Positions 1-64,000 of a stretch of 64,000 nt of DNA are shown in pieces. A model generated the notes under the pieces. That model was not told the origin of the DNA and did no database searches. It was given only the letters and a program-made list of their open reading frames with translations. The first letter of the stretch is position 1. Each line of letters opens with the position of its first letter. Location: assembly GCF_022045235.1 (NCBI RefSeq), contig NW_027266275.1:21514001-21578000 (forward strand), given 5' to 3'. Source of the DNA: Haliotis cracherodii. Taxonomy: Eukaryota. Both the position numbers and the translations under genes were made by a program.

Positions 1-15
1 CGAACAGAACTTCAC
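1..15 (-). CDS. JmjC gene exon (partial)
   Basis: ttttctcctacag acceptor; G-E-V-L-F is the start of the GEvlFvP motif that precedes the distal His ligand. Confidence 0.8.
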
Positions 16-3000
16 CTGTAGGAGAAAAAGTTTGATTAACAGTCTTGGTTTATATTGGATTCTGGCCCCGGCAAACCAGAGATTGATATCATGAGCATAC
101 AGGGACCCATGCTGACAGAGTACAACGACTCACAATCAAGAAATTCATGAAGCTTGACCACCTGACTCAGTTACAACAAATGTTATATTTGGGATAACAG
201 TTTCTTAGTTAAGTACAAATTCTAAAGTAAATTGGCACACAACAATGAACACACAATGCCATTTAGTAAAAAGTACTAGAATTTGTACTATACTGAGAAA
301 GGTTCATCCATAATATAACATTTGTTACATTTGACCACTTTCTAAATGGCGTCGTGTATTCACAGATTCAGCTAGTTGCCATTAAGACAATTATATTAGG
401 CTGCGGTTTTAAGATCCAAATCCAAGAGATAGAAAAGGTCATCTTCCCGAGGAAAGGGTGTTAACTGACTTGAAAAGTCCAGTTTCCACCTTTGCCTGAA
501 CAAGGCTGGAATTTCTGGGCTCGATCGTAGCGCCCCGAGTGCCTTTAAGAGTTATGTCCCTTTAATCCCCTCCTACTGACCAATCAGATTCCACCTCTCA
601 TATCACTTGCATTTGCTTGAAACAGAAAGGTGGCGCCCATTCAAGATGATCGAAGATGCGATCAATCACATGAGCAAAAACATGAAAAGATTTGGAAAAT
701 ATCTGCTGATGCCCAGTTGCCAATACGCATCCTTTGCAAATCCTACAGTCGACCTAAATCTGCAGTTTTAAATCCATGTGAATGAACCACATGTCAATTT
801 CATTACATGATTTTAATTGGAGGATGCATAGACTCGTTAGTCTAGCCAAAACAGAACTCAACAATTCTAGCCTCATTTAGGAATGGGTGGAAACCTGGAT
901 TCTGATTGTCAGTTAACTCCCTTGCCTAGGAAAGATGAGAAAAGGTGGTTGGCCAACACTCATACCAACATTCTTTGAAAGTGGTATGCAGTGACACCCG
1001 TGTACAGCAAATACCGATAGAAATCTGCCACAGAATACCTGAAATGTTTATAAATTAATCTTACATACAAACCCAATTAAAATTAATAATCCATGCTTCA
1101 TAAGATATGTTTGTGAAAAACTTAAGTATAAAGTTTCACATTCTAATCACGATTGATAATTACACTCAGCCATGCTTGTTGGGAACTATATGTACTCATA
1201 GTACTACAGTTATTCTTTCCACAAGATGGAGGCCTACCCAGAATCCTCCTTATTGAACATAACGTTCCAGTCTTCAGGACGACTGTAACAACAATCTGTG
1301 TAATGGGAACATTTGGATGATACCTTGTTTGAGATCACACTGCAGAGGCTGGGCCAAGGACATCAGAGGATGGGTCTCGAGGTCAGGCGAGGTCAAGTCG
1401 ACATCAAATGTCGGGTCCATGGAGTGGAAGTACCGTGGGTACAGAGAGGCCACGTCACCTCTACTGAAGAAGGTCCATCTACAACACACCATATTGTATC
1501 GTTATAGTCACCCATACAAGACCTGAGGCGTGTTCAGGAGGGCGAGCGACCGCGCGAGAGTACAGTGAGGCAATATCATGCCTTTCTGAACGGGAGGCGT
1601 GTACTTGCTCTCGCTACACAGCATCCAAAATGGCGTCACCGGGAATCAAAACAGCCCTGTCCACAAGTGTCATAGATTCACACATTTAATTTCATCACAA
1701 GTTTGATGGGTTCATACTTTGATGTTCATGATAACAAAGTGTTTATTTTTATTATTAGTTACATGTCCCTGTGCTGGACCAGACAATCCAGCAATCGACA
1801 TGAGCATCGGTCTGTGCAATGGGGATACAATGACATGCATCACCCAAGTCAGCGAGTCTTATCACTCGATCCTTACGGCAAACATATGGGTTGCGGAAGA
1901 CCTATTGTCTTCCCTGATAATCATGGGTCAATATATTGAAAATGCAAAAATAACTTTTTGATGGTAGATCTAGTCTAAAAGATTATTCTATTGACATCGG
2001 TTCCATTCTCGCCAAAGGCAAACATTTGTTCAATGATGTGTTGTTCATCTTGGATTACGAGGCGAACTACCTCTCGGGCTCGATCGCGAGTACACGATCG
2101 CGAGCGCCCGCCCTCCTGAACATGCCTCTGTTTATACTCGGCAGCCATTATCACCGACCAATGCCTATTTATGCTCTTACAAGAATCATGGGGTACTGGG
2201 GACTTCTGCCGCAATGAAATCACAACATGTGTGATTCTCTTGAGACAACCTAGGCAGTTCTACACAGCTGGACATATGTCTGACTTATTACAATTACAAA
2301 ACATTCCACAAGTCTCAACACCCACGGGACAACAAAAGTAAATATATACCAACTTTGATAAAAACATTTCAAACGTCTTTTGAGATGCAGCCTTGTCATA
2401 TCCTTTGAAAGTTGACACATTTTTTATTATTTTTCACAAAAGTGACCTGAGGACTACGACTATGAGGTCCAGGTCCAAGATGGTGAAGAGAGGGAGGCAA
2501 GTGAATGGATGCTGGGATGAGATGATCAATCTAGAAACGTGATTCCGTACCGTTTCCTGCCCTGGAAGAGAGCCATCCAGAAGTTGGATGCGAAGGCATC
2601 GACGTGTAGCTGGCTGCAGAGCCCCGCGGGGGCCAGGAAGAGACTTGGCCAACTGTCCTGGTACAGGCTGCCTGGACTGGTCCTCTGGAGCAGGTCACCT
2701 GCAGCACACATACTGTCACAGAGGGTGGTCGAGGAAAATAAACATTCATTGGATGCAGCCTTATAATTACTGCACATTCACCCGCATGAGCGAATGTTGT
2801 TTTATGCCACTGTTATCTGTATTCTAGCTTTTTCACATTGGTCTGTGAATACTCAAGTCTGACTCAAGGAAACTAGGTGTTGACTACACGAGCAGTGATT
2901 CACACCATCCGGGCATGATTGACACACACACAATGAGCCAGGTCACACATTGTAACCACCTTATCCTGTTCACCCATGAAGATCCGGGTCAGGATAGGTC

Positions 3001-6000
3001 TTCTGCAACCCATGCTTGCCGTAAAAGGCGACTACGATTGTCGTAATAGGCGACTAATGGGATCGTGTGGTCAGGCTCGCTGACATGGTTGATGCATGTC
3101 ATCGTATCCCAATTGTGTGGGTTGATGTTCATGATGTCAATCACTGGATTTTTAGACAGCCATCACATAGCTGGAATACTGCAGAGTGCGGCAATACAAC
3201 CATGAGATACCTAGGACCTACTCTACCAAGAATCGCCACCCGCTGAAATAAAAAGTCAAAGTTGGTAGAATTTGACTTAACATACTGGTAATCCAAGAGC
3301 ATCTTTAACTTTTAAATGATTTGCTCTAGGGGGTGTTCAGATGTCATTTAAACAATTCTCCATTATAGAATCCTACCTGCAAAATACCTTGGTACAGAGA
3401 GTTCCTCCACCAGCCTGGGGCAGTGTAGGGGGAGGCTCCAATCAAACAGGTACTGCACAGAGGGAACACTCCCCTCCCCCTGCCTCTCTGTGTCCCTGGG
3501 GGTCAGGGTCTGGTCTATGTATTCTCCCACAGTCACAGTGTCCCCTTCCTCAAGCCCTGCCCATTCAACAGACCCATCCACCGGTTTCTTCAGGGTGACT
3601 CTGACTTCACCTAAAGAGTGAGTGAGTATGGTTTTACACCCCTTTTAGCAATATTCCAGCAATATCAGGGTGGGGGACACCAGAAATGGGCTTCACACAT
3701 TATACCCATGTCGGGAATCGAACCCGGGTCTTCGGCGCAACAAGCAAACGCTTTAACCACAAGGCTACCTGACCGCCCCTTCACCTTAAGAAGAGAGATA
3801 CATGTAACAACAACAACAACAGCAGCAGGCCTAAATCAATACTTTTGGTGAGTCCTGACTTTGTCCTTCTCTATTTATCATCATTTGAAACCAGATTACA
3901 TAAATAGAGACCCATGAAACTCCAGGGTAGAATAGGTCTTCAGCAACCCATGCGTGCCGTAAAAGGCGACTATCCTTGTCTTAAGAGGCGACTAACGGGA
4001 TCGGATGGTCAAGCTCGCTGATTTGGTTGATGCATGTCATTGTATCCCAAATTTTGTGGATCGATGCTCATGATATTAATCACTGGATTGTCTGGTACAG
4101 ACTCGATTATACATATCGCCATCATATAGCTGGAATATTGCTTAGTCCGGCGTTAAACAACAAACCAACCAACCAACATAAACAAAAAAATCAACATCAA
4201 AATATATTTGTTTCCTATGAAGGAAATTCGTATATAAAAACTTGTTGTTAACTCCTAGCAACTTATCAGCTTGTCACTACCTTTACGGGACAATGCATGT
4301 GCCTTGCTGACAATGACTTTCAACAGTGTTTCACCATGTATAAATGTCAGTTAATAGATTGATAGCAAGGACATGAATGTTACCTGCCACATCTCGGATG
4401 TGCTGCAATGTCCAGGGGACAGCGGTCATCTTGTCCACTAAGTCCGTGATGACCACCGGTGTACTGGTTGCAGCGAAGGCGTAGAAAAACTCTTGCATGG
4501 ACAGACCTCTTGCTGAAACTCGCTTCACCTGAAAGGGAATTGAGTTGTTTCGGCTTTCAAATATCATCAATTTTCCTTTAAAAAAATATGAGTGAACTTA
4601 TAAAGACATTTGTTAGGGATAATTTAAAGAGAATTTATTTTTTTTATAAAATATTAATTTCAAAACTTTCTTGAAAACAAGAAATGATACTCCACAAAAT
4701 TTAGAGATTTTCCTTTTCAGATTCAAATCTGATCAGGAAAAATGTGATATTCAAAATGTCTAATACATCCAATACTCTCACCTGTTTGATAGGTCTGAGT
4801 TCCAATTTCTGCCCAGCAAGTTCTGTCAGCATCTTGTCCTGCTGCTGCTTTACCTGCACTTGCTTCTCCACCTTGTGCAGGTGCCATCGGTATTCCTTGT
4901 CTGAAACAGTCAGGGAATCAGTGCTGAAATCCACTGCAATCACCCAATCACTCTTTGTGTCGGCTTTATGAGTGAGTGAGAGAGTTAATTTAATGTCCCT
5001 TCTGCAATACTTCAGCCATATGGTGATGAGACATTTATAATAAATATTTAGAGTGAATAAAAAGCTGTCAGCAATAGACAGTAGAATAACTAGAGCATCA
5101 CAGTTTCGATTTTAAAACTAGTTGATGTTGGCCTTATGACAAGTACTGAATACTCTGAACCAATTTACCTTATAATCTCCATGGTGAGACAAGCATCTGC
5201 CAAAGAATATTTTGGGATACATGCATGGGTAACTGTTGAGCTATTCTGGCCCTCAATAGCCACTGGATGCCATCTTCCTGAGACAGGGGAGTTAACTGAC
5301 TGTACAAGGCTCGATCTTAACGCCACATGTGGCTCTTACAGGTTTTGTCCCTTCTATGTCCCGCCTATTGACCAATCAGATTCCACTTGTCATATCTCCT
5401 GGATTTGCTTCAAATAAAATGTTGTCACCCAGTGAAGACGATCTGATCATGCATTAAATCACATGATCACAAGATTTGGAAAATCTGTTGACGGTAAGTT
5501 GTCGGTACACCATGTACACATGCTTTGCAAATCCTGCAATCGACAGAAATCTGCATGTCAGTCTACACACCAGCGATTTTGATTGGATTATGCACAAATT
5601 CGTTAGTCCAGCCAAAACATAACACCAAAATTCCAGCCTAGTTCGGCAAGGGTGGAAACTAGACTTTTAAAGTCAGTTTACTCCCTTGTCTTGGGAAGAT
5701 GCAGTAGGAGGCGGCTAACAGTGCGAGTGGTCAGGCTCGCTGACTTGGTTGATGCATGTCATCTTATGCCATTTGTGTGGTTCAGTGCTCATGATGTCAA
5801 TCACTGGATTGTCTGGACCAGACTTGATTATTTACAGACCACCGTCACACAAACAAACAAATACAAAGAAAACAATAGCATACTATCAGGGTCTTCTGTG
5901 AGAGCTTGTTTCAGATGATGTTCTGCCTCTGTGAGATTGCCCAGGCTTTCTTCCACAGTTCCCAAGGCAGCATAGACTTCCCCATCCCTTTCGCCAAGGT

Positions 6001-8115
6001 CTAACAGTGTCTCCAACTTGTTTCTCTGGCTTTTCAAAAACTCCACACCTGGTCGGCATCTGAAAAAATGTTCACGAAATGCTTCACCATCAGTAAATAA
6101 AATTTTAAAAACTCATTTTAGTTCAGTGCTTCATATAAAAGTAGGGGCGGTGGGGGTAGCCTAGTGGTTAAAGTGTTCACTTGTCACGCTGACAGCCCCG
6201 GTTGGATTCCCCACATGGGTACAATGTTTAAAGCCCATTGCTGGTGTCCCAAGCCGTGAGAGTGCTGAACTATTGCTAAAAGCAGCAAAAAAACATACTC
6301 ACTCACTCATATGAAGGTAATCTTAGAAATGGATAGGAAACATTTTAGGCTGCTATTTCATCAAGACAAATTATAAACGGTATAAGTGCAAAGGCTTTAA
6401 GGATATTCATATTTATTCAAAAACATTTAACCTTCTTTAGCATTTAAAATGTTTAGGGCAATAAAAAAAAGATGTTTACCCATAAACTCACATGACACTT
6501 AGTACACACTTCACAGATACTTAATGTTAGGGACAAGTATTTTTCACTTGACACGTGTGTGTGTCCACTCGTGTCATATCAGGAGTGGATGGTAGAGGTC
6601 ATAATAATATACTGCACATATGAGGATGATAAAATTGGACACATCCCTCTTATTGAATTGGATCTCAACTGGCAATAAACATAGTTTTACTGATGTTAAG
6701 TAATAAGTGTCAGTGAGGGAGTGAGTGATGTTGTTTTTCACTGCAGTCAGTAAAATTCCTGCAAAATCGAGGGGTGGTGAAGCAGTTGTTGTAGTATAGG
6801 AACATGTTAGCCGAGTGTTTTCTCCAATGAAGAAAGCAATTATCTAAGCATCTTGTCAGTTTGGTGTTTGATGCCACACTCCGCAATATAATATTCCAGC
6901 TATATGACTGCAGTCTGTAAATAATTGTCTGGACCAGACAATCAATTGATTGACATCATGAGCATTAATCTACACAAAAAGGATACGACATGCAATCACC
7001 AAGCCTGACCACCCTATCCTTTCAGTCGACTCTCACGGCAAGCATAGGTTTCTATATTCTTACCCAGAATCTCCACTGGTGGCTTACAGGTGAACACTGA
7101 TCTGAGCTCCAGATAAGCTGCGAATCCCCGTAAAATACACATCAGAAATGCAGAAATATGGAGCTCTGCACTATCTTTCATTAGACAAGATATTATCATG
7201 GTCCATACCATTAACTTCACTTGTTCAGATCACCATGTTTTACATACCTTGAGATGTAGTGTAGAAGGGTGTTTGGATTGTGAGTCTGTGGTAGATCCGA
7301 CACTGGGATTGAACATTTTCCTGTTTGTCTCCACCATCTTGCTAGGGCAGCTCTTGCCAACATCACACAGCTTCTGTTTCCTGGGTTTGCCCTTTTCCTC
7401 TTCAGATTCTCAGAAGTTTCACAATGCCTTCTCGTTGAATCACATTGCGTGACACTGCTGTCATTTTCTTTGCATGTTCGATGTTTTTTAATGGAAGTGG
7501 AAAGATATGGTGCTTTGTTGACTTGAACAGGCCATCCACTGATTGGCTGTGTTTCATTCTGATTGTCATTGGCTGTAACAGGCCATTCTGTGATTGGCTG
7601 AATATCACCATCTTCCAAATTTGAGCTGCAATAAGTCTCCATCTGGATTTTTGAGGTGTGAAATCTGAACGTAACTTCGTAATAATAAAATTTGAAACCA
7701 AATACAGTTTTTTTTTCAATCCGTGTTTTCCTTATGTGAACTGTATCACTAGATCTATATTGACCATTGACAAAATCATGAATTTGAATGTCTTTTCTTT
7801 AGATTGGAGACAACCCTTCTATATTAAAACACGGAATTTCACTCCTTATTTCACAAATACATACTGATAAATGTTACCATATGATTTTATGAATGACATT
7901 ATCAGATGCACCCATGGACAATCGGTTTGGGTGTCTGAATACCACACAATCCCGTCTCTGATTACGCCTTTCACTACCAACCACAATTATCAACGCGAAC
8001 GTGCTTTGCAGGGGAGGTAACTCTAATGATCCAACCTCAACAAGCCCTATAAAGGCGATCAATGTAGTAGATACATTATCCCCAGGTTCAAATCTTACCC
8101 CCAATCCATCGACAT
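1..8115 (-). CDS. Multi-exon gene for a TPR-like plus JmjC-domain 2OG/Fe(II) oxygenase (JMJD4/JMJD6-like cupin), 3' end beyond the window
   Basis: Exons 8115-8099, 7664-7248, 6059-5884, 4900-4782, 4528-4384, 3610-3377, 2698-2551, 1478-1324 and 15-<1. All introns are GT-AG with matching phases. The spliced protein has JmjC hallmarks: PVVITDL...WT, YLFDW, VPRYFAGD, LFLAPAG..SQLHVD (HxD), FQGRKRWTFF and LKQGEVLF. Confidence 0.9.
440..937. mobile_element. Non-autonomous DNA transposon, MULE-like (9-bp TSD)
   Basis: Imperfect TIRs catcttcc...gttaactgac / gtcagttaac...aaagatg; perfect 9-bp TSD agaaaaggt (431-439, 938-946). Confidence 0.8.
1324..1478 (-). CDS. JmjC gene exon
   Basis: gttgtag acceptor and AAG|GTATC donor; WTFF...PLQCDLKQG. 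Confidence 0.9.
1525..2128. mobile_element. TIR element with a nested SINE-like fragment
   Basis: About 30-bp TIR gaggcgtgttcaggagggcg / cgccctcctgaacatgcctc; no clear TSD; family-B fragment at about 1770-1930. Confidence 0.6.
2551..2698 (-). CDS. JmjC gene exon carrying the HxD Fe ligands
   Basis: GDLLQR...WPSLFLAPAGLCSQLHVDAFASNFWMALFQGRKR; canonical splice sites. Confidence 0.92.
2972..3200 (+). mobile_element. Short retroposon, family B (ACCCGTGAAGATCCGGG head)
   Basis: Homologous to 3909-4180, 9167-9420 and 56530-56785, and to minus-strand copies at 6860-7075, 12580-12770, 50815-51075 and 61715-61945. Confidence 0.85.
3377..3610 (-). CDS. JmjC gene exon
   Basis: ctctttag acceptor and G|GTAGG donor; ...YLFDWSLPLHCPRLVEELSVPRYFA. 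Confidence 0.9.
3618..3779 (-). mobile_element. tRNA-derived SINE, family A
   Basis: A-box/B-box head (GGTTCGATTCC), (ACTC)n tail, 13-bp TSD with one mismatch. Confidence 0.9.
3909..4180 (+). mobile_element. Short retroposon, family B, full length
   Basis: Head and (AACC)n tail present; many copies in the window. Confidence 0.85.
4384..4528 (-). CDS. JmjC gene exon (start of cupin-like domain)
   Basis: ccctttcag acceptor and G|GTAAC donor; VKRVSARGLSMQEFF...PVVITDL...WTL. Confidence 0.9.
4782..4900 (-). CDS. JmjC gene exon (helical linker)
   Basis: tgtttcag acceptor and CAG|GTGAGA donor; KEYRWHLHKVEKQ...RPIKQ. Confidence 0.85.
5271..5701. mobile_element. Second copy of the 440-937 TIR element
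   Basis: Same TIRs and internal homology; a third, inverted fragment lies at about 45470-45730. Confidence 0.75.
5884..6059 (-). CDS. JmjC gene exon encoding a TPR-like repeat
   Basis: ttttttcag acceptor and GTATGC donor. VYAALGTVEESLGNLTEAEHHLKQALTEDPDN fits the TPR consensus. Confidence 0.85.
6144..6308 (+). mobile_element. tRNA-derived SINE, family A
   Basis: ggggcgg head, (ACTC)n tail, TSD tcatataaaagta / tcatatgaaggta. Confidence 0.9.
6860..7075 (-). mobile_element. Short retroposon, family B (diverged)
   Basis: Reverse complement of the family-B body and tail. Confidence 0.7.
7248..7664 (-). CDS. JmjC gene exon, low-complexity N-terminal region
   Basis: ORF 7217..7642 frame; AAG|GTATGT donor in phase 2 matches the next exon. 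Confidence 0.7.
8099..8115 (-). CDS. Probable first coding exon of the JmjC gene (MSMDWG)
   Basis: gaaATG start and a strong GG|GTAAGA donor. Phase 2 joins in frame to the cag acceptor at 7666-7665, giving MSMDWG-FHTSKIQ-METYC. Confidence 0.5.
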
Positions 8116-8450
8116 TTCTTTCTGTATATTGATAAACCTAACAAACGATCTATAACAATATAAAAAACACATATGGAGACATAGCTTGGTCGACATATGA
8201 ATAAATAATTTATTTATTTTTAAATGATGAGTATGGAGAAGGACCGATATTTTAACAACTGAAATCGAACCAGACAGGTAATTTCTTAAATATTTTTTTT
8301 CAACTTTTTGACTAAAACACAAATTGTCTACTTGGCAGGTGACAGATACACTGAATATACGATGCGGGAAGTCTTTAAAAAAGAACTAGATTTTAAAGTG
8401 ACGTTGCGAACGGCCGCGAATGTTTTAAACCCTTCCTTTTTTGCTTTCGT

Positions 8451-8618
8451 GGGGCGGTCGGGTAGCCTAGTGGTTAAAGCGTTAGCTCGTCACGCCGAAG
8501 ACCCGGGTTCGATTCCAGACATGGGTACAATGTGTGAAGCCCATTTCTGGTGTCCCCCGCCATGATATTGCTGGAATATTGCTAAAAGTGGCGTACAACC
8601 ATACGCACTTCTCTTCAC
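8451..8618 (+). mobile_element. tRNA-derived SINE, family A
   Basis: Full head and tail; TSD tttttgctttcgt on both sides. Confidence 0.9.
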
Positions 8619-8805
8619 TTTTTGCTTTCGTAACGGCCATAAAATATCCGAGTCAGTGGTATGACTCCACGCCCTGCTACATACTCTCCCGTCAACAGAA
8701 GGCACGTCCCTGGCCGCATCATAGGGTACTGAGGCTTATTTACTCAGATTTAATATGAACGTGTTCATCCCCAGGTTGAGTGACAATGAAGCGGACATAA
8801 AATTT

Positions 8806-8885
8806 CCGAGTCCCGTAATGGGATTCGAACCACGGACCTTCTGATCACGAGGTCGGACGCCTTGTCCACGTGACCAAAGATGTTA
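8806..8885 (-). pseudogene. tRNA-Arg-like pseudogene or SINE head
   Basis: TGGTCACGTGGACAAGGCGTCCGACCTCGTGATCAGAAGGTCCGTGGTTCGAATCC has A and B boxes and a tRNA-Arg(TCG)-like anticodon arm, but a distorted loop and no clean acceptor stem. Confidence 0.5.
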
Positions 8886-9166
8886 ACCCCGTCAGCCTGC
8901 TGACAAGGTGTGGATGTCATCATTGGGATGACTTAACGCCCTCCAACGCTTTATAGAGATGAACGTTTCTCATAATGTATATACCATCTTTGAATGTAAT
9001 TTTTGTGCAGATTCCGGTTTCGATATTCTTTCCACATTCCACGAGTGTCGACATGTTAGACACCCTATACATCTTTGTACCAGTGGATGGTGACTGGTGG
9101 ATGGTTCTCTTTGGTACTTTTCTTTTTACACATTAGTGGATTAGTCTTAGTACATGTACCAATGAT

Positions 9167-9420
9167 ACCCGTGGAGATCCGGGTTAGAATAGGTCTTCGG
9201 CAACCTATGGTTGTCGTAAAAGGCGACAATGCTTGCCGTAATAGGCGACTAACGAGATCGGGTGGTCAGGCTCGCTGACTTGGTTGATGCATGTCATCGT
9301 ATCCCAATTGTGAGATCGATGCTCATGATGTCAATCACTGGATTGTCTGTCCAGATTACAGACCGCTGTCATATAGCAGGAATATTGCCAAATGTGGCGT
9401 TTAACAACAACAACAACAAA
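9167..9420 (+). mobile_element. Short retroposon, family B, full length
   Basis: Head, duplicated stem-loop and (AAC)n tail. Confidence 0.85.
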
Positions 9421-10122
9421 AAAAACTAATTATATTCATACTTCGACTTTTGCAACGCAACTGGTAGGTATGATACAAGGGCCCTTTTGCATGGCGTAAC
9501 ACCTCGAATTTCACATTGGCTTGTGTCAGACAGACATATTTTATTGACGAAGGCTTGGACACTAGGTCCTTCATCTCAGTACCATACAATATTAATCAGT
9601 GCTGACTGAGACCAACTCGAGGATAGAATTCATTATTATACAGAAGTAGTAGAATATTTTATCTATTTCGAAAATTCATTGGTTATTTACAAGTGCTTGT
9701 TGGTAAGAGAATATGTTATATACTTGGCGCTACCCAAACCTGTAGATCAACATATTTAACACTGTTAACTTTATACCACAGGCACATACGCACAGCGGAA
9801 CTCATCTTCGACTTCAGAAATATTGTTATTAGTTCTCTGCTCTGAGTGTGATTGAGACCTGTTTCTGTTAGTTAGTTATTCTGATCACGGATGTTTTTAC
9901 TAATCTTTATAGTATATAAGATGTAAATAGTTTGGTTTGTTATTTACGCTGCACTCAGCAATATTCCAGCTATATGGCGGCGGTCTAAAAATAATCGAGT
10001 CTGGACCAGACAATCCAGTGATTGATATCATGAGCATCGATGTAAATAATGTTCAAACATGAACTTAGTCTTATTTTTACATATAACCACAATGTAATCC
10101 TGCCTGTTACTCCACTGAATGA

Positions 10123-10200
10123 TGTGTGTGTGTGCGTGCGTTCATGCGTGTGTGTGTGCGTGTGTTTGTGCATGTGCGTGCATGCGCGCGTGTATGCGTA
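10123..10200. repeat. (GT)/(GC)-rich microsatellite
   Basis: Read directly from the sequence. Confidence 0.8.
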
Positions 10201-12579
10201 TATCTATACTTGTATTATACGTTTCTTTAATACATTACATCCATACTCAAAACACTGATTGTTTTACACAGTAAACTCAATTCTTAACCCCAATGACACA
10301 ATAATTTAAGGAAACAATATTATTCTTTTGATGTACATTGAGAACATATTTAGAAGTTTAGATGTACTCGTGTACGTTCGATTTCTTACAAATTCACTCC
10401 ATATTTCACGGCTATGATGTATGGCAGATTGACAAATTAATAAAATAATCACATGTCTGGATTTCATGCAAATGATTGTTAATAGTTATATGACTTTACC
10501 CGCAAATAGTTTTGAGCTAGCTTAAAACTGTTATCACATGTAATTATTGTTTAAGTAATTAAATTTGTCCACTTTGTCCAAATGTTTGCCACTGTACATC
10601 CAATATTTATTCTGCTTTTTCGGAACACCATCGCTTTAGATTTATTAGCATTAATTTGAAGACCCCTTTCAACACAACAGTCATGTAAAACTGTCTAACA
10701 ATCCCTGTAGCCCCCAGGTTGAGGGCGATAGCAGTATCATCCCCATCAGCAAATAACACAATAAATATATCTATATAATCTATCAGCAATCCACTGTAAA
10801 TGTTTTCCCGCAGTTTAAGTTTTAAGTCCCCCAAAAATAAAGAAAAAAGTATCGGTGATGCATTTCATACATTTACTCAAGATTTCCCATCGCAAAAATA
10901 TACATAATATGATTTTCAACATTTTTAGCTGGCACGATTTGTAAAGACATTTTGAACACACCATTTTTATCAATACTATCAAAGGCTTTTCACAAGTCTA
11001 CAAATGTACAATACCGACGTTTTAATTACATATATTTGTTTAGTAACGCGTGTAAAGGAAAGGGGAGGGGAGGGGGCTTCGCTATGCCGAAGTGCCGGGA
11101 TCGATTCCCCACGTGGGTACAATGTGTGAAATCGATTTCTGGTGTTCCCCGTCCCGATATTGCCGACGTAAAACCATACCCACTCGCTCAATGTCAAACA
11201 AAGATTGCATCTATAGTTAAATAAACATTTATCAAACCAAGCTGGGCATCCGATATTGTGGGGTTTCTTTCGGCACCGTTGCAAGTCTTGTTAATAAAAA
11301 TTGATGTAAACACCCATGGAGAGCAACTGTTCACTCTATCCCTAATTGAAGTACTCTTCTTGAGAATATAATTATATTTATAGCTTGAATATTGCTGATT
11401 TGCGGCGTAAACAAACAAAAACAAAGCCCAACATAATTTAAAACCGCATTTATTTACCTATCATATAACCACGCCAACGACATATCCACTCCCCCAAAAT
11501 ATTTGAACTAGTCGGTAGTAAACGTTTACCATCATATTATTCGTTTCTGAAAATCCATGATTTCTCCTGATCCGAATCAAATGTTACTGGGAAAATGTTT
11601 TTAAGTATATTCAAACTATCTTTCAAACGACAATAAACGTTTCAATGCTAATACTCCATTTAATTGCTTCATACAGATCCGTACAGAGCATACACGAAAA
11701 ACAGGAAGTGAACTACTTGTGGAGTTTATTTCCGTAGCTCCGGATCTGCACTTGTCAGCATAAACAGTCACACGCTTGTGTAACCTAGTCAAGCCTAAGT
11801 GTATCTCAACTCATCCATTAAAATCGCTTTGATGTGTTATAATTACGAACGTGATTACCGTGCGTCCGTTGCCTGTCGACTTCTGACACCTAATACACGA
11901 CTCGATCTTCGCCTTCATATGCTGCCCAATCATTTCTATAGATTTTCCCATTGGATCCGCTTAGCTGTTTAACGCTAGTGATTACAGCACTTTGTCCCCG
12001 GTGATTGATACGCATTCAGTATACGCCGATTGATTCCGGGATCATGCTCGCGTGGTAATGTTACAGCTAAACTCTTTACACTGCTGTTGGCTTCGATTGA
12101 GGAAGGGAGCCCGATGGAACGGATGTCGTCTGCTTAGAAATTGGCTCGTCAAGGATGCGCAGTAACATAGAAGGGCCTGTTGCTACTTTCACAAGTGATG
12201 TCGGTGAATTTATGTCCTGCATTTGGTTTATGGTCAATGTCAAAATGTACCGGAAATATCCAAATTGATCGCTGGGTTTACAATCTTGTAAGATACATCT
12301 GTTTAAAAGAAAGTTCGATTTCCTTGTGCGTTTTATGTACGACGCAACAGGAATACGTAGATTCCAGCTGCATACACACAAATATTTTTTATTGACCTAT
12401 GATATTTTTTTGCGTGTACAGCTACGTATTCTTGTGACTACGCTAACATGAGGGTCCTGTTCCTGAAAGGAATCTTAACTCCTAGAACTTATCGTAAGCC
12501 AATATTATAATTTAGTGGTCCTTGATCCATTTGAAACGATACAGGCATGTCAACCTGCATCTGGTAATGCCAATGTTTT

Positions 12580-12770
12580 TTTGTTGGTTTTTTTTAACGT
12601 CGCACTCAACAATATTCCAGCAAAATGACGGCTGTCCGTAAATAATCGACTGTGGACCAGACGATCCAGTGATGGACACAATGAGCATCGATCCACGTAA
12701 TTGGGATACGATGACATGCATCAAACAAGTCAGCGAGTCTGACCACCCGATCCCGTTAGTCGCATCATAA
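12580..12770 (-). mobile_element. Family-B retroposon (5'-truncated), nested in a MITE spanning about 12452-12858
   Basis: Family-B homology; the flanks match the halves of the 53528-53636 MITE. Confidence 0.7.
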
Positions 12771-13316
12771 TGCCACAGGTGTCGGCCTCGCAGCACGCTC
12801 CCGATAAGTATGAGAGTTACGCCCATCTTAGCGCAGAGATCAATTTGTGGAACGGCCCAAAATCAAGTACACACAAGCGGTATTTACGTTTTTACTTTTC
12901 GGTCTTGACGCAAGGTCAGAGTATGAATCTCCGTGTCAGAGATGACAACGTATGTCAGGCATACCCATGTGCATACGATGTTTTGATGTACATTAGGTCT
13001 ATATGTATTATAACATGTGGCACTAAATAAACAGTATTGTACACGCGCATTTCCAGACATAATTATTGAATTCACATCACATAATACTATCCTGAAACAG
13101 AATTGTTCTCGAAAAATCAATCGGTTAGGATACGAGTATGAGCAATCGATATTTTTATTCAAGACTGCAAGAAAAGATGACCCTCCGCCGGCACTCGAAT
13201 CCATGTCATTTCTAGCTCATTGACCAACTGCAAAAACTAAAAGCAGATCTTCTACTCCAGCTATTTAACCCTATTTATTTGTGTAAAAGAACTGGGCGAT
13301 CTTATCTCTACAACTA

Positions 13317-14106
13317 CACTCTTCAAAAAAAGAAACGCACAGTTAGTATGTTGTTCATTGAACCGGACTACATACAAAATCCGGTATATAAATTGGATAT
13401 ATGTTATTGTAAAATGTTGGTGGCCTGATATTCGACAAACGGTGCGTCAAAACGCAGCCATTGTCGATTTGCAATGTCTTAAACGGTTGGCATATCCTGC
13501 ACCACGAGATCTGACTTGGTTTTTGTTCAGTGCAATTTGACAGAAACACGCTCCTTGAATCAAATTCTTCAACCTCACCTTCTTCCAATCACTGACCGAC
13601 AGAGGGAGCTGTTTCAACAGGACAACCCTCCACCGCACACAGCTCGTGTCACGGTAGACTTCCTCATAATGCCAACATCAACGTCTTGCCCTGGCCGCCG
13701 AGATCTCCACCCAATCGAACACCTCTGGGATGAACTCGATCGAAGTGTACGTCAACGTCAGAACACGCCACAGACACTCCCACAACTGGCCAACGCGCTA
13801 CAAGCAGAATGGCGCAGAATTCCACAGGACAGAATTCGTACACTTATCCAGTCAGTGCCGAGGAGATGTAGAGCCGTGATTGTTGCCCGGGGCAGTCACA
13901 CGAGATACTGAGTTCAGCGCAACCTTTTGGCCTTATGTGACATGACAATGAACAGTTTTCAATGCCTTTGTACAATGACAACATGTGACTATCGAGTTCC
14001 AAAATTTCATATTTGTATCTATGATATTAAATTAAATACATCGACAATTATTAGATACAATGAATTTACTAAAAATCTTCCTGTCCGTTTCTTTTTTTGA
14101 AGAGTG
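13317..14106 (+). mobile_element. Internally deleted Tc1/mariner transposon
   Basis: TIRs cactcttcaaaaaaagaaacg / cgtttctttttttgaagagtg, TA target duplication, and a transposase C-terminal remnant. Confidence 0.92.
13485..13911 (+). pseudogene. Tc1-like DDE transposase remnant (C-terminal part only)
   Basis: FQQDNPPPHTAR, DLHPIEHLWDEL and RRCRAVIVARGSHTRY motifs; the N-terminal HTH and first Asp are missing. Confidence 0.9.
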
Positions 14107-15654
14107 TATATATCGACAGCCTATGTTAAAGTATGGGAGTTACGATCATCTAGCACTAAGAGAGCTTTGTGGAACGGGGCCCCAGATTTTAATGAGCTTT
14201 GCACTTAAATGCGAGAGTGCAAGAAAGTGAGTATGAGGGTAGTGCTTTCAGCGTATATAAATATAACAAATTGGTCCACTGTCACATTGCTATCTCTGCG
14301 CTACGATCGTTGTAACTACTCGTCTATGGAGTTACGACAGTTGTAGCGCTACGACAGCTTTGTGCAAGTGAGCCCAGGACATAAATAATATTTGGACCTG
14401 TGTAGCCGACCTACCTGTGCTCACCCTGACTGATTGTGTCAATGAGAAAATATATCCAACATATATCATACGTGACAATATAGCAATAAATAGGCAAGGG
14501 CGGGAGCAGTCAACTTATAAGGGTCTTCACAGGACCAAATTTGTAGTTCCCCTTTACGCAATCTCCTTGACTAACATCTAGTCTCTGAAAAAAAAGTTTT
14601 TACAGAAGAAAAAAAGTTGTTCAATTATCATTAGAAATAAAATATGGGGGCACGGGATGCCCACTCGTGTCTATGAATCATATCAGAGACACTGTATAAA
14701 TGTGACTACTGCCACGACAGTCAGTTTATATAAACAAAATGAACAACCTAGACAGTGTTAAACCAACTACCACCAACCAGTACAGTTTTTGTTTTATTGA
14801 ATATCTCGGAATTTAAACATCACAGAACGGGAATACATTAATACAAATCCTAATAATGCTAAATTAACACAAAGTCGCGCTAGTATGAAGTAATTGTGTC
14901 GTTTTCACGCTAAAAAGCACCTATCGCACCAGATGACACCAAAAGTAAAGTATAAATAGTCGAATTCATGTTGAGTCACTCAGTGTCGTTAATAAATACT
15001 AAAACGACTGTGGTCCGGATGCCATTCGCTGCACGATGTAAGTTAGATTTAGTTCATTAAGTACAAGGGCTAAAACTTGCCTATAATCATGCTCCATGTG
15101 CTCGGTGCATAGGTACTGTCCATGTTACTACCAACATCCGGTTTGACATGGACAACGCTTACCCCCTGTGAACATGTCACTGACAACTGAAAGTACCGTT
15201 TTGTGCAGGTGGGCACTGTTCATTGTGTTTGCCTAGCAGTATGTGTACGTTAAATGAATACAATCGATTTAAAATACAACTGATGCCTATTTTGACATGG
15301 GGACAGTAGACAAACCTTTACGCATTGTTTATTACGATCCACACGACATGTTGAGAATTGGCTGAACAGAAATTGTTAAATAAGGGAACCGAAAACGTGC
15401 CCATATCTTAAACGTACTAAAGGTCAAATTGATAACTTCAGACGTTATCCAGGACCAGTATCTCTTGTTGTGACGTTAATACCTTCATCGGTAATTACGT
15501 CAAAGTCCTTCATCCAGTCTTAACAAATTACACGTATGCACCCGAGGCATACAAGCCACTTGACAGCTATTCTTCATCATACTAAACTTCATTCCTAAAC
15601 ATCTTTATCATCAGTGTCTCGGTCATATTTAATTATATACTTCTGTCCAGATAG

Positions 15655-16107
15655 TATGGAAGCCTTTTTGTTTTGGGGTTTTTCTTCTTTTTTTCTTGAA
15701 ATTTCAACAGACTAAGTTGAAATTTCAAGAAAACGATCTTGAAATTTCAAGATAATAACTTGAAATTTCAACTTAGTATCTTGAAATTTCAACTAACTAT
15801 CTTAAAATTTCAAGTTCATTTTCTTGAAATTTCAACTTATGCATCTGGAACTTTCAAGTTAGCATCTTGAAATTTCAACTTAGCATCTTGAAATTTCAAG
15901 TAAGCATCTTGAAATTTCAACTTAGCATCTTGAAATTTCAACTTAGTAAACTAGGGTGTAATTTCAAGATTATAAGTTGAAATTTCAAGTTATTATCTTG
16001 AAATTTCAAGATGATTATCTTGGAATTTCAACTTTGTATCTTGAAATTTCAACATAACATTAAAATTTTAAAAACCCAGCAACAAATGGCCCCAAAAGGC
16101 TTCCGTA
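15655..16107. mobile_element. Non-autonomous TIR element filled with TTGAAATTTCAA palindromes, IS3EU-like
   Basis: Termini tatggaagcctttt / aaaaggcttccgta; 6-bp TSD agatag (15649-15654, 16108-16113); internal repeats with a period of about 21 bp. Confidence 0.7.
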
Positions 16108-19100
16108 AGATAGCGTCACTAAAGTTCAAAATAGCAACTTTATCGCCAGTTTAACAAGACAAAAAGATTATCGGTCGGTCACAGATCACTCTGTGGCTGA
16201 CTAATAAACGCACTGTTTTCACTCGGGGGAATAACGTTTACAATCTTCTCTCTGTTATAAGTCTTAACGTGCTAACATCTTTGACAATACAAGCAAGTTC
16301 ATGTGGTAATGTGATGTCGTATCTTTGTGTATATTTTAGATATTCTCGTTGTAATTCTGATGTGGATAGATTATGTCAATCCTCAGAATGTTGTTTACAT
16401 TGGAACATGCATTGGAACTAACGTAATACATATATTGTGTGAATGCCCACTCGGATAATGTATTTAATTCGCGTGCACTATATGAGTACCATTCAATCAC
16501 GTGTAAATTGTTGTTTATTGTATAATAAGGACCCTGTGTATAATTTAAATTCAATGTGTATCAGTCATTGTCAATCTTGTTCATCTGATGTTCTTCGTAC
16601 ATATAATGTGTATCTATAATTACTTGTAAACATTTTATAATTGATAGTAAGCATTCTATTATTGGCCAATGACATGATAGACTCTATGGGAGACTAAAAA
16701 ACTCACTGTTTATTCACTCAGGTCTGTTAGTGTGTGGGTAGGCCGTGAACAGGGGTACCTCTGCTGAGCGAGTCGACCCCCATCTCGCGTTTTAATACCT
16801 AATTTGACCTGTGCGTTTGAAGTATACTCCAACATTTGAGATCTACCAGATACTCTGTAGATGGTAAGCATCTGGGATTCTATGTCATATATACTGACAA
16901 CAAAGATTCTTTCAAATTACAATGTTTAATCTGTCACGCCATGACATGACAGATTAACTAGAGTAATGTAAAAGAATCAGATGTTCCTTACTTTGTTTCA
17001 GTGGTATATATAGCATGCCTGTATGTATCAACTGAAAAGCTCGTCGTTTATTGTCAGCTATCACCAGTGGGAAGTGTTCAAAAGTGCGTGGTAGGACTTA
17101 CAGCCCAGCTTTCAAATGTTGATCTGGAATCCTCTTTTATATTTCACTTTTAGTGAAATAGAACTGCAAACAAACGAAGGACTGAGTGGATACCTGCAGC
17201 TAACCTGACATAACAGCAAAACACACAACTTGCCAGTGGTATAAACTTCTCAAAGATTTACGGCTCTATGTATTCTAGGTTACCATATACTAGGCTAGCC
17301 ATATATTGATGGCTATAAATGGTGCTGTCACATTTACCTGTATGTGGTTTATGGCTACAACTACAGTTGTCATTTTCTGATTCAGATCCCAGAGAGAGCC
17401 ATTCGACGTGTAGAGTTGGGTCTCTTAGTCATGCCATGGACCTGCAGTTCGAGTTCCAATCCAAGTTTCGCCTCGATTATGGCTCTTTGTCAGTATGCAT
17501 CTCTGTTTAAACCTAACTCACTCGCTGATTTCTATATACATTAACATATGGTTCAGAGACCATAAAATAGATCTATGTGATGGCCTCTGGTGTGATTAAG
17601 TCACGGTTTCAAAAAAACGTACTTAAATCGCCGCTTTATATATAAATTAAATTCCATTCACAGACACATGGCCTTGTGGCGAACAAACATATATCGTCGT
17701 GCCATAGTTATTTTCAGTTGGGTAAATGTTTGTTTGTTTATGGATTCCGAATGCAGCCATTCAGAATTTCCGCATTTTAGATAAGAGTTATCTTTCCTTT
17801 ACTGTGTGACCTCCAAATTGTGTACAAACCAAGGGATAATGAAGCTTTTAATATATTAAAATAAATATTTATGTGTCTGGTTGTCATTTTTCATTCGCTG
17901 TTTGAAAACATAACCATGTACACAAAAACTCAGTAACAAAAAAAGCAATGGTCACCTTGTTATATCTAAAATCTGGAACTGATGAGAAACATTTTTAAAA
18001 AATTTCTGTGTGGCCTTATCCGCTTATCGTTGATATGGTTTATCACGATAAAGAGAAATCTGTTGAATCACATAGTTACGAATGCCTGCATTAGCCTATC
18101 GATTGACTTGGGAGATAAATATTTAGTTTTGTAAGATTTGCGTGGTGTTATGCTGATTTGATGTACGGAAAAGGTCATTTGAACATGACTCCGTAAGGCC
18201 AAATAATATGATTGTGAACGGTCTAGGGTATTGTGTAGGACGCTGAGGTCCTGTCAGTCTCTATTCTGATCCTTATTTTCTACATCCACACTCGAATTTT
18301 CTTTGCACTCACGGAAAGAGGCGAGGTTGGCCGATTATTTATACTGTCACAAGCCAATTCGCATAACATATGAACGGTCGTTGTTTTTTTAATAAAAACC
18401 AAACCAAACGTGCTCATACTGAAATCGGATTAGTCAGTGATAATGGATGTCTTTCAATGCTATTTAGATTCCTGCGCTAATATCTTTGATTTGTGAGAGG
18501 TTTACTCAATAACTGAAAATACCAATATAAATTAAATTATTTTTTATACTTTTTTATAAAATCTTGTGGGCGGTTATCCAGAATGTTAAGCATGCCCAGT
18601 GAAGCCATTTCTGACTTGACAGGTTTCATATAGTGTATATGGAGGTTTATATACTGTTTATCCCTTTGGAACCTTATTAAAATACATGTGATGTAATTGA
18701 TATCGAATATATTATGTTCATGTTGTTTCAAGAGGTGTTCACATTAAGCATGTGGAAATTGGCAGATCTACATATCCTTCACCTGTGACTATGTAGAGAT
18801 AATGTAGTGAGACAGGGTCCTTCAATAAAGGTCAAGGTCATTCGAATAAATTGAACCTGAATAATGTTGTGATGAGGCAGGGTTGAGTGAATGGTTTGTG
18901 ATGTTCTCCGAATATGGGCATGCTGAGAGCCAAATTTAGGTTGCCTTAAGTCATTAGTGACTAAGGGTATGTCAAATCAGAGATAGTTTAGGTTCCAAAT
19001 AATAGGTTTCCAGAAAGATGCAATAAAAACAAACTTTCTTTTTTGTATCTGTTTAGCTAATCCACTAAGCCATTTGCTGGGGTTAACAAAGTCAGTAACA

Positions 19101-19251
19101 AGTGTGTTTCAGCAACAAACAAATATATTAACCATATAGAAACTACTGATACAATATGATTGTGCTTTTCCCAAAATGTTCTAATGATTTGTTAACAGTC
19201 CCAAAATAATCACAAAGGTTTAAGGGTGGCACAACAACACAAAATGTTGCT

Positions 19252-19927
19252 TCAAGCATTCATCTTGTTGGATGTGAACACTCTCTTGATCATGTTGATC
19301 ACACGGGACAGGAAGGCTCTCAAGAAAGACTGGGGCTTCACACGTGTGTCGTCATCTTCACAAAGAAGTATCTCAATGAAATCAGTGTCATCCATGATGA
19401 CCTGACCAGTGATGTTCACTGACACAGATGAGACAGGGTCGGGGAGGGACGTGACGGGTGAGGGCAGGAGGGACAGGGGGTGGGGACGGGTCACACAGCG
19501 CTGAGAGTAAGAAAGATAAAACAAGAGAAATGTTAAACACCAGTTTGAAGTTGACATTTGTTTATTTGTCAAGCGATGAATGAGTTGGTATGTGTGAGAT
19601 AGGAAATTGGTAAATATGTGTTTGGATAAGCTAAGGGCGGGTAGAGTAAAAGTAAGATCATAAGAGAAGAGTGTTTAAGAAATGAAAACCTTGTAGACTT
19701 TGTGCTCAGTCAATTGCAATGGGACAAATCTAGACAAGATTCGTCAACGTATGCTGCTTGCCAAAAGTGGCGTTTGTACACAAATCTTGACCTCTGTTTA
19801 CTTTAAAAAACGACTTCAAGCCTTTTTTAAAATGTGTACATATACAAGTTTTTAACCCATTGTCACCTACACGACGAGAGACAGGAGTGGTTGGGAGGAC
19901 GAGAACCTGGGGAAACCTTGTCGCCAT
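19252..19927 (-). CDS. Two-exon gene of unrecognised family, copy 1: 101-aa protein with LIR-like motif and C-terminal amphipathic helix
   Basis: Exon 1 is 19927-19871 (MATRFPQVLVLPTTPVSRR) with a GTAGGT donor. The 370-bp intron ends in tttctcttgttttatctttcttactctcag. Exon 2 is 19500-19252, phase 0, ending at TGA. Exons are GC-richer than the flanks. Confidence 0.72.
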
Positions 19928-20757
19928 CAGATCTATATCAGTGTAACAGTAAAGACGTTTTAAAATAGCGAATGAACAGGCGCCAAACGTGCATCAATAG
20001 ATTATTTATTCAAAAGCATTTGGGAAGGACAGACACCTTCATTCCTAAAAAAGCTTTACATCAACTCACAAGTGCTTTATAGATGAACCACGATACATTA
20101 TGTGTATAAAGTATTAGCAAATAAACAAACATCTTCATCTTCGTTTGCACCTGTGTTATCCCTACACATCGTCTTGCATGCCAACCAATAAAACAAAATT
20201 TTAGAGAAATGAGCCAGAAAACATCCATAACTTTGTACCTTGAACATAGCTGCTCGTCTGCATACTGACACTCAAAAGCGATGTTCAAACTAGCGCAGAT
20301 TCAAACCCGAGCGATATAGTCAGAAGATAATGCAACAACAATGGCGCCTGTTGACTTCGGAAGTCACTGGTTACGGTCGTCAAGGACGGAAGGGAGACCA
20401 CTCTCATTTGCGGAGACCTTGGAAAACCGCTAATATATAATCAGGTATTTTGCGTCTGCAATCACATCATTTATTCAAATAAGAAAACCCCAATTCAATG
20501 CTTTACGGAGCGCCAAAATTAATGTCTTATGTTGAAACGATATTTAATCAAATATAAAAGTACTGTTTAAAAACACCGAGCGAAAAACTGTTGCAATTTA
20601 GTGCACCCATACAGTAGGAGCTAGACGCCTCAGCACACTTCGGTGCAGTGATGACTTATCTTTAACCACACACTGAACACGATCGTCCCTTTCCGCTTAA
20701 AAAAGACCCCTGAGGTACCATTGTAATCCGGAACTATATTAACCTCTCGACCTCGCT

Positions 20758-20778
20758 AGCACATGACCGTCACGTGAT
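20758..20778. promoter_or_regulatory. Adjacent M-box (GTCATGTGCT, minus strand) and CLEAR-like E-box (GTCACGTGAT)
   Basis: AGCACATGACCGTCACGTGAT, about 830 bp upstream of the ATG; also at 26009, 31501 and 38149. Confidence 0.4.
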
Positions 20779-21396
20779 GTCAGTCGACGCCTATGATGAA
20801 CCCCTTGTCAGATGGAAAGGCCGCAGAAAACTGGTAATATGGTAGCGGCATGTGATTATGAATTGAGATAGATCACAACATAGCATCTTATGTGACAAAA
20901 AGCGTCCTTTCGGAAAAAGATATGCGGTTCTAAATGTGTGCCGATCATGATAACTCTAGAGCGTGTCCCATCGTGCTTGCACTTTCAGTCACCATGTTGG
21001 AATAATATTTGTATAAAGTTCTTTTGAATATATTAAGGATAAAAACTTGGAAATAGATAACTACTTATATACAATACTAACGAAAATTAAACATTGATAA
21101 ACAGTTAACGCGCTAAAATATGCATCTGCGAGTGTGTTTGGCTGAGGCATAAATTCCGACTCAATCCTCAATAAAGGCGGCCTAGGTTTGGTCGCCGGGG
21201 GCTTATAGGATGTTACTGCACGTAATTTAAACAGGTCTAAATATTATTGCTAAAATATGTTTGACAAAATGCTATTTATATATATACCATTAACATATAA
21301 TGACATGGTCTTAATTTCATAACGTCAACATGTCTGAAACATTGCCGATGCGACGTTATATATTTACTCACTCACTCACACTTCAACTAGCAAGTT

Positions 21397-21718
21397 AACT
21401 GGGGGGCAAAAGAAAGTAAACGCCAATGATTGATGGTGGCTAAAAATGAAACAAAGAAGAAATGGTTATTCGATGATGATGTATTTGAGACGGGTATCAT
21501 AGTAATGTTTTGGACTCAATCTCATTAAAATCAGATGTAAGTTCTCGTTGTCGCTAAACAAAGCACAGCGATAGCGAGAACTAAGATCTGATTTTAATGA
21601 GATTGGTTTTGGACCTTAAGTTACGGTGTCTCAGCCTAGTAAGGTTTTGATAACGTTTGTAGTTTTTTGATCAAATCAAATGTTCAAGACAGTGTATACT
21701 TTCTTTTGCCTAGCAGTT
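21397..21718. mobile_element. TA-type MITE with a nested short MULE-like foldback (21517-21605)
   Basis: Inverted homologue of 43559-43781. The nested caatctcattaaaatcagat...atctgattttaatgagattg has TSD gttttggac(t/c). Present in all four array copies. Confidence 0.75.
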
Positions 21719-24506
21719 TCGACCAAGTCAATGAAGGCCTAGCCAGGGGTATGGCTGAGGCGCAACCATCCAAGCCACACAATTACAGGTGTATCAAAAT
21801 TATACTTAGTTTTATTAAATTCAATGTGTATCAGTCATTGTCAATCTTGTTCATCTGATGTTCTTCGAACATATAATATGTATCTATAATTACTTGTAAA
21901 CATTTTATAATTGATAGTAAGCATTCTATTATTGGCCGATGACATGATAGACTCTATGGGAGACTAAAAAACTCACTGTTTATTAACTCAGGTCTGTTAG
22001 TGTGTGGGTAGGCCGTGAACAGGGGTACCTCTGCTGAGCGAGTCCACCTCCATCTCGCGTTTTAATACCTAATTTGACCTGTGCGTTTGAAGTATACTCC
22101 AACATTTGAGATCTACCGGATACTCTGTAGATGGTAAGCATCTGGGATTCTATGTCATATATTCTTTCAAATTACTATGTTTAATCTGTCACGCCATGAC
22201 ATGACAGATTAACTAGAGTAATATAAAAGAATCGGATGTTCCTTACTTTGTTTCAGTGGTATATATAGCATGCCTGTATGTATCAACTGAAAAGCTCGTC
22301 GTTTATTGTCAGCTATCACCAGTGGGAAGTGTTCCAAAGTGCGTGGTAGGACTTACAGCCCAGCTTTCAAATGTCGATCTGGAATCCTCTTTTATATTTC
22401 ACTTTTAGTGAAATAGAACTGCAAACAAACGAAGGACTGAGTGGATACCTGCAGCTAACCTGACATAACAGCAAAACACACAACTTGCCAGTGGTATAAA
22501 CTTCTCAAAGATTTACGGCTCTATGTATTCTAGGTTACCATATACTAGGCTAGCCATATATTGATGGCTATAAATGGTGCTGTCACATTTACCTGTATGT
22601 GGTTTATGGCTACAACTACAGTTGTCATTTTCTGATTCAGATCCCAGAGAGAGCCATTCGACGTGTAGAGTTGGGTCTCTTAGTCATGCCATGGACCTGC
22701 AGTTCGAGTTCCAATCCAAGTTTCGCCTCGATTATGGCTCTTTGTCAGTATGCATCTCTGTTTAAACCTAACTCACTCGCTGATTTCTATATACATTAAC
22801 ATATGGTTCAGAGACCATAAAATAGATCTATGTGATGGCCTCTGGTGTGATTAAGTCACGGTTTCAAAAAAACGTACTTAAATCGCCGCTTTATATATAA
22901 ATTAAATTCCATTCACAGACACATGGCCTTGTGGCGAACAAACATATATCGTCGTGCCATAGTTATTTTCAGTTGGGTAAATGTTTGTTTGTTTATGGAT
23001 TCCGAATGCAGCCATTCAGAATTTCCGCATTTTAGATAAGAGTTATCTTTCCTTTACTGTGTGACCTCCAAATTGTGTACAAACCAAGGGATAATGAAGC
23101 TTTTAATATATTAAAATAAATATTTATGTGTCTGGTTGTCATTTTTCATTCGCTGTTTGAAAACATAACCATGTACACAAAAACTCAGTAACAAAAAAAG
23201 CAATGGTCACCTTGTTATATCTAAAATCTGGAACTGATGAGAAACATTTTAAAAAAATTTCTGCGTGGCCTTATCCGCTTATCGTTGATATGGTTTATCA
23301 CGATAAAGAGAAATCTGTTGAATCACATAGTTACGAATGCCTGCATTAGCCTATCGATTGACTTGGGAGATAAATATTTAGTTTTGTAAGATTTGCGTGG
23401 TGTTATGCTGATTTGATGTACGGAAAAGGTCATTTGAACATGACTCCGTAAGGCCAAATAATATGATTGTGAACGGTCTAGGGTATTGTGTAGGACGCTG
23501 AGGTCCTGTCAGTCTCTATTCTGATCCTTATTTTCTACATCCACACTCGAATTTTCTTTGCACTCACGGAAAGAGGCGAGGTTGGCCGATTATTTATACT
23601 GTCACAAGCCAATTCGCATAACATATGAACGGTCGTTGTTTTTTTAATAAAAACCAAACCAAACGTGCTCATACTGAAATCGGATTAGTCAGTGATAATG
23701 GATGTCTTTCAATGCTATTTAGATTCCTGCGCTAATATCTTTGATTTGTGAGAGGTTTACTCAATAACTGAAAATACCAATATAAATTAAATTATTTTTC
23801 ATACTTTTTTATAAAATCTTGTGGGCGGTTATCCAGAATGTTAAGCATGCCCAGTGAAGCCATTTCTGACTTGACAGGTTTCATATAGTGTATATGGAGG
23901 TTTATATACTGTTTATCCCTTTGGAACCTTATTAAAATACATGTGATGTAATTGATATCGAATATATTATGTTCATGTTGTTTCAAGAGGTGTTCACATT
24001 AAGCATGTGGAAATTGGCAGATCTACATATCCTTCACCTGTGACTATGTAGAGATAATGTAGTGAGACAGGGTCCTTCAATAAAGGTCAAGGTCATTCGA
24101 ATAAATTGAACCTGAATAATGTTGTGATGAGGCAGGGTTGAGTGAATGGTTTGTGATGTTCTCCGAATATGGGCATGCTGAGAGCCAAATTTAGGTTGCC
24201 TTAAGTCATTAGTGACTAAGGGTATGTCAAATCAGAGATAGTTTAGGTTCCAAATAATAGGTTTCCAGAAAGATGCAATAAAAACAAACTTTCTTTTTTG
24301 TATCTGTTTAGCTAATCCACTAAGCCATTTGCTGGGGTTAACAAAGTCAGTAACAAGTGTGTTTCAGCAACAAACAAATATATTAACCATATAGAAACTA
24401 CTGATACAATATGATTGTGCTTTTCCCAAAATGTTCTAATGATTTGTTAACAGTCCCAAAATAATCACAAAGGTTTAAGGGTGGCACAACAACACAAAAT
24501 GTTGCT

Positions 24507-25182
24507 TCAAGCATTCATCTTGTTGGATGTGAACACTCTCTTGATCATGTTGATCACACGGGACAGGAAGGCTCTCAAGAAAGACTGGGGCTTCACACGT
24601 GTGTCGTCATCTTCACAAAGAAGTATCTCAATGAAATCAGTGTCATCCATGATGACCTGACCAGTGATGTTCACTGACACAGATGAGACAGGGTCGGGGA
24701 GGGACGTGACGGGTGAGGGCAGGAGGGACAGGGGGTGGGGACGGGTCACACAGCGCTGAGAGTAAGAAAGATAAAACAAGAGAAATGTTAAACACCAGTT
24801 TGAAGTTGACATTTGTTTATTTGTCAAGCGATGAATGAGTTGGTATGTGTGAGATAGGAAATTGGTAAATATGTGTTTGGATAAGCTAAGGGCGGGTAGA
24901 GTAAAAGTAAGATCATAAGAGAAGAGTGTTTAAGAAATGAAAACCTTGTAGACTTTGTGCTCAGTCAATTGCAATGGGACAAATCTAGACAAGATTCGTC
25001 AACGTATGCTGCTTGCCAAAAGTGGCGTTTGTACACAAATCTTGACCTCTGTTTACTTTAAAAAACGACTTCAAGCCTTTTTTAAAATGTGTACATATAC
25101 AAGTTTTTAACCCATTGTCACCTACACGACGAGAGACAGGAGTGGTTGGGAGGACGAGAACCTGGGGAAACCTTGTCGCCAT
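24507..25182 (-). CDS. Two-exon 101-aa gene, copy 2
   Basis: Exons 25182-25126 and 24755-24507; same protein as copy 1. Confidence 0.72.
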
Positions 25183-28100
25183 CAGATCTATATCAGTGTA
25201 ACAGTAAAGACGTTTTAAAATAGCGAATGAACAGGCGCCAAACGTGCATCAATAGATTATTTATTCAAAAGCATTTGGGAAGGACAGACACCTTCATTCC
25301 TAAAAAAGCTTTACATCAACTCACAAGTGCTTTATAGATGAACCACGATACATTATGTGTATAAAGTATTAGCAAATAAACAAACATCTTCATCTTCGTT
25401 TGCACCTGTGTTATCCCTACACATCGTCTTGCATGCCAACCAATAAAACAAAATTTTAGAGAAATGAGCCAGAAAACATCCATAACTTTGTACCTTGAAC
25501 ATAGCTGCTCGTCTGCATACTGACACTCAAAAGCGATGTTCAAACTAGCGCAGATTCAAACCCGAGCGATATAGTCAGAAGATAATGCAACAACAATGGC
25601 GCCTGTTGACTTCGGAAGTCACTGGTTACGGTCGTCAAGGACGGAAGGGAGACCACTCTCATTTGCGGAGACCTTGGAAAACCGCTAATATATAATCAGG
25701 TATTTTGCGTCTGCAATCACATCATTTATTCAAATAAGAAAACCCCAATTCATTTACGGAGCGCCAAAATTAATGTCTTATGTTGAAACGATATTTAATC
25801 AAATATAAAAGTACTGTTTAAAAACACCGAGCGAAAAACTGTTGCAATTTAGTGCACCCATACAGTAGGAGCTAGACGCCTCAGCACACTTCGGTGCAGT
25901 GATGACTTATCTTTAACCACACACTGAACACGATCGTCCCTTTCCGCTTAAAAAAGACCCCTGAGGTACCATTGTAATCCGGAACTATATTAACCTCTCG
26001 ACCTCGCTAGCACATGACCGTCACGTGATGTCAGTCGACGCCTATGATGAACCCCTTGTCAGATGGAAAGGCCGCAGAAAACTGGTAATATGGTAGCGGC
26101 ATGTGATTATGAATTGAGATAGATCACAACATAGCATCTTATGTGACAAAAAGCGTCCTTTCGGAAAAAGATATGCGGTTCTAAATGTGTGCCGATCATG
26201 ATAACTCTAGAGCGTGTCCCATCGTGCTTGCACTTTCAGTCACCATGTTGGAATAATATTTGTATAAAGTTCTTTTGAATATATTAAGGATAAAAACTTG
26301 GAAATAGATAACTACTTATATACAATACTAACGAAAATTAAACATTGATAAACAGTTAACGCGCTAAAATATGCATCTGCGAGTGTGTTTGGCTGAGGCA
26401 TAAATTCCGACTCAATCCTCAATAAAGGCGGCCTAGGTTTGGTCGCCGGGGGCTTATAGGATGTTACTGCACGTAATTTAAACAGGTCTAAATATTATTG
26501 CTAAAATATGTTTGACAAAATGCTATTTATATATATACCATTAACATATAATGACATGGTCTTAATTTCATAACGTCAACATGTCTGAAACATTGCCGAT
26601 GCGACGTTATATATTTACTCACTCACTCACACTTCAACTAGCAAGTTAACTGGGGGGCAAAAGAAAGTAAACGCCAATGATTGATGGTGGCTAAAAATGA
26701 AACAAAGAAGAAATGGTTATTCGATGATGATGTATTTGAGACGGGTATCATAGTAATGTTTTGGACTCAATCTCATTAAAATCAGATGTAAGTTCTCGTT
26801 GTCGCTAAACAAAGCACAGCGATAGCGAGAACTAAGATCTGATTTTAATGAGATTGGTTTTGGACCTTAAGTTACGGTGTCTCAGCCTAGTAAGGTTTTG
26901 ATAACGTTTGTAGTTTTTTGATCAAATCAAATGTTCAAGACAGTGTATACTTTCTTTTGCCTAGCAGTTTCGACCAAGTCAATGAAGGCCTAGCCAGGGG
27001 TATGGCTGAGGCGCAACCATCCAAGCCACACAATTACATGTGTATCAAAATTATACTTAGTTTTATTAAATTCAATGTGTATCAGTCATTGTCAATCTTG
27101 TTCATCTGATGTTCTTCGAACATATAATATGTATCTATAATTACTTGTAAACATTTTATAATTGATAGTAAGCATTCTATTATTGGCCGATGACATGATA
27201 GACTCTATGGGAGACTAAAAAACTCACTGTTTATTAACTCAGGTCTGTTAGTGTGTGGGTAGGCCGTGAACAGGGGTACCTCTGCTGAGCGAGTCCACCT
27301 CCATCTCGCGTTTTAATACCTAATTTGACCTGTGCGTTTGAAGTATACTCCAACATTTGAGATCTACCGGATACTCTGTAGATGGTAAGCATCTGGGATT
27401 CTATGTCATATATTCTTTCAAATTACTATGTTTAATCTGTCACGCCATGACATGACAGATTAACTAGAGTAATATAAAAGAATCGGATGTTCCTTACTTT
27501 GTTTCAGTGGTATATATAGCATGCCTGTATGTATCAACTGAAAAGCTCGTCGTTTATTGTCAGCTATCACCAGTGGGAAGTGTTCCAAAGTGCGTGGTAG
27601 GACTTACAGCCCAGCTTTCAAATGTCGATCTGGAATCCTCTTTTATATTTCACTTTTAGTGAAATAGAACTGCAAACAAATGAAGGACTGAGTGGATACC
27701 TGCAGCTAACCTGACATAACAGCAAAACACACAACTTGCCAGTGGTATAAACTTCTCAAAGATTTACGGCTCTATGTATTCTAGGTTACCATATACTAGG
27801 CTAGCCATATATTGATGGCTATAAATGGTGCTGTCACATTTACCTGTATGTGGTTTATGGCTACAACTACAGTTGTCATTTTCTGATTCAGATCCCAGAG
27901 AGAGCCATTCGACGTGTAGAGTTGGGTCTCTTAGTCATGCCATGGACCTGCAGTTCGAGTTCCAATCCAAGTTTCGCCTCGATTATGGCTCTTTGTCAGT
28001 ATGCATCTCTGTTTAAACCTAACTCACTCGCTGATTTCTATATACATAAACATATGGTTCAGAGACCATAAAATAGATCTATGTTATGGCCTCTGGTGTG

Positions 28101-29287
28101 ATTAAGTCATGGTTTCAAAAAATGTACTTAAATCGCCGCTTTATATATAAATTAAATTCCATTCACAGACACATGGCCTTGTGGCGAACAAACATATATC
28201 GTCGTGCCATAGTTATTTTCAATTGGGTAAATGTTTGTTTGTTTATCGATTCCGAATGCAGCCATTCAGAATTTCCGCATTTTAGATTAGAGTTATCTTT
28301 CCTTTGCTGTGTGACCTCCAAGTTGTGTACAAACCAAGGGATCATGAAGCTTTTAATATATTGAAATAAATATTTAAGTGTCTGGTTGTCATTTTTCATT
28401 CGCTGTTTGAAAACATAACCATGTACACAAAAATGCAGTAACAAAAAAAGCCTGGTCACCTTATTATTTCTAAAATCTGGAACTGATGAGAATCATTTTT
28501 TAAAATTTTCCCTGTGGCCTTATCCGCTTATCGTTGATATGGTTTATCACGATAAAGAGAAATCTGTTGAATCAGATAGTTACGAATGCCTGCATTAGCC
28601 TATCGATTGACTTGGGAGATAAATATTTCGTTTTGTAAGATCTGCGTGGTGTTATGCTGATTTGATGTACGGAAAAGGTCATTTGAACATGACTCCGTAA
28701 GGCCAAATAATATGATTGTGAACAGTCTAGGGCATCTTTAAGACGGTCTAGGGTATTGTGTAGGACGCTGAGGTCCTGTAAGTCTCTATTCTGATCCTTA
28801 TTTTCTACATCCACACTCGAATTTTCTTTGCGCTCACAGAAAGAGGCGAGGTTGGCCGATTATTTATACTGTCACAAGCCAATTCGCATAACATATGAAT
28901 GGACGTTGCTTTTTTAATAAAAACCAAACCAAACGTGCTCATACTGAAATCGGATTAGTCAGTGATAATGGATGTCTTTCAATGCTATTAAGATTCCTGC
29001 GCTAATATCTTTGATTTGTGAGAGGTTTGCTCCATAACTGAAAATACTAATATAAATTAAATTATTTTTTATACTTTTTTATAAAATCTTGTGGGCGCTT
29101 ATCCAGAATGTTAAGCATGCCCAGTGAAGCCATTTCTGACTTGACAGGTTTCATGCTTTTATCACAAAGTGCACAGTCCACCCATTTCTGTCTTGAAACG
29201 GCTGAACCACAAAACCTGCTTTTGTTATCAGAGAAAAAGGTCAATGCCTGTGTTGATGCTGTGCGTGTGCATGTTGTGTGGTGAGAG

Positions 29288-29290
<3 letters not shown>

Positions 29291-29321
<31 letters not shown>

Positions 29322-29370
29322 AGGGGGTGCGGGGGGGGGGGGGGGGGGGGGGTGGCCCCGACACACACAC
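29291..29370. repeat. (GT)n, poly-G and (AC)n microsatellite block
   Basis: Read directly; homologous block at about 36070-36150. Confidence 0.85.
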
Positions 29371-29994
29371 ACTAGGGGTAGGAGGTTTATATACTGTATT
29401 ATATCCCTTTGGAACCTTATTAAAATACATGTGATGTAATTGATATCGAATATATTATGTTCATGTTGTTTCAAGAGGTGTTCACATTAAGCATGTGGAA
29501 ATTGGCAGATCTACATATCCTTCACCTGTGACTATGTAGAGATAATGTAGTGAGACAGGGTCCTTCAATAAAGGTCAAGGTCATTCGAATAAATTGAACC
29601 TGAATAATGTTGTGATGAGGCAGGGTTGAGTGAATGGTTTGTGATGTTCTCCGAATATGGGCATGCTGAGAGCCAAATTTAGGTTGCCTTAAGTCATTAG
29701 TGACTAAGGGTATGTCAAATCAGAGATAGTTTAGGTTCCAAATAATAGGTTTCCAGAAAGATGCAATAAAAACAAACTTTCTTTTTTGTATCTGTTTAGC
29801 TAATCCACTAAGCCATTTGCTGGGGTTAACAAAGTCAGTAACAAGTGTGTTTCAGCAACAAACAAATATATTAACCATATAGAAACTACTGATACAATAT
29901 GATTGTGCTTTTCCCAAAATGTTCTAATGATTTGTTAACAGTCCCAAAATAATCACAAAGGTTTAAGGGTGGCACAACAACACAAAATGTTGCT

Positions 29995-30670
29995 TCAAGC
30001 ATTCATCTTGTTGGATGTGAACACTCTCTTGATCATGTTGATCACACGGGACAGGAAGGCTCTCAAGAAAGACTGGGGCTTCACACGTGTGTCGTCATCT
30101 TCACAAAGAAGTATCTCAATGAAATCAGTGTCATCCATGATGACCTGACCAGTGATGTTCACTGACACAGATGAGACAGGGTCGGGGAGGGACGTGACGG
30201 GTGAGGGCAGGAGGGACAGGGGGTGGGGACGGGTCACACAGCGCTGAGAGTAAGAAAGATAAAACAAGAGAAATGTTAAACACCAGTTTAAAGTTGACAT
30301 TTGTTTATTTGTCAAGCGATGAATGAGTTGGTATGTGTGAGATAGGAAATTGGTAAATATGTGTTTGGATAAGCTAAGGGCGGGTAGAGTAAAAGTAAGA
30401 TCATAAGAGAAGAGTGTTTAAGAAATGAAAACCTTGTAGACTTTGTGCTCAGTCAATTGCAATGGGACAAATCTAGACAAGATTCGTCAACGTATGCTGC
30501 TTGCCAAAAGTGGCGTTTGTACACAAATCTTGACCTCTGTTTACTTTAAAAAACGACTTCAAGCCTTTTTTAAAATGTGTACATATACAAGTTTTTAACC
30601 CATTGTCACCTACACGACGAGAGACAGGAGTGGTTGGGAGGACGAGAACCTGGGGAAACCTTGTCGCCAT
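29995..30670 (-). CDS. Two-exon 101-aa gene, copy 3
   Basis: Exons 30670-30614 and 30243-29995; same protein. Confidence 0.72.
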
Positions 30671-33600
30671 CAGATCTATATCAGTGTAACAGTAAAGACG
30701 TTTTAAAATAGCGAATGAACAGGCGCCAAACGTGCATCAATAGATTATTTATTCAAAAGCATTTGGGAAGGACAGACACCTTCATTCCTAAAAAAGCTTT
30801 ACATCAACTCACAAGTGCTTTATAGATGAACCACGATACATTATGTGTATAAAGTATTAGCAAATAAACAAACATCTTCATCTTCGTTTGCACCTGTGTT
30901 ATCCCTACACATCGTCTTGCATGCCAACCAATAAAACAAAATTTTAGAGAAATGAGCCAGAAAACATCCATAACTTTGTACCTTGAACATAGCTGCTCGT
31001 CTGCATACTGACACTCAAAAGCGATGTTCAAACTAGCGCAGATTCAAACCCGAGCGATATAGTCAGAAGATAATGCAACAACAATGGCGCCTGTTGACTT
31101 CGGAAGTCACTGGTTACGGTCGTCAAGGACGGAAGGGAGACCACTCTCATTTGCGGAGACCTTGGAAAACCGCTAATATATAATCAGGTATTTTGCGTCT
31201 GCAATCACATCATTTATTCAAATAAGAAAACCCCAATTCAATGCTTTACGGAGCGCCAAAATTAATGTCTTATGTTGAAACGATATTTAATCAAATATAA
31301 AAGTACTGTTTAAAAACACCGAGCGAAAAACTGTTGCAATTTAGTGCACCCATACAGTAGGAGCTAGACGCCTCAGCACACTTCGGTGCAGTGATGACTT
31401 ATCTTTAACCACACACTGAACACGATCGTCCCTTTCCGCTTAAAAAAGACCCCTGAGGTACCATTGTAATCCGGAACTATATTAACCTCTCGACCTCGCT
31501 AGCACATGACCGTCACGTGATGTCAGTCGACGCCTATGATGAACCCCTTGTCAGATGGAAAGGCCGTAGAAATCTGGTAATATGGTAGCGGCATGTGATT
31601 ATGAATTGCGATAGATCACAACATAGCATCTTATGTGACAAAAAGCCTCCTTTCGTAAAAAGATATGCGGTTCTAAATGTGTGCCGATCATGATAACTCT
31701 AGAGCGTGTCCCATCGTGCTTGCACTTTCAGTCAACATGTTGGAATAATATTTGTATAAAGTTCTTTTGAATATATTAAGGATAAAAACTTGGAAATAGA
31801 TAACTACTTATATACAATACTAACGAAAATTAAACATTGATAAACAGTTAACGCGCTAAAATATGCATCTGCGAGTGTGTTTGGCTGAGGCATAAATTCC
31901 GACTCAATCCTCAATAAAGGCGGCCTAGGTTTCGTTGTGGGGGGCTTATAGGATGTTACTGCACGTAATTTAAACAGGTCTAAATGTTATTGCTAAAATA
32001 TGTTTGACAAAATGCTATTTATATATATACCATTAACATTTAATGACATGGTCTTAATTTCATAACGTCAACATGTCTGAAACATTGCCGATGCGAGTTT
32101 ATATATTTACTCACTCACTCACACTTCAACTAGCAAGTTAACTGGGGGGCAAAAGAAAGTAGACGCCAATGATTGATGGTGGCTAAAAATGAAACAAAGA
32201 AGAAATGGTTATTCGATGATGATGTATTTGAGACGGGTATCATAGCAATGTTTTGGACTCAATCTCATTAAAATCAGATCTAAGTTCTCGTTGTCGCTAA
32301 ACAAAGCATAGCGATAGCGAGAACTAAGATCTGATTTTAATGAGATTGGTTTTGGACCTTAAGTTAGGGTGTCTCAGCCTAGTAAGGTTTTGATAACGTA
32401 GTTTTTTGATCAAATCAAATGTTCAAGACAGTGTATACTTTCTTTTGCCTAGCAGTTTCGACCAAGTCAATGAAGGCCTAGCCAGGGGTATGGCTGAGGC
32501 GCAACCATCCAAGCCACACAATTACAGGTGTATCAAAATTATACTTAGTTTTATTAGGACCTGTCCTTCATACTAATACATATATGTATACATGTAAACA
32601 AATTGAAATTGTATATAGATTAAATCATTCTTTTGGGGCCTTAGTCGTGATATACTAAAAGTGAACGACTGTCAATGTATTAAGAAAAGTATAACATGGA
32701 TCATACTAGTTTATAACATACGTCTAAACAAATTGGTGTATGATGGACTTTTCCTACATCAATAATTCCTGTACATTTCCATGTTTCGTTTGCATTTCAA
32801 ATGCAATGTAATTCAATACGAAACGTTCATGCTTCAATCTCATTAAAATTAGATCTTTAACTCCGATTCAACACCACACTGCGTGAATATCCGACGACAC
32901 CTCCATAGAAGGTCGCGAACCTTGACCTAAATGAAATGAAGAATGCGGGTTCTTGAGCCAATCAGATGTTAGCTTCATAACCACCACGTGTCGGAATCTT
33001 TTGACCTATCAAAAACAACCACAGAACTAGAATATGACCCCGATATAACAACCTTTTGGGTGTATATGTCACAGCGCTAAGAACCGACATGGTGTATGAA
33101 ACATACACAACAATATAGTCGTGCGGCTATATTTTTTCCATTCGAAAACAACCACAGAACTAGAATATGACCCCGATATTACTACCTTTTGGGTGTACAT
33201 GTCACGGCGCTCAGAACCGACATGGTGTGTCGATATTCGATTAAATAAACTGCCGGGCGAAGAAAGTTGGACTTGAAAATAGGATTTGACCAAACAGTTT
33301 TCAAACATTACTTAGTATCTTGAAATTTCAACATAACATTAAAATTTTAAAAACCCAGCAACAAAGGGCCCTAAAAGGCTTCCGTAAGATAGCGTCACTA
33401 AAGTTCAAAATAGCAACTTTATCGCCAGTTTAATAAGACAAAAAGATTATCGGTCGGTCACAGATCACTCTGTGGCTGACTAATAAACGCACTGTTTTCA
33501 CTCGGGGGAATAACGTTTACAATCTTCTCTCTGTTATGTCTTAACGTACTAACACTTTTGACAATACAAGCAAGTTCATGTGGTAATGTGATGTCGTATC

Positions 33601-36069
33601 TTTGTGTATATTTTAGATATTCTCGTTGTAATTCTGATGTGGATAGATTATGTCAATCCTCAGAATGTTGTTTACATTGGAATATGCATTGGAACTAACG
33701 TAATACATATATTGTGTGAATGCCCACTCGGATAATGTATTTAATTTGACTGTGTCGCGTGCACTATATGAGTACCATTCAATCACGTGTAACTTGTTGT
33801 TTATTGTATAATAAGGACCCTGTGTATAATTTAAATTCAATGTGTATCAGTCATTGTCAATCTTGTTCATCTGATGTTCTTCGTACATCTAATGTGTATC
33901 TATAATTACTTGTAAACATTTTATAATTGATAGTAAGCATTCTATTAATGGCCGATGACATGATAGACTCTATGGGAGACTAAAAAACTCACTGTTTATT
34001 AACTCAGGTCTGTTTGTGTGTGGGTAGGCCGTGAACAGGGGTACCTCTGCTGAGCGAGTCGACCCCCATCTCGCGTTTTAATACCTAATTTGACCTGTGC
34101 GTTTGAAGTATACTCCAACATTTGAGATCTACCGGACACTCTGTAGATGGTCAGCATCTGGGATTCTATGTCATATATACTGACAACAAAGATTCTTTCA
34201 AATTACAATGTTTAATCTGTCACGCCATGACATGACAGATTAACTAGAGTAATGTAAAAGAATCGGATGTTCCTTACTTTGTTTCAGTGGTATATATAGC
34301 ATGCCTGTATGTATCAACTGAAAAGCTCATCCTTTATTGTCAGCTATCACCAGTGGGAAGTGTTCAAAAGTGCGTGGTAGGACTTACAGCCCAGCTTTCA
34401 AATGTTGATCTGGAATCCTCTTTTATATTTCACTTTTAGTGAAATAGAAATGCAAATAAACGAAGGACTGAGTGGATACCTGCAGCTAACCTGACATAAC
34501 AGCAAAACACACAACTTGCCAGTGGTATAAACTTCTCAAAGATTTACGGCTCTATGTATTCTAGGTTACCATATACTAGGCTAGCCATATATTGATGGCT
34601 ATAAATGGTGCTGTCACATTTACCTGTATGTGGTTTATGGCTACAACTACAGTTGTCATTTTCTGATTCAGATCCCAGAGAGAGCCATTCGACGTGTAGA
34701 GTTGGGTCTCTTAGTCATGCCATGGACCTGCAGTTCGAGTTCCAATCCAAGTTTCGCCTCGATTATGGCTCTTTGTCAGTATGCATCTCTGTTTAAACCT
34801 AACTCACTCGCTGATTTCTATATACATTAACATATGGTTCAGAGACCATAAAATAGATCTATGTTATGGCCTCTGGTGTGATTAAGTCACGGTTTCAAAA
34901 AAACGTACTTAAATCGCCGCTTTATATATAAATTAAATTCCATTCACAGACACATGGCCTTGTGGCGAACAAACATATATCGTTGTGCCATAGTTATTTT
35001 CAGTTGGGTAAATGTTTGTTTGTTTATGGATTCCGAATGCAGCCATTCAGAATTTCCGCATTTTAGATAAGAGTTATCTTTCCTTTACTGTGTGACCTCC
35101 AAATTGTGTACAAACCAAGGGATCATGAAGCTTTTAATATATTAAAATAAATATTTATGTGTCTGGTTGTCATTTTTCATTCGCTGTTTGAAAACATAAC
35201 CATGTACACAAAAACTCAGTAACAAAAAAAGCAATGGCCACCTTGTTATTTCTAAAATCTGGAACTGATGAGAAACATTTTTTTAAATTTTCTCTGTGGC
35301 CTTATCCGCTTATCGTTGATATGGTTTATCACGATAAAGAGAAATCTGTTGAATCAGATAGTTACGAATGCCTGCATTAGCCTATCGATTGACTTGGGAG
35401 ATAAATATTTCGTTTTGTAAGATCTGCGTGGTTTTATGCTGATTTGATGTACGGAAAAGGTCATTTGAACATGAATCCGTAAGGCCAAATAATATGATTG
35501 TGAACAGTCTAGGGCATCTTTAAGACGGTCTAGGGTATTGTGTAGGACGCTGAGGTCCTGTAAGTCTCTATTCTGATCCTTATTTTCTACATCCACACTC
35601 GAATTTTCTTTGCGCTCACGGAAAGAGGCGAGGTTGGCCGATTATTTATACTGTCACAAGCCAATTCGCATAACATATGAACGGTCGTTGCTTTTTTAAT
35701 AAAAACCAAACCAAACGTGCTCATACTGAAATCGGATTAGTCAGTGATAATGGATGTCTTTCAATGCTATTTAGATTCCTGCGCTAATATCTTTGATTTG
35801 TGAGAGGTTTACTCCATAACTGAAAATACTAATATAAATTTAATTATTTTTTATACTTTTTTTTATAAAATCTTGTGGGCGCTTATCCAGAATGTTAAGC
35901 ATGCCCAGTGAAGCCATTTCTGACTTGACAGGTTTCATGCTTTTATCACAAAGTGCACAGTCCACCCATTTCTGTCTTGAAACGGCTGAGCCACAAAACC
36001 TGCTTTTGTTATCAGAGAAAAAGGTCAATGCCTGTGTTGATGCTGTGCGTGTGCATGTTGTGTGGTGAG

Positions 36070-36112
<43 letters not shown>

Positions 36113-36642
36113 CGTGCCCCACCCCACCCCCACCCCCCGACACACACACACTAGGGGTAGGAGGTTTATATACTGTATTATATCCCTTTGGAACCTTATT
36201 AAAATACATGTGATGTAATTGATATGAAATATATTATGTTCATGAACCTGAATAATGTTGTGATGAGGCAGGGTTGAGTGAATGGTTTGTGATGTTCCCC
36301 GAATATGGGCATGCTGAGAGCCAAATTTAGGTTGCATTAAGTCATTAGTGACTGAGGGAATGTCAAATCAGAGATAGTTCAGGTTCCAAATAATTGGTTT
36401 CCAGAAAGATGCAATCAAAACAAACTTTCTTTTTTGTATCTGTTTAGCTAATCCACTAAGCCATTTACTGGGGTTAACAAAGTCAGTAACAAGTGTGTTT
36501 CAGCAACAAACAGATATATTAACCATATAAAAACTACTGATACAATATGATTGTGCTTTTCCCAAAATGTTCTAATGATTTGTTAACAGTCCCAAAATAA
36601 TCACAAAGGTTTAAGGGTGGCACAACAACACAAAATGTTGCT

Positions 36643-37318
36643 TCAAGCATTCATCTTGTTGGATGTGAACACTCTCTTGATCATGTTGATCACACGGGAC
36701 AGGAAGGCTCTCAAGAAAGACTGGGGCTTCACACGTGTGTCGTCATCTTCACAAAGAAGTATCTCAATGAAATCAGTGTCATCCATGATGACCTGACCAG
36801 TGATGTTCACTGACACAGATGAGACAGGGTCGGGGAGGGACGTGACGGGTGAGGGCAGGAGGGACAGGGGGTGGGGACGGGTCACACAGCGCTGAGAGTA
36901 AGAAAGATAAAACAAGAGAAATGTTAAACACCAGTTTAAAGTTGACATGTGTTTATTTGTCAAGCGATGAATGAGTTGGTATGTGTGAGATAGGAAATTG
37001 GTAAATATGTGTTTGGATAAGCTAAGGGCGGGTAAAGTAAAAGTAAGATCATAAGAGAAGAGTGTTTAAGAAATGAAAACCTTGTAGACTTAGTGCTCAG
37101 TCAATTGCAATGGGACAAATCTAGACAAGATTCGTCAACGTATGCTGCTTGCCAAAAGTCGCGTTTGTACACAAATCTTGACCTCTGTTTACTTTAAAAA
37201 ACGACTTCAAGCCTTTTTTAAAATGTGTACATATACAAGTTTTTAACCCATTGTCACCTACACGACGAGAGACAGGAGTGGTTGGGAGGACGAGAACCTG
37301 GGGAAACCTTGTCGCCAT
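36643..37318 (-). CDS. Two-exon 101-aa gene, copy 4
   Basis: Exons 37318-37262 and 36891-36643; CDS unchanged although the intron and flanks carry substitutions. Confidence 0.72.
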
Positions 37319-40300
37319 CAGATCTATATTAGTGTAACAGTAAAGACGTTATAAAATAGCGTATGAACAGGCGCCAAACGTGCACCAATTGATTATTTAT
37401 TCAAAAGCATTTGGGAAGGACAGACACCTTCATTCCTAAAAAAGCTTTACATCAACTCACAAGTGCTTTATAGATGCACCACGATACATTATGTGTATAA
37501 AGTATTAGCAAATAAACAAACATCTTCATCTTCGTTTGCACCTGTGTTATCCCTACACATCGTCTTGCATGCCAACCAATAAAACAAAATTTTAGGGAAA
37601 TGAGCCAGAAAACATCCATTACTTTGTACCTTGAACATAGCTGCTCGTCTGCATACTGACAGTCAAAAGCGATGTTCAAACTAGCGTAGATTCAAACACG
37701 AGCGATATATTCAGAAGATAATGCAACAACAATGGCGCCTATTGACTTCGGAAGTCACTGGTTACGGTCGTCAAGGACGGAAGGGAGACCACTCTCATTT
37801 GCGGAGACCTTGGAAAACTGCTAATATATAATCAGGTATTTTGCGTCTGCAATCACATCATTTATTCAAATAAGAAAACCCCAATGCGATGCTTTACGGA
37901 GCGCCAAAATTAATGTCTTATGTTGAAACGATATTTAATCAAATATAAAAGTACTGTTTAAAAACGCCGAGCGAAAAACTGTTGCAATTGAGTGCACCCA
38001 TACAGTAGGAGAGAGACGCCTCAGCACACTTCGGTGCAGTGATGACGTATCTTTAACCACACACTGAACACGATTGGCCCTTTCCGCTTAAAAAAGACCC
38101 CTGAGGTACCATTGTAATCCGGAACTATATTAACCTCTCGACCTCGTTAGCACATGACCGTCACGTGATGTCTGTCGACCCCTATGATGAACCCCTTGTC
38201 AGATGGAAAGGCCGCAGAAAACTGGTAATATGGTAGCGGCATGTGATTATGAATTGAGATAGATCACAACATAGCATCTTATGTGACAAAAAGCGTCCTT
38301 TCGGAAAAAGATATGCGGTTCTAAATGTGTGCCGATCATGATAACTCTAGAGCGTGTCCCATCGTGCTTGCACTTTCAGTCACCATGTTGGAATACTATT
38401 TGTATAAAGTTCTTTTGAATATATTAAGGATAAAAACTTGGAAATAGATAACTACTTATATACAATACTAACGAAAATTAAACATTGATAAACATGTCAA
38501 AATGTTTCAAAAGTTTGACAAAATGCTATTTATATATATACCATTAACATATAATGACATGGTCTTAATTTCATAACGTCAACATGTCTGAAACATTGAC
38601 GATGCGAAGTTATATAATTACTCACTCACTCACACTTCAACTAGCAAGTTAACTGGGGGGCAAAAGAAAGTAAACGCCAATGATTGATGGTGGCTAAAAA
38701 TGAAACAAAGAAGAAATGGTTATTCGATGATGATGTATTTGAGACGGGTATCATAGTAATGTTTTGGACTCAATCTCATTAAAATCAGATCTAAGTTCTC
38801 GTTGTCGCTAAACAAAGCATAGAGATAGCGAGAACTAAGATCTGATTTTAATGAGATTGGTTTTGGACCCTAAGTTTCGATGTCTCAGCCTAGTAAGGTT
38901 TTGATAACGTTTGTAGTTTTTTGATCAAATCAAATGTTCAAGACAGTGAATACTTTCTTTTGCCTAGCAGTTTCGACCAAGTCAATGAAGGCCTAGCCAG
39001 GGGTATGGCTGAGGCGCAACCACCCAAGCCACACAATTACAGGTGTATCAAAATTATACTTAGTTTTATTAGGACCTGCCCTTCATACTAATACATATAT
39101 GTATACATGTAAACAAATTGAAATTGTATATAGATTAAATCATTCTTTTGGGGCCTTAGTCGTAATATACTAAAAGTGAACGACTGTCAATGTATTAAGA
39201 AAAGTATAACATGGATCATACTAGTTTACAACATACGTCTAAACAAATTGGTGTATGATGGACTTTACCTACATCAATAATTCCTGTACATTTCCATGTT
39301 TCGTTTGCATTTCAAAGTCAATGTAATTCAATACGAAACGTTCATGCTTCAATCTCATTAAAATTAGATCTTTAACTCCGATTCAACACCACACTGCGTG
39401 AATATCCGACGTCACCTCCATAGAAGGTCGCGAACCTTGACCTAAATGAAGAATGCGGGTTCTTGAGCCAATCAGATGTTAGCTTTTCTGAAACGATTCA
39501 GCTTCATAACCACCACGATTCGGAATTTTTTTACCTATCGAAAACAACCACAGAACTAGAATATGACCCCGATATTACTACCTTTTGGGTGTACATGTCA
39601 CGGCGCTAAGAACCGACTTGGTGTATGAAACATACACAACAATATAGTCGTGCGGCTTTATTTTTTCCATTCGGAACACCCGATTATGTTAGTTTTGGAG
39701 ATACAGAAATACAAAGATTCCAATCTGTAGTGACTGATGTTGATATCTTCTGACTCACTTGCCCAAGCTGTGGTAATGATATCATCATTTAGGTTGAAAT
39801 TTTCCTGAAACAAACAATACTGATCATAAAGTAAAAATAGAAGAAAATAGAAATAGTATTTTTTGTTTGTTTTTATAATCAAACATCCTTTATTAAAAAT
39901 ATATGTCCAGAAATATTTTTAAAAAGTGTTTGTGCTCTTTAGTAAAAAAATTCATTTCAAGTCTTCATACTAGAATTTGCTATTATTCATAGTTGTTAGG
40001 AAAACATTACTAAAAATGTTTCATGTATACTACAATTTCTTATGGGTTTTATTTTGCAAGTGAAATTACCAAAATATTTTACGTATCAGCTGAGGTCTGC
40101 AAGCAAAAGTAATTAGTTGTCTGGACACAACAATATGTGACATGCACAGAGCATTGCAGTGGGGCCCTTTTAAGGATGTATTGAAAGTTGTTTTTAATGC
40201 ACGCATATAAATTTTTTACATGTACGTTTAAAAGATAGGCATGCTACGTAAAAGTATATAAATTATCTATGAAAAATTTAAGAAACGAGAATAATTGCAA

Positions 40301-42349
40301 TATTTAACAAAAATAATTATACTGAATCCCTAAACGGGCCCCAAGGTATCAGACAGCATATAACTTTTATGTAGCATAACTTGAGCTAAATAGGATAGTT
40401 TACACTAAAATTGAAATTTCCTGAAACTGAATATACGCTAGGAAGCATTTCTAGTTAAGTTTAACATGTAGCAAATGGTTGCAATATACTTTTAATGAAA
40501 CAGATCAAGCCTATGTTGTCAGTCATGTTATTATGAAGAAATCATTGCCATTCAATTTCTCAATAATTATCAATGAACCAACATAGATAGCACGCGTCAT
40601 AATATTCTATAAATATTCACTTACCTATTTAGATGAATTTCAGCGGGTCTTGGTTGATGATAAGCCTTCATTGATGATGGAAAAACACTTCTTGTCAGGG
40701 TTGTCTCAGCCATGTTGACTTGAAAGGTCAATGTCACAAGGGGAGATAACTCATTTTCATAATATTTACCTACAACTAGTCATTATTGCTGTCATTTACC
40801 CTGGCATCAAGTGGTCAAGTTTGAGCGTCATTTATTCGCAAACTATGGACCCCAAAAATTGGAAACATTGGTTTTTATGTTGAGTAGGCTCTATAGTATG
40901 TAAAAATATATACAGATGCAAATCTCCAAATTTTTTGAACGAAAAATCAAAAACGTACACAATACAATGGACTAAATCAGATATGCTTGTCTGAATGCTT
41001 CGCTCACTCAGCTGTAACCCAAAAGAAGCGTCCGTTTAGAACCCGTGACAAATGAGGGTCCTATAACGCATGCTTGCCGTAAACGTGACCAAAATGTCAA
41101 CCGCGTGGCGAGTTGAGTGTAGATATCGCCTGGATGGGTGGCCGGTTGAGACTACGGACTCTCATTTGTTATGCGTCTGATTGTGTGTCACCGTACCCCG
41201 ATGACGCATAGAATCAAAGCAGTGACAAAGTAGAACGGATCTAAAAACGACACAAGCCATTGCCCTAGATATCGAAGCCGATTATTAGTTTGCGACAGTC
41301 GGATACGTCTATCCGTAGTGTCACCATTTATCGACACTGGACAGGCTTAATCCTATCACAGTGGTGTCCGCGTCTCACATTAATGAAGTTAACGCGGTCG
41401 GTCCACCGGAGACATGACGCCCACGTCAATATTGCGACATCGCCGTGGGCGACTGGGAGATTTTTCAATGCACTCGGAACTCTTCCATGACAGGATATAA
41501 AATATTCAGATTCCAGGCTAGTGGGCGATCATCAATAGTAACTACAGTTTGACCCAATTATGACGGGATTTAAACTACTTCAGGTCTGGATTCCAAAAAG
41601 GAATGGCCCCTCTCGCGGATTTTCCGTACAGCATCGATCAAATGCACCACATCTTATCTTTCAGTCTTTCACCACGTGTCTTCAAACACACTTTTCACAG
41701 GTTTCTCCTGATATTAATCACTTATCGAAGTACCAGTATTACGTTAAGAAGTTATTTCAAAGCATTTACGCCTCTGTCAAACATACACTGGCTGACATGC
41801 CTTAAACTTCGGTCCGAGGAGAGGTTTTATTAAAAAGTAATAATAGGATATGTTCACACGACTGTGAAAAAACTACACAGTTTGAATGAAATAAATCAAT
41901 CATGCTTTGCTTCTCAGCCTGTCCATTTCATAATGTTGACATGTACATAATTACATTCGAACAACCGTTAAGATCTCGAAGGATAGGCTTATATAATCAA
42001 TATATAATGTCCCTTTGTTTCGCGTCACCGATTATGAATCCTCGTTTATTCAATGTATTATAATCGCCATCCTATAATGATAAATACACTGGACCCATTC
42101 GCCGCCGTACCTTTGTTTTGCGTCGGGATTGAATGACACAACGCTAAACATAGTCACCCAATCAAATTACGATTATGATTGAAACGATCGGCGATATCAC
42201 CGGTACTCAACTCGATGTTTGCCGGTACAAACAAAACGGTAACGTCTTGTATCATAAAGACTTCCCTCCCTTGTCTTAGTACTCGGGAAAGCATCTTTTC
42301 CACTGAGGTGAAAACTCCTTTCATAATAGCCTCCATATTCGATTAAATA

Positions 42350-42570
42350 AACTGCCGGGCGAAGAAAGTTGGACTTGAAAATAGGATTTGACCAAACAGT
42401 TTTCAAACATTACTAGGCTGAAAAATGTCGCCGAAACACTGCAAACGTCAGGTCCAAAATACAACTATGATACCAGTATCAAATAAATCTCCATCGAATG
42501 ACCATTTCTTGTTTGTTTTATATTTAGCGACCATCAAACATGGGTGTACACTTTCTTTTTGCCAGCAGTT
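42350..42570. mobile_element. TA-type (Tc1/mariner-like) MITE
   Basis: aactgccgggcgaagaaagt... / ...actttctttttgccagcagtt; homologous to 43559-43781. Confidence 0.7.
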
Positions 42571-43558
42571 GAGATATTTACGCAGCCAGTTACGGCTTCT
42601 CACCCAGAAGTAAGTCACACAGCTGCAGCCTGACTGTATGCGTTTGATATTTTGCATGATTGAAAAAAAACCATAAAACGATACCAAAGTTTGAGAATTG
42701 TTTATTAGCACCTAAAAGCGCATACTTGCAAATGTAATTAATCGTTTTGTCAGTTACCACAATTTATCCATTGAGACCAGCCTGTGTCAGTCCATACCGA
42801 GAAAAGACAGAGTGAGTACATTTTGAAAAAAAACACATCTTCTGTTTGAGATGACTTACGCTTTATTTTGAAGCTATTATTAAGCAAATGTTATTGCATA
42901 TATCACAAAATATACCCACTGGCGTAATATATTCACAATAAAGAAATGTTTGACACACAATAAGCTGAATGATCTGAAGAACGCGTGTATATAAAATTTA
43001 TATTCAGTCACTAAACCTTGACGACGAGAGTTCCGTAACCGTCATTCAAGCTATGTTATTGTATACATTACATATGATGCATCACCATTGTTTGGTGTAT
43101 TAAGAAATGGATCAGAGCCCGAATCTGATAATATAATATTAAATAATTTCAATTGACGCGGGTTCATATATCAAACAAACGAATGAAGATTACCTGAATA
43201 ATATGACCATTATCTCTGAACTTGTAGTATTATAAGAAATGGATTGATCTTTGCAAGAGCAGATTTGTCTTTGAAATAAATTGGTCTGGGAGATTCATGT
43301 CTCTTTGAAACATAAGCTAGATTCACATCTGCAGAAGGCTGTTTGCAACCCACACTGATAAACCGACATAAACTTGTGTTGGTTTGAAAGACCCTGGGAA
43401 GTAACAACGAGTGGCATATTTCGAGAAATTACAAGAGAACCAAGAAAATACTCTTCCCACGCTTAATCAATATATCAAACATCACGGTGTTTATTCCTAT
43501 AAATTCAATCTGTCGGTATGATCTGCCCGTAGCATATGACACACGCGTTTATTAAATA

Positions 43559-43781
43559 AACAGCCGGGCAAAAGAAAGTATACACTTGAAAACTGTATTT
43601 GACCAAAACATTACAAACGTTTCAAAACGTTACCTGGCTGAAAACAGTAGCCGAAACACTTCAAACTTGTGGTACAAAACACAGCAAAACAAATACATCA
43701 CCATCGAATAACAATTTCTTGTTTGTTTGTGTCATTTTAGCCAGAAAAAATGGGTGTATACTTTTTTTTGGCCCGGCAGTT
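43559..43781. mobile_element. TA-flanked MITE
   Basis: TIR aacagccgggcaaaagaaagtatacac / gtgtatacttttttttggcccggcagtt with TA on both sides. Confidence 0.8.
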
Positions 43782-44423
43782 TATGTCACTCACTCACTCA
43801 CTCACTCACAACCCCAGGGCGTGCCATCACACCTTTAACTTGTCGATAGCAAGGCCCGGCAGTTTATGTCACTCACTCACTCACTCACTCACAACCCCTG
43901 GGCGTGCCATCACACCTTTAACTTGTCGATAGCAAGGCCCGGCAGTTTATGTCACTCACTCACTCACTCACAACCCCTGGGCATGCCATCACACCTTTAA
44001 CTTGTCGATAGCAAGGCCCGGCAGTTTATGTCACTCACTCACTCACTCACTCACAACCCCAGGGCGTGCCATCACACCTTTAACTTGTCGATAGCAAGGC
44101 CCGGCAGTTTATGTCACTCACTCACTCACTCACTCACAACCCCTGGGCGTGCCATCACACCTTTAACTTGTCGATAGCAAGGCCCGGCAGTTTATGTCAC
44201 TCACTCACTCACTCACAACCCCTGGGCATGCCATCACACCTTTAACTTGTCGATAGCAAGGCCCGGCAGTTTATGTCACTCACTCACTCACTCACTCACA
44301 ACCCCAGGGCGTGCCATCACACCTTTAACTTGTCGATAGCAAGGCCCGGCAGTTTATGTCACTCACTCACTCACTCACAACCCCTGGGCATGCCATCACA
44401 CCTTTAACTTGTCGGTAGCAAGG
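43770..44423. repeat. 79/83-bp minisatellite, 8 units
   Basis: Units start at 43770, 43853, 43936, 44015, 44098, 44181, 44260 and 44343. Confidence 0.95.
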
Positions 44424-44826
44424 AACACACTTCGCGGGTCTTTAGCACATCGCGATCTTAGCGCCGTGATTGTAGCATTTGGCATCCCAGTATTTCTATT
44501 TAATGCAACTCTTTATATCGTCCCTCAAACATTGTCAACAATTGCATGGTCTTGGCAGTGATATTCGCAACATGCATCTGTGGACATTGGAAAAATGGGA
44601 ATTTTGCTGTCGTATTTATCCATTATCAATCTCGACCAGCGTCTGATGTTCACCTTCGGCATTTCCCTGTGTAGATCAAGTCCCATTACTGTAGCAATAG
44701 CACATTCGTCTAATGACTGCCGCCCACGTTGTCGTCTCTAGGAGAAATGTCGCCAGAGTCATTGAAGGAAATTTCGCAATTCGAACTTCAAGACATTTCT
44801 TTCATGATGGTCAATGTTATTAATGA

Positions 44827-44974
44827 GTGATTGGGTATGTTTTTTCGCCGCTTTTAGCAATATTCCAGCAATATCACGGCGGTGAACACCAGAACTCGGC
44901 TTCACGCATTGTATCCATGTGTGTCTTCGGCGTGACGAGCGAACGCTTTAACCACTAGGCTACTCCAGCGCCCT
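44827..44974 (-). mobile_element. tRNA-derived SINE, family A
   Basis: 14-bp TSD aatgttattaatga. Confidence 0.9.
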
Positions 44975-45064
44975 AATGTTATTAATGAAAATGATATACA
45001 TGAAACCTCTATAATGACACATCCTCGATGATCCAGTGTATTGTATCTCCATTCTATTACGACG

Positions 45065-45310
45065 GGGGGCACGCCGCAAATTGCGGCGTTGAATTGCGTC
45101 CCTTAGGCACGCCAGGAAACTATGATTGCGGGTTCGAATCCCGTTTCACCCCGATTATGTTTCTAGGTTTGACAGCACAATACACGTGCTCGTGGGTTTC
45201 ACAAAAGTGGTAAACGTCTTAGACCTGCATCACTTCGGGCTTTCCTACCACATCAAGCTGACACTCTGTGAAATAATGTTCGAAGCGGCGTTAAACCCAA
45301 CTCACCCACA
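45065..45310 (+). mobile_element. tRNA-derived SINE, family C
   Basis: B-box GGTTCGAATCC; paralogue at 45735-45985; tail resembles families A and B. Confidence 0.7.
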
Positions 45311-45734
45311 CCTTGGCACATTCGCCACCTTTGCTTTGTTTTTGAGGCCGGTTTAAATGACATGACGCTGAAATCAAACGTCCAATCAAATCACATTGCA
45401 CTATTCTGTGATGAGTTGAACAAGCAGCGATATCGCATGTACTGGGCTCGACTGTGTGCCGTCGCAAATCATCTTCCCGGGACAATGGAGTCAACTGACT
45501 ATAAAGGTTCCCACCCTTCCGGAACAGCTGGAATTATGGAGTCATATTTTGGCTCGACTTACGTGTCTCTGCATAGTCCAATCAAAATCGAGTAATGATA
45601 TCGACATTTGGATCATAAACAACAAGGCGACTGCCGTGCAGATTTCGGTCGATTGCAGGATTTGCAGAACATGTGTACCGGCAACTGGGCGTCAACAGAT
45701 ATTTCCAAATCTTTTCATATTTTAGTCGTGAAAA

Positions 45735-45985
45735 GCGCCGCGATTCGCTGTGCAGAGTTGCGTCCCTTGGGCACGCCAGAAACCTATGATTGTGGGTTCG
45801 AATCCCGGTTCACCCCGATTATGTTTCTAGGTTTGTCAGCATCATACCCGTGCTCGTAGGTTTCATCGAAGTGGTAAACGTCGGAGACCTGCATCACTTC
45901 GGGCTTTCCTCCCACATTAAGCTGACACGCCGTGATATAACTGGAATACTGTTAAAAGCGGCATTAAACCCAACTCACTCACTTA
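45735..45985 (+). mobile_element. tRNA-derived SINE, family C
   Basis: Direct repeat of 45065-45310 with an (ACTC)n tail. Confidence 0.7.
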
Positions 45986-46817
45986 TGTATGTCACTTCCA
46001 AAAGGAAGGTATGGTGGTCATTGGTCCACTGATCATTGACGAATGGAGATACCATATACAATGGATAAACGAGGATGAAATCGGCGCTAATGGTTGTATT
46101 TTGTATTTTGACTGACATTGATTAAAGATGATGATGATCTATAAAAGATGAATGTGTGTTTCATGTTCGGTTGATGAGGTTTCTTTAAAAAATCAGTGTT
46201 AATGCGCCTTTTCAAACCGAGATTTTGGAGAGCTACCAGTAATTACAGACCTCATGAAATATCAAGCGATACTGTTTTTAAGACTTGAATCAAGGTGTAG
46301 GTATTGCCTAACATTGCTCAATTAAGGCAATTTCCAACATTAGAAATGTGCAAAAATGTCATTGTACATCAAGGACGGGCTCTCGGTTTCACTCGCCATC
46401 ACTCGGTATCTCTCGGAACAATTCGGCAAGAAAAGTCATGTACCAATACACGTGTATGTGCATACCCGTTGTGGGGTATTGGAGGTACAGTAAGACGATG
46501 TGACGGTCTAATTTCCGCATTTGATTTGAACATCAATGGGCGCTTCTTTATTCCTTATATTCAAGGGACGTTTATTTGACATTTAAAAAAGAAAGACAAT
46601 TCCCCCTAGTCGGACTTATTTTGAGACCAACATTTTTTTAGGCTTGCATACGAAACTACCTGTGTTCACCCGAGTTGGACTCAATGAGAATGTGATATGG
46701 TGCCTGCAGACCAAGGCCACAATCGGGTTGAATGTGGGATTCGAACCCCCGACCAGAGGATCCTAGCAACTGTACAGCGGCGCCTTAGATCAATGAACAA
46801 CTAGTGCTCCTGAAATG

Positions 46818-46975
46818 GTGAGCGAGAATGCTTTTACGCCATTTTAGCAATGTTCCAGATACATCACGGAGAAGGACACCCTGAATGACCTTCACACATT
46901 GTACCCATCTGGGAATTCGAACCCGGACCTTTGCCGTGACAAACGAGCGCTTAACCACTAGACTACCACCCGCCC
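46818..46975 (-). mobile_element. tRNA-derived SINE, family A (diverged)
   Basis: Homology to family A. Confidence 0.8.
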
Positions 46976-48189
46976 TTGCAATACAGGACCGTTTAAGAAG
47001 TAAGTCATTTCCCACACAGACTGAAAACAGACTTGACAGACTACAGAAACAAATACACAAGAGTAAGATCTGGAATCCTTCTCAGAACATGCACATAAGC
47101 GATGTTGTTTAATTATTAAGTTACAGCAGAGACAGCCAACATTATCCAGGTCTATAAGACGCGTTATAATTACTCGGAGGTAGCGCTAACGCGGGGCATG
47201 ATACATCTTTTAAAAGGTCATAGATGGCTCCTCACACGTGCATATGGAGTATAATCTAAAACAAACTTAGTTGCCTATAATATTTAATTGCTTCACAAGT
47301 CTATGCCCCCAAATAGCGAAATAGCTGTTATGAACACCCTTCCAAAAATATTTCTCTTTCGCTATTTCCTAACAACGTGTATATGGGGCTAAATACATCA
47401 GTATTCTTTTCATAACAACACTTTAATCCCAAACTATGAAGTAAACAGCGGGGTTATAATGAGGTTATGGAGTATCATCTACCAATATAGCATGTGAGAC
47501 ATACGTTTATTAGATATGTCTTATTTAACGTATTAATTTCTACTGTCGACATCGATATGCACGTAGGAAACTCGAAAACATAGTCAACCCAAACGGTTGT
47601 CTTTGGCGTTCTCATGTGAACGTAATAATTATATCTTTCTCTGAATGATTGGACGGATATTTTACCATGCCATTGGAATCGGACTAAACACGAACCAACA
47701 TTCATGAATTGATCCAGGGTATGAAAATTAAATTGAAACCAAACATACTGGATCACGGAGAATAATCTGGAATAACACGTACCCTACCTTCCTTAACACA
47801 TTAAGGTATACTTTGATTGTATAAAAATTCAAATGAAAGCTTTTTTGTGTAGCTTCCCGAAAAAAGAAGAAGAAGAAGCACATGTTAAAATTAGGTTTAA
47901 TATGTAGATGGCTGGCGTGTGATTTATGTCTCGGCTTACACAATATAGTTGAATTACGTTAACAAACCACTTTACATTATAGTGGAAGACTTTCCCTCCA
48001 ATGTACTAGGGTCTTATGTCACGCCAAATAGCATTATTTCAGATATTCTAAAACTGTATGATAGTTCGGGTTAAGAACACAGCTAGATTGCATTGATACT
48101 ATTGAGGCGTAACAGGGTTTAACGGCGAGTTCAAAGTTATTGTACGTAGATGTAGCGCGTGCGTGCGTGTGTGAGTGCTTCTAATAGTC

Positions 48190-48372
48190 CCGACGAATGC
48201 CGGTTTTATAGTGCTAGCCAACCGAGATACCATGCCACTACCCAACTCAGACACAGTATTCTGACTCCGAGCCGACCAGTCCTTGTTTTAGCCCCTTAAT
48301 GCCGAGCACCAATCAGGTTAACAATACCACCTGTTTACGTCATTTGGTATGACGCGACCTGGGATCGAATCA
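48190..48372 (-). mobile_element. SINE family D (Meta/MESC-domain-like)
   Basis: Reverse complement of the cgtcataccaaa...cggcattaaggggctaaaacaaggactggtcggc body also seen at 57243-57402. Confidence 0.65.
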
Positions 48373-48384
48373 CGTCGAAATTGG

Positions 48385-48555
48385 AGTGAGTGAGTGAGTG
48401 AGTATGGTTTTACGCCGCTTTTAGCAATATTCCAGCAATATCACGGCGGGGGACACCAGAAATGGGCTTCACACATTGTACCCATGTCGGGATTTGAACC
48501 CGGGTCTTCGGCGTGACGAGCGAACGCTTTAACCACTTGGCTACCCGACCGCCCC
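48385..48555 (-). mobile_element. tRNA-derived SINE, family A (near consensus)
   Basis: Intact head, body and tail. Confidence 0.92.
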
Positions 48556-48938
48556 CGTCGCCATTTGAAGCCTGGATATATGGTGACAATGAAACTTTGA
48601 AGCCACTATTGTTAAATCTTTAATAGATATCAGTCCAAGATGTGTATATTTAATCTATAACGGAAACATCTAAAAAACTCCGTCCTTCTTCACGTGAGAC
48701 CACAGTGACACAGACATTTGACGGCCTCTGTCTGGATCAGCCAAGCCATGGTCTAAGATCCACGCCCGCCCTATATCGTCTTAATGTACAGGTCGGTTCA
48801 CAGTGGGATTTCAGTGCAACAACAAATATTACCGACAATGATACCTGCATTAATAACCGCATTTCACCAGGACGACATGACTTATCCGTATTCACTATCA
48901 ATGTAGAGGAGTGGTGAAAGCTTCCGTTCGTCACGCCG

Positions 48939-49219
48939 TGGGGCGCTCGGGTAGCCTGGTTGTTAAAGCGTTCGCTCGTCTCGCCGAAGACCCGGGTTCG
49001 ATTCCCAACATGGGTACAATGTGTGAAGCCTATTTCTGGTGTCCCCTGACGTGATATTGCTGGAATCTTGCTAAAAGCGGCGTTAAACCATACTCACTCA
49101 CTCGTCACGCCGAAGACCCGGGTTCGATTCCCCACATGGCAAAAATGAATGAAGCCCATTTCTCTTGTCCCCTGTCCTTATTAGGATATTGCTAAAACCG
49201 GCGAAAAAAACATACTCAT
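48939..49219 (+). mobile_element. Two tandem family-A SINEs (the second 5'-truncated)
   Basis: Body repeated at about 48939-49102 and 49100-49219. Confidence 0.85.
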
Positions 49220-50814
49220 ATAGCTTTATACAATATGAATATTTCCCGAACTGTCATGACATAATGTCCTCATTGACGTTTCCATATTCCACACAATAAA
49301 AAAACATTTCTGTAGTGGCACGAACGGCTCATTCGGATTGTGACATATGATATATTAAACCACTCGCTCAAAGACAAAAGACAGTTATACCAGCCGTTCC
49401 AAAAGATTTATGTTGTAAAGTTGGCGTGATATAACAATATATATAACAAATGACGTCCCTGTCTTACATATACGTGAAACTTCATTCTACCTGAGGCAAG
49501 GCAGGGCATAAATGACGGTCAGCTTTTCTGTGGTAATGGTGAAATATGATAGTCTTTATCCCGTGTTTTTAGACGACACATGTTTATGGTCCAGCATACA
49601 TACCAGCATCCGATCAGAGGCTCCATCTGATGCAGCCCTTTGATGCAGCACGAGACGGACAAATCCATGCTCTTGGCGTTTATTTTTCCAGGGAGTCTAT
49701 ATAATTATAAGTCTTAAATAGAGTCCTTGTTTTTTGGTAGCTTGTTAAAAATGTATGTTGGTAAATCGACTGAAGGTCCCAGTTGCTCGGTCTCTCTGCT
49801 TAGGTATATGAATCCCTGCGAGGCCTTCGCTGATTTTTTTGCAAAAACGGTTTTAGGCAAACAAAGATGCTTTCCTTTCCTGTTTTTATCCAACGCCCGA
49901 GGTTTGCTACATTTTTGGATTCAACTCAAGTCTGACTACTGCCATGGTAACACCTTCCCTTTTATTGCATTCTTTCAACACAAAAATATAAGAATCGAGT
50001 AATTCATTCCTGATCCTAAAACACACATGAACAAATATCGTATTGGCTATATGGGTTTCAGTTAACCAAATCTCCACCAAGATTGTAGGCCTCAGTCAAA
50101 TTCAGTCTCATTAAAATCAGATCTTAGTTCTTCACCCACCAACTCATTCACTCACTCTCTCGCTCACTGTGCTTCATAAACCATGACTTCATAGTCAATG
50201 AAACTAACAATTCATTTCTGTTAGGAGGGTAATGTCAAGTTCCCCTGCAATATTTCCATGCGTTGTCGTAATCAGTGGAAGCCTTATCTCATACCTCGAG
50301 GACATGTCCGTACGTCCAGGGTCATACACGACCACCAAGGAACTTGACAGTGGTAAGACCTTCGTGAAGCAAGAATTAGCCGCTATAGATTGCCTTTCTC
50401 AGAGCTAACGGCCGTAATGGAGTCGACCAGACGTCAGCGTAGTCTCCGGGTTTCCGAACGAGCTTGGTTATTGTGAACTACCACCTATTTACCAGCTTAA
50501 GGGAGCTCGGTTCTCTTTAATATGCCCGCAGATGAAATCAGCCACATGGTGTTCACGTTAACTGAAGCAGCTCAATCATAAGACCACATCAATTTCTGCT
50601 TTCAACGGTTTCTTTGTCTAATTTAGCTGAAGCGTTTGAGTTGCTATGGTAATGCAAAGCCGATACCGTTGCACACGGCATAGACACTAGATATAATACG
50701 TATTTTTAATACATTGTACAACAAAGATGTTGAAAGAGTAACGTTGAATTGCTTTTGTCTTTAAGGGTCATTAAAAGGTTGTCGTTTGCTTTCCGGATTT
50801 CGTGGAATCAAAGG

Positions 50815-51075
50815 CTTGTTTGTTTGTTTTTTAACGCTGAACTCCAATATTCCAGCTATATCACAGCGGTCTGTTAATAATCGAGTCTGCATCAGACAAT
50901 CCAGTGATTGACGTCATGAGCATCGATCCACGCAAATGGGATACGATGACATGCATCAACAAGGTCAGCGAGCCTGACCACCCGATCCCGTTAGTCGCCT
51001 CTTACGACAAGCATAGTCGACTTTATTGCAAGCATACGTTGCTGAAGACCTTTGCTAACCCGGATCTTCACGGGT
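50815..51075 (-). mobile_element. Short retroposon, family B, full length
   Basis: Ends in cccggatcttcacgggtc, the reverse complement of the head. Confidence 0.85.
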
Positions 51076-52121
51076 CGAATCAAAGGCAGACAAGTGTAAA
51101 CGAACATATGTCTTAAGTGTTTCTCTTTACTTGTAAGCAGCAGAATAGAATCTATGCAGTTGTACGCACCAGACGTAATTCAAAAATAACATATCGGTTT
51201 TAGTTTTAACAAAATCAGTAAGCGCTATCGTGTCACCGGATTGTCTGGTGCACAAACTATCACAGGATTGTATGGTCAAGGCAGGACTGTTTACAGGACG
51301 CCGTCGTATGGTGGGCGTTAGGCAACAATCAAACAATTATTATTAAAGATTTAATGCAATTGTGTGAGTGGCAGTGGTACCGGCAGAGCAGGACATGCTT
51401 AGTCTTTTCGCGAACATCTGGTGTCAACGCTGAGTTTCAGTGATCCCTTTTGGCTGTTTCGTTTGATAATCGAGACTGGTTATTCTCTGGCAGTGACGCT
51501 CTATACTTTCATAGCATTGTATTATGCTCGTATGTGCATATTTGAAGGAAAAAACCCATAATCACTGTATGTTTAGCGTCTACGGCATTAAACTGACGTT
51601 ATGGTCAGTTCGAAGGGCATAAATTAACGAAAATGGTACAGAAGCTGTCGTTGAAAGATGCTTAATGAGAAACGGATGATGACGGATGGTACTGTTTTAA
51701 CGCGCTGTAGTTTAAGACACGCTTAGCAAAAGGACTAGTCATGAGTTACTGTAAACATGGCAATTGTGTTCAGTTAGCCAGTATTCGTTCAGATTTGACT
51801 TCGTGATCATTCAGGCTTAACGACATCTCGTTTAAAAAGACATCCCCCTGAGCCATCTGTCATCGAGGGGGCATGCCAGGTATACATTTTATATTTCGGG
51901 AAGATTCCGATTACAAATTGAAAGTTTTTAATGAGCTGTTTGTGTTTTGTAAAATGTCGTTTTTGTAAGTTTCGTTAAAGTTGGCCCTAAGTATATCATC
52001 AGGTCCCGATGACATTGCGCGATAGTCACGACATCGACCACTGGTTTGTCTGGTCCAGGGTGCTGTTCCAATAAGCGATCTTAGGGTAACGACCGTTGTT
52101 ATTCCCATTCTGTAACACTTA

Positions 52122-52440
52122 GGGTGGGATGGTTGAGTAGCTTTCTGGTTAAAGCGTTCGCTCGTCCTGGGTTCGATTCCCCTCATGGGCCCATTTCCTG
52201 TTTCCCCCGTCGTAATATTGCTGGAATATTGCTAAACGCTGCGTAAGACCGTACTCACGAACCAACACTGGGGGCGGTGGGATAACCTAGTGAATAACGT
52301 GTTCGCCCATCACGCCGAAGACCCGGGTTCGATTCCCACATCGGTACAATGTGTGAAGCTCATTTCATTAACTCCCGCCGTGATATTGCTGGGATATTGC
52401 TAAAACCCGTAAAACCCTACTCTCTCACTCACTCTCTCTC
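52122..52440 (+). mobile_element. Two tandem family-A SINEs
   Basis: About 52122-52265 and 52270-52440. Confidence 0.8.
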
Positions 52441-53527
52441 ACCCTGAACAAAGTACACTTTGTACATTGTAACGGAACATTGGTGACTGTGACGAACTCT
52501 TAAAGAAAATCGACCCATCTCATTCACTCACTTAACTGAGACACACAATACGGTGAACTTTTAATGAGATCCCCACCAGCTGGCGTCTGTATGGTCCTTC
52601 GTGATGTCCTTGAGCCAGTCTGGAAATCTCCGTTAGTGGCCACGGAAAGATTCTAGTATTCCGTTCGAGAGGAAATTGTATCTTAAGTGAGGAGTAGCCT
52701 CAATGCAAAACCATGTCTTGGGGGGACTTACGCTGTTAGTCAAATCCTGTCCCCGGCTTACAGAGTAGCCAGATCGATCAGCCGGCGTTATTTTCAACTA
52801 ATCTCAAGCACTAGGTTATCGGAAGGGAATGAGAAATTTCAGGTCGTAGATTCTCCGTAAGTTCATAAACCGAAACAGAACATTGGTCGTTGAAAGAGAA
52901 TGAAAATTTAAGTCCAAGAGAAACGGTGTGTTTGTTGCGATGTTAAAAAGTTGGAAATAGGCAAATTGATCTTTTGGTATTACCTTGGCCTGATTGTTGT
53001 ACATCAAGTAATTGGAGTTTCTCAGAATGGCGTTTCAAGAAAACGGCTCCGATAATTCGATAAATCAGATAGGATATGTGTGGGTAGTGAAAAGAAGAGG
53101 TAAAACGGCTTTCAAATGATAAAAAAATATATCTGCGAAATGATTCGAATTATCGATCTTGAGCTATACGTTCCGTATTATCAAGTTATGTGGTGTTGAT
53201 GGTGATGGAAGGTCAACGCTTCACACAAGTAACAACCCGAGGCCAGTTATGGATGTACATGTATTTCTAATTTAAAAGACATACTTTGGTGAGCAACGCT
53301 GATGAACGTTTTGAGGCAATGAGGTGTTTGGACATCTTTCAGGGATAATGGTATGGCCATCAGAGGTGGCGTACATTTGGACTAATTTGCAGTGCTGGCA
53401 AATGTGAATGAGGTCATTAAACCAAGTCTTTAATAACCTTCTCATTCAAGTTTTGTTATCTTGATTGACCAAGGACTATAATTTTACAGAAACGAGACAT
53501 ATAGAGCACTTTTGACAATGAAGATCT

Positions 53528-53636
53528 GGGCGCCGTTCCATAAAGCGATCGTTGCGCTACGACTGTCGTCAGTCTATGTTAAAGTATGAGAGTTACGATC
53601 GTCTTAAAGCTACGTTCGCTTTATAGAATGGGGACC
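53528..53636. mobile_element. Palindromic MITE (ggg(c)ccgttcca.aaag termini, possibly PIF/Harbinger-like)
   Basis: Foldback structure; relatives at about 12452-12858, 13294-14182, 14290-14376 and 53760-53876. Confidence 0.6.
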
Positions 53637-53868
53637 TGAACTTGACATTAGCACCAGATAGAGAGCACCACTTCTCTCCACATTTTACAATTGTTGTTGG
53701 CAGAACGCAATCTCATAAAGTACCGGCCAGAGTGAAAGAGCAGGGGTTGTGTTATGAATACCGTCCAAGCGCAGCTTAACTAAGTGTTCTTAGCGCTTAG
53801 GTGATCGTAACTTTTACATTTTACCATAGACTTGCGACAATCGTAGGGCCAAGGCCGCTTTGTGGCAA

Positions 53869-54228
53869 GGGGCCCTAGGGAATTCAGAATACAGCCTCTG
53901 GTCGTGTACTCCGATACGATACCACTGTGCCTGGAGATCTGGGGCCCTAGGGCATTCAGAATACAGCCCCTGGTCGTTTACTCCGATACTTTGCCACTGT
54001 GCCTGGAGATCTGGGGCCGTAGGGCATTCAGAATATAGCCCCTGGTCGAGTACTCCGATACGATGCCACTGTGCCTGGAGATCTGGGGCCGTAGGGCATT
54101 CAGAATACAGCCCCTGGTCGTGTACTCCGATACGATGCCACTGTGCCTGGAGATCTGGGGCCCTAGAGCATTCAGAATACAGCCCCTGGTCGTGTACTCC
54201 GATACGACACCACTGTGCCTGGAGATCT
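53869..54228. repeat. 72-bp minisatellite, 5 units
   Basis: gatct recurs at 53936, 54008, 54080, 54152 and 54224. Confidence 0.95.
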
Positions 54229-54439
54229 GAGCACACCACAATAGGAGATGCGTTAGGTGAACTTTCTAATCACTCAGCGTCAGGGTTTCTAACTCCTCGT
54301 ACAAGCGAGCCAAGCATTCAAACCAGCATGTCTGATTTCTGTATCTCAAAAACAAAATAAAACAACAAATTCCGAAATAAGAAAGGCTACCAAAAGCACT
54401 CCCAGTCAATTGATCAACAATGACATGATAAACATGTTT

Positions 54440-55505
54440 CCTGAGATTATTTTGTTATTATGAATATTAATGTCACTTTGAATTTTAATGTTTCTGTGAA
54501 TAAAAATGTTTTTTCTGAGAATACCAATGTTTTTTCTAAGAAGATCAATGTTTTTTCTAAGAAGATCAATGTTGTGTTAAGAATGTCAATGTTTTTTCTA
54601 AGAATATTTTGTTATTGTGAATATCAATGTTACTGTAAATATTAATGCTTTTCTGTTAATATCAATGTTATAATACTGTGAATTTCTAATGTTCCAGTGA
54701 ATATTTATGTTTTATCGAAAAATATCAATGTTACTGTGAATATGAATGTTACTTTCAGTATTAATGTTCCTATGAATAGTAATGCTTTTTCTATTAATAT
54801 CAACGTCACTGTAAATATATATTTTCCTGTGAATATTATTTAACTGTGATAATTAATGTTATCGAGAATATTAATGTAACTGTAAATATCAGTGTTACTG
54901 TGAATATCAATGTCACTGTGATTATCAATGTCACTGTGAATATCAATGTCACTGTGAATATCAATGTCACTGTGAATGTCAATGTCACTGTGAATGTCAA
55001 TGTCACTGTGAATGTCAATGTCACTGTGAATGTCAATGTCACTGTGAATATCAATGTCACTGTGAATATCAATGTCACTGTGAATGTCAATGTTACTGTG
55101 AATATCAATGTCACTGTGAATGTCAATGTCACTGTGAATATCAATGTCACTGTGAATATCAATGTTACTGTGAATGTCAATGTCACTGTGAATATCAATG
55201 TTACTGTGAATGTCAATGTCACTGTGAATATCAATGTTACTGTGAATGTCAATGTCACTGTGAATATCAATGTCCCTGTGAATATCAATGTTTCTGTGAA
55301 TGTCAATGTCACTGTGAATATCAATGTCACTGTGAATATCAATGTCACTGTGAATGTCAATGTCACTGTGAATATCAATGTTACTGTGAATGTCAATGTC
55401 ACTGTGAATATCAATGTCACTGTGAATATCAATGTTACTGTGAATGTCAATGTCACTGTGAATATCAATGTCACTGTGAATATCAATGTCACTGTGAATG
55501 TCAAT
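54440..55505. repeat. 18-bp satellite (GTGAATRTCAATGTYACT)n
   Basis: Homogeneous over about 54890-55505 and degenerate to the left; explains ORFs 54836-55565. Confidence 0.95.
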
Positions 55506-56529
55506 CGTGCTGCGCATGCCCACAGTACTGCCAATGCCTATAGTGCCATAATGTTAATAGTATAATGAGTTTAAATAGTACTACTAAAAAGGCCAGTGGT
55601 ACTGCGAAGGCCTGTAGTACGTCATAATATTGTGAATGACAGTGGTGCCGTAAATGGTAAGTTTCAATTTCAGTCGCAGGCGCATAAATATTTTTCGGCT
55701 TCCGTGCTGTGAAAAGTCTGGAACATCGGAACAGAGAAACTACACAAACTCCCTGATCGGAAATCACTTATTCGCAATCGCGTTTCAAGGGAAGACCTAT
55801 TTTTCCATGTGACACCCCACGTGATGCAGTGATGTGCACCTTTGGGGACAGCCTTGATTCCAGGCTGTAGGGGCTATAGCTGTCCTCTCGAACAGGGGGA
55901 TCAAAATTGTCTGTTCAAAGTCTTCGAAGCGCACATCTGTCTCGTTTTAAGGATATTTGGAGGAATAACGACCGTTCTTAAACATACAACGTAACTCACA
56001 GTACCAGTTCATATATATGAAAAAAAAACCAACAGCTTATTGTTCAGACAGAAGCGCAGATAGTTTTACATCCAACTTTCTGGATTCCCATGAGACAGTA
56101 AGCTGGTACGTGAGATAGATGTCGATGAAATCGTATCGACTTGGGGATTTCTATCTGGGTCGACTGACGTTAAACAGAGTACACGGTTTATCGTTTAGAG
56201 AAGACTAGATCGTTTTTTCACAATAGCACTAGTTTCTTGTGATTGGTCAAAGGATTAGACGTGGAATAAGGTGATGGGTGAAGAGGACGTTCAACTACAG
56301 CCTGATTCCACAGCTGACGAAGAGAGGCTTTGGTCTTTTCTATTGTAGCTCACCTGACTTGGGCGTACACAGATTGGGTTAATATGAGGTGTAGTGAGAC
56401 AATTCTATTTTTGTCAGTGTCAAGGAAATCAAATCATCCCTCTCCGTCCATGGACTGGATATCAACTCTTCCATTGCCTGACACTGCAGATACCATAAGG
56501 CTAAGGCACATGTTGCACACGAGGCTAAG

Positions 56530-56785
56530 CGAGAATAGGTCTTCAGCAACCCATACTTGCCGTAAAAGGTGACTATGCTCACTATGCTTGTCGTAAAAGG
56601 CGACTAACGGGATCGGGTGGTCAGGCTCGCTGACTTGGTTGATGCATGTCATCGATCCCAATTGCGTGGATCGATGCTCATGATATTAATCACTGGATTG
56701 TCTGGTCCAGACTAGATTATTTACAGACCGCCGTCATAAAGCTGGGACATTGCTGAGTGCGGCGTTAAAATAACAAACCAACCAA
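56530..56785 (+). mobile_element. Short retroposon, family B
   Basis: Homology plus (AACC)n tail. Confidence 0.85.
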
Positions 56786-57242
56786 CCCTCTCGCTGGAAC
56801 CAGGCCAAAGCTTGATTCGTTGGTTAAAAGTAGCGGCAGCATGTAATCATTTACACGTACAGTGTTGACGATGTTACGTCAGTTAATCACAGTATCACAG
56901 TGTTCTTTTATCTATTGTTACTTCTGTGCCAAGGAATTCTGTGGTGGCCTGATGGTTAATGTCATCACTCGTCATGCTGTAGACCTGGGTTTGATTCCTC
57001 AGTTTGGTGAGTAGTGAAGCCACACCTTGTATAACAAAAACAAATACACCATATGAAGGATCGGTTTAGTTTGGTTACTGTGTAAAACATTGAGAAATCA
57101 GGTAAGTTGATGTTGTCGGATGGAAAACTTGCAGGGCATCACAACCTTGTTGTCTCGGGCGTAAAGACAGCATAACCATGTACGGAGGATGGATGGACCG
57201 AGTGACGACAGACAACGCCCCATAAAGATCACTTGAACCTAG

Positions 57243-57402
57243 ACCGCCTCCGTTGTCTAGTGGTAGAGCGTCCGCCCGGAGATCGGAATGTTTCGGTTTC
57301 GATCACAGGCCGCGTCATACCAAAAAGACGTTAAAAGATGGCACTTGGTGTTACCCTGCCTGGCACTCGGCATTAAGGGGCTAAAACAAGGACTGGTCGG
57401 CA
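57243..57402 (+). mobile_element. SINE family D (tRNA head plus Meta/MESC-like body)
   Basis: A/B-box-like head followed by the cgtcataccaaa...ggcactcggcattaagg core. Confidence 0.65.
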
Positions 57403-57436
57403 CGTAGCTACATAATTGCAATCACGCGAAGTTGAA

Positions 57437-57493
57437 CCTCATTTCACCTCACCTTATCTCATCTCACCTCACCTCACCTCACCTCACCTCACT
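57437..57493. repeat. (CACCT)n microsatellite
   Basis: Read directly from the sequence. Confidence 0.85.
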
Positions 57494-58554
57494 TGAACCT
57501 TATGTTCCAGAGAGCTACAACGACCATGGTCACCGATGTCAAACGTTCCCGATAGGTGAGCTACAGACCCAGATATCCATTTCCTTGGATTTGAAAAATA
57601 CAGAACAATATCACCGTGGCGACACAGCAAAGTTGTTGCTCTATCTGTTCATAATAAGCGTATGATAAACTGGCCTTGGCAACCGGATACTCCCTTGTGC
57701 ATCAACTTCATTTGTAACAAATTAGTGATCGAGCTAAGGCCAGACTGGGCTTATGTCAGATTTTTGCGGATCGGCCACAGCGTGCCAATCTCATCAACTG
57801 TCTTTTCAAATCAGGCTAAAGCGCTGAGACGTAAATTGAAAGTGGTAGAAAATGACACAAAACCTTCATGAAAATAACGACTACCCCATCGTTTTACATT
57901 GGTTTTGTGGTTTTTCACTCAATTTTGAATTAAGAAGCGTTCTTGAGGGAAAAAAAAGAGAAAATAAGAACACTTCCTTTAAGCTAGAAAGAAAGTTTGT
58001 GGTTATAAAAAAATAAGGTGAGAGCAGTTCGAATATTGATCGTTTTCGGGGATTAATTGTAAGAGATTAGTCTGGTGGACCCAAGAGATTAAGGGGTGTG
58101 CTTGAATCTCTCATCGCACCAGAAACGTCGATAGGTAGTACCACTATTGAGACCGACACGCATTGTGATGGGATTATACAAGTCAAGCTCAATCAGACTG
58201 AACTGTTCGAGAGAGCATCAATACATACAACCATGAAGGCATTTAGCGTAATAGCATTACCTAACATCCGAGTGATATTTAAGACGCTGTTGGGTGTGAT
58301 TGCGGATGTCGGAAATGCTATAGGCTGATATTCGATAGGCTTTTTATTGCTGCTGTATTGGAAAGGTGAGGTGGAATTGGGTGAAACTTAACGCAGCGTG
58401 TGTGTGTGTACTTGTACTGTCCGGATTAATGCCGTTTTTGCACTGAGATACCATGCCGCAGTTTAACAAGGATACCACACTCAGACTCCGAGCCGAGGAG
58501 TCCTTGTTTGTAGATGGTGAGGTTAAATGGGGTCTAACGTCGCCTTCAAGATTA

Positions 58555-59066
58555 CAATCTCAATTTAATCAGATCTTAGTTCTCGCTACCTCTAAACAAA
58601 GATCTGAGGACATCCCATTACGGGTCACGTCAGAACGACCTTTCGCGAATTTTGACCGACCAATGAAATGACTGACAAGAAATCGACATTAGCCAATAAG
58701 AAGGCAGCTTTCTCGAGCTTTACGACACTAGTTTCAAACTGGCAACTACGCTTCGAAACATATTTTGACTTATTCTCGATTAAAAAAAATTAAAACTGAT
58801 AAGAGGAACATTCTGGAATGGCTTACAGATGGCCTAGATTGTATGGATATAATCATAAAACCCGTAACTGTCGTTCGGAATACCCCGTGTTAAATATTTC
58901 GTGGTTGCATGATTAGAAAACACATTCCAACTGTCACTTTCATGATCTGGTAAGCGACGCTCTGATTGGTTGTATGAAAGGTCGTTCTGACGTGACCCTG
59001 AAAGGGAATTTCCTCAGATCTTTGTTTAGCGATAGCGAGAACTAAGATCTGATTTTAATGAGATTG
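58555..59066. mobile_element. Long-TIR non-autonomous element, MULE-like
   Basis: Roughly 90-bp TIRs (caatctc...gaacgacctttc); 9-bp TSD tcaagatta / tcaagacta; same termini as the short foldback in the array. Confidence 0.85.
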
Positions 59067-59124
59067 TCAAGACTATAGCCCTTGAATAGCCAAGTGCACG
59101 CACGTGTGTGTGTGGCGGCTTCTA

Positions 59125-59365
59125 CTCGCCCGGACTTAATGCCGGATTTACAGTGCTAGCCTACTGAGATACCATGCCGCAGTTTAACATGAATACCCTA
59201 ATCAGAGCCGACCAGTTCTTGTTTTATATCCTTATTGCCGAGCCCCAGGCAGGGCAACAAGAAGTAGATCTTTCAACGTCATATTGCTATGACGCGGCCG
59301 GGGATCGAACCACCGACCTTCCGCTCTATATACTCCAGGATAAACCACTACAGCACGGGGGCGGT
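59125..59365 (-). mobile_element. SINE family D
   Basis: Homologous to 48190-48372; reverse B-box gggatcgaacc. Confidence 0.65.
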
Positions 59366-60069
59366 GCGACATTGGCCCGTGTACTTTTAACACTGAACAC
59401 ATTGATCGATGAGGCTGATACTTTTAGTTCTGGGCGTGCTGGCCATGTAAGAAAACAATTATTTCCTGGTGTAGAAGCGGCGACAGTGAAACAACCAAAA
59501 TACCCCAAGGCTAATAACATACTCTACAGTTATTTAGGACTTCAGACTGAGCTCAAGTGATGACGCGGAGGCAAATTACCTGAGGGCCGTTTCCTGGAAT
59601 GTTTTATTCATACTATAATTTCCACCCTGTGTGGTTTAGTTAAGCTACCCAGAGCATCCACGGAAGCTGCACAGTGTAAACGTGACTGATGTATACCAAG
59701 ATAATGGCTGGAGTGGGATCTCAGATCTGCGAGGCCTCTCTATATTCCAGTAGTTACTCCCCACGAACAGACGACAGTGCCAGCAGATAAAGATGCGGGC
59801 GGTTGTGGGGAATGTCATGGAGGCTAAACACATTTTTTGGTTCGTCGGAATCTCTGCTGTCCTAGTCCTCGCATTTCTTTGGCGCTAACCTTTTCGAGGA
59901 CATATTTAATTAAGAAATTTTGTCATTGGTCATTCTAAACATCTTCTTGTTGATATATTGTTCTTAATCTCATGAAATTTCAAAGGTACCTCAAATGAAC
60001 AATGACATAAATATTTTTTTGTAATTTGAAGAAATTCACAAGGAGAAAAAAGAGCACTTGTCTTGCCAG

Positions 60070-60185
60070 AATACAACCTGGTGGAATATTAATTTTGATC
60101 AAACTGAATACAACCTGGTGGAATATTAATTTTGATCAAACTAAATACAACCTGGTGGAATATTAATTTTGAACAAACTCAATAC
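60070..60185. repeat. 37-bp tandem repeat, 3 copies
   Basis: aatacaacctggtggaatattaattttgatcaaact repeated. Confidence 0.9.
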
Positions 60186-60781
60186 AGTTTGCCATGAATC
60201 ATGTTCAACTCCAAAACAACTAGTTCAGAAATTATTGTCATTCAGAAGGTAAAGCTTCTCTTTGGCATTTAACTGGCAAGAAGGGCCAGTGGTATCCATT
60301 CTTGAAGACCTTTTTTACATGTTGAATTGTCCCAAAGTCCGTCGTGTGTGAAAGTCGGGTTGTACTCTCCATCTTGGATAAATGGCCACATTCATTCACC
60401 CATATTGTCAGGTTAAGACGATACGAGTTGACAAATGGACATAAGTCCCCAGTTCCCCATGCCTGTCATAAGAGTTGACAAATTGGGATTTGATGGCTGT
60501 ACTGGCGATCTTATCTGTGCAAGTCTACCCAGGCAGTGTCGATTGATACCGCTGGAATTTTTACGGCTTAGATATTTAAAAATAAAAACGGAGTATCTTG
60601 TCAATGTGCTGTTTTATGCCACTGTTAGGAATATATACCACTCAAAAGAGTATTTCCTATTTCTACAGTTAATCTGTCATGGCATGACCTCTTTTGAGTT
60701 GTATTTATCAGAGGCAGATCTAGGATGTTGAAAAATCCCGTGGGCACGGAGTACCAATGGCACGATGCGACTTGACAAAGA

Positions 60782-61421
60782 GTGCAGTTACCATGTGAGG
60801 TGCAGTTACCATGTGAGGTGCAGTTAACATGTGAGGTGCAGTTACCATGTGAGGTGCAGTTAACATGTGAGGTGCAGTTACCATGTGAGGTGCAGTTAAC
60901 ATGTGAGGTGCAGGTGCAGTTAACATGTAAGGTGCAGGTGCAGTTAACATGTGAGGTGCAGTTAACATGTAAGGTGCAGGTGCAGTTAACATGTAAGGTG
61001 CAGTTAACATGTGAGGTGCAGGTGCAGTTAACATGTGAGGTGCAGTTAACATGTAAGGTGCAGGTGCAGTTAACATGTAAGGTGCAGTTAACATTTGAGG
61101 TGCAGGTGCAGTTAACATGTGAGGTGCAGTTAACATGTAAGGTGCAGTTAACATGTAAGGTGCAGGTGCAGTTAACATGCAAGGTGCAGTTAACATTAGA
61201 GGTGCAGGTGCAGTTAACATGTAAGGTGCAGTTAACATGTAAGGTGCAGGTGCAGTTAACATGCAAGGTGCAGTTAACATTTGAGGTGCAGGTGCAGTTA
61301 ACATGTAAGGTGCAGGTGCAGTTAACATGTAAGGTGCAGTTAACATGTGAGGTGCAGGTGCAGTTAACATGTAAGGTGCAGGTGCAGTTAACATGTAAGG
61401 TGCAGTTAACATGAAAGGTGC
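60782..61421. repeat. 18/24-bp satellite (GTGCAGTTAACATGTRAG, with or without an extra GTGCAG)
   Basis: Read directly; explains ORFs 60625-61431. Confidence 0.95.
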
Positions 61422-61714
61422 CTGAAAACAAATGTGTGTGCGGGTGTGTGTGCCTGCATGTCCCTGGAGCTGTCGGTGTGTCTATATCTCCCAGTGCCCT
61501 GCAAATAATTGATTCTAAACCAGGCTGACCAGTGGTTATTCAACATCCAACCTGTCAGGTACCATGATATTCATCAGACAAGTCACATGTCCTGACCACC
61601 TGACTCACATTTCAGTCCACTATTACAACCAGCTCCATACTGGGGACCTGTTGGCCCAGAAATCTCTATCGTTGAAAAGTAAGAATATCATTAAACCAGA
61701 ATATTTTGTTTATA

Positions 61715-61945
61715 AGTTTGTTTGTTATTTAACGCCACACCAAGAAATATTCCAGCTATATGACAGTGGTATGTAAATAATCAAATCTGGACCAGACAAT
61801 CCAGTGATTGACATCACAAGCATCGATCCACGCAATTGGGAGCGATGACATGCATCGACCAAGTCAGCGATCCGATCCCATTAGTTGCCTCTTACGGCAA
61901 GCATGAGTTGCTGAAGACCTATTCTACCCCGGATCTTCACGGGTA
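61715..61945 (-). mobile_element. Short retroposon, family B, full length
   Basis: Ends in cccggatcttcacgggt. Confidence 0.85.
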
Positions 61946-63811
61946 TAAACCAGGAGTACAGGCATGGGTACTGCTGTACAAAACAACCTCAGCCTCGTGT
62001 CGTAAATCTGTGCTAATGTATGGTTGTTATGAGCACCTTAGTGCTAAGATCAGTTGGTACAACGCACCCATGGAGTTTACTATACTGTATATTATTTTCA
62101 GGATGCCAAGAAAAAATTAAACACTGCCAGTTTCGGACTAAAACAACATTCACTCACTCACTCACTCAGTGAAGGAGAACGACATACAGAATATATATTT
62201 ATTTCTGAATAATTATTGCATACAACAACAGCACCATACAAATATACCATGAATCTTGGCCACAGACGATTTGTGATGGAAGCTAGACACCGATCAGGGA
62301 AGAGTCACATGACTAACATTCGTAAACTACAGTCACATGATGAAACCTGACCAGATTTGATTGAAATCACATGACCAACCCCGACCAATCACGTTCTAGT
62401 AATAAACGGCTGCCACTTACAAAAAGCTTTCTGCTAACAATGAAATGTAAGCTTCAGCTTGATCTCAAATTACAAATTTGTCTGTTATTACAATTATAAC
62501 CAATGTAACAGAAACAAAATAATGACTGAATATTTTGAAACATCTACAAATTAATATTGACTTCAGCAGAAGGGTATCAAGAAAAAAACTCATTATACTT
62601 GGTCATTCTGTGGCCAACAAGACCGACAATCGGATGACTGACTAATTATCGTCATATGAAAAAAAATTGCGTGGTCTCTAATTTCTTTTGAGTTGTATAT
62701 ATTGTCTGAACAAACCCTCACACTGCTTGAACTGATAAAAACAAAAATCGACAAGTAGCAAAGTCATAGAGATTGGAAAATGAAAAACATGATTTTTTAA
62801 CTTAAAATACTTTACTGCTGCATAGAAAATGTGCAGGCAAAACATATTGTTGTAAAACATCACAAGGGGCAAAAAAAACGTCAATAAAAATATAAGAGTT
62901 GAATTTTATATGGTTTCCGAATTTCCTGGATTTGACGTTTTAGTTCTCAATCAAGCCACCTACAACTAATGCATTTTAAAGTTAAAAACTAGGTGAACAA
63001 TTCAATAACGAGGAATAAAACTGAGTAATAAAAAACAAATGACAGTAAGACAAAGCCAAGTTTAACATATGAAACACTTAAAAGATTCAAGCGCTGACTT
63101 GTCATTGCTTTTGTAAATGCAAAAGATATCACAAATATTGTTTTAATACCGGCAACAGAAACAGAAGTATTTGGAATGTCCAGTAGTCTCCCTCCCGGTG
63201 GACGCCTGAGGTCAGTACATGAACGTAGACAACTCAAATAGCATACACAATAACACAACTTATGTTTCTACTGAAGCTTTGTTGTTCACAATTAATGAAT
63301 AATAATATTATAATAATAATAATAATAATCTCTCAAGCGCTTTCTTCACTCGATTTTTCATTCTCAGCTCCCTGCGGAGAATACAGCCCAAGAAGGATAA
63401 TTAGTTTCTTATTTTATGTCATTTTTTTACAGGAATCACACAATAAAAATGTTCAAAAAAGTTGTCAGTGTTTGTTTTCTGAAGAGAACTTTATATACTT
63501 TAACATAATAAACCTTTCCCTGATATTATCAAATACGAGTATTACTTGACTCTGTTAAAGGGAGACTAGGCTCAAGGAAATTGGCAGTCCCAAAACAATT
63601 GATCCAACCTATTCAAAATCCATTTGATGGTGCATATCTCTTTATCTGTTGATGAATACCCAATATAACAGATAACATTTCATTTGGACACACAGAGACA
63701 ATTACACACAGAGACCATGTCTTTTTCTTTCTCTTTTAAAGTTGATTTACAGATTTGTCCCATTCAAATTCAGTCTGGTAAGGGAAAAAAGAAATAGAAA
63801 AATTCTGACAT

Positions 63812-63976
63812 GAGTGAGTGAGTGAGGATGGTTTTACGCCGCTTTTAGTAACATTCCAGCAATATCACGGCGGGGTACACCACAAATGGGCTTCACTCAT
63901 ACTCAAATCGGGAATCGAACCTGGGTCTTCAGTGTGACGAGCGAACGCTCTCACCACCAGGCTACCCGACCGCCCC
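63812..63976 (-). mobile_element. tRNA-derived SINE, family A
   Basis: Head and tail present, with an approximate TSD aaatt(c)tgacatg. Confidence 0.88.
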
Positions 63977-64000
63977 AAATTTGACATGTGTGAGTGAGTT

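What the first reader, a model, noticed from the sequence alone, without database searches (positions are those of the whole stretch)
19252..37318. Four tandem copies of a hidden spliced 101-aa gene built like an ATG8-binding membrane adaptor
Seen: the ORF track splits this gene. Splicing GTAGGT to a long polypyrimidine tract ending in CAG (phase 0) gives MATRFPQVLVLPTTPVSRRRCVTRPHPLSLLPSPVTSLPDPVSSVSVNITGQVIMDDTDFIEILLCEDDDTRVKPQSFLRAFLSRVINMIKRVFTSNKMNA, identical in all four copies. Established: LIR/AIM motifs are [W/F/Y]-x-x-[L/I/V] preceded by acidic residues, and DTDFIEI closely resembles the optineurin LIR (EDSFVEI). FLRAFLSRVINMIKRVF has hydrophobic residues at helical periodicity with Arg/Lys on the opposite face, i.e. 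a basic amphipathic helix. Inference: a disordered Pro/Ser N-half, a LIR and a membrane-binding tail match the layout of small selective-autophagy receptors, here dosage-amplified. I do not recognise the protein family.
Basis: partly seen in the sequence, partly recalled or inferred. Interest (0 to 1): 0.85.

Follow-up and report, generated by a model that had tools for sequence, protein, structure and literature searches.

The report
Amplified abalone small-protein gene family
The four tandem genes are real and identical, but already annotated: they belong to a family of over 110 small, mostly disordered abalone proteins with a conserved LC3-interaction-like motif and a basic amphipathic end helix, of untested function.

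Summary
The window is black abalone (Haliotis cracherodii) chromosome DNA.

Three points need correcting:
- The gene is not hidden. RefSeq lists it four times as a 111-aa "uncharacterized protein".
- The annotated model has a further upstream coding exon.
- The whole 5.3-6.6 kb unit is duplicated at 96-99% identity, so identity among copies 1-3 says nothing about selection.

Coding constraint is shown by other evidence:
- Copy 4 has 0/336 CDS differences against 2.2% in non-coding DNA.
- The genome holds at least 110 open paralogues in tandem arrays on 13 contigs.
- Contigs of one probably-RNA run end exactly at three of the four exon boundaries.

The acidic F-[VI]-[ED]-[IV]-x-L motif is kept in 66 of 70 loci. 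The +4/+5 amphipathic C-terminal helix is kept in every subfamily.

No Pfam, PDB or literature match exists. The family is seen only in Haliotis, with a weak lead to jellyfish repeat proteins. ATG8 binding is untested, because the complex prediction gave no answer.

Best reading: a membrane-tethered linear-motif adaptor, with ATG8/FIP200 the leading but unproven partner.

The parts
16031..39673 (.). Tandem segmental duplication block: four units of about 5.3, 5.3, 5.5 and 6.6 kb, 96-99% identical including non-coding DNA
   Evidence: Self-BLAST of the window. Gene spacing is 5255, 5488 and 6648 nt.
20239..20384 (-). Copy 1, first exon: 5'UTR plus the first 25 coding nt. ATG at 20263; encodes MQTSSYVQ and the first base of Asp9. 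Donor GT at 20238-20237. The upper limit near 20384 is approximate.
   Evidence: X3 contig 28 starts exactly at 20239 and fits up to 20384.
19871..19932 (-). Copy 1, second coding exon (62 nt).
   Evidence: Piecewise translation equals P0001 residues 10-29, and AG/GT flank the exon. X3 contigs 26 and 27 break at 19871.
19252..19500 (-). Copy 1, last coding exon (82 codons plus stop). It carries PLSLLP, the DDTDFIEILLCEDDD motif and the C-terminal amphipathic helix.
   Evidence: X3 contig 25 ends exactly at 19500.
18388..19251 (-). Copy 1, probable 3'UTR. The first AATAAA/ATTAAA lies 858 nt after the stop.
   Evidence: Contigs of X1 and X3 cover 18761-19251. The extent is inferred.
25494..25518 (-). 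Copy 2, coding part of the first exon
25126..25187 (-). Copy 2, second coding exon
24507..24755 (-). Copy 2, last coding exon
30982..31006 (-). Copy 3, coding part of the first exon
30614..30675 (-). Copy 3, second coding exon
29995..30243 (-). Copy 3, last coding exon
37630..37654 (-). Copy 4, coding part of the first exon
37262..37323 (-). Copy 4, second coding exon
36643..36891 (-). Copy 4, last coding exon. This is the most diverged unit: 2.2% in non-coding DNA and 0 in the CDS.

Best explanation
Each unit carries a real gene with three coding exons that encodes a 111-aa, largely disordered cytosolic protein. RefSeq calls it an 'uncharacterized protein' of Haliotis cracherodii.

The four copies are a young tandem array within a family of at least 110 genes. 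So far the family is seen only in abalone. It is under purifying selection, concentrated on two elements: an acidic F-[VI]-[ED]-[IV]-x-L linear motif and a C-terminal cationic amphipathic helix.

Most likely mechanism (inferred, not shown): the helix lies on the cytosolic face of an acidic membrane. From there the disordered chain presents its conserved short motifs (PLSxLP and the acidic F-x-x-I/V-x-L) to conserved cytosolic partners.

The leading candidate partner for the F motif is the LIR-docking site of GABARAP/LC3, or the FIP200 Claw. I put ATG8-family binding at about 0.2-0.25 overall.
For: Gene and annotation:
- Exon 2 matches a 111-aa RefSeq protein at 100% identity. That protein carries four accessions, plus an H. 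rufescens orthologue at 96%.
- All four copies fit the three-exon model piece by piece, with GT/AG introns.
- The exon structure and the N-terminal M-x-S-x-Y-[VT]-Q peptide are kept in other subfamilies.

Splicing:
- Contigs of run X3 end or start exactly at 19500, 19871 and 20239, with 30-nt overlaps and unequal depths (10.9, 3.9, 28.2).
- That is the pattern a k=31 graph gives at splice branch points.

Selection:
- Copy 4 has 0/336 CDS differences against 42/1915 non-coding differences.
- The profile search finds 120 matches in the genome, about 112 of them full-length and open.
- Pairwise dN/dS is 0.26-0.5.
- Regional pN/pS is 0.30 for the motif, 0.35 for the helix, and 0.60-0.76 elsewhere.

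Motif:
- F and the +5 Leu are invariant, and +3 is I or V, in 66/70 loci.
- Acidic residues lie at -1 and -3 in the window's gene, and an acidic run at +6 to +10.
- Published definitions are LIR [W/F/Y]-x-x-[I/L/V], GIM [W/F]-[V/I]-x-V (PMC5538626) and the OPTN LIR/FIR DS-FVEI, with an acidic +7 raising affinity (PMC7615515).

Disorder and helix:
- AF2 gives mean pLDDT 60 and no structure at residues 65-86. Residues 87-108 form a helix, with a mean pLDDT of 84 for residues 91-100.
- Hydrophobic moment is 0.52-0.67 and charge +4/+5. At most 1.1% of shuffles reach the observed moment.
Against: - No binding, localisation or expression experiment exists.
- No homologue has a known function, and no paper mentions the family.
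- The complex prediction with GABARAP gave no answer. It counts neither way.
- In the largest subfamily (DAPHFVDINL) the -1 to -3 positions are H, P and A rather than acidic or phosphorylatable, which is atypical for strong LIRs.
- A conserved V-x-I-x-L pattern could equally be a beta strand that pairs with another protein, or with the protein's own helix.
- The AF2 model has low confidence, so 'disordered' is a weak inference.
- In X3 the contig over intron 1 has the same depth as exon 0 and does not break at 19932. Splicing of intron 1 is therefore not shown by reads here.
- A family of more than 110 near-identical adaptors is hard to explain by ordinary autophagy-receptor biology.
Confidence: 0.4

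Rival explanations
1. The protein is a miniature selective-autophagy receptor or adaptor. The F-I-E-I motif is a functional LIR that docks on ATG8 (GABARAP/LC3), and the helix anchors it to the membrane or cargo. Gene amplification raises dosage.
For: - The core motif and the acidic flanks of the window's gene fit the published LIR definition and closely match the OPTN DS-FVEI.
- Subfamily B and P0019 carry F-V-E-V, which matches the GIM exactly.
- The motif is conserved across the family and sits in a region predicted to be unstructured.
- The abalone genome encodes a GABARAP (L061).
Against: - Binding is untested, and the prediction job gave no answer.
- [WFY]xx[LIV] is a very permissive pattern. 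Conservation shows the motif is functional, not that it binds ATG8.
- The biggest subfamily lacks acidic or phosphorylatable residues at -1 to -3.
- The invariant +5 Leu and the conserved PLSxLP are not LIR features.
- No cargo-binding module is evident.
- More than 110 copies is unlike any known autophagy receptor.
Confidence: 0.22
2. A self-masked membrane-active or regulatory peptide. The acidic segment (DDTDF...EDDD) neutralises the cationic amphipathic helix in cis, as acidic propieces do in cationic antimicrobial peptide precursors. Release by cleavage, pH or phosphorylation frees a membrane-active or calmodulin-type helix. Amplification would then reflect an immune or arms-race role.
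For: - An acidic block directly precedes a +4/+5 helix with a high hydrophobic moment in every subfamily.
- Large, fast-turning tandem arrays are typical of immune or reproductive arms-race genes (general knowledge).
- The helix has bulky anchors spaced as in 1-5-10 calmodulin-binding helices (my reading of the sequence, from memory).
Against: - The N-terminal 30 residues of any subfamily contain no hydrophobic signal-peptide core (by inspection), so the classical secreted antimicrobial-peptide route is unlikely.
- pN/pS of 0.30-0.35 on the motif and helix shows conservation rather than diversifying selection.
- There is no conserved cleavage site between the acidic block and the helix.
Confidence: 0.15
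3. An ampliconic, possibly germline-restricted or selfish gene family. Copy number is driven by unequal crossing-over, gene conversion or genetic conflict rather than by a housekeeping cellular role. The conserved motifs bind some lineage-specific partner unrelated to autophagy or membranes.
For: - There are arrays of 4 to about 20 near-identical units on many chromosomes.
- Units within an array are 96-99% identical including non-coding DNA, which indicates recent amplification or homogenisation.
- The family is restricted to one genus as far as could be seen.
Against: - Purifying selection on specific residues across subfamilies means a conserved molecular function exists.
- There is no tissue information.
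- This reading concerns why the family is amplified, and it is compatible with the adaptor mechanism.
Confidence: 0.13
4. Not a functional protein. The ORF is an accident of a duplicated, transcribed non-coding unit or a TE-derived fragment, and RefSeq merely predicted it.
For: - RefSeq XP_ models are predictions.
- No protein-level evidence was available here.
- Copies 1-3 are identical only because the duplication is recent.
- High-copy repeats lie inside each unit (bins 21155-21745, 22140-22336 and 23125-23518).
Against: - About 112 of 120 paralogous exon-2 copies are open over 36-100% identity.
- dN/dS is below 0.5.
- The phase-0 acceptor and the three-exon structure are conserved.
- Copy 4 shows 0 CDS differences against 2.2% non-coding.
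- No TE domain is found.
Confidence: 0.04

Closest known systems
RefSeq 'uncharacterized protein' XP_071106952.1 / XP_071106955.1 / XP_071106957.1 / XP_071106960.1 (Haliotis cracherodii), and LOC125378077 (H. rufescens)
   Same: The H. cracherodii protein is the same gene. Exon translations equal this 111-aa protein piece by piece in all four copies. The H. rufescens orthologue is 96% identical.
   Different: The records carry no function, no domain and no family name.
Optineurin LIR/FIR (DS-FVEI) and the GABARAP interaction motif [W/F]-[V/I]-x-V of PLEKHM1
   Same: An acidic or phosphorylatable flank precedes F-[VI]-E-[IV]. Paralogues carry exactly F-V-E-I and F-V-E-V. Acidic residues follow at about +7.
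   Different: There is no sequence homology outside the motif. Optineurin and PLEKHM1 are large multidomain proteins, whereas this is a 111-aa disordered protein. Binding is untested. The largest subfamily has H-P-A at -1 to -3.
Small membrane-anchored LIR receptors (BNIP3/NIX, FUNDC1), and extended LIRs followed by an amphipathic helix (FAM134B, ankyrin-G/B, FYCO1)
   Same: The layout is a disordered segment with a LIR-type motif plus a C-terminal membrane-interacting or helical element. PMC7615515 describes LIRs followed by an amphipathic helix that strengthens binding.
   Different: BNIP3/NIX and FUNDC1 use true transmembrane segments (from memory). Here the helix is too polar and basic for a transmembrane span, and it starts at +17, not +7, from the aromatic residue. 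There is no homology, and none of those genes is amplified.
Cationic amphipathic membrane-targeting helices such as the MinD C-terminal targeting sequence (from memory: ...GFLKRLFGG)
   Same: It is a short C-terminal helix with G-F-L-[KR]-R-[LV]-F in subfamily C, a high hydrophobic moment and positive charge.
   Different: This is a resemblance of pattern only, recalled from memory. MinD is a bacterial ATPase. No homology is claimed, and membrane binding was not tested.
Giant repeat proteins of scyphozoan jellyfish (Rhopilema esculentum XP_065069079.1; a Sanderia malayensis protein)
   Same: Each 185-190-aa repeat holds three look-alike motifs in the same order: QPLSLEP, STDFNFEDLEEDE and GFVRTISGKVTGRFKRIF.
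   Different: Each repeat scores only 2-10 bits against the abalone profile. The whole-protein E-values are inflated by repetition. hhalign local P is 1.2e-4 with probability 56%, covering the C-terminal 49 columns only. The +3 position is E, not I/V. Homology is not established, and these proteins are also uncharacterised.

Membership tests
LIR/AIM-bearing ATG8-binding proteins | Core motif [W/F/Y]-x-x-[L/I/V] | tested here: met
   The window gene has F-I-E-I. F-[VIE]-[EDV]-[IV] is present in 66/70 paralogous loci. The definition is from PMC5538626.
LIR/AIM-bearing ATG8-binding proteins | Acidic or phosphorylatable residues at -1 to -3 of the aromatic residue | tested here: inconclusive
   Met in the window gene and in subfamilies A and B (D-T-D, D-S-D). 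Weak in subfamilies C and D (A-P-H, A-S-H, with Asp only at -4). The requirement is from PMC7615515.
LIR/AIM-bearing ATG8-binding proteins | The motif lies in an accessible, disordered segment | tested here: inconclusive
   The AF2 model shows no secondary structure at residues 65-86 and pLDDT about 51-54 there. The model is low-confidence overall (mean 59.7, pTM 0.20).
LIR/AIM-bearing ATG8-binding proteins | Direct binding to the LIR-docking site (HP1/HP2) of an ATG8 protein | not testable with these tools
   The complex-prediction job with a GABARAP returned 'no answer' (ipSAE 0.05). It is not evidence either way.
GABARAP interaction motif (GIM), [W/F]-[V/I]-x-V | Val at the +3 position with V/I at +1 | tested here: not met
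   The window gene has F-I-E-I, with Ile at +3. Only subfamily B and P0019 (F-V-E-V, F-I-E-V) conform.
Peripheral membrane-binding cationic amphipathic helices | Helical propensity, high hydrophobic moment and net positive charge | tested here: met
   AF2 predicts a helix at 87-108. Hydrophobic moment is 0.52-0.67 and charge +4/+5, and at most 1.1% of shuffles reach the observed value, in all abalone subfamilies.
Peripheral membrane-binding cationic amphipathic helices | Actual association with lipid bilayers | not testable with these tools
   This needs liposome flotation or localisation experiments.
Secreted cationic antimicrobial-peptide precursors | N-terminal signal peptide | tested here: not met
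   By inspection, the N-termini of P0001, P0002, P0018, P0019 and P0020 lack a hydrophobic core. No signal-peptide predictor was available.
Transposable-element or viral gene | TE or viral protein domain, or terminal repeats bounding the unit | tested here: not met
   There is no Pfam hit. The 1.84-billion-protein profile search returned nothing from viruses. The atlas hit to a viral cluster, at 0.78, is below the chance level. The genes sit in head-to-tail arrays with conserved introns.
SUMO-interacting motif | Three hydrophobic residues in four ([VIL]-x-[VIL]-[VIL] or [VIL]-[VIL]-x-[VIL]) next to an acidic run | tested here: not met
   I-E-I-L fits in the window gene only. The family consensus V-E-I-D-L or V-D-I-N-L alternates and does not fit. 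The consensus definition is from memory.

The most novel reading that the evidence does not exclude
Abalone have amplified to more than 110 copies a miniature module made of PLSxLP, an acidic F-x-x-I/V-x-L motif and a cationic amphipathic helix. The module would tether GABARAP/LC3 or FIP200 to a membrane. It would be homologous to the repeat unit of giant scyphozoan proteins, making it an old metazoan three-motif module that nobody has described.
Probability: 0.1. Interest if true: 0.75.

Novelty: new member of a known kind. Interest (0 to 1): 0.4.

Why it matters
As a gene, it is already in RefSeq, so the 'hidden gene' claim fails. What is new is the family-level picture:
- It is one of the largest tandemly amplified families in the abalone genome.
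- It has no domain, no literature and no function.
- It shows clear purifying selection focused on a LIR-like linear motif and a membrane-type helix.

If the motif does bind ATG8 or FIP200, this would be the smallest and by far the most amplified class of autophagy adaptors known. It would also offer a natural library of LIR variants (FIEI, FVEI, FVEV, FVDI, FEEI).

If it does not, the family is still a tractable case of how taxon-restricted, disordered, motif-bearing proteins arise and expand. Black abalone is critically endangered and affected by withering syndrome (general knowledge), so large lineage-specific families are worth screening in infection and stress transcriptomes.

Tried and rejected
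- **Complex prediction** of an insect GABARAP (P0159 residues 1-117, 97% identical to the abalone GABARAP exon in L061) with P0001 residues 56-95 gave 'no answer': ipSAE 0.05 and 0.03, controls not run. It is not used for or against binding.
- **Pfam** on exon 2, P0001 and P0002 gave nothing.
- **PDB** profile search gave only a chance hit at E=1.8.
- **ESM Atlas** gave 0.78 to a viral hypothetical cluster, which is below the chance level, and nothing among named clusters.
- **Literature** searches for locus names and motif strings returned 0 papers. A broader search on Haliotis orphan and tandem families found nothing relevant.
- **The search for homologous proteins** with P0022 found only itself.
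The source species of P0022 and P0024 therefore stay unknown.
- **P0022 as cDNA evidence** was rejected. Its N-terminus (…LPPHQ) looks like a gene-caller reading through the intron's pyrimidine tract into exon 2.
- **SUMO-interacting motif, clathrin box, FFAT, RVxF and acidic dileucine** readings of the motifs were considered. By inspection they do not fit the family consensus.
- **TE origin** was rejected (see the membership test).
- **Fold search** was not run, because the model is too low in confidence.
- **The joined spliced protein** was never typed or sent to a tool. Searches used exon 2 by reference (window:19255-19500:-) and the database protein P0001. Exon 1 alone (19 aa) was too short for Pfam.
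- The 19871/19500 joint itself was not among the 15 joints printed (96 were not shown), so the splice evidence rests on contig ends.

Full report
**1. What is in the sequence**

- Exon 1 lies at 19871-19927, 25126-25182, 30614-30670 and 37262-37318.
- Exon 2 lies at 19252-19500, 24507-24755, 29995-30243 and 36643-36891.

The intron is 370 nt. It starts GTAGGT and ends in a long pyrimidine tract plus CAG, in phase 0.

A self-comparison of the window shows that the whole unit is tandemly duplicated, not only the gene. Positions 16031-39673 form four units of about 5.3-6.6 kb at 96-99% identity.

Copies 1-3 differ at 0-1 positions in 676 nt of intron. Their identical proteins therefore carry no information about selection.

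Copy 4 is informative. Against copy 1 it has 42 differences in 1915 nt of intron, UTR and flank (2.2%), but none in 336 nt of CDS. About 7.4 were expected, giving a Poisson P of about 6e-4.

**2.

Exon 2, searched by reference, hits a 111-aa protein at 100% identity. That protein is called 'uncharacterized protein [Haliotis cracherodii]'.
- It carries four RefSeq accessions, XP_071106952/55/57/60, one per copy.
- An H. rufescens orthologue, LOC125378077, is 96% identical.
- The window is G000:C12:21514001-21578000 of a 1.18-Gb assembly.

A first coding exon (ATG at 20263, ending at 20239) encodes MQTSSYVQ plus the first base of Asp9. It is spliced GT/AG to 19932.

All four copies translate, piece by piece, to the RefSeq protein. 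For full-length work I used the database protein P0001.

The upstream exon is conserved in the paralogues:
- Their N-termini read M-x-S-x-Y-[VT]-Q.
- The three-exon structure recurs.

So the 111-aa model is the better one.

**3. Transcription and splicing**

Only one read-laying run was allowed, and all four runs were stored as contigs.

Runs X15 and X16 cover nearly the whole unit. Like X1, their contigs run straight through the introns, as DNA or unspliced RNA would.

Run X3 comes from another species label and is guessed to be RNA. It behaves differently.
- Its contigs are 19162-19500 (depth 10.9), 19471-19900 (3.9), 19871-20268 (28.2) and 20239-20384 (28.6).
- Consecutive contigs overlap by exactly 30 nt.
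- They break exactly at 19500, 19871 and 20239.

Those are three of the four exon boundaries. A k=31 assembly graph gives this pattern where spliced and unspliced paths branch, and such coincidences are very unlikely by chance.

Two caveats apply.
- The junction contig itself was not among the joints printed.
- There is no break at 19932, and intron 1 has the same depth as exon 0. Intron 1 may therefore be largely retained in that sample. This is unresolved.

**4. A very large family**

A six-frame search of the same genome with exon 2 finds 100 matches. A profile of 15 diverse members finds 120, of which about 112 are full-length with no stop.

They lie in head-to-tail arrays on contigs C3, C5, C7, C9, C11, C12, C16, C23, C27, C34, C45, C56 and C80. 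Examples are about 20 copies at C3:20.22-20.35 Mb, nine at C80:29.30-29.38 Mb and seven on C27.

Amino-acid identity to the window gene runs from 36% to 100%. The phase-0 acceptor with a strong pyrimidine tract is conserved.

An exhaustive profile search of 1.84 billion representative proteins gives only these hits:
- Haliotis proteins (cracherodii, rufescens, asinina);
- two short ENA fragments of unknown origin;
- three giant jellyfish proteins.

Pfam, PDB sequences, the ESM Atlas and the literature give nothing.

**5. Selection and conserved features**

Pairwise Nei-Gojobori dN/dS is 0.26-0.30 between the window gene and the C3 subfamily. Subfamily medians are 0.33-0.48.

Splitting the alignment over 11 independent pairs gives these pN/pS values:

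| Region | pN/pS |
|---|---|
| Motif (-4 to +9) | 0.30 |
| 18-residue helix | 0.35 |
| Pro-rich N part | 0.60 |
| Linker | 0.76 |
| Tail | 0.67 |

Residues invariant across subfamilies are the Leu and Leu-Pro of PLSxLP, a Thr, the Phe of the motif, the Leu at +5, a Ser, L-S-R and one Arg in the helix.

Motif variants are FVEIDL, FVDINL, FVEVDL, FIEILL, FVEINL, FVDIDL, FEEIDL and a few others. That is F-[VIE]-[EDV]-[IV]-x-L in 66 of 70 loci read.

AF2 with a 16-sequence alignment gives a low-confidence model:
- mean pLDDT is 59.7;
- residues 57-64 form a small hairpin;
- residues 65-86 have no structure;
- residues 87-108 form a helix, and the 10-residue block 91-100 has a mean pLDDT of 84.

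The helix has a hydrophobic moment of 0.52-0.67 and a charge of +4 to +5 in every abalone subfamily. At most 1.1% of shuffles reach the observed value.

**6. How it most likely works**

Shown:
- It is a spliced gene.
- It is under purifying selection.
- It encodes a small protein with no detectable globular domain.
- Constraint sits on a short acidic-aromatic-aliphatic motif and on a cationic amphipathic C-terminal helix.

Inferred: the helix lies on a membrane surface. It is too polar to span one. The disordered chain then presents linear motifs to partners.

The F motif fits the published LIR definition, and paralogues match the GIM. It nearly copies the optineurin LIR/FIR DS-FVEI, including acidic residues around +7 that are reported to raise affinity (PMC5538626; PMC7615515). 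The same review notes that such motifs can also bind the FIP200 Claw.

That makes ATG8-family proteins or FIP200 the leading candidates. I put ATG8-family binding at only about 0.2-0.25, for these reasons:
- The pattern is permissive.
- The largest subfamily has H-P-A rather than acidic residues just before the Phe.
- The invariant +5 Leu and the PLSxLP motif are unexplained by a LIR.
- No known autophagy receptor is amplified a hundredfold.

The one complex prediction allowed gave no answer, and I do not count it.

The rivals are:
- a self-masked cationic peptide, with the acidic block covering the helix;
- a calmodulin-type helix;
- an ampliconic or conflict-driven family with an unrelated partner.

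A non-coding or TE artefact is unlikely, for the reasons given in sections 4 and 5.

**7. Comparison with what is known, and novelty**

The gene equals an existing RefSeq record, so the 'hidden gene' claim fails.

The family has no name, domain, structure or paper. It resembles LIR-bearing adaptors in layout, but membership cannot be claimed because the defining property, binding, is untested.

A lead worth noting concerns the jellyfish proteins. Their 185-190-aa repeats contain QPLSLEP, STDFNFEDLEEDE and GFVRTISGKVTGRFKRIF in the same order as the abalone motifs. Each repeat scores only 2-10 bits, however, and hhalign gives P=1.2e-4 with probability 56% for the C-terminal part alone. Homology is not established.

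**8. Verdict**

The functional claim remains a hypothesis. The 'hidden' and 'four-copy dosage' framing is wrong.

Interest is moderate: a large, uncharacterised, clearly constrained family with a testable motif hypothesis.

Noticed in passing
P0021, P0023, P0025, P0039 (not in the window): Giant scyphozoan proteins (Rhopilema esculentum XP_065069079.1, Sanderia malayensis, one ENA record) consist of 185-190-aa (371 in Sanderia) tandem repeats. Each repeat carries look-alikes of the three abalone motifs in the same order. Statistical support is weak (hhalign local P=1.2e-4).
   Followed up: partly
G000:C12:21638731-21638977 (+), about 60 kb beyond the window end; locus L058: A fifth, degenerate copy of exon 2 lies on the opposite strand. 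It is 75-85% identical, with an in-frame TGA and a frame break. It is probably a pseudogene left by the array. Another fragment lies at C12:41446614-41446805 (L031, FVEF variant, truncated helix).
   Followed up: partly
L009:2856-2984 and L013:2807-2935: In the C3 arrays, a second partial family-like reading frame lies about 1.1 kb downstream of each gene's stop. It matches residues 65-109 of P0002 at 40-42% identity. It may be a diverged partner gene or a relic in every unit.
   Followed up: no
window 21155-21745, 22140-22336, 23125-23518 (and the equivalent places in the other units): These stretches inside each unit have contig depths in the hundreds to hundreds of thousands in the sequencing runs, with many loose ends at 21567-21607. 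They are high-copy interspersed repeats embedded in the intergenic part of the unit.
   Followed up: no
window 3703-3774 and 48479-48550 (minus strand): Rfam tRNA matches sit just at the gathering score (29.4 bits) and ARAGORN does not call them. They look like tRNA-derived SINE heads. The first lies inside the SINE noted earlier at 3605-3800, and BLAST links 3909-4174 with 50818-51076 and 56532-56787.
   Followed up: no
window 43770-44423; 53869-54229; 54721-55505; 60782-61421; 15694-16058: Five satellite or minisatellite arrays: 83-bp unit x8 (with a CACT microsatellite core), 72-bp x5, 18-bp x43, 18/24/42-bp x15-33, and a 42-43-bp palindromic unit x8 just upstream of the duplication block.
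   Followed up: no
window 19283-19443 as seen in run X3, and 19304 and 19362 in X1 and X15: Relatives carry exon-2 differences. X3 has four replacements (P>S, V>L, R>H, R>T) and two silent changes. X1 and X15 have C>G at the Cys after the motif, as in H. rufescens. R>H hits the nearly invariant Arg of L-S-R. The F-x-x-I core is untouched.
   Followed up: partly
L061:1534-1731 (G000:C16): The abalone GABARAP gene has a 66-codon central exon that is 97% identical to insect GABARAP. Many database 'proteins' hit by it are single-exon gene-caller artefacts with intron-derived ends.
   Followed up: no
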